Program-made: the position numbers and the translations under genes
Notes under the pieces: model-generated
The model's database searches: none
What the model saw: the letters and a program-made list of their open reading frames with translations, nothing else
What the model was told of the DNA's origin: nothing
Origin: Alphaproteobacteria bacterium
Lineage (GTDB): Bacteria; Pseudomonadota; Alphaproteobacteria; SHVV01
Length of the DNA: 64,000 nucleotides
Assembly (NCBI GenBank): GCA_965261735.1
Contig: OZ253470.1
Location: 2,368,001-2,432,000, forward strand
Direction of reading: 5' to 3'
Part shown: positions 1-64,000 of the stretch, piece by piece
Layout: each line of letters starts with the position of its first letter
How positions within the stretch are numbered: the stretch's first letter is position 1

Positions 1-1
1 C

Positions 2-193
2 ACCGCGGTGGATGCGATCCAGTACGGCTTTCGTCCCATCATCGTGCGCGACGCCGTCGGCGACCGCTGGCCCGCCGCCCACGAGCAGGCGCTCTACGAC
101 ATGCACGCCAAATATGGCGACGTGCTCGACAGCGCCGAGGTCGTCGGCTACCTCAACGGGTTGGCAACGACCGCGCACGCCGCCGCCGAGTGA
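2..193 (+). CDS. Isochorismatase-family hydrolase, C-terminal part (5' end outside window)
   Basis: DAIQYGFRPIIVRDAVGDR...HEQALYDMHAKYGDV matches the C-terminus of the N-carbamoylsarcosine amidase/maleamate amidohydrolase group. Confidence 0.75.
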   Translation, partial: TAVDAIQYGFRPIIVRDAVGDRWPAAHEQALYDMHAKYGDVLDSAEVVGYLNGLATTAHAAAE

Positions 194-287
194 GGCGACT
201 CCCCGGATTGCGGTTGCCACCGCGTCGGGGCACGACCAGAATGAGCGCCTCGCCGGTTTGGGCGAGGCGAAACGCGACGAGGTCACC

Positions 288-653
288 ATGGGGGTCCACA
301 GGCTAGACCACTACAACATCGTGACGGAGAAGCTCGACGAAACGGTCGCGTTCTACGTCAGCGTCCTCGGACTCGAGGACGGCAAGCGGCCCACCTTCCA
401 GTTTCCCGGCGCGTGGCTCTACAGTGGCGCCAGTCCGCTCGTCCACTTGATGCAGCTCGGCGAGGACCGCGGCCAAGGCACGGGCCCGATCGATCACATC
501 GCCTTCGAGGCGAGCGACTATGACGGTTTCACGCAGCATCTGAAGGACCACGGCGTCACCTACGACGAACGCTTCATCGAGGACGCCAACCTGCGCCAGG
601 TCTTCCTCCTCGATCCCAACGGCGTCAAGGTGGAGATCAACTTCCCGCAGTAG
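288..653 (+). CDS. VOC/glyoxalase family protein
   Basis: LDHYNI..., IDHIAF..., VFLLDPNGVKVEINF motifs; GAGG upstream of ATG 288. Confidence 0.85.
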   Translation: MGVHRLDHYNIVTEKLDETVAFYVSVLGLEDGKRPTFQFPGAWLYSGASPLVHLMQLGEDRGQGTGPIDHIAFEASDYDGFTQHLKDHGVTYDERFIEDANLRQVFLLDPNGVKVEINFPQ

Positions 654-787
654 CCGGCCGCGGCAACGGGGGGGCATCCGCATACCCGATGGGCCGCCGG
701 GCCGCGCGCACTCGCCCCGGCGCCCCTCTCGTACGCCGCGCACGCGAGCACACCGATCCAGCAGCAGAATCTAAGGAGAGAACTAAC

Positions 788-1762
788 ATGAGACTCGTCA
801 ACTTCAAGAGAGACCGCACCGTCCGTGTCGGGGCCGAGGACGGCGGCGAGATCGTCGACCTCATCGATGCACTGGGGGGTGATCGCAGGGCCGCCGCCGC
901 GGACCGCGCCATCCTCGGCGATACGATTTCGCTCATTGCCGCCGGCCCCAAGGGAATGCGCCTCGCGCGCAAGGCCGTACGCCTAAGCCGCAAGGGCGGC
1001 AAGGGGCGCATGCCGCGGTCCAAGGCGAAGCTCACCGCGCCCCTGCAGCCGAGCATTATCCTGTGTTCCGGCGAGAACTACTGGGACCACCGCGAAGAGA
1101 AACCCAAGGTGGATCCCAAGGAGCCCGAATTCTTCGTCAAGGTGCCGCAGGCGGTGTGCGGGCCGCGCGACACCATCCTCTACGATCGCTCGATCACCAA
1201 GAAGCTCGACTACGAGGCGGAACTAGCCGTGCTGATCGGCAAGCCGGGTCGCCATATCCCCAAGAAGCGCGCCCTCGAGCACGTATTCGGCTACACCATC
1301 ATGAACGACGTCACCGCGCGTGATCGCCAGGTCATGTTCAAGCCCGACGGCTCGATGTTCTACATCGTCGGCCCGAGCAAGAACTTCGACACCAGCGCGC
1401 CGATGGGCCCGTGCATCGTCACCGCCGACGAAATGCGCGACCCGCAGACGATGGAGATCAGCAGCCGCGTCAACAAGGAGGTGCGCCAGCACAACACCAC
1501 GGCCAACATGATCTGGAAGGTGGCCGATCTCGTGGCGTTCTTCTCCGCCAACCTCACGCTCAAAGCCGGCATGGTGATCTCCACCGGCACACCGGGCGGC
1601 ACCGCGTGGGGCACCGACCCCGAGCTCGGCGGCCGCGCCAAGAAGCGCGGCGACGTCGTCCTGCCGGCGGGCTACCTCAGGCCCGGCGACGTGGTGACGT
1701 GCGAGATCGAGGGCATCGGCAAGCTGCGCAACAAGGTAGCGGTCTACAAGCGCGCGGCCTAA
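788..1762 (+). CDS. Fumarylacetoacetate hydrolase family protein
   Basis: LDYEAELAVLIGK, GYTIMNDVTARD, KNFDTSAPMGP, ISTGTPGG motifs; AAGGAG RBS. Confidence 0.9.
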   Translation: MRLVNFKRDRTVRVGAEDGGEIVDLIDALGGDRRAAAADRAILGDTISLIAAGPKGMRLARKAVRLSRKGGKGRMPRSKAKLTAPLQPSIILCSGENYWDHREEKPKVDPKEPEFFVKVPQAVCGPRDTILYDRSITKKLDYEAELAVLIGKPGRHIPKKRALEHVFGYTIMNDVTARDRQVMFKPDGSMFYIVGPSKNFDTSAPMGPCIVTADEMRDPQTMEISSRVNKEVRQHNTTANMIWKVADLVAFFSANLTLKAGMVISTGTPGGTAWGTDPELGGRAKKRGDVVLPAGYLRPGDVVTCEIEGIGKLRNKVAVYKRAA

Positions 1763-1848
1763 CGCGCTTCGGCGGGCGGCGGCGCAGGCGCCTGCCCGCC
1801 CGCCAGCGGTTTGCGACAGATGGCGGGGTTGGCGCTACACTGGCGCGC

Positions 1849-2046
1849 ATGCAGAGCGTCCTGGTGGTTCTCATTGGCGTCGCCCTCGCCGCCACCCTCG
1901 GCGTCCTCGCCACGGGCTTCATCAGCATGGCGAGCGGCGGCGCCTTCAACCGCAAGTACGGCAATATCCTGATGCGCGCCCGCATCGGCACGCAAGGAGT
2001 GACGGTGCTGCTGATGCTGCTGTACGCCCTCACGACCTGGTTGTAG
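1849..2046 (+). CDS. Twin-transmembrane-helix small protein (HIG1-like)
   Basis: Two hydrophobic helices around GGAFNRKYGNILMRARIGTQ; usual position upstream of the pduO-type gene. Confidence 0.8.
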   Translation: MQSVLVVLIGVALAATLGVLATGFISMASGGAFNRKYGNILMRARIGTQGVTVLLMLLYALTTWL

Positions 2047-2064
2047 GAGCGTTCCTGGCGCGCC

Positions 2065-2628
2065 ATGGTCAGGCTCACCAAGATCTATACGCGCGGCGGG
2101 GATGCTGGTGAAACTTCGCTCGGCGGCGGTGCGCGCGTCGCCAAACACGATCTGCGCGTCGCCGCCTACGGCACGGTCGACGAGGCCAACGCCACGATCG
2201 GCCTCGCGCGCCTGCACGCGAGCGGCGAGGCCGACGCCATGCTGGGCCGCATTCAGGACGACCTGTTCGACCTCGGCGCCGACCTGTCGACGCCGGGCGA
2301 GGACTTCGTCGATCTGAATGCGCTGCGCATCACTCAGGTACAGATCGACCGGCTGGAGGCGGAGATCGATGCGATGAACGGGCGCCTCGCGCCGCTCGAT
2401 TCGTTCGTCCTGCCCGGAGGGACGGCGGCCGCCGCCCACCTTCACCTCGCCCGCACGGTGACGCGCCGGGCCGAGCGCCTGATGTGCGCGCTCGCCGCCC
2501 GCGAGGCGGTCAACCCGCTCGCCATCCGCTTCGTCAACCGGCTGTCCGATCACCTGTTCGTGCTCGGCCGCCACCTGAACGAGGACGGCGCCGGCGACGT
2601 GCTGTGGCGCCCCGGCGCCAACCGCTAG
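2065..2628 (+). CDS. pduO: PduO-type ATP:cob(I)alamin adenosyltransferase
   Basis: KIYTRGGDAGETSL, AYGTVDEAN, FVLPGG, ARTVTRRAER, NRLSDHLF motifs. Confidence 0.92.
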   Translation: MVRLTKIYTRGGDAGETSLGGGARVAKHDLRVAAYGTVDEANATIGLARLHASGEADAMLGRIQDDLFDLGADLSTPGEDFVDLNALRITQVQIDRLEAEIDAMNGRLAPLDSFVLPGGTAAAAHLHLARTVTRRAERLMCALAAREAVNPLAIRFVNRLSDHLFVLGRHLNEDGAGDVLWRPGANR

Positions 2629-2689
2629 GACTTGGCGGTTTCGGCCTCTCGGGCGGGCGGCGGGTGAGACGGTATGTGAGGCGGCAATA

Positions 2690-3253
2690 ATGGCTTCCGG
2701 TCGCAAGAAAATGAAGATGGAGTCGACGGCGGAACCTACGGCAGGGGCCACCAAGGAGCGTTATGATGCGCAAAAGCGGCGAAAGGAGGTCGAGCGCAAG
2801 GCGCAACTGAGAAAAAGCAAACTCAAGCGGGCGGGATCGATGGCCGCTCGGCGGCTGCCGTACGCCGGGCTAGCGGTGCTGCTGGCAGTGGGTGCGGTCT
2901 GGTGGTTCGAGCGCGGACCGTCGCTCCCTCCGACGAGCATGGAGGGCCACGTGGAGGCGCTTCCGCCGGGTCACATTCTGACGGCTCCGATGGCCGAGAC
3001 CATCCAGCGTCACATGCTCGAACACGCCGATGGCAAGGGGGCTCCGGGCGTTATCATCCAGTACAACAGCGACGATTTCGACTGCGGACCCGACCTCGTA
3101 CGGAAGCTCACCGAACTCGCCCGCGACTATCGGGCAAACGTGTATCTCGCTCCCAGCAGCTACGACGGCAAGATCATTCTGACCAGGCTTGGTCGGCGGC
3201 AGGTCCTGGATGGTTTCGATGGCCCGGCGATCCGCCGGTTCATTGTCCGTTAG
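2690..3253 (+). CDS. Membrane-anchored hypothetical protein (DUF3105-like)
   Basis: Basic N-terminus, one TM helix, PPTSM..H and HMLEH..G.VIIQY motifs. Confidence 0.55.
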   Translation: MASGRKKMKMESTAEPTAGATKERYDAQKRRKEVERKAQLRKSKLKRAGSMAARRLPYAGLAVLLAVGAVWWFERGPSLPPTSMEGHVEALPPGHILTAPMAETIQRHMLEHADGKGAPGVIIQYNSDDFDCGPDLVRKLTELARDYRANVYLAPSSYDGKIILTRLGRRQVLDGFDGPAIRRFIVR

Positions 3254-3286
3254 GCGCGATAATGCGGGAGGCCCGGAGCGAACGCG

Positions 3287-3360
3287 ATGACGCGCCGCGC
3301 CGAGCGCTTGATCCGCGAACTCGTTGCTCGCGAAGCGGTGAGCCCGGCGGCAACCGCTAA
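3287..3360 (+). pseudogene. Degenerate fragment of a pduO-like 3' end
   Basis: Translates MTRRAERLIRELVAREAVSP versus pduO VTRRAERLMCALAAREAVNP; ends cccggcggcaaccgctaa versus pduO cccggcgccaaccgctag. Confidence 0.7.
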
Positions 3361-3390
3361 GTGTTCGCCTCGAACCGTGCGGCCAATGGG

Positions 3391-3420
3391 GTAGGGGCGG
3401 GTTTTCAAACCCGCCCGTAC
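3391..3420 (+). repeat. GTAG-tagged REP-like palindrome
   Basis: GTAGGGGCGGGTTTTCAAACCCGCCCGTAC: GTAG tag plus GGGCGGGTTT/AAACCCGCCC stem, between convergent genes. Confidence 0.7.
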
Positions 3421-3442
3421 GGCCCGCACAGCCGATGGCCCT

Positions 3443-5184
3443 TCAGACGACGAGGCCGGCGCGGCGTAGGCCCTCGAGGAAATGCTCGAGCAGGCCTGCG
3501 TCCCGGAACGGCGCGATCTCTGTTACCTTGAGCCATGAGATTTCCGAACTGAGCCGCCGCGTCTCCGCCGCCTCGGCGTACGCCTTCTCGAGGTCGCCGG
3601 TGTAGGCGTACGTCGCCGCGAGCAGGAGGTGGTTGCCGGTGGCGTCGGGGTTGCGCACGACGCCGCGCTTGAGGATCGAGATTGCCTCGTGGTAGCGCCG
3701 CAGCGTGAAGTAGGCCGACCCGAGGATCGAGAGGTACCAAGACGGATACACGGGATTGAGGCTCATCGCCTTGTCGATCAAGGGAAGGGTCTTTTCGGGC
3801 TCGCCGATCCAGGTGCGGATCTCGCCCAACGTCGCGTAGCTGTCAGCGGCGCTGGCATCGAGGCCAATCGCGCGCTCGGCCTCGGCGACGGCGTCGTCGT
3901 AGCGCTTCTTCCATAGATAGGCATAGCTCAACGTCTCGTGCGCCGCCGCCAACGAGCCGTCGAGCGCCACCGCCTGTTCCGCCAGCTCCAGGGAGCGGTC
4001 GCGCGCGGCTTCCGGTTCCGCGGACCAGCCCTGGTTGCATTCACGCATGTAGGTCAGCGACAGCCCGGCATAGGCGGGTGCGTAATCGAGGTCGAGGGCG
4101 CGCGCCTGCTCGAACATCCCGCCCGCCCGTTGGCCTCGCGCGTAAAGCGTGAGAGGTAGCCGCGTCCGCGCAGCAGGTAGTCGTAGGCGTCGATGTTGGC
4201 GGTATCCCGCCGCGCCAGCCGCGCCTGCTGGTGCGGGCTCAACGTCATCCGCAGCGCCGCGACGATCTCCCGCGTCACCTCGTCCTGGACCGCGAAGATG
4301 TCGACGAGGTCGCGGTCGTAGCGCTCGGCCCACACGTGCGCGCCGGTCGCCCCATCGACGAGCTGGGCGCTGATGCGCACGCGCCCGCCCGCCTTGCGCA
4401 CGCTACCCTCGAGGACGTGGCGGGCGCCGAGCTCGCGGCTCACCTGCTTGATGTCGGTCGGCTTGCCCTTGTAGGCAAAGGCCGAATGGCGCGCGATCAC
4501 GTTGAGCTGCGGGAGCTTCGACAGGGCCGTGATCAGGTCTTCGCTGATTCCGTCGCTGAAATATTCCTGCTCGGGATCGGCGCTCAGATTGTTGAACGGC
4601 AGGACCGCGATCGAGTCGCGCCGGTCGGCACTCCCCTCAGCAGCCCTCTCGCCGCCGCCGTCCGCCCTCAGCCGGTAGGCGCGAACCGGCTCGGCGATGT
4701 TCTTGAACGCCTGCTCGCCGAGCGAATCGTAGGCGAACTCGAGCTTGTTGTGAACGCTGTCGTAGACCGTGCCCGACAGGCACACGCCGCCGGGGTCGGC
4801 GAGCGCCCGCAGGCGAGCGGCGATGTTGACCCCGTCACCGAAGATGTCGTCGCCCTCGATGAGCACGTCGCCGAGGTGGACGCCAACGCGAAACTCGAGG
4901 CGCTCGGGCACCGCGCGCTCGCGGTTACGCTCGGCCAGCAGCGATTGCATCTCGGCCGCGCACGCCACCGCCTCAACGACGCTGGCGAACTCGGCGAGCA
5001 GCGCATCGCCGGCCGCATTGACGATGCGCCCGCCGTGGCTCGCGATGTTGCCCGACATCTCGCGGCGATCGGCGGTCAGGCGCGCGAGCGTCGCCTCTTC
5101 GTCCTCGCCCATCAAACGCGCATACCCGGCCACGTCGGCGGCAAGGATAGCGGCGAGCTTGCGTTGGACGCCGGGCGGTGACAC
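3443..5184 (-). pseudogene. Adenylate/guanylate cyclase-TolB_N-like-TPR protein, frameshifted near 4120
   Basis: [28 protein letters not shown]-like and SIAVLPFNNLS..QEYFSDG motifs in one frame; TPR repeats continue in another frame from MFEQARALD; the shift lies in a GGGC-repeat tract. Confidence 0.8.
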
Positions 5185-5287
5185 CGCGTCTGGCTCCCTG
5201 TGGGGTGGGCCGCGGCGTCTAGGGGAGGGCCAATGCAATGTCCAACCGCGCCCGGGCCGAGGCGCCCGGCACGCTCGGCGTCCCGCG

Positions 5288-5316
5288 TTGACAGGCTCAG
5301 GACGCCACACTAGTTT
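5288..5316 (+). promoter_or_regulatory. Putative sigma70 promoter of etfBA-hbd
   Basis: TTGACA-N17-TAGTTT ending about 50 bp upstream of etfB. Confidence 0.55.
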
Positions 5317-5365
5317 GCCGCGCGAGCCGGCTTTCGCCCGCGCTCGCTTCGTCCAGGGGCCGACC

Positions 5366-6115
5366 ATGAAAGTGCTCGTCGCGATCAAGCGGGTCATCGA
5401 TGCGAACGTCAAGGTGCGGGTCAGGGCCGACCACACCGGCGTCGAAACGCAGAACGTCAAGATGGCCATGAACCCGTTCGACGAGATCGCCATCGAAGAG
5501 GCGATTCGCCTCAAGGAGGCGGGCAGCGTCGAGGAGATCGTCGCCGTATCGATGGGTGCGCAGACCTGCCAGGAGACCATACGCACGGCGCTCGCGATGG
5601 GCGCCGACCGCGGCATTCTGGTCAAGACGGACGCCGAGCTTCAGCCGCTCGCCGTGGCCAAGCTGCTCAAGGCCATCGTCGAGGCCGAGGCCCCCGACTT
5701 CGTCATCCTGGGCAAGCAGGCGATCGACGACGACGCCAATCAGACGGGCCAGATGCTCGCCGGGCTGCTCGGCTGGCCGCAGGGCACCTTCTGCTCCAAG
5801 CTCGTCTTCACGGACGGCCGCGCCGAGGCGACGCGCGAGGTCGATGGCGGCCTGCAGACCGTCTCGCTCGCGTTACCGACGATCATCACCACGGACCTGC
5901 GCCTCAACGAGCCGCGCTACGCCTCGCTGCCCAACATCATGAAGGCCAAGAAAAAGCCAATCGACCAGAAGACGCCAGAGGACTTCGGTGTCGACGTGAC
6001 GCCACGGCTCACGGTGCTCAAGGTCGAGCCGCCGCCCAAGCGCGAGGCCGGGGTCAAGCTCGAGAGCGTCGCCGACCTCGTCGACAAGCTGCGCAACGAG
6101 GCGGGGGTGATCTGA
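5366..6115 (+). CDS. etfB: Electron transfer flavoprotein beta subunit
   Basis: [53 protein letters not shown]. Confidence 0.97.
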
Positions 6116-7050
6116 TGGCGGTCCTGGTCCTCGCCGAGCACGACAACGCCGAGCTCAAGCCGGCGACGCTGAACACGGTGAGCGCGGCGGGCGAGCTCGA
6201 TGCGGAGGTGCACGTGCTGGTCGCCGGGCCGGGTGCGGCGCCGGTGGCCGATGCGGCGGCCAAGATCGCCGGTGTCGCCAAGGTCCTCCTCGCCGATGAC
6301 GCGCGCTACGACCATCAGCTCGCGGAGGCCGGGGCCGCCCTGATCGTCGCCCTGGCACCGGCCTACGCCGCGGTGCTGGCGCCGGCGACCACGACCGGCA
6401 AGAACATCATGCCGCGCGCCGCCGCACTGCTCGACGTGGCGCAGATCTCGGACATCAGCGAGGTCGTCTCGGGCGATACGTTCGTGCGGCCGATCTATGC
6501 CGGCAACGCGCTGGCGACGGTGCAGTCGAGCGATGCCATCAAGATCATCACCGTGCGCACCACCGCGTTCGCGGCTGCTCCGACCGAGGGCGGTAGCGCC
6601 GCCGTCGAGGCGGTAGCTGCGGCGGCCGATCCCGCGCTGTCGAGCTTCGTCGGCGAGGCGTTGAGCGCCTCGGAGCGGCCCGAGCTCACGGCCGCGCGCA
6701 TCATCATATCGGGGGGCCGCGGCATGCAGAGCGGCGACAACTTCCCGCTGCTCGAGAAGATCGCGGACCAGCTCGGGGCCGCCGTTGGCGCGAGCCGCGC
6801 CGCGGTCGATGCGGGCTTCGTGCCCAACGATTACCAGGTCGGCCAGACCGGCAAGATCGTGGCGCCCGAGCTCTACATCGCCGTCGGCATCTCGGGCGCC
6901 ATCCAGCACCTCGCGGGGATGAAGGACTCCAAGGTGATCGTCGCCATCAACAAGGACGAGGAGGCGCCCATCTTCCAGATCGCCGACTACGGGTTGGTGG
7001 CCGACCTCTTCAAGGTGCTGCCGGAGCTGGCCGAGGAGCTGGCGAAATAG
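6115..7050 (+). CDS. etfA: Electron transfer flavoprotein alpha subunit
   Basis: [45 protein letters not shown]. Confidence 0.97.
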
Positions 7051-7061
7051 CGGCGCTCGCG

Positions 7062-7934
7062 GTGATCGAGAAGGTCGCCGTCATCGGCGCCGGCCAGATG
7101 GGCTCGGGTATCGCCCACGTGTGCGCCCTCGCGGGCTTCGAGGTGACGCTGTCCGACATAGACCGCGCCCAGCTCGACAAGGCGCAGGGGACGATCGATG
7201 CCAACCTCGCGCGGCAGGTGGCGCGCGCGAGGATAACTGAAGAAAACAAGGCGGCGGCGCTCACCCGCATCGCGGCCGCGCAAGGCTTGGACGCGGTGGG
7301 GGACGCCGACCTCGCGATCGAGGCGGCGAGCGAGGACGAGGAGGTCAAGGTGCGCATCTTCGGCGAGCTGTGCCCGCGCCTCAAGCCGGGCGCCCTTATC
7401 GCCAGCAACACCTCGTCAATTTCGATCACGCGGTTGGCCGCGGCGAGCGACCGCCCGGCGCAATTCATCGGCGTCCACTTCTTCAATCCGGTGCCGATGA
7501 TGAGCCTCGTCGAGCTGATCCGCGGCATGGCCACCGAGCAGGCGACGTTCGATACGGTCGAGACCTTCGTGCGCGCACTCGGCAAGACGCCGGTCGCAGC
7601 CGAGGACGCGCCCGGCTTCATCGTCAACCGCATGCTCGTGCCCATGATCAACGAGGCGGTGGTCGCGCTCCACGAGGGGGTGAGCTCGGTGGCCGATATC
7701 GACGCGGCGATGAAGCTCGGCGCCAATCACCCAATGGGCCCGCTCGAGCTCGCCGATTTCGTCGGCCTCGACGTCTGCCTCGCGGTGATGCGGGTCCTGC
7801 ACGCCCAACTGGGCGATGCCAAGTACCGGCCGTGCCCGCTGCTCGTGAAGTTCGTCGACGCCGGCTGGCTCGGCCGCAAAACGGGCCGCGGCTTCTACGA
7901 CTATTCCGGCGAGACGCCGGTACCCAAGCGTTGA
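7062..7934 (+). CDS. hbd: 3-hydroxybutyryl-CoA dehydrogenase
   Basis: [41 protein letters not shown]. Confidence 0.93.
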
Positions 7935-8178
7935 GAGAACAGCGGCGGACTTAGCCGCGCATTCTTGGTTAGGCACCTGGCTTCAGCCATTTGTTGTCCG
8001 TTCGTAGCCAACGTGAACACCTACGCTAACATCGTCGCGCGATGAAGCGGCGCGTCAGGCGATGGCATCGGGGCTGTCCAATAGTGGAATAAAAATGGGT
8101 TCTGTGACGTTTTTCCGCGAGGGACCCGCACGGCCCTGCGGTTTTCGCCACGTGTGTAACAGACGGGGAGTGAGAACC

Positions 8179-9063
8179 ATGAAGCGCAAACAAGCCGGTG
8201 ACTTCGATCAGGGGTTGCTCGATCTGTACGACCGCTTTATCCACGGCGCGGTGAGCCGCCGGGAGTTTCTCGACAGGGCCACGAAATATACCGTCGGCGG
8301 CATCACCGCTGCGGCGCTACTCGACGCGTTGTCGCCCAGATATGCGCTGGCGCAGCAGGTCGCGCCGAACGATCCCCGCATCAAGGCGGAGTACATCACC
8401 TACCCCTCACCGGACGGGCACGGTTCGGTGCGCGGGCTTCTTGCCCGGCCCGCGAATACCGGCGGAAAGGTGCCCGGCGTGGTCGTCGTGCACGAGAACC
8501 GCGGCCTCAACCCCTACGTGGAAGACGTCGCGCGCCGCGTCGCCGTGGCCGGGTTTGTGGGCCTGGCGCCGGACGGCCTGACCTCGTTCGGCGGCTATCC
8601 CGGCAATGACGACGACGGCCGCAAGATGCAGCGCCAGCTCGACGGCGGCAAGCTGCTGGAAGATTTCATCGCCACATTTCGACACCTTCACGGGCGCGAC
8701 GATACCGGCAAGGTGGGGGTGGTCGGCTTCTGCTACGGCGGCGGCGTGTGCAACGCGATGGCGGTGCGCCTCCCCGAGCTCGCGGCCGCGGCGCCGTTCT
8801 ACGGCGCCCAACCGGCAGCGGCGGACGTGCCCAAGATCCGGGCGCCGCTCTTGCTGCACTACGCAGCGCTCGACACCTACATCAACCCCGGCTGGCCGGC
8901 CTATGAAGCGGCGCTCAAGGAGCACGGCAAGGACTACACGGCGCACTTTTATGCGGACGTGAACCACGGCTTCCACAACGATACCACGCCGCGCTACGAC
9001 GAGGCCGCGGCCACGCTCGCGTGGGACCGCACGATCGCGTTCTTCGCCGACAAGCTGGTGTAG
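8179..9063 (+). CDS. Dienelactone hydrolase family protein (YghX-like)
   Basis: [14 protein letters not shown] nucleophile, [11 protein letters not shown]; twin-arginine-like SRREFL near the N-terminus. Confidence 0.9.
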
Positions 9064-9186
9064 GGGAGCGCCTTCGCCCCGTCTACGGGTTCGCTGTCTC
9101 CGTCGCTCCATAGACCACGAGAACGCACATGACAGTTTATCGTCCCTGCCCAATAGTCGGTGGCACGGGAAAGTAGCTCATTGTTC

Positions 9187-10291
9187 CTTGCCTATCCGGT
9201 TAACGCCCATGACCGCTACATGTAGGGTGCCGCCACTCTCCCGAGTAAAGCTCGGCATAGGTTGGAGCAGAGGTGTCGCCCGCGATGCCGAGCAATGAGC
9301 GGAAGGCGTTGAACGGGTAGAACCGCCTGTTGAAGCGGAAGGTGAACTCGTTGAGGTAGGCTTGTAGGTGCTGGTGGCTAACGCCGTGGTGGATACCGAT
9401 CAGCCACGTCTTCAGGTTGGCGAAAACCAGATGGATGATCGGCAGGTATTGCTCGGCAACCTCTGGATCACCACACTCGGCAACAGCGAAGTGCTCATAG
9501 CCGCGCTTACCGAGGCCAGCATAGCCGCTCCAATCGTCAGTAACGATCAGCGATCGCGGCGCGACGGTGCTCTCGACGAACCCACAGAGCGACTCGGCGC
9601 TACGGTCGAGCACGACGGCGAGCCGAACGCGTCCGGCATAGCGTCCGTCTTTCCGGTTGTCGAGCTTGGTGCCCGGCTTTCGATGACGCACTTCGATGGC
9701 ACAGGAGACGGGAACCTTGTGGTGAACACCACGGCCTTCCCCACGCGTTCGCCCGCCAACCCAGGTTTCGTCCACCTCAACATGGTTCTTGGGCTGTCCA
9801 CCGATCCTGTCTTGGTTGGGCCGCACCATGCCCGAGCGGAGCTTGTGGAGAATTTGAAAGGCCGTCTCGTAGCGCGAAAGACCAAGTTGCCGCTGAAACT
9901 GCACGGCGGACATGCCGGGCGTCTGACTGGCGACCAGATAAGCGGCCCAGAACCAGACGTTCAGCGGAGTGTGGCTACGCTCCATCACTGTTCCCACCGT
10001 CAGCCCGGTGTTCTGGCGGCACTTGCGGCAGCGCAGGACGCCAGGGCGGTTTTCAAAGTGGAACGGCTCTCCCGCCGTGCCGCAGTGCGGGCAGGCAAAG
10101 CCGTCTCCCCAGCGGGCTTTCTCCAGGTAGGCGGCGCAGGCCGCATCATCGGGGAAAAGTCGCTGGAACTCGGGTAGCGAATGCGGGAATGGGAGATCGG
10201 CGCGGTCGAGAACATCCATGGCGCGCTCCCCTATATCCGGGTTGCGCCCATTCTAGCCCTAGTGGGTGTGGGTGTAAACCGGACAGGTAAG
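9187..10291 (-). mobile_element. IS1595-family insertion sequence, copy 1 (1105 bp)
   Basis: Terminal IRs CTTGCCTATCCGGTT / AACCGGACAGGTAAG; 8-bp TSD CATTGTTC at 9179-9186 and 10292-10299. Confidence 0.93.
9200..10219 (-). CDS. IS1595-family transposase
   Basis: Zn ribbon CPHC..CRKC, VEVDET, TDDW, YLNEF.FRFNRR. Confidence 0.92.
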   Translation of the reverse strand: MDVLDRADLPFPHSLPEFQRLFPDDAACAAYLEKARWGDGFACPHCGTAGEPFHFENRPGVLRCRKCRQNTGLTVGTVMERSHTPLNVWFWAAYLVASQTPGMSAVQFQRQLGLSRYETAFQILHKLRSGMVRPNQDRIGGQPKNHVEVDETWVGGRTRGEGRGVHHKVPVSCAIEVRHRKPGTKLDNRKDGRYAGRVRLAVVLDRSAESLCGFVESTVAPRSLIVTDDWSGYAGLGKRGYEHFAVAECGDPEVAEQYLPIIHLVFANLKTWLIGIHHGVSHQHLQAYLNEFTFRFNRRFYPFNAFRSLLGIAGDTSAPTYAELYSGEWRHPTCSGHGR

Positions 10292-10301
10292 CATTGTTCG
10301 T

Positions 10302-10400
10302 CCCCCTCCCCTACCCCCCTCCCACGAGGGGAGGGGGAATAAGGGCGCGACATCAACCTCTTAACCCTCCCCCTCGATGGGGGAGGGCCGGGAGGGGGTG
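10302..10400. repeat. Inverted pair of C/G-rich intergenic palindromic repeats
   Basis: CCCCCTCCCCTACCCCCCTCCCACGAGGGGAGGGGG (10302-10337) and its inverted relative CCCTCCCCCTCGATGGGGGAGGGCCGGGAGGGGGTG (10365-10400). Confidence 0.6.
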
Positions 10401-10419
10401 AACCGACACAACAGCGAAC

Positions 10420-11022
10420 CTAGGTCCGGCGGGCGATGAAGTGGCGCATGAGAGCAACGGCCTCGGGGCTGTCCCATTCGGCCGGACCGACGAGACGGCC
10501 GAGCTCGCGGCCCTCGCGGTCGAGCAGCACCGAGGCCGGCAAGCCGAAGGCGCCGAAGGCGCGCGTCGCGTTCATGGGTTGGTCGACGTATGCGGCCAGC
10601 GAGCGGAGGTCGTGCTTGTCGAGGAAGGCCTTGACCGCCTCCAGCCCTTTGCGTTCCTGGGCGAGCGCGAGCACCAGGAAGTCGTCGCCGCCGAGCTTGG
10701 CGTTGAGCCGGTCGAGCGCCGGCATCTCGCGCAAACAGGGTGCGCACCAGGTCGCCCACAGATTGACCAGCACCACCTTGCCCTGGAAGTCGGCGAGCGT
10801 GCGCTCGGCGCCGCCTGCGTCGACGAAGGCCACCGCCGGCGCTGGCTTGAGGTTGTCGGACAAGGTAAAGTTGATCATCTGCCCCTTGATCAAGAGCTTG
10901 GCCGCGTCTCTGCTGGGCCCGACCTGCGGCACCACGGACTGGTCGATGCGCGTGGCCAGGAAGAGCACCGCGATCAGCCCAGCGGCGCCGACGAGAGCAT
11001 GTTTGAGGGGTGGGAGTTTCAT
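10420..11022 (-). CDS. tlpA: TlpA-family thiol:disulfide interchange protein
   Basis: [18 protein letters not shown]; N-terminal TM; divergent from argH. Confidence 0.9.
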
Positions 11023-11040
11023 GAAGTTCGAGACCGTGCC

Positions 11041-12441
11041 ATGAGTGATCAACCGCCCGCCGGTGGCAACCCGATGTGGGGCGGCCGTTTCCGGGCCGCA
11101 CCGAGCGACGTTCTGCAGCGCATCAACGCCTCGATCGATGTCGACCGGCGCCTGTACGCCCAGGACATTGCGGGTTCGCGCGCTCATTGTAACATGCTGC
11201 AGGCTTGCGGAATCCTGTCCGAGGCCGACGCTCACGCAATTTTGACAGGACTTGATGCCATCGAGCGCGAGATCGTCGAGGGTGAATTTCGCTTCGATCC
11301 CGCGCTCGAGGACATCCACATGAACGTCGAGGCGCGGCTCCATGAGCTCGTCGGCGAGCCGGCCGGGCGGCTGCACACGGCGCGCTCGCGCAACGACCAG
11401 GTCGCGACCGACCTGCGCCTGTGGCTGCGCGAGGCTCTGGACCGGCTCGACGGCGATCTGCGCGGGCTCCAGGCGGCTCTCATCGACCAGGCCGAGCGCC
11501 ACGCCGAGACGGTCATGCCGGGGTTTACGCACCTTCAGGCGGCGCAACCCGTGACCCTAGGGCACCACCTGCTGGCCTACGTCGAGATGTACGAGCGCGA
11601 CCGGGGGCGGGCGCGCGACTGCCGGGCCCGGCTCAACGAATGCCCGCTCGGTGCCGGTGCGCTCGCAGGCACCGCCTTCCCTATCGACCGCGACATGACC
11701 GCACAGGCGCTCGGCTTCGACCGGCCGTGCGCCAACTCGCTCGATGCCGTGTCCGACCGCGACTTCGTGCTCGAATACCTCGCCCAGGCGGCGATCACCG
11801 CGGTCCACCTGTCGCGCCTCGCGGAAGAGATCGTGCTGTGGTCGAGCCCGCAGTTCGGCTTCGTCGCCCTCGGCGACGGCTTTACCACCGGCTCCTCGAT
11901 GATGCCGCAAAAGCGCAACCCCGACGCCGCCGAGCTCGTTCGCGCCAAGGCCGGACGCATCCTCGGTGCGCTAACAGGCCTGATCGTGGTGCTCAAGGGC
12001 CTGCCGCTCGCCTACGCCAAGGACCTGCAGGAGGACAAGGCGCCCGCCTTCGAGACCGCCGACACGCTCGAGCTGTGCGTCGCCGCCATGACCGGGATGG
12101 TCGCCGACATTCGCGTCGATCAAGCTGCCATGCGCGCCGCCGCGGGCCGCGACTACGCGACCGCGACGGACCTCGCCGATTGGCTGGTGCGCGAGCTCGG
12201 CCTGCCGTTTCGCCGCGCCCACGAGGTCACGGGCCGCATCGTCGGCACGGCCGCCGCCAAAGGGGTCGATTTAGACGCCCTCGACCTCGCCGATCTTCAG
12301 GCCGTCGAGCCTGGAATCACGCCCGAGGTTTTCGACGTCATCGAGGTGGCGCGCTCGGTCGCGAGCCGGACGAGCTTCGGCGGCACGGCGCCGGCACGGG
12401 TGCGCGAGGCCGTGGCGCGGGCGCGGGCGCGGCTTTCGTGA
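11041..12441 (+). CDS. argH: Argininosuccinate lyase
   Basis: [39 protein letters not shown]. Confidence 0.97.
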
Positions 12442-12569
12442 TGCGCGTCCTCCTCGCTCTGCTACTCGCCGTCAGCCTCGCCGGCTCGCTCGCCGCCTGC
12501 GGTAAGAAGGGCAATCTCGACCCCCCGCCGGGCAAGCAGGAAGCTCCCAAAAAGCCACCGTCGGGCTGA
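12441..12569 (+). CDS. Small lipoprotein (LptM/YifL-like)
   Basis: Lipobox LAAC followed by GKKGNLDPP; sits between argH and lysA. Confidence 0.8.
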   Translation: MRVLLALLLAVSLAGSLAACGKKGNLDPPPGKQEAPKKPPSG

Positions 12570-12580
12570 GGCCGCAGGGA

Positions 12581-13879
12581 ATGGGCGGATCAGGGCACTT
12601 TGCTTACCGCGACCGCGAGCTGCATGCCGAGGAAGTGCCGCTCGCACGCATTGCGGCCGATGTAGGTACGCCGTTCTATTGCTATGCGACGGCCGAGCTG
12701 CGCGAGCGCTACGGCGCCTTCGCCGAGGCGTTTGCCGGGATGGACGCGGGCATCTTCTATTCCGTCAAGGCCAACTCCAACCTCGCCGTCATCCGCACCT
12801 TCGGCGAGCTCGGTGCGGGCGCCGACGTGGTATCCGAGGGCGAGCTGCGGCGAGCGTTGGCGGCGGGCATCGACGGTGGGCGCATCGTCTACTCGGGGGT
12901 CGGCAAGACGACGCGCGAGCTCTTGGCCGGGCTCGACGCGGCGATCCTTCAGTTCAACGTCGAGTCCGAGGGCGAGCTGCGCCAGCTGAGCGAGCTCGCC
13001 GCCGCCCGCGGCGCGGTGGCGCGGGTCGCGCTCCGCCTCAACCCCGACGTCGACGCAGCGACCCACGACAAGATCGCCACCGGCAAGGCCGAGAACAAGT
13101 TCGGCATTCCGTGGCCCGAGGCGCGCGAGGTCTACCGTACGGCCGCCGACCTGCCCGGCATCGAAGTCACCGGCATCGCGGTCCATATCGGCTCGCAGCT
13201 CACCGACCTCGCGCCCCTGGAGGCCGCTTTCGGCGTGCTCGCGGACGCGGTTCGGACTTTGCGCGCCGATGGCCACGCCGTCCGCCGGCTCGATCTCGGC
13301 GGCGGCTTGGGTATCGCCTATCGCGATGAGACCCCGCCCTCGCCAGACGCCTACGCGGCCATGATCCGGCGCGTGTTGGGGCCGCTCGATGCGACGCTGA
13401 TCCTCGAGCCGGGCCGCCATCTGGTCGGCAACGCCGGCGTCCTGGTCGCCCGCGTCGTCCTGGTCAAGCAGATGGGTGCGCGCCGCATCGTCGTCGTCGA
13501 CGGAGCGATGAACGACCTGATTCGCCCTTCCTTCTACGAGGCTTGGCACACGATCGTACCGATCCGCGAGCCCGCGGCGGGGGACGCCGAAGCGCCGGCC
13601 GACGTCGTCGGGCCGGTCTGCGAATCAGCCGACGTCTTCGCGGCGGGGCGACCCCTCACGGCCGTGAACACGGACGATTTACTCGCCTTTTACTCGGCCG
13701 GTGCTTATGGTGCTGTGATGGCATCGACGTATAACAGCCGCCGGCTGGTGCCGGAGGTGTTGGTGTGCGGCTCGGAGTATGCGCTCGTGAGGGCGCGCCC
13801 CAGCTACGACGACATGCTGGCGCTCGAAACGATCCCCGAATGGCTGGCGATGCCGGCGGTCGCGGGGGGCGTATCGTGA
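12581..13879 (+). CDS. lysA: Diaminopimelate decarboxylase
   Basis: YSVKANSN, HIGSQ, DLGGGLG, EPGR, GPVCES, GAYG. Confidence 0.96.
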   Translation: MGGSGHFAYRDRELHAEEVPLARIAADVGTPFYCYATAELRERYGAFAEAFAGMDAGIFYSVKANSNLAVIRTFGELGAGADVVSEGELRRALAAGIDGGRIVYSGVGKTTRELLAGLDAAILQFNVESEGELRQLSELAAARGAVARVALRLNPDVDAATHDKIATGKAENKFGIPWPEAREVYRTAADLPGIEVTGIAVHIGSQLTDLAPLEAAFGVLADAVRTLRADGHAVRRLDLGGGLGIAYRDETPPSPDAYAAMIRRVLGPLDATLILEPGRHLVGNAGVLVARVVLVKQMGARRIVVVDGAMNDLIRPSFYEAWHTIVPIREPAAGDAEAPADVVGPVCESADVFAAGRPLTAVNTDDLLAFYSAGAYGAVMASTYNSRRLVPEVLVCGSEYALVRARPSYDDMLALETIPEWLAMPAVAGGVS

Positions 13880-16248
13880 TGCGGCTCGAAGCCATTCTGC
13901 GCCGCAAGCAGCGCCTGGCGCGCGCCGCCCTGCTGTGGGAGCGCCTGTGGCCGGCCCTGTGGCCCGCGGTCGCGACCGTCGGGCTCTTCCTGGCGCTGAC
14001 GCTGGGCGGCCTGTGGTTGGCGCTGCCGGGATGGCCACACGTGGCTCTGCTGTTCGTGTTCCTGGGCCTCCTTGTCGTCGCCCTGTGGACGGGCTTGCGG
14101 GCCCTGTCCCTACCCGACGAGGAGGCGGCGCGACGGCGGCTCGAGCGCAACAGCGCCCTCGACCACCGCCCCCTGACGGTGCTCAACGATCGTCTCGCCA
14201 CCCGCGCCCAAGACGCACAGAGCGCGGCGCTGTGGCGGCTTCATCGCGAGCGCGCGGCGGCGGCCCTGCGACGGCTCAGGGTCGGCATTCCCCGCGCCGG
14301 CCTCGCCGAGCGCGACCCGTGGGCGATGCGCGTCGCCGTGGCGCTTGTCGTCCTGGTCGCCTTTATCGGCGCCGGGAGCGACGCGGAGCGGCGCCTGGCG
14401 AGCGCCTTCAGACCCGACTTCTCCACCCCGGCCGCCGCGCTCGCGGTCCTCGAGGCGTGGCTGACGCCGCCTGCCTACACCCGCCTTCCCCCCATCTTTC
14501 TGACGACACCCGAGGCGAGCGCGTCGGTTCTGCGCGTGCCCGAGGGGAGCACGCTGCTGGCGCGCGTATCGGGTGGTAGCGGGCGCCCCGTTCTTACCCT
14601 CGATGACGAGGCCGTGCCGTTCACCGATGTCGATGCCTCGGCCTACCAGATCGAGCATGCCATTGGCGGCGGGCGAGAGCTCGCCGTGGTTCAGGAGCGT
14701 AGTGAGCTCGGCCGCTGGCTGCTCGATGTGGTCACCGACGAGGTGCCGCGGGTGGCGCTCGTCAAGGAGCCGGCGCCCTCGGCCCGCGGCGCCCTCGGGA
14801 TCGAGTACGAGGCCAGCGACGACTACGGGCTAGCCTCGGTCAAGGCGACCTTTCGGCGGGCTGGCGCGAGCGACACCATCGAGCTCGATCTACCGCTCGC
14901 GGGGCTGCGGCTCAAGAGCGCCCGCGAGAGGAGCTTCCACGACCTGACACCGCACACCTGGGCGGGCCTCCCGGTGACGTTACGGCTGTCGGCGACCGAC
15001 GCGAGGGAGCAGCTCGGCGAGAGCGAGGACGTGGACCTCGTGCTGCCCGAGCGCAACTTCCGCCATCCCGTGGCGCGGGCAATCATCGAGCAGCGCAAGA
15101 TCCTCACCCTCGATCCGACCCGTCGCGACAAGGTGGCGGCGGCGCTGCGCGCGCTGACGCTGCTGCCGGGCGACTATTTCGACGACGCGGTCGTCCATCT
15201 GGCGCTCAGGATCGCCTCCCGTCGCCTCGTCGATGATAGCGGTGACGATGTGGTCAGCGGCGTCCAGTCCTTGCTATGGGACACGGCGCTCCGCATCGAG
15301 GACGGCAACGTCTCCATCGCCGGCGGCGAGTTGCGCGCGGCGCAGAAGGCCCTGATGGACGCCCTGGCGCGGGACGCCTCCGATGAGGAGATCCAGCGCC
15401 TGATGGACGAGCTGCAGCGGGCGATGGCTCAATACCTCGAGGCCCTCGCCGACCAGGCGATGCGGATGGCGGAGCGGGGCGCGCCGCCGCTCGACCCGAA
15501 CGGCACCTTGATGCGCGGGGACGAGCTGCAGAGGATGCTCGAGCGGGCGCGCACCTTGAGCCAGATGGGGGCACGCGAGGCGGCGCGCCAGCTGCTGGCG
15601 GAGCTTCAAAACATCCTCGAGAACCTGCGCGCCGGCGTGATGGCGCGCCCGGGTGAAGAGGGCGGCGGCCAGGCCCTGCGCGGCCTCAACGACCTCATGC
15701 ACCAGCAGCAGGAGCTGCTCGACCGGACCTTCCGCAGTCATCGCCAAGGGGTGCCGCCCGATGGCATGAGCTTCGGTGACATGGCCGCCCGGCAGGGCCA
15801 GCTGCGGCGGATGCTGGGTGAGGTCATGCGCGCGATCGGCGAGGGCGGCTTCGAGATCCCGGGCGCCCTGGGCAGGGCCGATCAGGCGATGCGCGAGGCG
15901 CTGGACGCCCTCGGGCAGGCCGCGCCGGGCGAGGCCGTCGGGCCGCAAACGAGTGCGCTCGACCAGCTCCGCCAGGGCGCCGGCGAGCTCATGCGCTCGC
16001 TGATGGCGAATGGCGGTCTCCTCGACAGCGAGCTCGATTACGAGGGCGCCGGCGAACTCGGGCGCGATCCGTTCGGGCGGGTCACCGGAGGGCGCGGCGC
16101 GATGGACGATCGGCGTGTCCGCATCCCCGACGAGTCGGACGTGCAACGAGCGCGCGAAATCCTCCAAGAGCTCTACCGGCGCGCCGGACAGCGCACGCGC
16201 TCGGCCACCGAGCTCGACTACATCGGGCGCCTGCTGCGCCGGTTCTAG
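13879..16248 (+). CDS. TIGR02302/DUF4175 family membrane protein
   Basis: WERLWP, DPWAMR, W.TPPAYT, DDYG, LPER.F.HPVARAIIEQR, RDPFGR, ELDYIGRLL; follows lysA. Confidence 0.88.
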   Translation: MRLEAILRRKQRLARAALLWERLWPALWPAVATVGLFLALTLGGLWLALPGWPHVALLFVFLGLLVVALWTGLRALSLPDEEAARRRLERNSALDHRPLTVLNDRLATRAQDAQSAALWRLHRERAAAALRRLRVGIPRAGLAERDPWAMRVAVALVVLVAFIGAGSDAERRLASAFRPDFSTPAAALAVLEAWLTPPAYTRLPPIFLTTPEASASVLRVPEGSTLLARVSGGSGRPVLTLDDEAVPFTDVDASAYQIEHAIGGGRELAVVQERSELGRWLLDVVTDEVPRVALVKEPAPSARGALGIEYEASDDYGLASVKATFRRAGASDTIELDLPLAGLRLKSARERSFHDLTPHTWAGLPVTLRLSATDAREQLGESEDVDLVLPERNFRHPVARAIIEQRKILTLDPTRRDKVAAALRALTLLPGDYFDDAVVHLALRIASRRLVDDSGDDVVSGVQSLLWDTALRIEDGNVSIAGGELRAAQKALMDALARDASDEEIQRLMDELQRAMAQYLEALADQAMRMAERGAPPLDPNGTLMRGDELQRMLERARTLSQMGAREAARQLLAELQNILENLRAGVMARPGEEGGGQALRGLNDLMHQQQELLDRTFRSHRQGVPPDGMSFGDMAARQGQLRRMLGEVMRAIGEGGFEIPGALGRADQAMREALDALGQAAPGEAVGPQTSALDQLRQGAGELMRSLMANGGLLDSELDYEGAGELGRDPFGRVTGGRGAMDDRRVRIPDESDVQRAREILQELYRRAGQRTRSATELDYIGRLLRRF

Positions 16249-16274
16249 GCGCTCTTCTTCTTCCGTGCGCGGCC

Positions 16275-16640
16275 CTAGGGGCCGCCGGCCAGCACCCGCT
16301 CGACGGCGGCGTTGATTTCGTCCGCCGTGAAAGGCTTGGCCACGAGGTCGCTGATCAGCACGCGTAGGTTTTGCGCGCGCTCGATCTCGTCGCCAAACCC
16401 GCTCATCAGCAGGACGCGCACGTCCGGGTGCTCCTTGACCACCTTCAGTGCCAGCGCGACGCCATCGACGATCGGCATGCGGATATCGGCGAGCACGAGA
16501 TCGAGGTTTCCCAGGGCCAGGGCGCGGACGGCCTCGGCGCCATCGTGCACGACTATCACCTCATGGCCGTGGGCGGCGAGCGCCCGCCGCACGAACTCGG
16601 CGTGATCGAAATCGTCCTCTGCAACGAGAATGCGCGGCAC
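16275..16640 (-). CDS. Single-domain response regulator (CpdR-like)
   Basis: ILVAEDD, ADIRMP..DG, MSGF, KPF. Confidence 0.88.
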   Translation of the reverse strand: MPRILVAEDDFDHAEFVRRALAAHGHEVIVVHDGAEAVRALALGNLDLVLADIRMPIVDGVALALKVVKEHPDVRVLLMSGFGDEIERAQNLRVLISDLVAKPFTADEINAAVERVLAGGP

Positions 16641-16721
16641 CGGCCCTCCCCGGATTGCCCCGCCTATGTTAGCCGAAAAACGGCGTCCCCAGGTAGCGGG
16701 CCGGCGTTCTCGCGGCGGCGC

Positions 16722-17411
16722 TCAGCCCTCCTGCTCGCTGGCAAAGAACTCAACCTCCAGGCTGCGCGCGGCCTCGGGCGGATCGGGAACCTGGGTGTCG
16801 AAGGCTGTCATCTGGGTCGGCGCCAGCTCATTCTGGGCGGCGGAAAAGGTCCAGCTGAAGATCTCGCGCTTGCGCACGTCGAGGAGGCTACCGCGCAACA
16901 TCGGCACCGGTCGCGCCTCGCCCGAATTGTTGACGATCTCGCCGACGACGACCAACGTCGGACGATTGTTCTCGATCTGCTGCGTCGAGGTTACGTTGCG
17001 AATATCGAGCCCAACGCCGACCTGGCCCACGCTGAGGCCGACGACGCTGTAGAAGCCCGCCGCCGGGGGCCACTGGACGACGATCCAATCGCGGCCAAAC
17101 CAACCGCCACCGACGATAAGGACGATGACGGCAGCAAGCGCCGACCAGCCCACGATCTGGCCGATCGAGCCGCGCTGAGCCTCCGCCGCCCCGCGTCGAC
17201 CGCTGCGGCCGGTTTCCTGGAGAACCGACGCCCCGATGTCCCCGTCGACGTCTGGCACCGGCAGCGCTCCGACGCTAGCCGGAACATCGCCGGGCAGGCG
17301 CTCGGTCCAGGTGTGTCCGCATCTTACGCACCTGACGATGCGCCCATTGGGGGCGAGCAACTCAGGGTCGATGTTGTAACGGGTCTCGCAATTGGGGCAC
17401 GTCGTAATCAT
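16722..17411 (-). CDS. MJ0042-type zinc-ribbon / DUF3426 membrane protein
   Basis: CPNC.TRY...VRCVRCGHTW, one TM helix, C-terminal beta domain; divergent from ftsE. Confidence 0.85.
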   Translation of the reverse strand: MITTCPNCETRYNIDPELLAPNGRIVRCVRCGHTWTERLPGDVPASVGALPVPDVDGDIGASVLQETGRSGRRGAAEAQRGSIGQIVGWSALAAVIVLIVGGGWFGRDWIVVQWPPAAGFYSVVGLSVGQVGVGLDIRNVTSTQQIENNRPTLVVVGEIVNNSGEARPVPMLRGSLLDVRKREIFSWTFSAAQNELAPTQMTAFDTQVPDPPEAARSLEVEFFASEQEG

Positions 17412-17572
17412 CGAGGACCCTGAGCTTTTTGCGGCCACACCTTATAAGCCGCTGGCCGAATCGAGGCAAGAGTAGCACGAGACGCGCGCACTGGACGCGG
17501 CGGTAGACGGTGTGCGATGCTTGAGGGTCGGTGACGGGACGCGGGCGGCGCCTGCACGAGGACGAGAGGCAC

Positions 17573-18274
17573 GTGGTTCGCTTTGAGAAGGTCGCCATGC
17601 GTTACGGCTGCGGGCCGAACGTGCTGAGCGATATCTCGTTTCATCTCGAGCCAGGTTCGTTCCATTTCCTGACCGGGCAGAGCGGCGCCGGGAAAACCTC
17701 GCTGCTGCGCCTGCTCTACCTCGCGCACCGTCCGTCACAGGGCTCCATCGTCATGTTCGGCCGCGACATGACGCGCCTCAAGCGCCGGGCGCTGCCCGCC
17801 TACCGCCGCCGCATCGGCGTCGTGTTCCAGGATTTTCGCCTGCTCGACCATCTGACGGCGCTCGACAACGTGGCCCTGCCGCTGCGCATCGCGGGCGCGC
17901 GCCGGGCCGACGTCGAGGTCCACGTCGCCGAGCTCCTCGCTTGGGTCGGCCTCGGCGACAAGATTCACGCCACGCCGCCGACCATGTCGGACGGCGAGAA
18001 GCAGCGCGCCGCGATCGCGCGCGCCGTCATCGCCCGGCCGAGCCTGCTACTGGCCGACGAGCCGACGGGTAACGTCGACCCCGAGCGCGGCCTTAAGGTG
18101 CTCCACCTCTTCGGGGAGCTCAACAAGATCGGCACCACCATCGTCATCGCGACGCACGATCGCCATCTGGTGACGCGTTTCGACCACCCCGAGCTGCGGC
18201 TCGTCGACGGCGAGCTCGAAACGATTCGGCCCGCCGCGCCCCCGGTGCTCCGGCCCCTGCGCGGGAGGGCCTGA
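17573..18274 (+). CDS. ftsE: Cell division ATP-binding protein FtsE
   Basis: GQSGAGKT, RRIGVVFQDFRLL, LLADEPTGNVD. Confidence 0.93.
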   Translation: MVRFEKVAMRYGCGPNVLSDISFHLEPGSFHFLTGQSGAGKTSLLRLLYLAHRPSQGSIVMFGRDMTRLKRRALPAYRRRIGVVFQDFRLLDHLTALDNVALPLRIAGARRADVEVHVAELLAWVGLGDKIHATPPTMSDGEKQRAAIARAVIARPSLLLADEPTGNVDPERGLKVLHLFGELNKIGTTIVIATHDRHLVTRFDHPELRLVDGELETIRPAAPPVLRPLRGRA

Positions 18275-18277
18275 GCC

Positions 18278-19159
18278 GTGGCACGGCGCGCGGAGGCCCC
18301 CTTTCGACCGGCCGCCTCGGGCCGGTTGCTGCCGCTCATTATCGCCGTCATGGTGTTCCTGGCGACGATGGCGCTGATCGCGGCGCTGGCGCTCAACAAT
18401 GCCGTCGGGCGCTGGGACGACAACCTGTCCGGTGGCCTGACGGTTAGAATCGCCACCGGCAACGCCAGCGTTGCCGCGACCGCCGCCGAGGTCCAGTCGG
18501 CGCTGGCCGAGCTGCGGCAGACGCCTGGCGTCGCCACGGCACGCGCGCTGTCCGAGGGCGAACTCGCGGCGCTACTGGAGCCCTGGCTCGGTAAGGGCAA
18601 CCTGGGGCCGGATCTACCCGTACCGCACCTCCTCGACGTCACCCTCGAGCCCGGCGCCGATGTCGATCTCGCCGCACTCACGCAGCGCCTGACGGCGGTG
18701 GCGCCAAGCGCCGTGCTCGACGATCATCGCACTTGGCTCGATCAGCTGGTGCGCCTCGCACGCTGGGCCCAGATCGTCGCCGTGGCCGCGATCGTCGTGC
18801 TCGGGCTCTCCGCCATCGTCGTCGTCGCGTTCGCGATTCAGGCCGACCTCGCCTCCCAAACCCATGCCGCCGAGGTCCTGCACCTGATCGGCGCACGCGA
18901 TTCCTATATCGCGCGCCAGTTCCAGGGCCACGCGCTGGCGCTGGGCTTGCGCGGCGGCGTGCTCGGCATGGCCCTGGCGCTGGCCACCTTTTTGGCCCTC
19001 GCGCGCTTTGCCGCCGGGTTCGATGCGCCTCTGCTGCCGCGCCTCGACTTGGGCCCATTCGATTGGGCCGCCGTTGCGGCGGTACCGTTGGCGGCGGCGC
19101 TCATCGCCACGACGACGGCGCACCTTACCGTGATGCGAGCGCTACGCCGCTTGCCCTAG
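18278..19159 (+). CDS. ftsX: Cell division permease FtsX
   Basis: Follows ftsE; LLEPWLG, DDHRTW, LHLIGARDSYIARQF; four TM helices. Confidence 0.9.
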   Translation: MARRAEAPFRPAASGRLLPLIIAVMVFLATMALIAALALNNAVGRWDDNLSGGLTVRIATGNASVAATAAEVQSALAELRQTPGVATARALSEGELAALLEPWLGKGNLGPDLPVPHLLDVTLEPGADVDLAALTQRLTAVAPSAVLDDHRTWLDQLVRLARWAQIVAVAAIVVLGLSAIVVVAFAIQADLASQTHAAEVLHLIGARDSYIARQFQGHALALGLRGGVLGMALALATFLALARFAAGFDAPLLPRLDLGPFDWAAVAAVPLAAALIATTTAHLTVMRALRRLP

Positions 19160-19162
19160 CCC

Positions 19163-19714
19163 ATGCTGGTTCTGCTCGACCGAGACGGCGTGCTCAATCG
19201 TGATCGGCCCGACTACGTGAAGACGCCCGACGAACTCGTCATGATCGAGGGTTCCGCCGCCGCCGTCGCTCGCCTCAATCGCGCGGGTCACCGGGTCGCG
19301 GCGGTCACCAACCAGTCAGCCGTCGGCCGCGGGCTCATCGATGCCGCGATGCTCGGGCGAATTCACGATCGTTTGCGCTCTCACCTCGCGGCGGCGGGCG
19401 CCCACCTCGACGCCCTCATCGAGTGCACCGACCCCCCCTGGGCGCCGAGCGAGCGTCGCAAGCCCGAACCCGGCATGCTGTGCGAGGCATTGGCCCGCTT
19501 CGGCGCCGCCGCGGCGGAGACGCCGATGATCGGCGACTCGCTGCGCGACCTGGAAGCCGCCGCCGCCGCCGGCTGCCGGCGCTATCTCGTGCGCACCGGC
19601 AACGGCCGCAAGACGGAAGGGCGCGTGCCCCGCGATCTGGAGCCAGTGCGCGTTTTCGACGATCTCGGCGACACCGTCGATCACCTGCTGAGCCCGGACA
19701 CATGGCGCAGCTGA
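19163..19714 (+). CDS. gmhB: D-glycero-D-manno-heptose 1,7-bisphosphate phosphatase (HAD IIIA)
   Basis: LLDRDGVLN, VTNQS, RKPEPGM, MIGDSLRD, VRTGNG. Confidence 0.85.
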   Translation: MLVLLDRDGVLNRDRPDYVKTPDELVMIEGSAAAVARLNRAGHRVAAVTNQSAVGRGLIDAAMLGRIHDRLRSHLAAAGAHLDALIECTDPPWAPSERRKPEPGMLCEALARFGAAAAETPMIGDSLRDLEAAAAAGCRRYLVRTGNGRKTEGRVPRDLEPVRVFDDLGDTVDHLLSPDTWRS

Positions 19715-20346
19715 CCTTCCGTGCGCGAAAGCGGCGCTTGTTGCCGCTGGTCCATGGCCTGCTCGCCATCGCCATAGCCGGGCTCGCACTTTGGTTCGGG
19801 GGGCTCGTCTGGTTCGTCGACGGCATCAGAAGCGAGACCGGAGACGCCACGAGCGCCGCCGACGCCATTGTCGTCCTCACGGGCGGAAGCGGGCGGATCG
19901 ACGCCGGGCTCGCCTTGCTCGGCGCCGGCCGCGCTCAAATGCTCTTCATCTCGGGCGTCGATCGGGGTACGTCGAGGGCCGAGATACGTCGCCGCGCCGA
20001 GCGCTACCCCGAGGCCTTCGAGTGCTGCGTCGTGCTTGGGCGCGAGGCCACCAACACCGCCGGCAACGCCGAGGAAACCGGGCACTGGATGGTCGAGCGG
20101 GACTTTACGAGCTTGTTCGTGGTGACCACGGATTTTCATCTGCCGCGGAGCTTGATCGAATTCCGCCGCGTCATGCCCAATGTCCGCCTCATCGCGGTTC
20201 CCGTTTCCGCCCGCAACATCAAGATCGACTCCTGGTGGCAGTGGCCCGGAACGGCCTGGTTGATCTCACAGGAGTTGGGCAAATACCTGGTCAGTGTGGC
20301 CCGCCTGTATTTGTCGCGCGGTATGCACGCGCTGGCGCTGGCCTAG
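19702..20346 (+). CDS. YdcF/DUF218 family protein
   Basis: DAIVVLTGG..RI, NTAGNA.ET, VTTDFHLPRS. Confidence 0.85.
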   Translation: MAQLTFRARKRRLLPLVHGLLAIAIAGLALWFGGLVWFVDGIRSETGDATSAADAIVVLTGGSGRIDAGLALLGAGRAQMLFISGVDRGTSRAEIRRRAERYPEAFECCVVLGREATNTAGNAEETGHWMVERDFTSLFVVTTDFHLPRSLIEFRRVMPNVRLIAVPVSARNIKIDSWWQWPGTAWLISQELGKYLVSVARLYLSRGMHALALA

Positions 20347-20350
20347 TCGG

Positions 20351-20366
20351 AAACATAACGAGAACA
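20351..20366 (+). promoter_or_regulatory. Possible alphaproteobacterial LexA box upstream of nrdJ
   Basis: AAAC-N7-GAAC(A), one mismatch to GAAC-N7-GAAC. Confidence 0.3.
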
Positions 20367-20457
20367 TTGAAACACGCCGCCGGCCTAGGGTAAGATGCCA
20401 TGGGGCCAGTGCGCCGCCGCGCGTTGCGCTGGATCTCGGGTCAGGGTTCGACACCGC

Positions 20458-22800
20458 ATGGAGTTCAGCGTGCCCAAACCGGCGCCGATCTCGCAACAGA
20501 TCTGGGACATGAAGTACCGGCTCAAGGGAGCCGACGCATCGCCCGTAGACAAAACCATCGCCGATACATGGCACCGCGTGGCCCGGGCGCTCGCAGCCGT
20601 CGAGGCCGAGCCCGAGCTGTGGGAGGCCCGGTTCCTCGAAGCCATGGAGGATTTCCGCTTCCTGCCCGCGGGGCGCATCCTCGCCGGCGCCGGCGCCGGG
20701 CGGCGCGTCACCCTGTTCAACTGCTTCGTCATGGGCAGCATTGAAGACGACATGACGAGCATCTTCGAGAACCTCAAGGAAGCCGCGCTCACGATGCAGC
20801 AGGGCGGCGGCATCGGCTACGACTTCTCGACGCTGAGGCCGCGCGGCGCGCCTGTCGCTGGCGTCGGCGCGGACGCCTCGGGGCCCCTGAGCTTCATGGA
20901 CGTGTGGGATGCGATGTGCCGCACCATCATGTCGGCCGGCTACCGCCGCGGCGCGATGATGGCGACGCTGCGCTGCGATCACCCCGACATCGAGGCCTTC
21001 ATCGAAGCCAAGCACGATCCCGGCCGGCTGCGCATGTTCAACCTGTCGGTGCTGGCGAGCGACGCGTTCATGAGCGCGGTCAAGGAGGACCAGCCCTGGG
21101 AGTTGACCTTCGGCGGCGTCACCTACAAGAGCCTACCCGCGCGCGAGCTGTGGGATCGCATCATGCGAGCGACCTACGCCTACGCCGAGCCCGGCGTGAT
21201 CTTCATCGACCGTATCAACCGCCGCAACAACCTCGCCTACGTCGAGACGATCAGCGCCACGAATCCCTGCGGTGAACAGCCGCTGCCGCCCTATGGCGCG
21301 TGTCTGCTGGGCTCGATCAATCTCGCGCGCCTGGTGGACAACCCCTTCACGCCCCAAGCCGCGCTCGATGTGGCCGCGCTCGAGCGCCTGGTGCCGGTCG
21401 CCGTACGCATGCTCGACAACGCGATCGACGTCTCCAACTTTCCGCTCGCGGCGCAGGAGCACGAGGCGAAGAACAAGCGGCGCATTGGCCTCGGTGTCAC
21501 CGGGCTCGCGGACGCACTGATCCTGTGTGGAGCCCGCTACGGCTCGCGGGAAAGCATCGCGCTCGTTGAGTCTTGGATGGGCACGTTGCGCCGCGCCGCC
21601 TATCTGGCCTCCGCCGAGCTCGCCGCCGAGAAGGGTGCCTTCGCGCTGTTCGATCGCGACGCCTACCTCGCGGGCGAAAGCGTACTGGAGCTCGATGCGG
21701 ACGTGCGCGCCGCCATCGCCGCCAAGGGCATCCGCAACGCGCTGCTCACGTCCGTTGCGCCGACCGGCACCATCTCGATGTTCGCCGACAACGTCTCGTC
21801 CGGGCTCGAGCCTGTCTTCGCCTTCAGCTACAAGCGCCGTGTGCTGATGCCCGACGGTGCCCGCCGCGAGGAGGACGTTACCGACTATGCCTACCGCCTG
21901 TTCCAGCGCGTCAAGGGGGAGCAGGCGGTGCTGCCGGACGCGTTCGTCGACGCGCAGGCGCTGGCGCCGGTCGACCACGCCGCGATGCAGGCGGCGGTGC
22001 AGCGCTACGTCGATTCGGCCGTCTCCAAGACCATCAACTGCCCGGTCGACATCGCGTTCGAGGCGTTCAAGGACATCTACCTGCTGGCCTACGATTCAGG
22101 CTGCAAGGGCTGCACGACCTATCGCCCCAACGAGATCACGGGCGCCGTGCTCGAGGCCGGAGCGGGACCCGCAACCCCGCCCGAAGTGGCGGCCCAGTCG
22201 GAGTTGCCGCTCCAGGCGCCGCCGACCAAGCCCCACGACGTGTACGAGGCCGGAGGCGTGGTCTACATGACGCAGCCGCTCGACCGTCCCGGCGTGCTGC
22301 CCGGCAGCACCTACAAGGTGCGCTGGCCCGACAGCGACCACGCCATGTACATCACCATCAATGACGTCGTCACCGACGGGCGGCGCCGCCCCTTCGAGGT
22401 GTTCATCAACTCCAAGAACATGGAGCACTATGCCTGGACGGTGGCGCTGACGCGCATGATGAGCGCCGTGTTCCGGCGCGGCGGCGACATCTCCTTCGTG
22501 GTCGACGAGCTCAAGGCGGTGTTCGACCCGCGCGGCGGGCAGTGGGTCGAGGGCCATTACGTCCCCTCGCTGCTCGCGGCCATCGGCGAGGTGATCGAAC
22601 GCCACCTGATCACGATCGGCTTCATCGCGCCGCCCGAGGCCGAGATGCGCGACCGCGCCGAACTGCTCAAGGCCGCCGGCGCCGAGGATTTGGGCGCCGA
22701 CGTCCGCTTCCGCATCTGCCCCAAATGCAGCCAACCCGGCCTCATCCGCCTCGAGAACTGCGACACCTGCACGAGCTGCGGCTACTCGAAGTGTAGCTGA
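20458..22800 (+). CDS. nrdJ: Class II adenosylcobalamin-dependent ribonucleotide reductase with C-terminal TSCPD/Zn domain
   Basis: TLFNCFV, TNPCGEQ, CLLGSINL, VAPTGTIS, KGCTTYR, C-terminal CPKC..CTSCGYSKC. Confidence 0.95.
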   Translation: MEFSVPKPAPISQQIWDMKYRLKGADASPVDKTIADTWHRVARALAAVEAEPELWEARFLEAMEDFRFLPAGRILAGAGAGRRVTLFNCFVMGSIEDDMTSIFENLKEAALTMQQGGGIGYDFSTLRPRGAPVAGVGADASGPLSFMDVWDAMCRTIMSAGYRRGAMMATLRCDHPDIEAFIEAKHDPGRLRMFNLSVLASDAFMSAVKEDQPWELTFGGVTYKSLPARELWDRIMRATYAYAEPGVIFIDRINRRNNLAYVETISATNPCGEQPLPPYGACLLGSINLARLVDNPFTPQAALDVAALERLVPVAVRMLDNAIDVSNFPLAAQEHEAKNKRRIGLGVTGLADALILCGARYGSRESIALVESWMGTLRRAAYLASAELAAEKGAFALFDRDAYLAGESVLELDADVRAAIAAKGIRNALLTSVAPTGTISMFADNVSSGLEPVFAFSYKRRVLMPDGARREEDVTDYAYRLFQRVKGEQAVLPDAFVDAQALAPVDHAAMQAAVQRYVDSAVSKTINCPVDIAFEAFKDIYLLAYDSGCKGCTTYRPNEITGAVLEAGAGPATPPEVAAQSELPLQAPPTKPHDVYEAGGVVYMTQPLDRPGVLPGSTYKVRWPDSDHAMYITINDVVTDGRRRPFEVFINSKNMEHYAWTVALTRMMSAVFRRGGDISFVVDELKAVFDPRGGQWVEGHYVPSLLAAIGEVIERHLITIGFIAPPEAEMRDRAELLKAAGAEDLGADVRFRICPKCSQPGLIRLENCDTCTSCGYSKCS

Positions 22801-22802
22801 GG
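22778..22802 (+). repeat. 25-bp direct repeat, copy 1 (nrdJ 3' end)
   Basis: GCGGCTACTCGAAGTGTAGCTGAGG, identical to 24971-24995. Confidence 0.9.
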
Positions 22803-23796
22803 CGCCTTAGGTATGGACTCATGAAACGATGGACATACTGAAGCGGCCAAGCCATGAGAATTCTCGTCACGAGAAGTGCCGGCCATCTCGGTGAGGCCGT
22901 CATGCGCACCCTTGCACGGACCGACCGAGACGCCCTCGGCATCGACATCCTGGCGTCGCAATTCACCCAAGCGGTTGGCTCGATCGTCGACCGTAGCTTC
23001 GTGGAGCGCTGCATGGCGGGCGTCGACGCGGTCATTCACACGGCGACGCTGCACAAACCGCATGTCGCGACGCATAGTCGCCAGGACTTTGTCGACACCA
23101 ACATCACCGGCACCCTCAATTTGCTGGAAGAAGCAAGCCTGGCCGGCGTTGAAAGCTTTGTCTTCACCAGCACGACCAGTGCCTTTGGCGCCGCGCTGGT
23201 GTCGGCGGACGGCGCCCCCGCCGCCTGGATCACGGAGGACGTGACGGCAATACCCAAGAATATCTACGGCGTCACCAAGACCGCGGCCGAGGATCTATGC
23301 CATTTGTTCCAGCGCCAAAAGGGGCTCCCCTGTGTCGTGTTGCGCACCTCGCGGTTCTTTCCCGAAGAGGATGACAGCAAGGCCCGGCGCGCGGCGTACC
23401 AAGACGATAATGCCAAAGCCAACGAATTCCTGTTTCGCCGGGTCGACCTGGAGGACGCCGTGAGCGCCCACCTCAATGCGATGGAGCGTGCACCGGCGAT
23501 CGGCTTTGGCCGCTATATCATCAGCGCAACGACGCCGTTCTGGCCGGAAGACCTCGCCGAATTGCGCGAAGATGCCGCCGCAGTCGTGCACCAGCAGGTG
23601 CCGGCCTGCGAAGCCGAATATCAGCGCCGCGGCTGGCGCCTGTTCCCCAGCATCGACCGGGTTTATGTGAACCGGAGGGCCAGGGGCGACCTCGGTTGGC
23701 GCCCCAAATACGATTTCGGCCATATCGTTGGTCAATTGAGAGCCGGCGAGGAGCCTGGCAGCGACCTCGCCCGTACTGTGGGCGCGAAGGGTTATC

Positions 23797-24902
23797 CTTG
23801 CCTATCCGGTTAACGCCCATGACCGCTACATGTAGGGTGCCGCCACTCTCCCGAGTAAAGCTCGGCATAGGTTGGAGCAGAGGTGTCGCCCGCGATGCCG
23901 AGCAATGAGCGGAAGGCGTTGAACGGGTAGAACCGCCTGTTGAAGCGGAAGGTGAACTCGTTGAGGTAGGCTTGTAGGTGCTGGTGGCTAACGCCGTGGT
24001 GAGATACCGATCAGCCACGTCTTCAGGTTGGCGAAAACCAGATGGATGATCGGCAGGTATTGCTCGGCAACCTCTGGATCACCACACTCGGCAACAGCGA
24101 AGTGCTCATAGCCGCGCTTACCGAGGCCAGCATAGCCGCTCCAATCGTCAGTAACGATCAGCGATCGCGGCGCGACGGTGCTCTCGACGAACCCACAGAG
24201 CGACTCGGCGCTACGGTCGAGCACGACGGCGAGCCGAACGCGTCCGGCATAGCGTCCGTCTTTCCGGTTGTCGAGCTTGGTGCCCGGCTTTCGATGACGC
24301 ACCTCGATGGCACAGGAGACGGGAACCTTGTGGTGAACACCACGGCCTTCCCCACGCGTTCGCCCGCCAACCCAGGTTTCGTCCACCTCAACATGGTTCT
24401 TGGGCTGTCCACCGATCCTGTCTTGGTTGGGCCGCACCATGCCCGAGCGGAGCTTGTGGAGAATTTGAAAGGCCGTCTCGTAGCGCGAAAGACCAAGTTG
24501 CCGCTGAAACTGCACGGCGGACATGCCGGGCGTCTGACTGGCGACCAGATAAGCGGCCCAGAACCAGACGTTCAGCGGAGTGTGGCTACGCTCCATCACT
24601 GTTCCCACCGTCAGCCCGGTGTTCTGGCGGCACTTGCGGCAGCGCAGGACGCCAGGGCGGTTTTCAAAGTGGAACGGCTCTCCCGCCGTGCCGCAGTGCG
24701 GGCAGGCAAAGCCGTCTCCCCAGCGGGCTTTCTCCAGGTAGGCGGCGCAGGCCGCATCATCGGGGAAAAGTCGCTGGAACTCGGGTAGCGAATGCGGGAA
24801 TGGGAGATCGGCGCGGTCGAGAACATCCATGGCGCGCTCCCCTATATCCGGTTTGCGCCCATTCTAGCCCTAGTGAGTGTGGGTGTCAACCGGATAGGCA
24901 AG
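23797..24902 (-). mobile_element. IS1595-family insertion sequence, copy 2 (1106 bp)
   Basis: IRs CTTGCCTATCCGGTT / AACCGGATAGGCAAG; TSD GGGTTATC at 23789-23796 and 24903-24910. Confidence 0.93.
23810..24830 (-). pseudogene. IS1595 transposase with a 1-bp insertion near 24002
   Basis: GGTGAGATACC versus GGTGGATACC in the other copies; the ORF stops before the YLNEF motif. Confidence 0.85.
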
Positions 24903-24970
24903 GGGTTATCATGCTGAGGTCTTCGCCGAGGGACCCTATCCCGTCGAGTGAGTTCGACAAACGCCTGGTA

Positions 24971-24995
24971 GCGGCTACTCGAAGTGTAGCTGAGG
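24971..24995 (+). repeat. 25-bp direct repeat, copy 2 (duplicate of nrdJ 3' end)
   Basis: Identical to 22778-22802. Confidence 0.9.
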
Positions 24996-25162
24996 GCTTT
25001 GGGCGTGATTGTCCCGAAGGTCGCGAACCGTTCGTGACAACCGGCGCATAGAATTAGGCGTCGTCGATGCCGCGTAGCGCCGTGGAAGTCCAAGCGGGTA
25101 TCGCCGGGGGGGGGGCGTAAGACGCATGATCCGGTCGACGCGTGCGCTGGAGGAGACAGGGC

Positions 25163-25516
25163 GTGAGCGATGAGCCATTCGAGTTGGGCGAGCTTCGGAC
25201 CTCTTTGGCGGCCCGCCTGAAGGCCCTCGACGCCGCGAGCGACAGAACGGCAGGCGATCGCCGTCCCGTCGATCTCGATCAGGCGTCGGTCGGCCGCCTT
25301 TCCCGTATGGATGCCATGCAGGTGCAAGCCATGGCCCAAGCGGTCGAGCGTAGACGCACTCAGGAGCTCGAGCGCATCAAGGCTACCCTGAGGCGGATCG
25401 ATGACGGGGATTTCGGCTATTGCGTAACCTGTGGCAATGAGATTTCGCCGAAGCGCCTGGCGGTCGATCCCACGGCCGCGACGTGCATCGGCTGTGCCTC
25501 GGGCATCAGCCCCTGA
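25163..25516 (+). CDS. TraR/DksA C4-type zinc finger protein
   Basis: VGRLSRMDAMQ.QAM, FGYCVTCGNEI..KRL..DP.AATCIGCA; GGAGGAG RBS. Confidence 0.88.
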   Translation: MSDEPFELGELRTSLAARLKALDAASDRTAGDRRPVDLDQASVGRLSRMDAMQVQAMAQAVERRRTQELERIKATLRRIDDGDFGYCVTCGNEISPKRLAVDPTAATCIGCASGISP

Positions 25517-25696
25517 GACTTGTGGAGCCGATCGACTTCGAGAGTACCGGTTGCGACCTCGGAGCCGTTGGCGGTTTGATCGGCCTCGGTCGATAAGCGG
25601 AGATGATCGTGAATAAGCCAAGCAAGTTTTGGGACAAATTTGCCGAACGCTATTCGAAACGACCCATTGCCGACGAAGACTCCTACCAGGAAAAAC

Positions 25697-25817
25697 GGTC
25701 GTGTCCCAGGACGTGGTGTAGGAGTTGTTGGAGCCTCTGGTAGCTGTGGGTAGGCGGCTTGCCGTAGCGACCGCCGAGAGTCTAGCGTAGGCAAGCCGGC
25801 TATCCACAGCGGAGGCC
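25697..25817. mobile_element. Remnant end of an IS256-like element
   Basis: GGTCGTGTCCCAGGACGTGGTGTAG resembles IS256-family (IS1081-like) termini and starts exactly where the methyltransferase frame breaks. Confidence 0.5.
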
Positions 25818-25879
25818 TGAGGTGGCCTCGGTTTGTCGGACAGCTTGGCGGCTTGATTAAGGTGTATTCCAGTTGTCGT

Positions 25880-26815
25880 TCATGCCGCCAGAATCCCTTT
25901 GCATCGATCTCCTTGCCGTTGTTGTTGCGCCTGTGGGGATGTGGGCAAGGCGCGTAGCGGCTTGTCCATCATATCCACAGGCGGGGCGCCGCGGTAGGCC
26001 TCGGCCGGCGTTTCCCCCCCGAGCGCCGAGTGCGGCCTCTCGGTGTTGTAGAAGTCGATCCACTCGCCGATGACGCGCCGGGCCTCGAAGCCGTCGGCGA
26101 GCTCGCGCAGATAGACGGCCTCGTATTTGAGCGAGCGCCACAGCCGCTCAATGAAGATGTTGTCCAGGCACCGGCCCCTGCCGTCCATCGAGATCCGGAT
26201 GCCGGTCTCCCGCAAGCGCCCGGTGAAGGCGAAGCCGGTGAACTGGCTGCCCTGGTCGGTATTGAAGATCTCCGGCGTGCCATGGCGGGCCAGCGCCTCG
26301 TCGAGCGCGTCTGTGCAGAAGCCCGCATCCAGGGTGTTCGACAGACGCCAAGCCAGCACATGCCGGTTGGCCCAGTCCATGATCGCCACCAGGTAAAGAA
26401 AGCCGCGCCGCACCGGGATGTAGGTGATGTCGGCGCACCAGACATGGTTCGCCCGCTCGATCGTCAAGCCTCTGAGCAGATAGGGGTAGACCCGGTGCTC
26501 GGGATGCGGATCGCTGGTGCGCGGCGCCCGATAGATCGCCTGAAGCCCCATCAGGCGCATCAGACGACCGGCCCGGCGACGACCGACGCGCACGCCCTCG
26601 CGGCGTAGATGACGGACCATCTGACGGGCGCCGTAGAACGGATACTTCAGGAACAACTCATCAATGCGCCGCATCAGCGCCAGGGTCTCCGGGCTCTCGC
26701 CCTTGGGCGTGTAATAGAGCGAGGAGCGTCCGATCGACAGCAAACGGCATTGACGGCTCAAGCTCAGCGCCGGGTGAGCGCGTATCACCATCGTTCGCCT
26801 CTCGGCCCGGCTCAT
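25880..26815 (-). CDS. IS3-family transposase OrfB (rve/DDE)
   Basis: WCADITYI, FNTDQGSQF, DNIFIERLWRSLKYE, YN.ERPHS. Confidence 0.92.
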   Translation of the reverse strand: MSRAERRTMVIRAHPALSLSRQCRLLSIGRSSLYYTPKGESPETLALMRRIDELFLKYPFYGARQMVRHLRREGVRVGRRRAGRLMRLMGLQAIYRAPRTSDPHPEHRVYPYLLRGLTIERANHVWCADITYIPVRRGFLYLVAIMDWANRHVLAWRLSNTLDAGFCTDALDEALARHGTPEIFNTDQGSQFTGFAFTGRLRETGIRISMDGRGRCLDNIFIERLWRSLKYEAVYLRELADGFEARRVIGEWIDFYNTERPHSALGGETPAEAYRGAPPVDMMDKPLRALPTSPQAQQQRQGDRCKGILAA

Positions 26816-27093
26816 CGACCGGACCCTCGAGACAAAAAATCCCGCTCCACCGTCAACTCGCCGATCTTCGCGTGAAGATCACGGATCTCGCTCTCATGGT
26901 CCCGACGGCGGCGCTCGCCCCCGTTCGAAAACACTTCGCCAAGACCATCGATCGCCTGCCGCTTCCATGTGCTCACTTGGTTCGGATGAACCTGGTGCTG
27001 CGAGGCGATCTCCTGAAGCGTCCGGTCGCCACGAAGCGCCTCAAGCGCGATCTTCGCCTTCAGCTCCCCGGAAAACCTGCGTCTCTTACTCAT
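26812..27093 (-). CDS. IS3-family transposase OrfA (HTH)
   Basis: RRRFSGELKAKIALEA, LHAKIGELTVERDFL; T TTT TTG slippery site near 26833-26839 and ATGA overlap with orfB. Confidence 0.9.
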   Translation of the reverse strand: MSKRRRFSGELKAKIALEALRGDRTLQEIASQHQVHPNQVSTWKRQAIDGLGEVFSNGGERRRRDHESEIRDLHAKIGELTVERDFLSRGSGR

Positions 27094-27200
27094 CGCGTAT
27101 CCCTCCTCAGTCGGCGGAATACACCTTAAAAACCTGTCCGATTTTCCGGGGCCACCTCAGTTGGGACTCAGTATTTTACACTTGCTGAATAACAAGGATG

Positions 27201-27264
27201 CTTTCCTATCCGGTTTACACCCATACCCACTAGGGCTAGAATGGGCGCAAACCGGATAGGCAAG
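27201..27264 (+). mobile_element. 64-bp MITE derived from the IS1595 element
   Basis: CTTTCCTATCCGGTTTACACCCATACCCACTAGGGCTAGAATGGGCGCAAACCGGATAGGCAAG equals the promoter end of the IS joined to the opposite IR. Confidence 0.85.
27214..27242 (+). promoter_or_regulatory. Sigma70-like promoter inside the MITE (also upstream of each IS1595 transposase)
   Basis: TTTACA-N17-TAGAAT. Confidence 0.6.
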
Positions 27265-27505
27265 GAAGGATCTTTGGACTGATGCCGCTGGTCAATGTCT
27301 TTACCAGGAAGGAGTTGGAAGACAGTTTGACCCATGCCGGTTTTGCAATCGACTATCAATGGCAGCCGGGTAAGGGCAAAGCCGTTTTTATCGTGGCGAA
27401 GAAGGGCTGAGCCGCAGCGATCTTCCTTTGCCGTGCACCCCGTCTAATGACGACGCGGAACAGGTCCTGGCTCCGTTGGATTGGACACGTCTACGAGCAC
27501 GCGGC

Positions 27506-28393
27506 CTAGCCGCGCTGGACCAGCGCGACGCCGATGAGGGCGAGCGCCATGCCGGCGAGGGCGACGCGGCCGAGGGTTTCGCCGAACAGCACGAACCCGA
27601 AGAGCGCGGCGACGGGCGGCAATAGGTAGAACAGGCTCACCACCTTCGCCGCCGCACCGCGCCGGAGCAGATAGAAGAACACGATCATCCCGAAAAAAGA
27701 CACGAACACGGTGATGTAGGCGAGCGCGGCCACGAACTCGAACGTCCACTCGATGCGCATGGTCTCGAGCAGGGCCGCCAGCGGCAGCAGCATCAGAAAG
27801 GCCAGTGTGTACTGGACCGCGGGCCCGGTACGCAGGTCCATGGCGACGAGATAGCGCTTCTGATAGAGCATTCCCGCCGTGATGCCGAGGAGCGCGATGA
27901 GCGCGAGCACGAAGCCAGCCGGCGTGCCGGCCTCGACCGACAGCCCGTTGCCCACCACCATCGCGATGCCGGCGAGGCCGAGCGCGAGACCCATCCACTG
28001 GCACGCGCTGACGAGCTCGCCGAGCAGGGGCCCGGCCAGCGCCGCGGTGAGCACGGGTTGGCAGCCGACGATCACGGCGGCGATACCGGCGGAAACGCCC
28101 TGGTCGAGAGCCCAGAAAATGCAGCCGAGATAGGTGCAATGGAGCAACGCCGCCATCACCGCGTGGTGGACGAACTCGCGCCGGGTCCGCGGCCAGCGCG
28201 CGCGCATCAGCACCGCCGTCACGGTGAACAGGACGGCGACGACGGCGAGCCTGAGGAGCACGAAGGTGAGCGGCTCCGCGTGGGGCAGGCCGTATTTAGG
28301 GCTCACGAAGCCCGTGCTCCACAGGACGACGAGGGCCGCCGGTAGGGCGGCCAAGCCGGCGTTTTGCCAGCGTCCGGCGGTAGAAGCGGTCAT
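27506..28393 (-). CDS. EamA/DMT family transporter
   Basis: VVLWSTGF..KYGLP.AEP, about 10 TM helices, QPVLTA, LFYLLPP. Confidence 0.9.
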   Translation of the reverse strand: MTASTAGRWQNAGLAALPAALVVLWSTGFVSPKYGLPHAEPLTFVLLRLAVVAVLFTVTAVLMRARWPRTRREFVHHAVMAALLHCTYLGCIFWALDQGVSAGIAAVIVGCQPVLTAALAGPLLGELVSACQWMGLALGLAGIAMVVGNGLSVEAGTPAGFVLALIALLGITAGMLYQKRYLVAMDLRTGPAVQYTLAFLMLLPLAALLETMRIEWTFEFVAALAYITVFVSFFGMIVFFYLLRRGAAAKVVSLFYLLPPVAALFGFVLFGETLGRVALAGMALALIGVALVQRG

Positions 28394-28518
28394 TGGCCCC
28401 GGTGCTCGCTACGACAAGCGTCGGACCCTAGCCTAACCGCGCCATTGTCGGCCGGAAAGCCACCCCCCGCCGGCGGCACTGGCCCGTGCGCGGGGCGCCG
28501 GCTATAAGGGCTGACCCG

Positions 28519-29568
28519 ATGGTGCCCCGACGACCGAAGGCCCTCATGCGCCGCCTCGCTCGGCCGCTTCCGCTCGGCCTCGCCGCACTGGTGGCGCTGG
28601 CCGTGGCCTATACCGGATACTGGTTCTTTGCCGCGAGCGAGCTGGCGGCGAGCCTGGACCGATGGGCGGCGGAGGCACGCGCGGCCGGCTACGAGGTCGG
28701 CGCCGCGCAGGGTCACGTCACCGGGTTCCCGTTTCGCGTCAGGATCATGCAGGCCGAGGCCCGCATCGCGCGACGTGCCACACCGGCGTGGTCCTGGACG
28801 GGACGCCGCATCGGGGCGAGCGCTCGCGCGTGGTCGCCAGCCCGACTCGCCGTCTTCGTCGGCGAGCAGCGATGGACATTGGAGACTGCCGGCTTCACGG
28901 TCGCCGTGCGCGACGCAAGCGCCGTCATCTCCTTGGGTCGGAGTATCGAGACCATCACCGCCGAGCTGCCGGGCTTGCGGATCAGAAGACACGACTGGAG
29001 CGAGCCACTCGAGGTCACGCGCCTGGCCCTCGAGTGGCGGGCGCCGGCGCTGGCGCCCGCGAGCGGCGCGCCGGACGCCATGTCGCTCAGCGCCGATGCC
29101 GAGGGTATCGTCCTGCCGGCGGCGTTCGCAGCCCCCTTGGGCCGCGCCATCGCGCGCCTTTCGGCAACCTTGCGCCTGGCCCGGCCGCCGATCAAGGGAA
29201 CCCTGGCCGACGCCATCGCCCGCTGGCGCGACGATGGCGGAGTGCTCGACGTCGATGGGATTCGCGTGCGCTGGGGCGAGCTCGACGTCACCGGCGAAGG
29301 CACCTTGGCGCTCGATTCCGAGATGCGCCCGCTGGGCGCGCTGAGCGCGACGGTGAGTGGCGTCGACGCGGCGATCGCCGCGTTGCGCGAGGCTGGGCAG
29401 TTGTCTCCGGCCCAAGCGGCCGCGGTGGCGATCGGCCTCAGGCTGGTGGCCAAGGAGGGTACGCGCGGGCCCGGCAGCATCGCCCTTCCGATCACCCTGC
29501 AGGACGGGCGGCTCTATCTCGACCGCTTCGCGGTGGCCCGCCTGCGGCCCCTGTTCGGCGCTCCTTAA
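28519..29568 (+). CDS. DUF2125 domain protein
   Basis: YTGYWF, VTGFPFRV, WRDDGG.LDV, LDSEMRPLG; convergent with tyrC; start uncertain. Confidence 0.75.
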   Translation: MVPRRPKALMRRLARPLPLGLAALVALAVAYTGYWFFAASELAASLDRWAAEARAAGYEVGAAQGHVTGFPFRVRIMQAEARIARRATPAWSWTGRRIGASARAWSPARLAVFVGEQRWTLETAGFTVAVRDASAVISLGRSIETITAELPGLRIRRHDWSEPLEVTRLALEWRAPALAPASGAPDAMSLSADAEGIVLPAAFAAPLGRAIARLSATLRLARPPIKGTLADAIARWRDDGGVLDVDGIRVRWGELDVTGEGTLALDSEMRPLGALSATVSGVDAAIAALREAGQLSPAQAAAVAIGLRLVAKEGTRGPGSIALPITLQDGRLYLDRFAVARLRPLFGAP

Positions 29569-29575
29569 ACCGCGC

Positions 29576-30463
29576 TCACGCCTGGCCGGCGTCGATGATG
29601 CCGCGGCGGATTTCGCGCGTGCGTGCGAACAGCTCGTGGAGCGTCTCGCCCTCACCCCAGCGGATCGCGCGCTGCAGCGCGGTGAGGTCCTCGGTGAAGC
29701 GCCCCAGCATCTCGAGCACTGCCTCGCGGTTGTTGAGGAACACGTCGCGCCACATCACCGGGTCGGACGCGGCGATTCGGGTGAAGTCGCGAAAGCCGCC
29801 GGCGGCGAACTTGATGACCTCGGACTCGGTCACGGTCTCGAGGTCGGCCGCGGTGCCGACGATGTTGTAGGCGATGAGGTGGGGCAGGTGGGAGGTGATG
29901 GCCAGCACCAGGTCGTGGTGCCGCGCCTCCATGATCTCGACCCGCATGCCGACGGCGCGCCAGAACGCGGATGCCTTTTCGACGGCGGCCGGGTCGGCGT
30001 CGGCGGGCGGCGTCAGGATGCACCAGCGGTCCTGGAACAGTTCGGCGAACCCGGCCTCCGGCCCCGAGTGCTCGGTGCCCGCAACCGGGTGGCTGGGCAC
30101 GAGGTGGACGCCGGCCGGCACGTGCGGCCCGAGGTCGCGCAGCACGGCCTGCTTGACCGAGCCCACGTCGGTGAGGAGCGCGCCGGGCGCGAGGTGCGGC
30201 GCGATGGCCTCGGCGAGCGCCGGGTACGTCCCCAGTGGCGAGCACAGTATCACCAGGTCGGCGCCGCTCGCCGCCCGCCCCGGGTCGGCCTCGACGCTGT
30301 CGGCGATGCCGAGCTCCAAAACCTTGTCGAGCGTCGCTCGCGTGCGCGCGCAGGCAACGACGTGGCGCGCCAAACCTTCGCGCTTGACGACCCGGGCGAC
30401 GGACGAGCCGATCAGGCCGATGCCGATCAGGCAGACGCGCTCGAACATCGGCTCGCCGGTCAT
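29576..30463 (-). CDS. tyrC: Cyclohexadienyl (prephenate/arogenate) dehydrogenase
   Basis: GIGLIGSS, DVGSVK, HPVAGTEHSGP, SHLPHLIAY, GFRDFTRIAASDPVMWRD. Confidence 0.93.
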   Translation of the reverse strand: MTGEPMFERVCLIGIGLIGSSVARVVKREGLARHVVACARTRATLDKVLELGIADSVEADPGRAASGADLVILCSPLGTYPALAEAIAPHLAPGALLTDVGSVKQAVLRDLGPHVPAGVHLVPSHPVAGTEHSGPEAGFAELFQDRWCILTPPADADPAAVEKASAFWRAVGMRVEIMEARHHDLVLAITSHLPHLIAYNIVGTAADLETVTESEVIKFAAGGFRDFTRIAASDPVMWRDVFLNNREAVLEMLGRFTEDLTALQRAIRWGEGETLHELFARTREIRRGIIDAGQA

Positions 30464-31554
30464 GCCTGGGCCGCCAGAAACGCGGCCAACGCATCGACGA
30501 CGGCGCGGTTCTCCTCCTCCAGCCCGACTGTGATACGCAGGCAATCGGGCAGGCCGTAGCCCGCCGTGGCACGCACCAGGATGCCGCGCTCGGTGAGATA
30601 GGCGTTCGCGGCCGCCGCACTCGCGGTACCGGCGGGGAAGCGCGCAAGCACGAAGTTGGCGACGCCCGGCACGACCGCGAGGCCGAGCGCCGACAGTGCC
30701 TCGGCGAGCCACGGTCGCCAGGTATCGTTGTGCACCTTGGCGCGGTCGGCGAAGGCGGTGTCGGCCAGGGCCTCGATACCGGCGGCCTGGGCCGGCGAGG
30801 CGACGTTGAACGGGCCGCGTACCCGGTGCAACACATCGGCGACGTCGGGCGCGCAGTAGCACCAGCCGAGACGGAGCGCGGCCAGGCCGTGGAGCTTCGA
30901 GAAGGTCCGCGTCACGACGACGTTGTCGAAAGCGTCGACGAGCTCGTGGCCGGGCGTGTAGTCGTTGCGGTCGACGAACTCTGCGTAAGCCGCATCGATC
31001 ACCAGCAGTACATCGTCGGCAAGCCCGGCACGCAGGCGCCGCAGCTCGAGGGGCGTCAGATAGGTTCCGGTTGGATTGTTGGGGTTGGCGAGAAACACGA
31101 GGCGCGTGCGCCCGCCGGCGCGCGCGAGCAGCGCGTCGACGTCGGCCGTGAAGTCGCGCTCCGGTGCCGCCACGGGCGTCGCGCCAGCGCCGCGGCTCGA
31201 GATGGGGTACATGGCGAAGCCGAACTCGCTGTACAGCACCTCCTCCCCTGGCCCCGCATAGCACCGCGCGAGCAGGCCGATGATCTCGTCCGAGCCCGCG
31301 CCGCACACGATGCGCTCGGGATCGAGACCGTGATGTCGACCGATGGCATCACGTAGCGCGGTGGCCTCCCCGTCGGGGTAGCGATGCAAACTCGCCGCCT
31401 CGCCCCGGTAGGCCGCGACCGCGCGCGGGCTCGGGCCCAGCGCCGACTCGTTGGAGGCCAGCCTGATGGCGCGATCCACGCCGGGGGCGGCGGATCGGCC
31501 GCCGACATAGCGATCGATCTCGAGTATGCCGGGTCGGGGCGTGAGCGGATTCAC
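30460..31554 (-). CDS. hisC: Histidinol-phosphate aminotransferase
   Basis: LASNES, GSDE, NPNNPTG, DAAYAEF, RTFSKLHGLAALRLGW. Confidence 0.93.
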   Translation of the reverse strand: MNPLTPRPGILEIDRYVGGRSAAPGVDRAIRLASNESALGPSPRAVAAYRGEAASLHRYPDGEATALRDAIGRHHGLDPERIVCGAGSDEIIGLLARCYAGPGEEVLYSEFGFAMYPISSRGAGATPVAAPERDFTADVDALLARAGGRTRLVFLANPNNPTGTYLTPLELRRLRAGLADDVLLVIDAAYAEFVDRNDYTPGHELVDAFDNVVVTRTFSKLHGLAALRLGWCYCAPDVADVLHRVRGPFNVASPAQAAGIEALADTAFADRAKVHNDTWRPWLAEALSALGLAVVPGVANFVLARFPAGTASAAAANAYLTERGILVRATAGYGLPDCLRITVGLEEENRAVVDALAAFLAAQA

Positions 31555-31568
31555 GAGCAGGCGACCCC

Positions 31569-32423
31569 TCAAGCGCCGCCGCGTGCGGCAAACGGCACCG
31601 CGTAGCCACCGATTGGGACGACCGCCCGGGCGATACCGCGCGCGCCCTGGATGAGGGCCGCGAAACGCTCGTCCTCGTCGGCGACGTAACCGGCGAGCTC
31701 GACGAGGCCCTTGCGCCGCGATGCGCGGCCCGCCATGGCGATCACGCGCGCCTCAAAACTGGCGCGGGCGAGCGCGGCCGACAACCTGGGTCGCGTCATC
31801 GTGGCAGCGCCGGTGACGATGCACAGGCTCACGTCCTCGCCCGTGGCACCGCGCTCGCACGGCGCCACCGCGAGCGCGGCCGGCCCGCGGCGGCCCGCCG
31901 CACGGTCGCAAAACGGCAGCCGCGCGAAGACGCGCACGCCGCCGCGCGCGAGGCCCGGCCACCACGGCGCCGCCTCGCGCCCGCGCGGCAGCGGCAGCAC
32001 CCCGACAAGGCCCTTTTGCCGGCGCACCTCGGCCAGCACACGCGCGGCCGCGCGGTAGGGCACGAGCGGCGTCGCCGAGCCGAAGTGATCGCGCGCCAGG
32101 TCCCAGGAGGCGAAGCCGTGGGCGGGCGCGGCGACGGCAACGGCGAGTGGCATCTGTCGGCGCACGGCGGCGCTGATGATCTCGCGCCACAGGCGGCCGA
32201 TGACGGCGGCCGAAGGGGGCTCCCGGTGCCGTGTCAGCAGGCGCCGCAGGATAGCCGCCTCGCGGGCCGGAAACATGATATTTGCCATAGTCGTGCCGCC
32301 GCGCTTGGCGGCCGATACCCTGGCCACGAGGGCGCTGCGCCGCATCAGGAGGTCGTGAAGGGCCTCGTCGACGCCATCGATTTCGCGGCGAAGCGCGGCG
32401 AGCGCCGTTTGATTTGCGTCCAT
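31569..32423 (-). CDS. Chorismate mutase (AroQ-type) with C-terminal extension
   Basis: LAALRREIDGVD..LHDLL..R, PAREA.ILRRL, LWREII, ARDHFG; upstream of hisC-tyrC. Confidence 0.85.
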   Translation of the reverse strand: MDANQTALAALRREIDGVDEALHDLLMRRSALVARVSAAKRGGTTMANIMFPAREAAILRRLLTRHREPPSAAVIGRLWREIISAAVRRQMPLAVAVAAPAHGFASWDLARDHFGSATPLVPYRAAARVLAEVRRQKGLVGVLPLPRGREAAPWWPGLARGGVRVFARLPFCDRAAGRRGPAALAVAPCERGATGEDVSLCIVTGAATMTRPRLSAALARASFEARVIAMAGRASRRKGLVELAGYVADEDERFAALIQGARGIARAVVPIGGYAVPFAARGGA

Positions 32424-32560
32424 GATGCCCGTGTCGCGCGACCGCCAGGGAGCGGTAGTGATAGACTGGGGCGCCAGCAAAATCAAAGCAAACGTTGACA
32501 ATTGGAGCACCGTATCCAACTTATGGCGTACTTTTTCGACGGTCCGAATTCGGCGAGAAG

Positions 32561-33736
32561 ATGAGCGAGCTGCTGGCGCAAACGCCGGGCGCCAAAGGGC
32601 GTGCTGCAAAGGAAGGCCCACGCGTCGTCCTCGGCACCGAGGCGCCACTCACGTTGGATTGCGGCGTCGACCTCGGGCCCTTCACCGCCGCCTACGAGAC
32701 CTACGGCGAGCTCAACGCCGACAAGTCGAACGCGATTCTCGTCTGCCACGCGCTATCGGGCGACCAGCACGCGGCTGGCACCCATCCCCTTACGGGAAAG
32801 CCGGGCTGGTGGCACCTGGCGATCGGCCCCGGGCTGCCGCTCGATCCCGACCGCCACTTCATCATTTGCGTCAACGTGCTGGGCGGCTGCATGGGGACGA
32901 TCGGGCCCTCCGAGATCAACCCCGCGACCGGCCGCGCCTATGGCCTCGACTTCCCCATCATCACCGTCCGCGATATGGTGCGCGCGCAGGCCATGCTGCT
33001 CGATCAGCTGGAGATCCCCGACCTGTTCTGCGTCATCGGCGGGTCGATGGGGGCGATGCAGGTCCTGCAGTGGGCCGCGAGCTTTCCCGATCGGGTGTTC
33101 AGCGCCGTACCGATTGCCGGCGCGGCCCGCCATTCGGCACAGAACATCGCCTTTCACGAGGTCGGGCGGCAGGCCATCATCGCCGATCCCGAATGGCAGG
33201 GCGGCGACTACATCGAGCGCGGCACCAACCCGCGCAAGGGGCTCGCGGTGGCGCGCATGGCGGCCCACATCACCTACCTCTCCGAGGCCGCGCTGCGCCG
33301 CAAGTTCGGTCGCAAGCTGCAGGACCGCGCCAACATCACCTATGGCTTCGACGCCGACTTCCAGGTCGAGAGCTACCTCCGCCACCAGGGCATCAGCTTC
33401 GTCGACCGCTTCGACGCCAACTCGTACCTCTACATCACGCGGGCGATGGACTATTTCGATCTCGCCGCCGACCACGGTGGCAAGCTCGCCGCGGTGTTCC
33501 GAGGCAACCAAGCGCGCTTCTGCCTGATCTCGTTCACCAGCGACTGGCTATTCCCGACGTCCGAGACGTTAGAAATCGTCCACGCGCTGAACGCCAGCGC
33601 GGCAAACGTGAGCTTTGTCGAGATCGAAACCGACAAGGGGCACGATGCGTTTCTGCTCGACGAGCCGGAGTTTCACTCCACCCTCAAGGGCTTCCTCGAG
33701 GGAGCGGCCGATCACCGCGGCCTCGAACGTCGGTGA
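32561..33736 (+). CDS. metX: Homoserine O-acyltransferase
   Basis: AYETYG.LN, CHALSGD, GGSMG, FDANSYL, GHDAFLL. Confidence 0.95.
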
Positions 33737-34368
33737 CCCTGCCCGCCCCGTTGATACGGCCCGGCGCCATCCGGGTCGATCTGCTGTTGATCGCCGACAT
33801 GATCGAGCCGGAATCGCGCGTGCTCGACATCGGTTGCGGCGACGGCACCCTGCTGCACTATCTCCAGCGCAGCAAGAGCGTCGACGGCCGCGGCATGGAT
33901 TTGAGCCAGACCGCGGTCAAGGAGTGCGTGAGCCACGGTCTTGCCGTCATCCAGGGCGACGCCGACGAGGACCTCTCGGATTACCCGGCGCAGGCCTTCG
34001 ACTGCGTCGTCCTCAGCCAGACGCTACAAGCGACGCACAATCCGCGCCGCGTAGTCGAGGAGCTCGTGCGCATCGGCCGCTACGCCATCGTCTCGCTACC
34101 CAACTTCGGCTATTGGCGGGTGCGCTGGAACCTGCTCGCGGCCGGACGCATGCCCGTGACCCGGACGCTCAATTACCACTGGTACGAGACGCCCAACATC
34201 CACATGTGCACGATCCGCGACTTCGTCATTCTGTGCCGCGACATGGGTGTCACCATCGAACAACACATCCTCGTCAACCACCGCGGTCGCGCGGGCGTGT
34301 TTCAGTCGCTCGGGGCGCTCGGCAACCTATTCGGCGAACAGAGCCTGTTTCGCCTCAGCCACCGCTAG
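33733..34368 (+). CDS. metW: Methionine biosynthesis protein MetW
   Basis: [30 protein letters not shown]; overlaps the metX stop. Confidence 0.93.
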
Positions 34369-35143
34369 CGGCGGCGGGCTCGCGGCGCCGGGGCGAACAC
34401 GAGGCGGGGGTGCCGCTGCGCCGCGCGGCCGCGGGAATCAGCACCGGCGCTCGCCGGCGCTCGGCCGGCGCGCGGTGCGCCGCCGTCAGCGCGTAAATCT
34501 GCTTGCTCGCCTCGACGACGAGAACGCCCGAGAAGACCTGGCCCCAGCGTGCGCCAATATTCTCGAACGCTGACGCGGCTCGGATCAGGGTGCGCCACCG
34601 GGTTGGCGGTAGATAGAGGGCGCGCGCGGTCAGCTCGGGCGAGAACATGGTGTCGCGCAGTAGACGGTTGAGCTGTCGCGGGCTGAACGGAAAACCGTAG
34701 CCGAACGGGGTCCGCTCGACCCGCGCCCAGATGCCGCGGCGGTTCGGCACGACAACGATGAGGCGACCGCTCGGCGAGAGCACGCGCCAGACCTCGCGCA
34801 GCATGGGCCGTACCTGCTCGCTCGTCTCGATCGCGTGAACCATGAGGATACGGTCGATCGAGCTATCCTCGAGCGGCAGCTCGGCTTCGTCACTGAGCGT
34901 CACTAGGCCGGGCTCGGCGCGCGGCCAGCGCACGACCCCTTGCGCCGCCGGCATGAGCGCAACGACGCGCTCGGCGTCGGCGAGAAACGGCAGCAGGTAG
35001 GGCGTCGCATAACCGAGACCGAGGAGCTTGAGGCCCCCCATCTGCGGCCATATCGCGCGGACACGGCGGCGGATGAGGCGGCATGCGACTTGCCCCAGGG
35101 GCGACGCATAGAATTGGCTGAAATCAACGACGTCAGGCCGCAT
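34355..35143 (-). CDS. Class I SAM-dependent methyltransferase (YafS-like)
   Basis: FYASPLG, LGLGYATPY, MPAAQGV..WP, PNRRGIWAR..TPFG. Confidence 0.88.
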   Translation of the reverse strand: MRPDVVDFSQFYASPLGQVACRLIRRRVRAIWPQMGGLKLLGLGYATPYLLPFLADAERVVALMPAAQGVVRWPRAEPGLVTLSDEAELPLEDSSIDRILMVHAIETSEQVRPMLREVWRVLSPSGRLIVVVPNRRGIWARVERTPFGYGFPFSPRQLNRLLRDTMFSPELTARALYLPPTRWRTLIRAASAFENIGARWGQVFSGVLVVEASKQIYALTAAHRAPAERRRAPVLIPAAARRSGTPASCSPRRREPAAASGG

Positions 35144-35233
35144 AGCGGCAAACTCTAGCATACGCGAGCCGGCCGCGGTCACGTTGGCGGGCGGTCCCGC
35201 GCGGCGGCGGACGAGCCGGTTCGGCGCTTCGCA

Positions 35234-35262
35234 TTGACCGCCCCGGCCGCCCGCGCCACACT
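35234..35262 (+). promoter_or_regulatory. Putative promoter of the first Rieske unit
   Basis: TTGACC-N17-CACACT; a similar TTGACC-N17-CAGCAT lies at 40453-40481 before the second unit. Confidence 0.35.
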
Positions 35263-35303
35263 AGGTGGTCACGTTTGGAACCGGCGGTCCCCGGAGGCAC
35301 TCC

Positions 35304-36473
35304 ATGTCGATCACTGCGCTGCGCACAAAGAGCAAGTTTCACCCCGATCCCGAGCAGTCCTACACGCTGCCCGGCACCTACTATTTCGACCCCGACATCT
35401 ACGAGCGCGAGCGCGAGGAGATCTTCTTCAAGACCTGGCAGTTCGCGGGCTATCTCGCCGACCTCGAGAACCCCGGCGACTTCATCACCATGGACCTCCT
35501 GGATCAGAGGATCGTGATCGTCCGAGATCGGAAGCGGCGTTTGCGCGCCTTCTACAACGTGTGCGCCCATCGCGGTCACACGCTCCTCGAGGGCAAGGGC
35601 AACAGGCGCATGATTACCTGCCCGTTCCATGCCTGGACGTACGATCTCGAGGGCAACCTCAAGGCGGCCGGCAACTCGGAGAACGTGGCCGGCTTCGATG
35701 CGGACGAATTCTGCCTCTCGGAGGTTCGCGTCGAGGAGTTCCTCCACATGGTGTTCGTCAATCTCGATACGGGCGCCGCAACGCTGGAGAGCCAGGCCGC
35801 GGGGTTGGCCAAGGAGATACGCGAAACGGTACCGAATTTCGATCAGCTCAAGTTCGCCCGCCGCGATACTTACGAGATCAAGGCCAACTGGAAGTTCATC
35901 TTCGATCAGCTCGAGTGCTATCACTGCCCGCATCTGCATCCCCAGGTCATGGGCCGCGATGATTCCTACATGGACACCAACTGGGAGTCCGTGGAGCATG
36001 GAATCTGGGCCACCCACATCGCGCGTGGCGGCCCCGACATTCTCGAAAAGATCGCGAAAAAGCTGCCCTACGACATCGGCGGCCAATCGATGGTGAAGGA
36101 TGTTTTCATCTGGTACCTGTGGCCCAACCTGTTCCTCGAGACACACCACGGCCCGAGCAACTTTAAGGTCGCGGTGGCGGGGCCGACGGGCGTCGAGGTC
36201 TCGATCCGGCATATGGACCACTTCTGCATCGACGATCCGCCCACGGCCTACAACATCGCGCAGATGGACAACCACATGCAGGTCGCCGTGCCGCAGGACC
36301 TCAAGGCCATGGAAATGCAGCAGCTCGGCGTTCACGCCCGCGGCTACACGCAGGGCCGCCTGATGGTCGACAAGGAGCGCTCGTGGCAGAGCGAGCACGG
36401 CGTCCATCATTTCGACAACCTGGTGTGGAACGCGCTCCACGGCGATAGCTACGACATCGATCCGGCGGCCTAA
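35304..36473 (+). CDS. Rieske non-heme iron oxygenase alpha subunit, CntA/YeaW-like, paralog 1
   Basis: CAHRG...CPFH Rieske ligands; ECYHC..LHP and PQD iron ligands; GYTQGRLMVD..SEH. Confidence 0.9.
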   Translation: MSITALRTKSKFHPDPEQSYTLPGTYYFDPDIYEREREEIFFKTWQFAGYLADLENPGDFITMDLLDQRIVIVRDRKRRLRAFYNVCAHRGHTLLEGKGNRRMITCPFHAWTYDLEGNLKAAGNSENVAGFDADEFCLSEVRVEEFLHMVFVNLDTGAATLESQAAGLAKEIRETVPNFDQLKFARRDTYEIKANWKFIFDQLECYHCPHLHPQVMGRDDSYMDTNWESVEHGIWATHIARGGPDILEKIAKKLPYDIGGQSMVKDVFIWYLWPNLFLETHHGPSNFKVAVAGPTGVEVSIRHMDHFCIDDPPTAYNIAQMDNHMQVAVPQDLKAMEMQQLGVHARGYTQGRLMVDKERSWQSEHGVHHFDNLVWNALHGDSYDIDPAA

Positions 36474-36537
36474 GCGCCCCGCATGCATCAGGCCTAAACG
36501 GCCCTCGCCAGGTCGAAGGGGCCAGAGGAGATAAGGC

Positions 36538-37683
36538 ATGGCCGGCGGTTCGGCGCTGAAGACCAAGAGCGGATTCCATCCCGACCCGGAGCACTCGTAC
36601 ACGCTGCCGGCGCACTACTACTACGACCGGGAGATCGAAACCCGGGAGCGCGAGGCTATCTGGTTCAAGACCTGGCAGCTGGTCGGCTACACCGCCGACC
36701 TCGGGTCCACGGGTAGCTTCATCACCGAAACCATCCTCGACCAGCCGGTGTTCGTGGTGCGCGGTAGGGACGGGGACTTGCGTGCCTACTACAACGTGTG
36801 CATGCACCGCGGGCATATCCTGCTCGAGGGCAAGGGCGACGTGCGCATGATTACCTGCCCGTTCCACGCCTGGACCTATGATCTCGAGGGCAACCTCAGG
36901 GCCGCAGGGAACTCGGAGAACGTCGCCGGGTTCGATGCGGGAGACTTCTGCCTGCCGGAGATCGGCGTCGAGGAGTTCGCGGGCATGGTGTTCGTCAACC
37001 TCGATGCGGAGGCGCCGTCGCTCGCCAGCCAGGCACCCGGGTTGGCCGAGGATTTTAGCGCTTCGGTGCCGCACTTCGATGCGCTCACCTTCGTGCGCCG
37101 CGATCCGTACACTATCGAGGCCAACTGGAAGTTCATCCCCGACCAGAACGAATGCTACCACTGCCCCAGCCTGCACCCGCAGGCGATGGGCACCAAGGAG
37201 ACCTACCTGCAGCCGAGCTGGGAGACCACCGACCACGGCATGTGGTCGAAACACGTTGTGCGCGGCAACCGCGCGGTCAAACCGGAGAATCTCCCCTACG
37301 GCTACAGTCCCGACGACGCGATCCAGGACGTCAACATCTGGTTCCTGTTTCCCAACCTGATCTTCCTCACCCACCAGGGCCCGAGCAACTTCAAGGTCAC
37401 GCGCATCATGCCGACGGGAGCCGAGACGGCGACCCAGACCATCGACAATTTCTGCCACAACGACCCGGCTACCGACATCGACATCGGCACGATGGACAAC
37501 TACCGCGACGTCGTGATTCCGCAGGACGTCCCGGCCATGGAGCAGCAACAGCTCGGCGTGCGTGCGCGCGGTTACACCCAAGGGCGCCTGATGTGCGACC
37601 GCGAGGTCTCGTGGCGCAGCGAGCACGGGACGCACTTCTTCGACAATCTGGTGTGGCGGGCGCTCAACGGCGATCGCTATTAG
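36538..37683 (+). CDS. Rieske oxygenase alpha subunit, paralog 2
   Basis: CMHRG...CPFH; ECYHCPSLHP; PQD. Confidence 0.9.
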   Translation: MAGGSALKTKSGFHPDPEHSYTLPAHYYYDREIETREREAIWFKTWQLVGYTADLGSTGSFITETILDQPVFVVRGRDGDLRAYYNVCMHRGHILLEGKGDVRMITCPFHAWTYDLEGNLRAAGNSENVAGFDAGDFCLPEIGVEEFAGMVFVNLDAEAPSLASQAPGLAEDFSASVPHFDALTFVRRDPYTIEANWKFIPDQNECYHCPSLHPQAMGTKETYLQPSWETTDHGMWSKHVVRGNRAVKPENLPYGYSPDDAIQDVNIWFLFPNLIFLTHQGPSNFKVTRIMPTGAETATQTIDNFCHNDPATDIDIGTMDNYRDVVIPQDVPAMEQQQLGVRARGYTQGRLMCDREVSWRSEHGTHFFDNLVWRALNGDRY

Positions 37684-37717
37684 TCGAGCGCGCCGGCTCG
37701 CTACTGGAGGGGAACAG

Positions 37718-38521
37718 ATGGCAGGGAAGGCAGCCAAGAGGACGGCACGCGCAAAGCGCAAGGTCGCGATCGTCACCGGCGGCGGCACCGGGCTCGGGCG
37801 CTCCTGCGCCAACGTGTTGACGCGCGAAGGTTATGCGGTCGCGATCGTCGGGCGCCGGGCAGCAAAGCTCAAGCCGAAGCGCGGCGAAACGTTGTACCCC
37901 TACGTGTGCGACGTTGCCGACCGGGCCCAGATCCGAGCCACCGTCAAGGCCGTGCTCGCCGATTTCGGGCGCCTCGACGCGCTCGTGAACGGGGCCGGCT
38001 CGGTGCGCATCAAGAAGGCGGAGAACGTTACCCAGGACGACATCGACAGCCTGATCGGCACCAACCTCGTCGGCACGATGAACTTCTGCTACGCCTGTGT
38101 GCCGGCATTGCGCAAGGCGCGCGGCACCATCGTCAACATGAGCTCCAGCATCGCCTATCGCCCGTCGGCCGAAAGCAGCATCTACGCCGCCACCAAGGGC
38201 GGCGTCGAATCTTTCACCAAGGCCCTCGCGGTCGAGCTCGCGCCGCGCGTGCGCGTCAATACGGTCAGCCCGGGGCTCGTGCGCAGCGAGGTCTATCTCG
38301 CCGCCGGCATGGACGCCAAGACTTACAAGAACCTGCTGAAGTGGGCCGGCAGCCTCTATCTTATGGGACGCGCGGGCGAGCCAGAGGACGTCGCCGAGCT
38401 CGTCGCTTTTCTCGCTTCCGACAAGGCGTCCTGGATCACCGGCCTGTGTATCCCGGTCGACGGCGGCTACAGCGTCGGCCAGACCATCGAGGTGCCGCGG
38501 ACCGAGCTCCACGGCTCGTAG
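37718..38521 (+). CDS. SDR family oxidoreductase
   Basis: TGGGTGLG, NGAG, YAATK, VSPG. Confidence 0.9.
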   Translation: MAGKAAKRTARAKRKVAIVTGGGTGLGRSCANVLTREGYAVAIVGRRAAKLKPKRGETLYPYVCDVADRAQIRATVKAVLADFGRLDALVNGAGSVRIKKAENVTQDDIDSLIGTNLVGTMNFCYACVPALRKARGTIVNMSSSIAYRPSAESSIYAATKGGVESFTKALAVELAPRVRVNTVSPGLVRSEVYLAAGMDAKTYKNLLKWAGSLYLMGRAGEPEDVAELVAFLASDKASWITGLCIPVDGGYSVGQTIEVPRTELHGS

Positions 38522-38608
38522 GGCGGGCCGCAACCCGGCCCGGTTCCTCCGCGTCCGTCACCGGCGCTGTCATGGCGACGTCGGCAGGCGGCAACCAAGG
38601 AGCGTCCG

Positions 38609-39448
38609 ATCAGTAGCTACGAGGCGTACGACAAAACTGCATGCAACTATGACGCGACGCGCGGGCCAATTGGCATCGAGATCATCCTCGGCTGTCTCGC
38701 TCGCGGGATTTCGCCGCTGAACGAGCTCACCGTCCTCGACGCCGGCTGCGGCACGGGCAACTACGCCGCGCAGTTGGCGCCCAACGTCCATCGCCTCACG
38801 GGCGTCGATTTCAGCGCGGGCATGTTGGCGGTCGCCGCGGGCAAATTGGCGCCCCACATCAGCGCCGGCCGTTGCGCGCTGCATCGCGCCGACATTCTCG
38901 GGCTTCCCTTCGCGGACGGCGCCTTCCACGCCGTCACCGTCAATCAGGTGCTTCACCACCTGCCCGACGATCCCGCGGCCGGCTACCCCGTACTCAGGCG
39001 TGCGCTGCGCGAGTTCGCCCGCGTGCTCAAACCCGGCGGGAGCCTGGTCGTCAACACCTGCGACCAGCATCAGCTCAGGGAGGGGTACTGGTTCCTCGCG
39101 TTGGTGCCGGCGGCGATGGAGGCGCTCGCGGTCCGGCTCGCCCCCCTCGAGACCCTGGTTGAAATCGCCGGCGAGACCGGTTTCGGCGCCCGCGGGCGAT
39201 TCGTACCGGTCGACGCCGTTGTCCAGGGAGAGCGCTACTTCGATCCGCGCGGGCCGCTGAGCGAGGAATGGCGCGACGGCGACTCGACCTGGGCGCTGGT
39301 GCCCGAGACCGAGCTAGCGCAAGTTTGCGCGCGCCTGAGTTCATTGGATGCGGGTGGCGAGCTCGAGGCCTTTGTGCGGCGGCTCGACGCGCGGCGCCCG
39401 CAAATCGGCCAGATCACGATCCTGCATTTGGTCAAGAAGGCGACTTGA
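38609..39448 (+). CDS. Class I SAM-dependent methyltransferase with an apparent ATC start
   Basis: The frame carries VLDAGCGTG upstream of the first TTG at 38774; AAGGAG-N6-ATC at 38597-38611 opens (I)SSYEAYDKTA. Confidence 0.7.
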   Translation: MSSYEAYDKTACNYDATRGPIGIEIILGCLARGISPLNELTVLDAGCGTGNYAAQLAPNVHRLTGVDFSAGMLAVAAGKLAPHISAGRCALHRADILGLPFADGAFHAVTVNQVLHHLPDDPAAGYPVLRRALREFARVLKPGGSLVVNTCDQHQLREGYWFLALVPAAMEALAVRLAPLETLVEIAGETGFGARGRFVPVDAVVQGERYFDPRGPLSEEWRDGDSTWALVPETELAQVCARLSSLDAGGELEAFVRRLDARRPQIGQITILHLVKKAT

Positions 39449-39473
39449 GCGGGCCGGCGAGGAGGCAAGCGAC

Positions 39474-40406
39474 ATGCAGAAGCGCACGTTGGGCAAGACC
39501 GGGCTGGAGGTGTCGGCCCTCGGGTTCGGGGGTGCTCCGGTCGGTTACCTGGAGACGGATCGGCGTCAAGCCACCGAGATCCTCAATACCCTCCTCGATC
39601 GCGGCGTCAACCTGATCGACACCGCCGCGAGCTACGCGGGCTCCGAAGAGGTGATCGGCCAGGCCATCGGGCAGCGGCGCGACGAGTACGTCCTGGTCTC
39701 GAAATGTGGTCAGGCCTTCGATGACATCGAGGGCGAGGCGTGGTCGGCAGCGGCCATCGGACAGACCGTGGACCGCGCCCTTCGCCGTCTGAAGACCGAT
39801 CATCTCGACGTCATGCTGCTGCACTCGTGTGGCATCGAGACGCTGAAGACGGGTGAGGCGATCGGGGCGCTCGCGCACGCGCTCGAGGCGGGCAAGGTCC
39901 GCTACGCCGGCTATTCCGGCGATAACGAGGCCGCGGCCTACGCCGCCCAACTCGACGTCGTCTCGGTGATCGAGACCTCCGTCAGCATCTGCGACCAGGC
40001 CAACATCGATGCCGTCCTGCCGGAGACCCGGCGCAACGACATCGGCGTCTTGGCGAAGCGGCCGATTGCCAACGCGGCCTGGAAGGACCCTTCCGAGCAG
40101 CCGGGCATCTATGCCGGCTACGCACGAACCTACACCGAGCGATTGGCGAAGATGGGCATCACGCCGGAAGAGCTCGGCTTCGAGGGCGCGGGCTCCGAGG
40201 CGTGGCCCGAGCTCGCCCTGAGGTTCACGCTTTCGCACCCCGGGGTGTCGACGGCGATCGTGGGTACGACGAAGCTCGCGAGCGTCGAGGACAACATCGC
40301 CGCGGCCGCGAAGGGGCCACTATCGGTCGACGTCGTCACCGCGCTGCGGCAGGCATTTCAGCGTGCCGAGGCGGCAGCCGGCGAGAAGTGGACCGGCCAG
40401 ACCTAG
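39474..40406 (+). CDS. Aldo/keto reductase
   Basis: RTLGKTGLEVSALGFG, IDTAASY, SKCG, LRRLKTDHLD..LLH. Confidence 0.9.
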   Translation: MQKRTLGKTGLEVSALGFGGAPVGYLETDRRQATEILNTLLDRGVNLIDTAASYAGSEEVIGQAIGQRRDEYVLVSKCGQAFDDIEGEAWSAAAIGQTVDRALRRLKTDHLDVMLLHSCGIETLKTGEAIGALAHALEAGKVRYAGYSGDNEAAAYAAQLDVVSVIETSVSICDQANIDAVLPETRRNDIGVLAKRPIANAAWKDPSEQPGIYAGYARTYTERLAKMGITPEELGFEGAGSEAWPELALRFTLSHPGVSTAIVGTTKLASVEDNIAAAAKGPLSVDVVTALRQAFQRAEAAAGEKWTGQT

Positions 40407-40541
40407 TCCCCAATTCGGATCGGGCCGCGCGCCGTGAGTCGGCGCCCCTCGGTTGACCGGGGTTGCGGTTTGGTTCAGCATGGGGTTGTGCGGTCGTAGT
40501 GTGCCTGCCACACCTCTTTACACGATTCCGGGAGTAAGATC

Positions 40542-41684
40542 ATGGTGTCCAACCTCGCCGCCGAGCCCAAGTTCCACCCCGACCCAGAGCGCTCCTACAC
40601 GCTGCCGGGCACCTACTACTTCGACCCCGAGATCTTTGAGCGCGAGAAGGAGGAGATCTGGTTCAAGACTTGGCAGTTCATCGGCTATCGCCACGATCTT
40701 AAGGAGCCCGGCGACTACATCACGGCGACCATCATCGATCAGCCGGTGTTCGCGGTCCGGGCCAAGGACGGGCGCCTGCGGGCCTACTACAACGTGTGCA
40801 TGCACCGTGGTCACATCCTGCTCGAGGGCACGGGCAATACGCGCATGATCACCTGCCCGTTCCATGCCTGGACCTATGATTTCGAGGGCAACCTCAAGGC
40901 GGCGGGCAACTCCGAGAACGTGGCCGGCTTCGATCACGGCGACTTCTGCCTGCCCGAGATCCAGGTCGAGGAATTCGCCCACATGGTGTTCGTGAACCTC
41001 GATGCGGGGGCGCCTTCATTGGCGAGCCAGGCGGGCGATCTCGCCCAGCACTGGCAGGACAACGTGCTCAATTTCGACAAGCTCAAGCTCGCGCGCCGCG
41101 ACCCTTACGTTATCGAGGCCAACTGGAAGTTCGTCGCCGACCAGAACGAGTGCTACCACTGCCCGGTCATCCATCCCGGCGTCGCCAGCGTCGAGGGTGG
41201 GCCCGGCGCCTGGATCACCACCGAGCACGACATCTGGTCGACGCACCTGGTGCGCGCCAACGAGCAGGTCACCGCCGAGCGCGTGCAGAACCTGATCGAA
41301 CCCATCCCGCCCGACGAGCTCCAGGACGACACCCACCTCTACTTCCTGTTCCCCAACCTGATCTTCGTCACCCACTGGGGCCCGAGCAACTTCAAGGTCA
41401 TGCACTTCATGCCGAGGGGCATCGAGTCGACGCTCGAGATCGTCGACAATTTCTGCCTCAACGATCCGCCGAGCGAGGGCGACATGGCCAACATCAACCG
41501 CTTCAGCGATATCGTGCAGCCGCAGGACATCCACCCCATGGGACAACAGCAGCTCGGCGTGCACTCGCGCGGCTATACGCAAGGCCGCCTCATGGTCGAT
41601 CGCGAGCGCACCTACCGCAGCGAGCACTCCGTCCACCACTTCGACAACCTCGTGTGGACCGCGCTCAACGGCCCGAACTACTAG
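40542..41684 (+). CDS. Rieske oxygenase alpha subunit, paralog 3
   Basis: CMHRG...CPFH; ECYHCPVIHP; PQD. Confidence 0.9.
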   Translation: MVSNLAAEPKFHPDPERSYTLPGTYYFDPEIFEREKEEIWFKTWQFIGYRHDLKEPGDYITATIIDQPVFAVRAKDGRLRAYYNVCMHRGHILLEGTGNTRMITCPFHAWTYDFEGNLKAAGNSENVAGFDHGDFCLPEIQVEEFAHMVFVNLDAGAPSLASQAGDLAQHWQDNVLNFDKLKLARRDPYVIEANWKFVADQNECYHCPVIHPGVASVEGGPGAWITTEHDIWSTHLVRANEQVTAERVQNLIEPIPPDELQDDTHLYFLFPNLIFVTHWGPSNFKVMHFMPRGIESTLEIVDNFCLNDPPSEGDMANINRFSDIVQPQDIHPMGQQQLGVHSRGYTQGRLMVDRERTYRSEHSVHHFDNLVWTALNGPNY

Positions 41685-41703
41685 GCCGCCAGGGGGGAGC
41701 TCC

Positions 41704-42879
41704 ATGTCATCGAGCGCCGCGCCGCGCACCACCAACCGGTTCCACGCCGACCCCGAGCTGTCCTACACCCTGCCCGGCCGCTACTACTTCGACGCCGGGA
41801 TCTACGCGAGCGAGAAGGAGGAGATCTTCTTTAAGTCCTGGCAGTTCGCGGGCTACGTCCACGAGCTGCGCGAGCCCGGCGACTACGTCACCGCGCGCAT
41901 CGTCGACCAGCCGGTGTTCGTCGTGCGCGCCAAGGACGGAGCTTTGCGCGCCTATTACAACGCCTGCATGCACCGCGGCCACATCCTGCTCGAGGGCAGC
42001 GGCAACGTGCGCATGATCACCTGCCCGTTCCACGCCTGGACCTATGATCTCGAGGGCAACCTCAAGGCGGCGGGAAACTCGGAGAACGTCGCAGGCTTCG
42101 ACCACGGCGATTTCTGCCTGCCGGAGATCGGGGTCGAGGAGTTCGCCAACATGGTGTTCGTCAACCTCGATGCGGGCGCGCCCTCGCTCGCCAGCCAGGC
42201 CGGCGACCTGGCCGAGGACTTCCGGACCAACGTCGTCAATTTCGACCGCCTCCGCTTCGGCCGGCGCGACCCCTACAAGCTTAAGTGCAATTGGAAGTTC
42301 GTGATGGACCAGAACGAGTGCTACCACTGCCCGATCATCCATCCGCGGGTCTCCAGCGTCCAGGACGGTCCCGACAACTGGACGACCACCGAGTACGCGT
42401 TGTGGTCCAAGCATCTCATCCGCGCCAACCCGACCATCCGCGCTGAGCGCGAGCAGGCGCTGCGCGAGCCCATTCCGGCGGACGATCTCCAGCTCGACAT
42501 GTACATCTGGTTCCTGTGGCCGAATCTGGTGTTCGTCACGCAGTGGGGTCCGGCCAACTTCCGTGTCATGCACTGCATGCCCGAGGGGCCCGAGCTCACC
42601 ATCGAGAACGTCGATACCTTCGTCCTCAACGACCCGCCGAGCGGCGACGACATCGACGCCATGAACCGCTTCCGCGACGTAGTCCAGCCGCAGGACACCC
42701 TGGCCATGGAGCAGCAGCAGCTCGGCGTGCACGCACGCGGCTACTGGCAGGGCCGCCTCATGGTCGACAAGGGTCGCACCTGGCGCAGCGAGCATGCGGT
42801 CCACCACTTCGACGACATGGTGTGGAGGGCGCTGAACGGCCCCGACTACGGCCCCGATACCGCCACCGCCGCGCGCTGA
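41704..42879 (+). CDS. Rieske oxygenase alpha subunit, paralog 4
   Basis: CMHRG...CPFH; ECYHCPIIHP; PQD. Confidence 0.9.
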   Translation: MSSSAAPRTTNRFHADPELSYTLPGRYYFDAGIYASEKEEIFFKSWQFAGYVHELREPGDYVTARIVDQPVFVVRAKDGALRAYYNACMHRGHILLEGSGNVRMITCPFHAWTYDLEGNLKAAGNSENVAGFDHGDFCLPEIGVEEFANMVFVNLDAGAPSLASQAGDLAEDFRTNVVNFDRLRFGRRDPYKLKCNWKFVMDQNECYHCPIIHPRVSSVQDGPDNWTTTEYALWSKHLIRANPTIRAEREQALREPIPADDLQLDMYIWFLWPNLVFVTQWGPANFRVMHCMPEGPELTIENVDTFVLNDPPSGDDIDAMNRFRDVVQPQDTLAMEQQQLGVHARGYWQGRLMVDKGRTWRSEHAVHHFDDMVWRALNGPDYGPDTATAAR

Positions 42880-44044
42880 TGACGAGCGTCGCGCCGACGG
42901 CTCGGGAGAGCCGGTTCGGTCACGATCCCGAGCACTCCGCGACGCTGCCCGGGCATTACTACATGGACCGGACGATCTTCGAGCGCGAGAACGAGGAGAT
43001 CTGGTTCAAGACCTGGCAGTTCGTCGGCTACCTCCACGATCTCGAAGGGCCCGGCGACTACATCACGACTACTCTCCTCGACCAGCCGCTGTTCGTGGTC
43101 CGCGCCAAGGACGGCAACCTGCGCGCCTTCTACAATGTGTGCATGCACCGCGGGCATATCCTGCTCGAGGGCACGGGCCATACGCGGATGATCACCTGCC
43201 CCTTCCATGCCTGGACCTACGATCTCGAAGGCAACCTCATGGCGGCGGGAAACTCGGAGAACGTGGCCGGCTTCGATGCGGGCGAGTTTTGCCTGCCCGA
43301 GATCCAGGTCGAAGAGTTCCTGCACATAGCGTTCGTCAATCTCGATGTGGGCGCACCCTCGCTCGCGAGCCAGGCCGGCGGGCTCGAGCGCGAGATTCGC
43401 GCCACCGTGCCGCAGTTCGAGCAGCTCAAGCTCGCCCGCCACGACCCCTTCGTGCTCAAGTGCAACTGGAAGTTCATCCTCGACGGCATGGAGTGCTACC
43501 ACTGTCCCCACATCCACCCTGGCGTTTTCGACGGCAAGAAGCCCGAGCTTCGCGAGTCGATCGAGCACGACGTGTGGGCGACGCACATTTCCTACGGCGA
43601 CGGCGAGGTCACCCGACATCAGCGGGACAAGCTGCCCTACGAGTTCGACGCCGACGATGCGCTCCAGAACGTCTACATCTGGTGGCTGTGGCCCAACCTG
43701 ATCTTCGTCCCCCCCAGGGGCCGAGCAACCTCAAGGTCATGCACATTCGCGCCGACAGCGTCGAGCGCTCGTTCATGGGGATCGACAACTTCTTCGTGAA
43801 CGACCCGCCGAGCGCGGCCGAGATCGGTAGCATGAACTGGTTCCGCGATGTGATTCAGCCGCAGGATACGCGCGCCATGGAGCTCCAGCAGCTCGACATG
43901 AGCGCGCGCGGCTACAGCCAGGGCCGCCTCATGGTCGATCGCGGGCGCACCTGGCGCAGCGAGCACACCACTCACCTGTTCGACCTGCGGGTGTGGCTCG
44001 CGCTCAACGCCGAGGGCACCCAGGTCGGCGGAGGCGAGGCATGA
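42879..44044 (+). pseudogene. Rieske oxygenase alpha subunit, paralog 5, frameshifted in a C7 run
   Basis: The frame runs to WPNLIFV, then QGPSNLK... continues in another frame; one base short at 43709-43715. Confidence 0.85.
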
Positions 44045-44349
44045 CGGCAAACATCGTGCGAGACAAGCGGCGTAGGTTCCACCCCGACCCGGAGCATTCG
44101 GACACGCTGCCCGGGACCTACTACTGGGACCCCGACATCTTCGCCCGCGAGAAGGAGGAGATTTTCTTCAAGACGTGGCAGTTCGTGGGCTATGTGAGCG
44201 AGCTCAGGAGCCCGGGCGATTTCGTCACCGCGACTATCATCGACCAGCCCGTCTTCGTGATCCGCGCCAAGGAAGGGGCTTTGCGCGCCTACTACAACGT
44301 GTGCATGCACCGCGGTCATATCCTGCTCGAGGGCAAGGGCAACGTGCGC
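44041..44349 (+). pseudogene. Rieske oxygenase alpha subunit, paralog 6, truncated
   Basis: Homology ends at CMHRGHILLEGKGNVR, just before the second Rieske half-motif CPFH. Confidence 0.85.
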
Positions 44350-44901
44350 CGCATCGCCCATCTTGGCGGCACCGCGCAGCTGCACCGCGTGGGGCGCGCG
44401 GCTCCGAAACCCTCACCCAACGGCCGGTTCGCAAGGCCGATAGGATCGATCGCTTTCTGCCCGGTCCGCAGCGGCCCAACGATGCGCTTGCCGGCACCCG
44501 CCGCCGCGTGGGAGGCGCCAACGCCGAGCGGCCGGGTGCGCGCCCCGGTAACGTGCGCCCCACCGCGGGCGAGGCACGCGCTCGGGAATCGCTCTCCACC
44601 CAGGCGGGCCACTCGAGCGCCTTCGTCACGCAGTTCATCGCCCAGGAAGTGATCCCCGACGACGAGCGCGGGCGGCCCGGTTTTCACGATGGCGGCGTCG
44701 CCGCGTACGAGGCCACGACCTGCGCGCGCGGGTCTATTTCGGGCCTAACCAGCCGATCGAAGTCCGCGCCTGAGCCGTTCTCCTATCGCGGGCGCGCGCC
44801 TCGGCTGCTGTGCCCGAGCGGGTGTTTCATGATATGACCCCGCCGGGCGCGGGCGCGCGATGCGCAGCCGGCGCCGAGGCGCAACTTGCGGGAACACTCC
44901 C

Positions 44902-46452
44902 ATGCCCGACGCCATGACGGCGGCCGAACTTGTGGCGCGCGGCGCCGACGCCGATATCGCGATCGGCGCACCGGGGAGAGCACCGCTCACCTTCGATGGC
45001 CTGCGCCGCCTGGTCACCGCCACCGTGCGCGACCTCAACGATATGGGCCTCGGCCGCGGCGACCGCGTCGCGATCGTGCTCCCCAACGGGCCCGAGATGG
45101 CGGCCTCCTTCGTGGCCATCGCCGCCGGCGCCAGCACCGCGCCGCTCAACCCCGCCTACCGCACGGACGAGTTCGCGTTCTACCTCGAAGACCTCGCGGC
45201 GAAGGCGCTCGTGGTAAGGGCCGGCAGCCCCACGCCCGCGCGCGAGGTGGCGGTAGAGCGCGGCCTCCGCCTGATCGAGCTCGACGTCGCGGACGGCGCC
45301 CCGGCCGGGAGCTTCAGCCTCGGCGGTGCCTGCGGCGGCGGCGCGGTACCCGTCGCCCGTGGCGGCATGGCGGAGGCCGACGACGAGGCGCTAGTGCTGC
45401 ACACCTCGGGCACCACCTCGCGCCCCAAGATCGTCCCCTTGAGCCAGCGCAATATCTGCGCTTCGGCCCGCAACGTCCGCGCGACCCTGGCGCTGACGGC
45501 TGCCGACCACTGCCTCAACATCATGCCGCTGTTCCATATCCACGGCCTGATCGCGGCCACGCTGGCGAGCCTCGGCGCCGGCGCCGCGGTCACCTGCACA
45601 CCGGGTTTTAACGCGCTGCGCTTTTTCGCCTGGCTCGAAGAGGTACAGCCGACCTGGTACAGCGCTGTCCCCACCATGCACCAAGCGATCGTGGCCCGCG
45701 CCCCCCGCAACCGCGAGATCATCGCCGCGAGCGAGCTGCGCTTCATCCGCTCGTCGAGCGCCTCGCTGCCGCCGCAGGTGATGGAGGAGCTCGAGGAGAC
45801 CTTCGGCGCACCGGTGATCGAATCCTACGGCATGACCGAGGCGGCACACCAGATGACGAGCAACCCGCTGCCGCCGGTGGCGCGCAAGCCCGGCACGGTC
45901 GGCATCGCCGCCGGCCCCGAGGTGGCAGTGATGGACGCGGCCGGCGCGCTCCTCAGGCCCGGCGATGTCGGCGAAGTGGTGATCCGCGGCGACAACGTCA
46001 CCGGCGGCTACGACCATAATCCTACGGCCAACGCCGAGGCCTTCACGGAAGGCTGGTTCCGTACCGGCGACCAGGGCCGCCTCGACGGCGACGGCTATCT
46101 CACGATTACCGGCCGCCTGAAGGAGATCATCAACCGCGGCGGCGAAAAGATTTCGCCGCGCGAGGTCGACGAGGTCCTGCTCGACCATGACGCCGTCATC
46201 GAGGCCGTGACCTTCGCCGTGCCGCACGACAAGCTCGGCGAGGACGTCGTCGCCGCCGCCGTGCTGCGCGACGGCGTGCATGCGAGCGGGCGCGATCTGC
46301 GTGCCTTCGTTGCCACGCGACTTGCCGACTTCAAGGTGCCGCGCCAGGTGCTCATCCTCGATGCCCTGCCCAAGGGCGCCACCGGCAAGGTTCAGCGCAT
46401 CGGTCTCGCCGACAAGCTCGGCCTCGGCCGGGCGCGGGAACCCGCCGCTTGA
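44902..46452 (+). CDS. Acyl-CoA synthetase, oxalate-CoA ligase (AAE3/Oxs)-like
   Basis: LHTSGTTSRPK, MPLFHIHGL, SYGMTEAAHQMTSNPLPP, GRLKEIINRGGEKISP. Confidence 0.85.
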   Translation: MPDAMTAAELVARGADADIAIGAPGRAPLTFDGLRRLVTATVRDLNDMGLGRGDRVAIVLPNGPEMAASFVAIAAGASTAPLNPAYRTDEFAFYLEDLAAKALVVRAGSPTPAREVAVERGLRLIELDVADGAPAGSFSLGGACGGGAVPVARGGMAEADDEALVLHTSGTTSRPKIVPLSQRNICASARNVRATLALTAADHCLNIMPLFHIHGLIAATLASLGAGAAVTCTPGFNALRFFAWLEEVQPTWYSAVPTMHQAIVARAPRNREIIAASELRFIRSSSASLPPQVMEELEETFGAPVIESYGMTEAAHQMTSNPLPPVARKPGTVGIAAGPEVAVMDAAGALLRPGDVGEVVIRGDNVTGGYDHNPTANAEAFTEGWFRTGDQGRLDGDGYLTITGRLKEIINRGGEKISPREVDEVLLDHDAVIEAVTFAVPHDKLGEDVVAAAVLRDGVHASGRDLRAFVATRLADFKVPRQVLILDALPKGATGKVQRIGLADKLGLGRAREPAA

Positions 46453-47429
46453 AGATCTCCCTCGTTGGCGCCGGCGCGATCGGCGGCCTATTGGGCGCGC
46501 GGCTCGCGCGCGCCGGCGAGGACGTCACCCTGATCGCGCGCGGCGCCCACCTCGCCGCCATCCGCGAGCATGGCTTGCGTCTCAGGAGCGGCGGCGAGGA
46601 GGACAGGGTCGAGGTCAAGGCGACCCACGATGCGGCCGCCGTCGGGCCACAGGACTACGTCGTCGTGACGCTGAAGGCCCACTCGGTACCCGCCATGGTC
46701 GAGCCCATGCAAGCGCTTCTCGGGCGCGACACCGCCATCGTCTCGGCCGTTAACGGCATCCCGTGGTGGTACTTCTACAAGCTCGACGGACCGTGGCGGG
46801 ACACGCGCGTCGAGGCCGTCGACCCAGGCGGCCGGCAGTGGTCGCTGCTCGGCCCGCGGCGCGCGATAGGCTGCGTCGTCTACCCCGCCTGCGAGATCGT
46901 CGAGCCGGGTGTCATCGAGCATGTTTATGGCGACAGATTCAGCCTCGGCGAGCCCGACGGTGTGCGCTCGGAACGTTGCGCCGCCCTGAGTAGGGCGTTT
47001 ATCGCTGCCGGCTTCAAGGCACCGGTGCGGGGCAACATCCGTAACGAGATATGGGTGAAGCTGTGGGGCAATCTCTCCTTCAACCCGGTAAGCGTGCTCA
47101 CCCATGCGACGCTCGACGTTATCGCCGGCGATGCCGGAACGCACGCCATCGTGCGCTCGATGATGGTCGAGGCGCAGAGCGTTGCGGAAGCCCTCGGGGC
47201 CAAGTTTCCGCTCACCGTCGATGCGCGTATTGCCGGGGCGGCAGAGGTCGGCGCCCATAAGACCTCGATGCTTCAGGACCTCGAGCGCGGGCGCGCCATG
47301 GAGATCGACGCCATGGTCGGGGCCGTCATCGAGCTCGGCCGGCTCGTGGCCGTACCGACGCCGACGATCGATATGATGTTTGCGTTGCTGGTCCAGCGCG
47401 CGCGCGCCGCCGGCACCTACGCGGGGTGA
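46449..47429 (+). CDS. Ketopantoate reductase family protein (PanE2/oxalyl-CoA reductase-like)
   Basis: GAGAIGG, NGIPWWYF, IWVKLWGN, HKTSMLQD; coupled to the ligase. Confidence 0.85.
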   Translation: MKISLVGAGAIGGLLGARLARAGEDVTLIARGAHLAAIREHGLRLRSGGEEDRVEVKATHDAAAVGPQDYVVVTLKAHSVPAMVEPMQALLGRDTAIVSAVNGIPWWYFYKLDGPWRDTRVEAVDPGGRQWSLLGPRRAIGCVVYPACEIVEPGVIEHVYGDRFSLGEPDGVRSERCAALSRAFIAAGFKAPVRGNIRNEIWVKLWGNLSFNPVSVLTHATLDVIAGDAGTHAIVRSMMVEAQSVAEALGAKFPLTVDARIAGAAEVGAHKTSMLQDLERGRAMEIDAMVGAVIELGRLVAVPTPTIDMMFALLVQRARAAGTYAG

Positions 47430-47660
47430 GCGACCCGCGCTCCTCGACCACCGGTGGAGGGGTGTCGACACGGCGCCCGTTCGATACGCCCCGGATCGCG
47501 AGAATACTCAACCGAATCAATATCTTAATTCTCGATGTGGGCCTATCCGGTTTGCAATTCTTTCCGGCTGCCACCACATGGTTAACGTTATCGAAGACTC
47601 CCGACGACGGGGAGAATCGGAGCACCAGGGAGGATTACACCGCCTTATGGAGGTGATGAC

Positions 47661-47957
47661 ATGGCGCGCATCGCCGCGCTCGTCTTCCTGGTTGTGGTTG
47701 CCGCCTTGCCCGCGGCAGCGCAGGTATTTTGTGCACCCCACGATGCCATCACGGACCTGCTCGGCAAGCGTTACGCCGAGGCGCCGGAGGCCTGGGGCCT
47801 CACGGCCGACGGCAACCTGATCGAGGTGTTCACGTCGCGCGGCGGCTCATGGACCCTCGTCGAGACCACCCCGGCCGGCACGAGCTGCCCTCAGGCCGCG
47901 GGCCAGGGCTGGACCCAAGTGCCAGTTCAGGCCCGTAAGCGCACGCCCTTCATGTAG
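47661..47957 (+). CDS. Small exported hypothetical protein
   Basis: GGAGG RBS, signal peptide ending PAAA-Q, two Cys, EVFTS..GSWT. Confidence 0.7.
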   Translation: MARIAALVFLVVVAALPAAAQVFCAPHDAITDLLGKRYAEAPEAWGLTADGNLIEVFTSRGGSWTLVETTPAGTSCPQAAGQGWTQVPVQARKRTPFM

Positions 47958-47973
47958 CGCCAAGGCGCGCCGC

Positions 47974-49566
47974 TCAGTAGCCGAGCGCGATGCCGTCTTT
48001 GCGCGGCTCGGAGCCGCCGATCAGGGCCCCGTTCTCCCAGTCGATCCAGATCGCCTGACCGCCGCCGTGCGGATATTTGTTGCGGCCGACGCGGTGGCCG
48101 AGTGCCGCGAGGCCGTGCGCGGCGGCATCGCCGATGCCGCGCTCGAGCAGCAGATCGCCGCCGACGTGGAAGGCGCGCGCGAGGTCGAGCCCCTCCTGCA
48201 CGTCCATCCCGTAGTCGATGATGTTGGTGAGCAGATGGGTGTGGCCCACTGGCTGGTAGTAGCCGCCCATGACGCCGTAGGACAGGACCGCGCGGCCGTC
48301 CTTCTGCACCATGCCGGGGATGATGGTGTGGAGCGGCCGTTTGCTGGGCCCGATGCAGTTGGCGTGGCCGGCCGCGACGACGAACCCTGCGCCCCGGTTC
48401 TGCAGGAGGAACCCCGAGCGCGGCGCCACGAGGCCGGAGCCGAAGGAGTTGAACAGCGAATTGATAAAGGAGACCGCGTTGCGGTCGCGGTCGACGACCG
48501 TGAGGTAGACGGTATCGGGGTGGACCGGGAAGTTGGAGGCGCCGAGGTCGCCCATGGCGCGGTCGGGCGAAATCTGGCCGCGTAGGCGCTCGGCGTAGTC
48601 CGCCGACAGGAGGCGCTCGACGGGGACGTCGGCTTGTGAGGGATCGCCGATCAGCGTATCGCGCGCACGGTAGGCGAGCCTGGTCGCCTCGGCCTCGAGG
48701 TGCAGCCGCTCGACGCCGAGAGGATCGAGGTCGCCGAGCGGGTAGCCGGCCAGGATGTTGAGCATGAGCAGGACGGTGATGCCCTGGCCGTTGGGCGGAA
48801 TCTGGACGACCTCGTAGCCGCGGTAGGTGGTGCGGATTGGCGTCACGTAATCGGAACGGTGATCGGCGAAATCATCGAGCGTGTGCAGGCCACCGAGGCC
48901 GCGTAGGTAGGCCACCACCTCCTCGGCGATAGCGCCGGTATAGAAGGCATCCCGGCCGTCGCGTGCGAGCGCTTTCAGGGTCTCGGCGAGCAGCGGCTGG
49001 CGGTGGACCTCGCCGGCCCGCGGCGTCCGCCCCTGGGGCAGGAAAATCTGCCGCGCCGTTTCATCGACGCCGATCTTGCCGACCTCACGCTGCCAGTCCC
49101 AGGCGACGCGGGGCGCCACGACGTAGCCGTTTTCGGCATGGTCGATGGCCGGCGCCAGCACGGCGGCGAAGTCCATCGTCCCGTGATCGGCGAGGAGCCG
49201 CGCCCACGCGTCGACGGCGCCCGGCACGGTCACGCAGTGGGGGCTCAGATTGAGCGGCACCGCGTCCATCCCGCGTTCGAGATACCACTCGGCCGTTGCC
49301 GCCGCCGGCGCCCGGCCCGAGCCGTTAAGCCCAATGACCTCGCCCGTGCCACCAGGACACAAGAGCATGAAGCAATCGCCGCCGATGCCCGTCGACTGCG
49401 GCTCGACGACGGCGAGCACCGCGCTCGCCGCAATCGCCGCATCGATGGCGTTGCCGCCCGCGCGCAGCATGTCGATGGCGGCCAGGCTCGCCAGGGGATG
49501 CGAGGTCGCAGCCATGCCGTTCAAGGCATGCGCGGTTGAGCGGCCGGGAAGCTGAAAATCACGCAT
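47974..49566 (-). CDS. ggt: Gamma-glutamyltransferase family protein
   Basis: GGNAIDAA, TGIGGDCF, DTVY nucleophile, LQNRG, KRPLHTIIP, PRKDG. Confidence 0.9.
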   Translation of the reverse strand: MRDFQLPGRSTAHALNGMAATSHPLASLAAIDMLRAGGNAIDAAIAASAVLAVVEPQSTGIGGDCFMLLCPGGTGEVIGLNGSGRAPAAATAEWYLERGMDAVPLNLSPHCVTVPGAVDAWARLLADHGTMDFAAVLAPAIDHAENGYVVAPRVAWDWQREVGKIGVDETARQIFLPQGRTPRAGEVHRQPLLAETLKALARDGRDAFYTGAIAEEVVAYLRGLGGLHTLDDFADHRSDYVTPIRTTYRGYEVVQIPPNGQGITVLLMLNILAGYPLGDLDPLGVERLHLEAEATRLAYRARDTLIGDPSQADVPVERLLSADYAERLRGQISPDRAMGDLGASNFPVHPDTVYLTVVDRDRNAVSFINSLFNSFGSGLVAPRSGFLLQNRGAGFVVAAGHANCIGPSKRPLHTIIPGMVQKDGRAVLSYGVMGGYYQPVGHTHLLTNIIDYGMDVQEGLDLARAFHVGGDLLLERGIGDAAAHGLAALGHRVGRNKYPHGGGQAIWIDWENGALIGGSEPRKDGIALGY

Positions 49567-49728
49567 GGAGTCCCTCAGGCGGGGCGCGAACACCGAGGCG
49601 GGGAACGGGACGCGCCAGTATGCAACGGCGCGCGACGCAGGCGCAAACGCGCGCGCTGCGGCACGCTGGGACCGGCGATCGACGCAGGGCACCGAAGGGA
49701 GGGCGCGTGGGCTGCGGCGGGAGGAGCC

Positions 49729-49959
49729 TTACGGTCGTCGATCGAGGTTGGGCTCGAGAAGCCGGTGGAGGTGAACGATGACGTATTTGGTGTGGGCGTC
49801 GTCGACGGTGGCCTGGGACTTCCTGCGCCAGGCGTTGAGAGCGGATTTGTAGTCCGGGAAGACGCCGACCAGATCGAGCGCGGCGGGGTCGGTGAACTCG
49901 ACGCCGCGCGGGTCCGCGACCGTGCCGCCGGACACGAAGTGTAGAAGTTGCTTGGCCAT
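49729..49959 (-). CDS. DUF4170 family protein
   Basis: QLLHFV.GG, DLVGVFPDY..A..AW, Q.TVDDAH..Y.IVHLHRLLEP. Confidence 0.8.
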   Translation of the reverse strand: MAKQLLHFVSGGTVADPRGVEFTDPAALDLVGVFPDYKSALNAWRRKSQATVDDAHTKYVIVHLHRLLEPNLDRRP

Positions 49960-50006
49960 TGGAGTCCGATCCTGTGGAGGCCGAGCGCGGGGGCGCGCCC
50001 GTACTC

Positions 50007-52346
50007 CTATTCGGCGGCGCGCCGGGGGGTGGCGGGCGCGCCCGAGTCGGCGGCGGCCCGCGAGGCGCTCTCGGCATCGGCCGAGCGCGCGGCGAGGCGC
50101 AGCGCCTGGTCGCGCGCAGGGATATAGGGGTTGGGCCAGACCTGGTCGGCATAGCCGTAGTGGGCGGCGGCGCGCAGCGTGAAATGGGGATCGGTGAGAT
50201 GGGGCCGGCCGAGCGCGCATAAGTCGGCGCGGCCCGCGGCGATGATGGTGTTGATTTGGTCGGGGCTCGTGATGTTACCGACCGCGATGGTCGGAATGCC
50301 GGCCTCGTTGCGAATCTGGTCGGCGAAGGGTGTCTGGAACATGCGCCCGTAGAGCGGCTGCGCCTCGATCGTGGTCTGGCCCGCGGAGACGTGCACGATG
50401 TCGCAGCCGTGGGCCGCGAGCGCAGTTGCGATGCGCACTGAATCGTCGCCCCCGAGCCCGCCTTCGGCCCAGTCGGTGGCTGAGATGCGCACCGAGATCG
50501 GCTTGTGCGCGGGCCACGCCTCGCGCACCGCCTCGAGCACCTCGAGCGGATAGCGCAGCCGGTTGGCGGGGGTGCCGCCATAGCGGTCGCCACGCCCGTT
50601 GGTCAGCGGCGAGAGAAAGCTCGACAGCAGATAACCGTGCGCGCAGTGCAGCTCGAGGGCGTCGAACCCCGCGGCCTCGGCCATCTCGGCCGCGGCGACG
50701 AAGGCCTCGCGCACCTCGCGCATCTTGGCCCGGTCCATCTCGATCGGCACTTGGTGGCGCGGCGTGTAGGGCACCGGCGAGGCCGAGTAGACGGGCCAGT
50801 TGCCGTGCGCCAGCGGCTCGTCAGCGCCCTCCCAGCCCAGGCCGGTCGAGCCCTTGCGCCCGCAGTGGCCGAGCTGCAGCGCGATTCGCGCCCGGCTGTG
50901 GGCGTGCACGAAGTCGACGATACGCTTCCACGCCGCGACGTGTTCAGGTGCGTAAATGCCGGTGCACCCGAGCGTGATACGCCCCTCGGCGGAGACGCAG
51001 GTCATCTCGGTGATGACCAGGCCGGCACCGCCCCGCGCCAGCGCGCCGAGATGCACCAGGTGCCATTCGCCGGGCACGCCGTCGACCGCGCAGTATTGGT
51101 CCATGGGCGAGACCACGACACGGTTGTCCACCACCATATCGCGCAGGCGGAAAGGGGTGAACATCGGCGGGCGCGCCGGCTCGAGCGGGACATCGAATCC
51201 CTGGCTCGCGCGCACGTGGCCGGCCCACCATCTGTCGACCCCGTCGATATAGGGAGCGTCGCGCAGTTTTAGGTTCTCGTAGGTTACCTGTTTGCTGCGT
51301 GAGAGCAGGCTGAACGCGAGCTGCATCGGCTCCATGCGCCAGTAGCGCTCGACATTCTCGAACCACACGAGGCTGAAATCGGCGGCGCGCTGGGTGATCT
51401 CGACCTCGAGGCGGCGCACCGCCTCGAAGCGGTCGAGGGCGCCGTCGACGTCGTCCGGGCAGGACTGGAACGCGTCGAATAGGGCGATCGCGTCCTCCAT
51501 GGCGAGCTTGGTGCCCGAGCCGATGGAGTAGTGCGCCGTATGCAGGGCGTCGCCGATCAGCGCGATATTACCGTGGTGCCAGCGCTCGTTGCGAATGGTC
51601 GGAAAAGTGCGCCACACGGAGCGGTTCGCGAGCAGCGGATGGCCGTCGAGCTCGTCGGCGAAGACATCCTGGCAGAAGGCGAGCGTATCGGCCTCGCTCG
51701 CCTTGTCGAGCTTCGCCCGGCGCCACGTCTCTTCCGTGGCCTCGACGACGATCGTAGCCAGCCCCCGGTCGTAGCTGTAGGCGGCGAGCTGGAAGATGCC
51801 GTGCGGGGTTTCGCGAAAGCTGAACAGGAAGGACGAGAAGTACTTGGTGGTGCCGAGCCACACGAACTTGTTCTTGCGCCAGTCGAAGGTGGGCCGGAAG
51901 TGTTCCTGGTAGCGTTCGCGGACGGCGCTATTGATGCCGTCGGCGGCGAGCACCAGATCAGCATCGCGAAATTGCTCGACGTCGCTGACCTCGCTCTCGA
52001 ATCGCATCGTCACACCGAGATCGGCGCAGCGCTCCTGCAAGATTTTCAACAGCTCGACCCGGTAGATCCCGGCAAAGCCGTGGCCGCCCGAGCGAACGAC
52101 GGCACCCTTGGCATGAACCTCGATGGCATCCCAGTAGGCGAAGCCGCTGGTGATCCGCTCGTAGGTCTCGGCGTCGTAGGCGCGGAAGCGGCCGAGGGTT
52201 TCGTCTGAGAACACCACGCCGAAGCCGAAGGTATCGTCGGCCCGGTTGCGCTCGTAGATCGTGATGTCGTGCTCCGGGTCGGCCTTCTTCATAAGGATGC
52301 TGAAATAGAGGCCGGCCGGGCCCGCACCGACGACGACGATTCTCAT
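50007..52346 (-). CDS. Bifunctional anthraniloyl-CoA/salicylyl-CoA monooxygenase-reductase (FAD monooxygenase plus old-yellow-enzyme domain)
   Basis: GAGPAGLY, DTFGFGVVFSD, TAHYSIGSGTKLAMED; NRVVVSPM, ELHCAHGYLLSSFLSP, RPHL.DP. Confidence 0.9.
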   Translation of the reverse strand: MRIVVVGAGPAGLYFSILMKKADPEHDITIYERNRADDTFGFGVVFSDETLGRFRAYDAETYERITSGFAYWDAIEVHAKGAVVRSGGHGFAGIYRVELLKILQERCADLGVTMRFESEVSDVEQFRDADLVLAADGINSAVRERYQEHFRPTFDWRKNKFVWLGTTKYFSSFLFSFRETPHGIFQLAAYSYDRGLATIVVEATEETWRRAKLDKASEADTLAFCQDVFADELDGHPLLANRSVWRTFPTIRNERWHHGNIALIGDALHTAHYSIGSGTKLAMEDAIALFDAFQSCPDDVDGALDRFEAVRRLEVEITQRAADFSLVWFENVERYWRMEPMQLAFSLLSRSKQVTYENLKLRDAPYIDGVDRWWAGHVRASQGFDVPLEPARPPMFTPFRLRDMVVDNRVVVSPMDQYCAVDGVPGEWHLVHLGALARGGAGLVITEMTCVSAEGRITLGCTGIYAPEHVAAWKRIVDFVHAHSRARIALQLGHCGRKGSTGLGWEGADEPLAHGNWPVYSASPVPYTPRHQVPIEMDRAKMREVREAFVAAAEMAEAAGFDALELHCAHGYLLSSFLSPLTNGRGDRYGGTPANRLRYPLEVLEAVREAWPAHKPISVRISATDWAEGGLGGDDSVRIATALAAHGCDIVHVSAGQTTIEAQPLYGRMFQTPFADQIRNEAGIPTIAVGNITSPDQINTIIAAGRADLCALGRPHLTDPHFTLRAAAHYGYADQVWPNPYIPARDQALRLAARSADAESASRAAADSGAPATPRRAAE

Positions 52347-52395
52347 GGCCTTGCTCCCCGCGAGGCGACGATGGCCGGTCGCACGACGAGGCCGC

Positions 52396-52452
52396 GCACC
52401 GGCGGCGCACGCACCGGCGGCGCAGGCACCGGCGGTGCAAGCACCGCCGACG
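52396..52452. repeat. 15-bp tandem repeat, about 3.8 units
   Basis: GCACCGGCGGCGCAC GCACCGGCGGCGCAG GCACCGGCGGTGCAA GCACCGCCGACG. Confidence 0.8.
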
Positions 52453-52455
52453 ATA

Positions 52456-52473
52456 TAGTTTAAGTATAAAGTA
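52456..52473. promoter_or_regulatory. AT-rich imperfect palindrome, candidate operator
   Basis: TAGTTTAAGTATAAAGTA (TTTA-N4-TAAA core) in a divergent intergenic region. Confidence 0.35.
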
Positions 52474-52555
52474 GTTCGAGGGAAAGCCGATTCGAGAAAC
52501 ATCGAGGGGCGGCGCCTCGCTTGCGTGGCGCGGCGCCCCTTGTAGAGTGCGGGCG

Positions 52556-53749
52556 ATGTCGCGCCCCCACTACCCCCCTATCCACCTGCTGCCGCGCCAA
52601 GGCGGGCGCGTACGCCGCGGCCACCCATGGGTCTACGCCAACGAGCTCAACCTCGACGCGGAAGCCAAGGCGGTCGCGCCCGGCTCGCTCGTTACGTTGT
52701 GTGCCGAAGACGGCAGCCCCGTGGGCATCGCCAGCTTCAACTGGAAGTCGTTGATCGCGGCGCGCCTCTTCACGCCGGATGCGCGCGCGGTGATCGACGC
52801 CGCGTTCTTGGCCGAGCGCCTCGAAGCGGCGCTCCGCCGGCGCGAACGGTGGTTCGATACGCCTTTCTACCGCCTCGTCCACTCCGAGGGCGACGGCCTG
52901 CCGGGGCTGATCATCGACAGGTTGGGGGATATCCTCGTCGGCCAGATCAACACGGCTGCCATGGCGGGTCTCGAAGCACCACTGCTCGCGGCCCTGGACC
53001 AGGTGCTCGATCCGCACGCCGTGGTGTGGCGCAACGATCGTGCCGTCCGCGCCCTCGAGGGGCTGGACGCGCATGTGCGCATAGCCAAGGGCGCGGTCAG
53101 CGAGGCCCCGGAGCTCGACGAAGATGGCGTGGTCTTCCCGGTCGATGTGCTCGAGGGCCAGAAGACGGGCTGGTTCTTCGACCAGCGCCCGGCGCGCGCC
53201 ATGGTGGCCCGGCTTGCGCGCGGCCGCCGCGTGCTCGACCTCTACGCCTATAGCGGTGGATTCGCGGTTCGTGCCGCGGCCGCAGGCGCCGCCGAAGTGG
53301 TCGCGATCGAGCGTTCGCAAGCGGCGCTCGCCCTGGCACAGCGGGCCCTGTCGCGCAACGCCCTCGACGGCCGCTGCGATCTGCGGCGCGGCGAGGCCTT
53401 CGCGGAAATGGGTCGTCTTGGTGCCGCCGGCGAAGGCTTCGATATCGTGATCGCCGACCCGCCCGCCTTCGTGCGCTCGCGCAAGGAATTGGGGGCCGGC
53501 CTCAAGGGCTACCGCAAGCTCGCGCGGTTGGCCGGCGCTCTGGTCGCGCCGGGCGGGCTCCTCTTTCTGGCTTCCTGCTCGCACCTCGTCGATGGCGTGG
53601 CGCTGGCCGCCGAAATCCGCCGCGGCTTGACCGCGGCGCGGCGCTCAGGCCGCATCCTGGCCAGCGGCGGCGCCGGCCCCGATCACCCTGTCCACGCGTT
53701 CCTACCCGAGACCGCCTACCTCAAGTGGCAGCTGATCGAGCTCGATTGA
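52556..53749 (+). CDS. rlmI: RlmI-like SAM-dependent rRNA methyltransferase
   Basis: GHPWVYANE PUA domain, SEGDGLPGL, GQKTGWFFDQR, DPPAF, DHPV....PET.YLK. Confidence 0.85.
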   Translation: MSRPHYPPIHLLPRQGGRVRRGHPWVYANELNLDAEAKAVAPGSLVTLCAEDGSPVGIASFNWKSLIAARLFTPDARAVIDAAFLAERLEAALRRRERWFDTPFYRLVHSEGDGLPGLIIDRLGDILVGQINTAAMAGLEAPLLAALDQVLDPHAVVWRNDRAVRALEGLDAHVRIAKGAVSEAPELDEDGVVFPVDVLEGQKTGWFFDQRPARAMVARLARGRRVLDLYAYSGGFAVRAAAAGAAEVVAIERSQAALALAQRALSRNALDGRCDLRRGEAFAEMGRLGAAGEGFDIVIADPPAFVRSRKELGAGLKGYRKLARLAGALVAPGGLLFLASCSHLVDGVALAAEIRRGLTAARRSGRILASGGAGPDHPVHAFLPETAYLKWQLIELD

Positions 53750-54676
53750 TCGAGCCCATCGGCCGACGGGGGCGACGACGCATCCGGCGGGTAGCATCCC
53801 GCCGCTCACGAAGCCTTAACGACACTGTGCCACATTGCCCGGGCCGCACCCCAAGGAGGCGTGGATTCCGGTTCCTCGGGATCCGGGGAGCTCCACCACA
53901 AGGTCGCCAGGAGGCCAGCACGATGGCGATGGAGAAGAACGCCACTAGCGCCCGCCGCGCGCCGCGAGAGGTTGCGGAGGAAGGCGCGGTTTTGGCACAG
54001 GCCGTTGTCGACAACCTCGTCGATGGCGTGATCGTCATCGACTCGCGCGGCACCGTCGAGACCTTCAATCCCGCGGCCACTCGGATGTTCGGCTACGCCG
54101 CCGCCGAGGTCGTCGGTCACAACGTCAAAAAGTTGATGCCCGAGCCCACCCGCGAGGAGCACGACGGCAACATCGGCAATTACCTGAAGACCGGCAAGGC
54201 GAAGATCATCGGCATCGGGCGCGAAGTAACGGCGCTGCACAAGGACGGCATCCATTTCCCGATCGACCTGACGATCACCGAGATGACCATCGCCGACCAG
54301 CCGAAGTTCGTCGGCATCACGCGCGACCTCACGGAACACAAGCAGGCGGCCGCGTTGATCGCGGAACAAAGCCGCGCTCTCCTCGAATTGTCGACCCCGG
54401 TCATCAGCGTATGGGATGAGATCGTGCTGCTGCCGATCATCGGCGTCATCGACAGCGGGCGTGCCCAGCAGATCATCGAGAATCTCCTCGGCAGCATCGT
54501 CCGCACCGAATCCCGCGTCGCCATCATCGACGTCACCGGCGTGCCCGTTATCGATACCATGGTGGCACACCACCTGTTGAAGACGGTCGCCGCGGCAAAG
54601 ATGCTCGGAACTCAAGTTGTTCTCGCCGGAATCAGCCCGGAGATCGCACAAACTCTCGTTAAGCTAAGGATCGACC

Positions 54677-55781
54677 CTTGCATATCCGGTTAACACCCAT
54701 GACCGCTACATGTAGGGTGCCGCCACTCTCCCGAGTAAAGCTCGGCATAGGTTGGAGCAGAGGTGTCGCCCGCGATGCCGAGCAATGAGCGGAAGGCGTT
54801 GAACGGGTAGAACCGCCTGTTGAAGCGGAAGGTGAACTCGTTGAGGTAGGCTTGTAGGTGCTGGTGGCTAACGCCGTGGTGGATACCGATCAGCCACGTC
54901 TTCAGGTTGGCGAAAACCAGATGGATGATCGGCAGGTATTGCTCGGCAACCTCTGGATCACCACACTCGGCAACAGCGAAGTGCTCATAGCCGCGCTTAC
55001 CGAGGCCAGCATAGCCGCTCCAATCGTCAGTAACGATCAGCGATCGCGGTGCGACGGTGCTCTCGACGAACCCACAGAGCGACTCGGCGCTACGGTCGAG
55101 CACGACGGCGAGCCGAACGCGTCCGGCATAGCGTCCGTCTTTCCGGTTGTCGAGCTTGGTGCCCGGCTTTCGATGACGCACCTCGATGGCACAGGAGACG
55201 GGAACCTTGTGGTGAACACCACGGCCTTCCCCACGCGTTCGCCCGCCAACCCAGGTTTCGTCCACCTCAACATGGTTCTTGGGCTGTCCACCGATCCTGT
55301 CTTGGTTGGGCCGCACCATGCCCGAGCGGAGCTTGTGGAGAATTTGAAAGGCCGTCTCGTAGCGCGAAAGACCAAGTTGCCGCTGAAACTGCACGGCGGA
55401 CATGCCGGGCGTCTGACTGGCGACCAGATAAGCGGCCCAGAACCAGACGTTCAGCGGAGTGTGGCTACGCTCCATCACTGTTCCCACCGTCAGCCCGGTG
55501 TTCTGGCGGCACTTGCGGCAGCGCAGGACGCCAGGGCGGTTTTCAAAGTGGAACGGCTCTCCCGCCGTGCCGCAGTGCGGGCAGGCAAAGCCGTCTCCCC
55601 AGCGGGCTTTCTCCAGGTAGGCGGCGCAGGCCGCATCATCGGGGAAAAGTCGCTGGAACTCGGGTAGCGAATGCGGGAATGGGAGATCGGCGCGGTCGAG
55701 AACATCCATGGCGCGCTCCCCTATATCCGGGTTGCGCCCATTCTAGCCCTAGTGGGTGTGGGTGTAAACCGGATAGGCAAG
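54677..55781 (-). mobile_element. IS1595-family insertion sequence, copy 3 (1105 bp)
   Basis: IRs CTTGCATATCCGGTT / AACCGGATAGGCAAG; TSD GATCGACC at 54669-54676 and 55782-55789. Confidence 0.93.
54690..55709 (-). CDS. IS1595-family transposase
   Basis: Identical to the copy 1 protein except the last residue. Confidence 0.92.
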   Translation of the reverse strand: MDVLDRADLPFPHSLPEFQRLFPDDAACAAYLEKARWGDGFACPHCGTAGEPFHFENRPGVLRCRKCRQNTGLTVGTVMERSHTPLNVWFWAAYLVASQTPGMSAVQFQRQLGLSRYETAFQILHKLRSGMVRPNQDRIGGQPKNHVEVDETWVGGRTRGEGRGVHHKVPVSCAIEVRHRKPGTKLDNRKDGRYAGRVRLAVVLDRSAESLCGFVESTVAPRSLIVTDDWSGYAGLGKRGYEHFAVAECGDPEVAEQYLPIIHLVFANLKTWLIGIHHGVSHQHLQAYLNEFTFRFNRRFYPFNAFRSLLGIAGDTSAPTYAELYSGEWRHPTCSGHGC

Positions 55782-55880
55782 GATCGACCTATCAGCCGTG
55801 CACTGTGCGGGATCGCTCCGCGCCGCCATGGCCGAGGCTTTGCGTGCCGTGGGTCACAAACTCAGCACCGAGGCCGCGCC

Positions 55881-56234
55881 GTGAAGGTTCCGATACTGAA
55901 GCTCGGTGACATCCTGCTGACCTCGATTCAGGTCGAACTTACCGACCAGGAGGCGCTCGAGTTTCAGGCCTACGTCACGCAAACCATCAGCAGGACCGGC
56001 GCCCGCGGCTTGGTGATCGATATCACGGCCCTCGACGTGGTCGACTCCTACCTCGCGCGCGTCCTCAACGATACCGCCAACATGGCCCAGCTTCTCGGGG
56101 CCAAGGCCGTACTCTGCGGCATGCAGCCGCTCGTTGCGCTGGCCCTCGTCGAAATGGGACGTGAGCTGATCGGCGTCGATACCGCGCTTCACCTCGACCA
56201 GGCCATGACCACGCTGCGGCAACAGCTCGGTTGA
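55881..56234 (+). CDS. rsbS: RsbS-like STAS antagonist
   Basis: VPILKLGDILLTSIQ, IDITALDVVDSY (phospho-Ser site), GMQP.VA..LVEMG. Confidence 0.88.
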   Translation: MKVPILKLGDILLTSIQVELTDQEALEFQAYVTQTISRTGARGLVIDITALDVVDSYLARVLNDTANMAQLLGAKAVLCGMQPLVALALVEMGRELIGVDTALHLDQAMTTLRQQLG

Positions 56235-56257
56235 GCGCGCCCGTGCAGACACTCGCC

Positions 56258-56693
56258 ATGGGCAAGACGACGACTCTCCCCATAATCAAGGACGCGGACG
56301 TGATCCTCGCGCGCGCCGCCGGACGCGAGATCGCCCGCGATCTCGGCTTTAGCGCCGCAGATCAGACGCGGCTCGCGACAGCCATCTCCGAGCTCACGCG
56401 CAACGTTCTGTGCCACGCCGGCACGGGCGAGTGCAGCATCACCGATGACTCCGATTTCCACCTCGCCGTGGTCGGTGTGGTGGTCGACGATACCGGGCCA
56501 GGCATCCCCGACGTCGACCTTGCGATGCAGGACGGCTTCTCCACCGGCGGCAGCCTCGGGTGGCGGGCTACCCGGAACAAGGAGGCTCGTGCACGACTTC
56601 TCGATCGAGAGCAGTCCTGACGGTACGAGGGTCGCGATCGCCATGGTCCGGCGCAAGACCGAAGCACCACCGCCGGCAGTTGCGTACGCTTAG
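56258..56693 (+). pseudogene. rsbT: RsbT-like serine/threonine kinase, frameshifted near 56558
   Basis: ATAISELTRN, DTGPGI, DGFSTGGSLG then GLPGTRRLVHDF in a shifted frame; one extra base in a G-rich tract. Confidence 0.82.
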
Positions 56694-56722
56694 CGCAGGC
56701 GGCCCACCCATGCGAGCTAGCC

Positions 56723-57343
56723 ATGTCTGACCGAGCGAGGCGGGCAGAGTACGGTGCCCTCGACGGCCAGATCGGGCGTGCCATGCGCAGTCGGCGCGGC
56801 GACCCCCATTGCGGCGACGCCTGCACCGGATGGCGGGGGCATGGCCGGGTGACGTTGTGTATGGTCGACGGCCTTGGGCACGGGCAGGAAGCGGAGGCCG
56901 CCGCGCTCGCCGCCCTTGCGTACGTCGGCGATCGCCAGGCGCACGCACTGGCCGAGGTTTTTTCGGGATGCGACGAGGCGCTGCGCGAGACCCGCGGCGC
57001 TGCCATGGGCATCGCCATCATCGAGGAGGCGACCGGCCGACTCTCCTACGCCGGCGTTGGCAACACGCGCGCCCTAGTCGCCGGGGCCCGAACGATCAGA
57101 CTCCCGGAAAGCCGCGGCATCGTTGGCGGCGGCTTCGGCGCGCTCTGTACCGAGAGCACAATGCTCCGCCCCGGCGCATTGGTCGTGATGGCGACCGATG
57201 GCATTGCCGCCAACCTCGACATCGTCGACTACGACCCCACCCTGTGGGCCCGCCCGCAGGGTCTAGCCGATCTGATCCTGCGCGATTGGCGTCACAACGA
57301 CGACGACGCCGCCGTCTTCGTGTTCCGCTTCGCGGGGATGTGA
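56723..57343 (+). CDS. rsbX: RsbX-like PP2C/SpoIIE phosphatase
   Basis: CGD, VDGLGHG, TRGAAM, AGVGN, ATDG, DDAA. Confidence 0.85.
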   Translation: MSDRARRAEYGALDGQIGRAMRSRRGDPHCGDACTGWRGHGRVTLCMVDGLGHGQEAEAAALAALAYVGDRQAHALAEVFSGCDEALRETRGAAMGIAIIEEATGRLSYAGVGNTRALVAGARTIRLPESRGIVGGGFGALCTESTMLRPGALVVMATDGIAANLDIVDYDPTLWARPQGLADLILRDWRHNDDDAAVFVFRFAGM

Positions 57344-58587
57344 TGGCCGCGCTGTTCCCTGGAAGCCGCTATTATGTCGCGCTCAGCAATTATCTTACCG
57401 AGCCGCACGAGAAGCATTTGCTCAGTGCGCAGGAATTGGGTCGTGAGCTCGTCGCCAGGGACGTACCGCCGGAGGAAATCGGCGCCCTGCATGACGACGC
57501 GATGGCCCGCCTTACTTTCGAGCTCGTTCGTCATGAGCCGAGTGTTATCCTGCGCCGCACCACCGCCGTGCTGCTCGAAGTGCTCATGGCGTATGGACTT
57601 GCGTTCCGCCAACAGGTGGCCGAGCTGAAGCGCCGGGAGTTGGCGCTACAGGAGAGCGAAGCTCGTTTCCGCAGCATGACCGCCAACGTCCCGGGAGCCA
57701 TCTTCCGGCGTGAGCTAGCCTCCGATGGCGTTCCGCATATGCCCTTCGTCAGCCCCCGCTTTGCCCGATTATTCGGTCATAGTCCCGAGGCCGTCATGGG
57801 CGACCCTGGCTTCTTCAAGCACCACCTATCCGGAGAGGACCACAGGCGGCTCGAAAAGGCGATGCGGCAGTCGTGCAAGGGACTCGAAGCGCTCGACATC
57901 GAGGTCCTGCTCGCCGCACCCGATGGGCCGGCGAAATGGATGCGCACGATCGCCCAGCCGAGGCGGCTCGCGAGCGGCGACACGGCCTGGGACGGCATTT
58001 TCCTCGATGTAACCGAACACAAGCACGCGCGCGAACGAATCGAGCACCTCGCCCACCACGATCCCCTTACCGACCTTCCCAACCGTCACGTGCTCAACGA
58101 TCTGCTCGAGCGCACTTTGGCTCGCCACCAGCGCTATCGCCGCCAGTTCGCCGTGCTGTGGATAGACCTCGACGGCTTCAAGGCAATCAACGACGGCTTC
58201 GGACACGCCGCCGGCGATGCCGTCCTGTGCGAGGTGGCGGCGCGTCTTACTGCGAGCCTGCGTGGGATCGACACCGTCGCCCGGATCGGCGGCGACGAGT
58301 TCATTATCGTGGTCGAGGACATCAACCGGCGCGCCGACGTGGACGTCGTGGCGCGCAAGGTGCAAAAGGCCTTGGCCCGCCCCATGCTGGTGCACGATCA
58401 TCGCCATCACACGGGCGCGAGCATCGGTATCGCGCTATTCCCCGGCGACGGCCAAGACGCCGAGTCGCTGCTGCGGAACGCGGATCGCGCCATGTATCGG
58501 ATCAAGGAATCCAGGCACGGTGCAGGCCGCCGGTACGGCGACGCCGACTCGAGCGCCCCATCACCAGGGTTGGCTCCCGCTCGCTGA
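57343..58587 (+). CDS. RsbU_N-PAS-GGDEF diguanylate cyclase
   Basis: N-terminal Y..ALSNYL...LGRELV..DVPPEEI..LH; PAS domain; HDPLT.LPNR, DLDGFK.IND.FGH, RGID I-site, RIGGDEF. Confidence 0.88.
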   Translation: MAALFPGSRYYVALSNYLTEPHEKHLLSAQELGRELVARDVPPEEIGALHDDAMARLTFELVRHEPSVILRRTTAVLLEVLMAYGLAFRQQVAELKRRELALQESEARFRSMTANVPGAIFRRELASDGVPHMPFVSPRFARLFGHSPEAVMGDPGFFKHHLSGEDHRRLEKAMRQSCKGLEALDIEVLLAAPDGPAKWMRTIAQPRRLASGDTAWDGIFLDVTEHKHARERIEHLAHHDPLTDLPNRHVLNDLLERTLARHQRYRRQFAVLWIDLDGFKAINDGFGHAAGDAVLCEVAARLTASLRGIDTVARIGGDEFIIVVEDINRRADVDVVARKVQKALARPMLVHDHRHHTGASIGIALFPGDGQDAESLLRNADRAMYRIKESRHGAGRRYGDADSSAPSPGLAPAR

Positions 58588-58723
58588 TCTGAGATTGAGC
58601 GGCCGGCGGCGCTGCGCCTTGCGCCGGCGACCTGGAAACGCTGGTCTTAAACCCGTGCCGCGACGATAATCCGCCCCCGCGCCGCCGACGGCTGCGCGAT
58701 CGCAACGGCGTGGTGGTTTGGAC

Positions 58724-61042
<2,319 letters not shown>

Positions 61043-61134
61043 GGCTGGCAGGGGCGCCGCCGGCCTCCCCCCTCCCGCTCGGCGGGAATGTGGGGAGGGG
61101 GGCGGGGCACAGGCGTACGCTAGATACCCAGCCC

Positions 61135-61166
61135 CGTCATGGCCGGGCTTGACCCCGCCATCCACG
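61135..61166 (+). repeat. CGTC-tagged palindromic repeat (left)
   Basis: CGTCATGGCCGGGCTTGACCCCGCCATCCACG. Confidence 0.8.
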
Positions 61167-61169
61167 TCC

Positions 61170-61458
61170 TTACGCGAGTCGGTCGTAAAGGTCTTCCCGA
61201 CCGGGGTTCGCATCGAGGATCAGCCGCACTTTCCAGGAGCGGGGCCAGTGCTTCAGGTTCTTCTCGTGCTGTATGGCGGAGCGGATGTCCTCGTGTCCGC
61301 TCGATGTAGACGAGCCGCTTGAGGCCGTAGCGCTTCGTGAACCCCTCGGCCACGCCCGCACGGTGCTCCCGGATGCGGCGGGCAGGATCGCTCGTCACGC
61401 CGACATAGAGCGTGCCGTTGGGCCTGTTCGTCATGATATAGACCCAGCCGTCCGGCAT
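61170..61458 (-). pseudogene. GIY-YIG nuclease family protein, frameshifted near 61296
   Basis: WVYIMTNRPNGTLYVGVTSD..RR..EH, FTKRYGLKRLVY; continues HEDIRSAIQHEKNLKHWPRSWK..LI...NP in a shifted frame. Confidence 0.85.
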
Positions 61459-61503
61459 CCTATGACCCTAGAGGTGCCTCGATGGTTTCGCCACCACCCC
61501 TCC

Positions 61504-61533
61504 TGGATGGCCGGGTCGAGCCCGGCCATGACG
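61504..61533 (-). repeat. CGTC-tagged palindromic repeat (right, inverted)
   Basis: Reverse complement reads CGTCATGGCCGGGCTCGACCCGGCCATCCA. Confidence 0.8.
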
Positions 61534-61683
61534 GGCGGACGGAGACGTGAATCTTGGGACATCGTCGGCCTCCTCAGGACCCCATGACGGAATATCCCGG
61601 GAGCGCCGTCACCTGATGATGGAGCCGTCCGGTGCGCGTCTTGCCTTCGCTTCACCGCCTGTTCCCCGCTGGAGCCCGCCAAA

Positions 61684-63861
61684 CTAGGCCGCCTGCGCCG
61701 CTCTGCCTGGCAACAGCGAGGCGAGTGCATTGCGGATGATGAGGCGGCCGACATCCCCGTCGAGCGACAGGATCGACTCGGGATGGAACTGCACCGCGGC
61801 GATCGGTAGCTCGCGATGGTGTACGGCCATCACCAGGCCGTCCTCGTTCTCGGCCGCGACGACGAGGTCCTCGGGCAGCCGATCGCGCACTGCAAAGAGC
61901 GAGTGGTAGGCGCCCACGCGACAGGGGTTCGGCACGTCGGCGAACAGGGCGACCCCGTCGTGGTAGAGCATCCAGTACTTGCCGTGCCGGGGGATCGGCA
62001 GGGTTCCGATCTCGCCACCGAAGGCCTCTACGATGCCCTGCAGCCCAAGGCACACGCCGAACTGCGGGATCGCGCGGCCGGCGACTTCCGTCACCAGGGC
62101 GGGCACGCCGTGATCGCGCGGCCGACCGGGGCCGGGCGAATGCACGATAAGGTCGGGCCGCTCCTCGATCGCGGCCAGCACCGCCGCTCCGCGGCGAAAG
62201 GTGCTGACCTCGGCGCCAGTTTGCCGCAGATAGTCGGCCAGGGTGTGAACGAAGGAGTCCTCGTTGTCGACCATGACGATACGGACGCCGGCGTAGGGCG
62301 CCTCGGGCGCGACCGGCGGTGCCGAGGCGGTCGGCGCCGTCAGCGTGGCGAACGCGCGAAAGAAGGCGGTGGCCTTGAGCTCGGTTTCCTTCTCCTCCTC
62401 GGCCGGAACCGAGTCGTAAACAAGCGTCGCGCCCGTGCGGTAGTGGGCGCGTCCGCCCTCGAGATGAGCGGTTCGGATCGTGATGCCGGTCTTGACCGAG
62501 CCGTCGAACATGACCGCTCCGACGGCGCCGCCGTACCAGCGCCGGGGCGAGACCTCGACTTCCTCGATGATGGCGACCGCCTTGCGCTTGGGCGCGCCGG
62601 TGAGCGTCACCGCCCACATGTGCGAGAGAAATGCGTCGAGGCCGTCGAAGCCCTCGCGCAAACGCCCCTCGACGTGATCGACGGTGTGGAAGAGCCCGGC
62701 ATAGCGCTCGATCGAGCGCCGCGCGAGCAGCTTGACGCTGCCCGGCTCGCAGATGCGCGCCTTGTCGTTGCGATCGACGTCGGTGCACATGGTGAGTTCG
62801 ACCTCGTCCTTTTCCGAGTTGAACAGGGCCTTGACGCGCTCGGCGTTCTCCATCGGGTTCGCGCCGCGCCGGATCGTCCCCGATATCGGGGCCGACTCCA
62901 CCCGCCGGCCGTCGACGCGGACGAACATCTCCGGCGAGGCGCCGACGAGCTGTTCCTCGCCGAACTGCAGGAAGAACTCGTACGGCGAGGGGTTGATGCG
63001 CGACATCAGGCGGTAGAGCGCCGAGGGCGGGCCACCATAGTCGACGGTGTAGTCGCGCGACAGCACGACCTCGAAGATATCGCCCGCGTGCATGCGCTCG
63101 CGGGCCGCACCGACCTTGGCCATGTAGGCTTCTGGCGTGTGGTCCGAGGCGATCGCGGAACCGACCGAGATACGCCCGGAATCGGCACGCGGCAGGGGCG
63201 CGAAGGCCTCCTCCGAGCAGCCGACGGTGCTCATGCCGCGCTTTTCGAACTCGTACTCGTAGCTGCGCGCGACCTCGAGCCGGCGGTCGACCACGAGAAT
63301 GCGGTCGGGCAGGTAGAGGTGCAGCACCTTGTCGGCGGCGCCGCGCGGCATGCGCAGGGGCAGCGGGTCGAACTGAAAGATGAGATCGTAACCGAAGGCA
63401 CCGTAGAGCCCGAGGAAGCCGTCCTCGAAGCCCACGAGCTCGCGCAACAGGGACCGGATCGGCGTGAATACCGAGGGCCGGCGGCTCCGCTCTTCCTCCG
63501 CGAACACGCCCTCGGACTCGGCCACCGCGAGCACGAGCTCGCGCGCCTCGCTCGTCTCCAAGACCACCGCCGGATCCTCGAGCAGGATCGGTTTCGCCAT
63601 CGCCAGGATCGACGTCCCGCGCTCGTTGAGCGCACGCACCCACAGCCGGCGCCCGCGGGCCACGAGCTCGAGCGGTGGATCGACAAAGCCGAAGTCCCAA
63701 CGCGTGTAGAGGGCCTGGTCCTCGACACCCGAAGACAGATAGGCCCCGCGCTTGCGGTCGAGGGCCTCGGCCACGAACTCGATGCCGCGCTTGAAGTCGA
63801 TATCGCGATCGGTGCGGCTGATGAGAAGACCGGAGGGCGAGGCGAAGGTATAGCCGGTCAT
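61684..63861 (-). CDS. trpE(G): Fused anthranilate synthase components I and II
   Basis: LYGAFGYDL, NPSPY, GASPEMFVRV, PISGT, ELTM.TDVDRNDK, TGAPK; DNEDSFVHTL, SPGPG, GVCLG, QFHPES. Confidence 0.93.
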   Translation of the reverse strand: MTGYTFASPSGLLISRTDRDIDFKRGIEFVAEALDRKRGAYLSSGVEDQALYTRWDFGFVDPPLELVARGRRLWVRALNERGTSILAMAKPILLEDPAVVLETSEARELVLAVAESEGVFAEEERSRRPSVFTPIRSLLRELVGFEDGFLGLYGAFGYDLIFQFDPLPLRMPRGAADKVLHLYLPDRILVVDRRLEVARSYEYEFEKRGMSTVGCSEEAFAPLPRADSGRISVGSAIASDHTPEAYMAKVGAARERMHAGDIFEVVLSRDYTVDYGGPPSALYRLMSRINPSPYEFFLQFGEEQLVGASPEMFVRVDGRRVESAPISGTIRRGANPMENAERVKALFNSEKDEVELTMCTDVDRNDKARICEPGSVKLLARRSIERYAGLFHTVDHVEGRLREGFDGLDAFLSHMWAVTLTGAPKRKAVAIIEEVEVSPRRWYGGAVGAVMFDGSVKTGITIRTAHLEGGRAHYRTGATLVYDSVPAEEEKETELKATAFFRAFATLTAPTASAPPVAPEAPYAGVRIVMVDNEDSFVHTLADYLRQTGAEVSTFRRGAAVLAAIEERPDLIVHSPGPGRPRDHGVPALVTEVAGRAIPQFGVCLGLQGIVEAFGGEIGTLPIPRHGKYWMLYHDGVALFADVPNPCRVGAYHSLFAVRDRLPEDLVVAAENEDGLVMAVHHRELPIAAVQFHPESILSLDGDVGRLIIRNALASLLPGRAAQAA

Positions 63862-64000
63862 GAAAAACTCCTGTGTCGCTTGCCCGGCGCGGCCGGGCCG
63901 CGCCCGAGGCGAACTCAATGTGTGAAAGCTGGAAGGTGCGGCGGGTGCCGCTCAGGCGCGCGGGCGCCTCACCATCGGAAGGCGACGAATGGAGGTATGA

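Follow-up and report, generated by a model that had tools for sequence, protein, structure and literature searches.

What substrates are served by a run of CntA/YeaW-like Rieske oxygenase genes in one genome, and where do their electrons come from if no reductase lies beside them? We examined this question in a 64,000-nucleotide stretch of DNA (hereafter the window; C1:2368001-2432000) of the 5.03-Mb single-contig, 98% complete genome G000, an alphaproteobacterium.

Results

The array holds four intact and two broken oxygenase genes

Positions 35304-44349 of the window contain six co-oriented plus-strand genes or remnants for Rieske oxygenase alpha subunits (R1-R6), two of them followed by genes for an SDR, a methyltransferase and an aldo/keto reductase, and then the remaining four. 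A preliminary description of this locus had reported six alpha-subunit genes; their position, orientation and 2+4 layout hold, but only R1-R4, which share 57-72% mutual identity, are intact. R1 (35304..36473, +) encodes 389 aa with the motif DQ-LECYHC, in which the equivalent of CntA Tyr203 is deleted, and has orthologues in four relatives (G004, G005, G006 and G007). R2 (36538..37683, +) encodes 381 aa with the motif DQ-NECYHC, and its predicted structure (pLDDT 94.7) has CntA as its closest fold. The SDR gene (37718..38521, +) encodes a classical SDR whose subfamily has 3-9 members in each genome; the GRR that follows its second strand suggests use of NADP(H). The methyltransferase gene (38609..39448, +) is predicted to be SAM-dependent, and because its frame opens with ATC downstream of an AAGGAG site its start codon is atypical or lost. 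Neither this gene nor the aldo/keto reductase gene (39474..40406, +) is a recurrent neighbour of the paralogs in relatives.

Within the second block the genes overlap or are 19 bases apart. R3 (40542..41684, +; 380 aa) and R4 (41704..42879, +; 391 aa) are sisters with 72% identity and are local tandem duplicates. R5 (42879..44044, +) is frameshifted at a run of seven C at 43709-43715, leaving an in-frame product of 306 aa, and R6 (44041..44349, +) is a 5' remnant of about 103 codons that gives way to unrelated sequence. All of R1-R4 carry the Rieske ligands (CntA C86, H88, C106 and H109) and the iron triad (H208, H213 and D323), and the two-domain fold of a Rieske oxygenase alpha subunit is present. 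By contrast, the R5 in-frame product lacks the Asp iron ligand D323, and the R6 remnant stops short of C106, that is, of the second pair of Rieske ligands. Sequence from R1-R3 was found in one RNA library, a weak signal without a silent-stretch control.

The array is not an assembly artefact. All gene junctions (R1-R2, R2-SDR-methyltransferase-aldo/keto reductase-R3, R3-R4, R4-R5 and R5-R6) are bridged by contigs of runs X1, X3, X4, X5, X9 and X12, which come from six other studies; the R5 C-run is spanned gap-free in four runs, and the R6 break is matched by X1 and X3, on its left side over only ~30 bases. The R5 frameshift occurs in 7/7 assemblies covering the site, and because R5's 90% cluster has 11 members but no full-length one, R5 is likely a species-wide pseudogene. 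R6 is truncated in G000 but intact in sister strains, where the full-length orthologue P0007 has 384 aa. Since 8/10 members of R6's cluster have this length, its truncation is likely a strain-level loss.

The cation-binding tyrosine of CntA is deleted and the pocket is remodelled

Sequence search, tree and structure match all place these proteins nearer to CntA/YeaW than to the ring-hydroxylating dioxygenases, and the closest solved structure is CntA. R1-R5 carry ECYHC and keep the bridging Glu205 and the Cys206/Cys209 pair, which are described as group V features (PMC7948474, PMC10952381). To this extent the CntA/YeaW likeness noted earlier is upheld; it does not extend to the substrate pocket. 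A one-residue deletion removes Tyr203 from 96 of the 105 family copies compared, R1-R5 included, and from the R6 orthologue P0007 too, whereas two G000 copies (C1:1453285 and C1:4105659) retain an aromatic residue there as N-Y. The deletion is found in 117 of the 120 top database matches but in only 8 of the best 150 50%-clusters. In CntA, Tyr203 is reported to bind the substrate cation and to be essential for substrate recognition, although group Vb enzymes that lack it are reported in the same article to oxidise betaines (PMC7948474).

Among the 96 deletion copies, the main residue at the positions of CntA F258, N270, Y295 and F319 is neither aromatic nor a conserved polar equivalent. By contrast, W or F stands at 225 in 89 copies and F or Y at 315 in 73, and these retained aromatics could take part in cation binding. 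Alignment to CntA Y225, F258, N270, Y295, Y315 and F319, least sure around 225-258, gives W,V,E,M,H,A for R1, W,V,L,I,Y,V for R2, W,T,V,V,F,V for R3 and W,M,V,V,F,V for R4. R1-R4 have neither the aromatic residue at 203 nor the CntA pocket of a carnitine monooxygenase (group Va), and GbcA HMM scores are 131-149 against a curated cut-off of 670.

The array is part of an expansion older than the genera

The array had been put forward as a candidate for an undescribed catabolic system of its own. It proved instead to be part of a much larger set: G000 encodes 19 intact CntA-like genes and six broken copies or fragments, most of the copies solitary and scattered, in addition to 30 more distant Rieske alpha subunits. 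At E 1e-60 there are 23 matches in G000 and 25, 23, 18, 17, 8, 7 and 1 in same-family relatives (with assembly duplicates counted in the 25 and the 23), with 17-25 in near-complete relatives from two other genera; the single match is that of G002, whose genus has only this one copy. Outside the family, 1/23 genomes had one match at this threshold. In a survey of 401 genomes of the class, scoring at most four candidates per genome, a single match occurred in 4 of the 397 from outside the family, one of the four being of the deletion type. Database records for relatives at the 51-62% level are mostly titled as Alphaproteobacteria MAGs, and several titles suggest a lake or sea origin of the sample.

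In trees built without Stc2, GbcA and choline monooxygenase sequences, support for the clade with the Tyr203 deletion is 0.992 (FastTree) and, with indel columns removed, a moderate 88.6 (IQ-TREE). The clade contains many orthologue groups that span genera, and the expansion therefore predates those genera. Genera g2 and g4 have arrays of their own: R3 and R4 group with the genes that open these arrays (SH-aLRT 94.7), the R6 orthologue groups with the last gene (SH-aLRT 100), and an R2-like gene is followed by the same SDR type in 4/7 relatives (G004, G005, G006 and G007) and again in G000 at C1:4061225.

If the copies were redundant or decaying duplicates in an IS-rich genome, they would act on the same substrate through gene dosage, or be on their way out, and would form no library of specificities. 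Six of the ~25 G000 copies are indeed broken or fragments, at least two of them through IS elements, which are frequent near the paralogs, and the R5 lesion recurs wherever its site is covered. However, orthologue groups with conserved pockets persist in three genera and the metal ligands are intact in almost all copies; the weak RNA signal from R1-R3 also counts against decay, and we consider this explanation improbable.

Genomic neighbours point to ring compounds more than to betaines

Within two genes of 111 paralogs lie 284 neighbours in 159 clusters, whose representatives we annotated; the counts that follow come from related genomes and are hence non-independent. Recurrent neighbours are VOC/dioxygenase-like proteins (9), alpha/beta hydrolases (9), luciferase-like proteins (7), SDRs (7), amidohydrolases (6), isochorismatases (6) and NMT1 binding proteins (4). 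Other Rieske alpha and beta genes also recur, and the VOC-family neighbours have the size of extradiol dioxygenases. G000 as a whole has 19 VOC, 17 hydrolase and 20 amidohydrolase_2 copies. A betaine transporter, a GlxA regulator and a reductase were all absent from the annotated representatives. BCCT transporters were found in 0/8 genomes, and OpuAC gave 0-2 strong matches per genome, with none in genus g4 (7-18 paralogs). One query for a GlxA-type regulator returned nothing, and G000 has no MttB, no GmaS over the cut-off and no FMO-type trimethylamine monooxygenase. Taken together, these neighbour types and gene-content results favour ring-compound over betaine catabolism.

These results bear on the earlier proposal of a duplicated library for betaines and methylated osmolytes. 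In its present form this reading holds that the paralogs cleave C-N bonds or N-demethylate quaternary amines and methylated osmolytes or alkaloids (betaines, stachydrine, N-methylpyridinium compounds), with another aromatic residue replacing Tyr203 and one reductase shared among them. In its favour, every one of the nearest characterised relatives belongs to group V, whose Glu and Cys pair is kept here, and methylated amines retain some plausibility because group Vb enzymes oxidise betaines without Tyr203; the aromatics at 225 and 315 and the two N-Y copies fit as well. G000 also has a sarcosine oxidase (soxB) and a separate carnitine-like route, with genes similar to those for gamma-butyrobetaine dioxygenase, carnitine dehydrogenase and a 3-keto acid cleavage enzyme; only soxB and the cleavage enzyme reach curated cut-offs. 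Yet each of these genes is present once or twice, at a distance from the paralogs, and none needs a Rieske enzyme. Together with the missing BCCT transporters, the rarity of OpuAC, the negative GlxA-type query and the missing MttB, over-cut-off GmaS and FMO, this makes a quaternary-amine library rather unlikely.

One candidate reductase lies far from the array

Whole-genome searches with PF00175, PF14759, PF00866, PF00111 and YeaX located no reductase, ferredoxin or beta subunit in the window, as had been claimed. Of the 55 genes called there, 37 were scanned against Pfam with an agreeing result; 10 further window genes were scanned separately from these 37. Eight beta subunits are encoded elsewhere in G000, and by analogy with CntA the clade of the array would probably not need one.

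The YeaX search gave one full-length match in G000 (C1:4727674; gene at C1:4727659-4728633), a PDR/CntB-type reductase 2.3 Mb from the array. Its best structure match is phthalate dioxygenase reductase, and it is 36-38% identical to CntB/YeaX. Exactly one such gene is present in 7/8 genomes of the order and is missing only from the one that is 63% complete. Its neighbourhood is conserved and catabolic, with no Rieske alpha subunit among the genes seen. This matches the suggestion that a reductase is encoded elsewhere, but its pairing with the array can only be proposed, because G000 has three other possible donors: a Fer2-FAD-NAD protein (C1:2511804), a ferredoxin reductase with a Rieske ferredoxin (C1:4045568) and a MOSC-FNR fusion. 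In all, 19 CntA-like and 30 other alpha subunits face four candidate donors. The 30 others are possible real clients of the PDR-type reductase, and G002 keeps this reductase although it has a single CntA-like copy.

Residues at the presumed contact face differ from those of known pairs. The docking patch proposed for YeaW includes K104 (PMC9508527); this position is K in 54/76 g2/g4 copies, whereas in g1 it is replaced and the next residue is R in 17/18. R83 is kept in 91/94 copies, but the position of YeaW K117 is D in 91/94 and that of YeaX R271 is E in 6/6 reductases, so the docking face is not that of CntA/CntB. At the time of PMC9508527, no reductase-oxygenase complex of a two-component system had been solved, and redox-partner specificity is under active study (bioRxiv 2026.04.03.713453).

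Rieske and catalytic domains have discordant histories

Across 16 G000 paralogs, mean identity is 72% in the Rieske domain and 71% in the C-terminal tail but 37% in the pocket region. We built a tree of each domain from 94 deletion-type proteins and counted changes of genus label. The Rieske tree has 15 changes and the catalytic tree 35, against a shuffled mean of ~40 (minimum 32-33): Rieske domains cluster by genus, catalytic domains by orthologue. Ten bootstraps each gave 11-19 changes for the Rieske domain vs 34-36 for the catalytic domain, and removing the 8 most genus-linked columns left 16. Each domain alignment rejects the other domain's tree (2000 replicates, each tree optimised on its own data).

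The same pattern is seen in individual proteins. In 13 of the 18 genus-g1 proteins (those of G000 and P0007), the Rieske domain is more similar to that of the median in-genome paralog than to that of the protein from another genus that matches best in the catalytic domain. In its Rieske domain the R6 orthologue shares 83% identity with R4 vs 63% with its own orthologues, but in its pocket 40% vs 66-69%, and orthologue groups across three genera share 55-69% pocket identity vs 32-43% to most in-genome paralogs. The lineage-specific changes in the Rieske domain include the YeaW K104 position.

Exact runs of at least 40 bases join 14 of 120 G000 pairs (permuted mean 5.0; p ~0.003, 1/300 permutations reaching this number), and 13 of these 14 tracts end in the Rieske domain. 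Because other genomes have only 0-2 such pairs and synonymous divergence is similar in the two domains (0.45 and 0.50), gene conversion is supported in G000 only, and convergent selection may contribute too.

A homogenised Rieske domain and tail could instead mark subunit interfaces of mixed (hetero)trimers rather than reductase docking. Caffeine demethylases NdmA and NdmB form mixed oligomers, the tail here is as conserved as the Rieske domain, and the R3-R6 genes are tightly packed. Against this, most copies are solitary, CntA is a homotrimer, and no copy looks like a structural partner because each has the full catalytic ligand set. We regard mixed trimers as very improbable.

Discussion

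We favour, at a probability of about 0.6, a library of CntA-related, Tyr203-less alpha-only monooxygenases with different pockets and one reductase, acting on varied ring or N-substituted substrates and not on carnitine. This model builds on the observed genes, deletion, pocket divergence, single PDR/CntB-type reductase per genome and discordant domain histories; the proposed substrate class draws on sequence and context. By extension from CntA, each oxygenase would be a head-to-tail trimer in which electrons pass from NADH to the reductase FMN and its [2Fe-2S] cluster, then to the Rieske cluster and by way of the bridging Glu to the iron of the neighbouring subunit, where O2 would be activated. 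Selection for compatibility with one reductase, together with gene conversion, would keep Rieske domains alike within a lineage, and catalytic domains would keep their own specificities across genera. The weakest steps concern chemistry: substituted (hetero)aromatic compounds would be hydroxylated or N/O-dealkylated, with products that may pass to co-expanded ring-cleavage enzymes and hydrolases, and in the case of R2 to the adjacent SDR. Overall, the interpretation in the preliminary description is partly supported, and the locus belongs to an expanded, uncharacterised group V subfamily with domain-level concerted evolution and, in all likelihood, one reductase.

A bolder, tentative form of this model is a hub-and-cartridge arrangement. 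Here an undescribed, deletion-marked group V subfamily would couple one core reductase to ~20 oxygenases. Within each lineage, gene conversion and co-evolution would homogenise the electron-entry domains, whereas the catalytic domains would be conserved between genera and serve distinct, new substrates, namely N-heterocycles or further ring compounds in dissolved organic matter. If true, group V chemistry reaches beyond quaternary amines.

These genomes supply ~95 natural variants of one oxygenase scaffold, in matched orthologue groups and with a single candidate reductase, and therefore make substrate choice in group V and reductase-oxygenase recognition directly testable. There is also a consequence for surveys. 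Environmental cntAB calls have been interpreted as carnitine-to-trimethylamine activity (PMC9999580), and the present proteins appear in databases under names such as 'choline monooxygenase' and 'carnitine monooxygenase subunit'; because of such labels, copies without the carnitine-binding residue may inflate estimates of trimethylamine production from cntA counts.

Our literature search found no description of this Tyr203-deleted subfamily. Its nearest counterparts, CntA/CntB of Acinetobacter baumannii (PDB 6y8j, 6y9c) and YeaW/YeaX of E. coli, are 33-36% identical to the paralogs and have one oxygenase copy with its reductase in the same operon, whereas G000 has 19 intact copies, a reductase 2.3 Mb away and no BCCT transporter; CntA has Tyr203, which the array lacks in a remodelled pocket. 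The group Vb enzymes Stc2 and GbcA have Asn at 203 where the array has a deletion, and their similarity to it is limited to the N-terminal half. The R2-SDR pair resembles TsaM/TsaC-type pairs, a Rieske gene followed by a classical SDR. Rieske-SDR pairing is reported to be common, also in the Stc2/CntA network cluster, and 95.5% of the SDRs in such pairs carry an NAD-selecting Asp (PMC10579966); here GRR stands at that position, consistent with NADP(H).

Many alpha subunits sharing few electron carriers are already known from Phenylobacterium immobile E, whose pyrazon oxygenase system is reported to have 19 scattered alpha subunits, some in tandem, with 2 reductases, 2 ferredoxins and no operon (PMC7907043). 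Like G000, it combines many alpha subunits and few carriers without a shared operon, and it provides a precedent for sharing. Ring dihydroxylation in that system involves a beta subunit as well as ferredoxins, whereas the enzymes described here are CntA-like and likely alpha-only and two-component, and differ from it in an expansion over three genera and in the discordant evolution of their domains.

Neighbourhood of the reductase and betaine-related loci

The single PDR/CntB-type reductase, proposed to donate electrons to all CntA-like paralogs of the source genome, lies at the end of a long catabolic cluster (L154 and L141, C1:4700001-4736000) that is shared with G002 (L155), a family relative carrying one CntA-like copy. 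This cluster encodes SDRs of the same subfamily as the array SDR, of which G002 has four, together with an ABC importer, aldo/keto reductases, hydrolases and amidohydrolases; a RidA gene also belongs to it in most relatives. Elsewhere in the source genome, L156-L158 (C1:2444000-2462300 and 1797000-1803600) comprise a sarcosine oxidase operon and two clusters holding gamma-butyrobetaine-dioxygenase-like, carnitine-dehydrogenase-like, CaiD-like and DmdA-like genes.

Other features of the window

A salicylyl-CoA 5-hydroxylase/oxidoreductase at 50007-52502, scoring above the curated cut-off, is in line with a predicted capacity for aromatic catabolism. IS1595-family copies and one IS3-type transposase occupy 9203-10219, 23991-24830, 25883-26743 and 54693-55709, and a partner-switching cluster (STAS, kinase, SpoIIE and GGDEF; 53923-58584) is IS-interrupted. 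Outside the window, at least two Rieske paralogs of this genome are split by IS elements. The methyltransferase frame at 38609 opens with ATC directly behind an AAGGAG site, and no in-frame ATG lies upstream of its SAM-binding motif.

One member of the cluster of the frameshifted paralog R5, P0129, carries one extra Pro at the C-run (43709-43715), which suggests that run length differs among strains. Phase variation could occur here; none was seen at this site in the contigs.

Rieske proteins beyond the array

A single copy with the one-residue deletion that removes CntA Tyr203 occurs in another family (G342, L144:1489-2655). It also lacks the Cys pair, its motif reading DGLEFYHG, and was possibly acquired by transfer.

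The source genome additionally encodes a second expanded Rieske clade, with 13 alpha subunits of about 380-400 aa at 13 loci on C1 (for example 1055708, 1138468, 2347969, 2870176 and 4578223). These may be additional clients of the single reductase. Their motifs resemble ENAMDxYH and ENFVDVYH, and they are farther from CntA than the array-type paralogs are.
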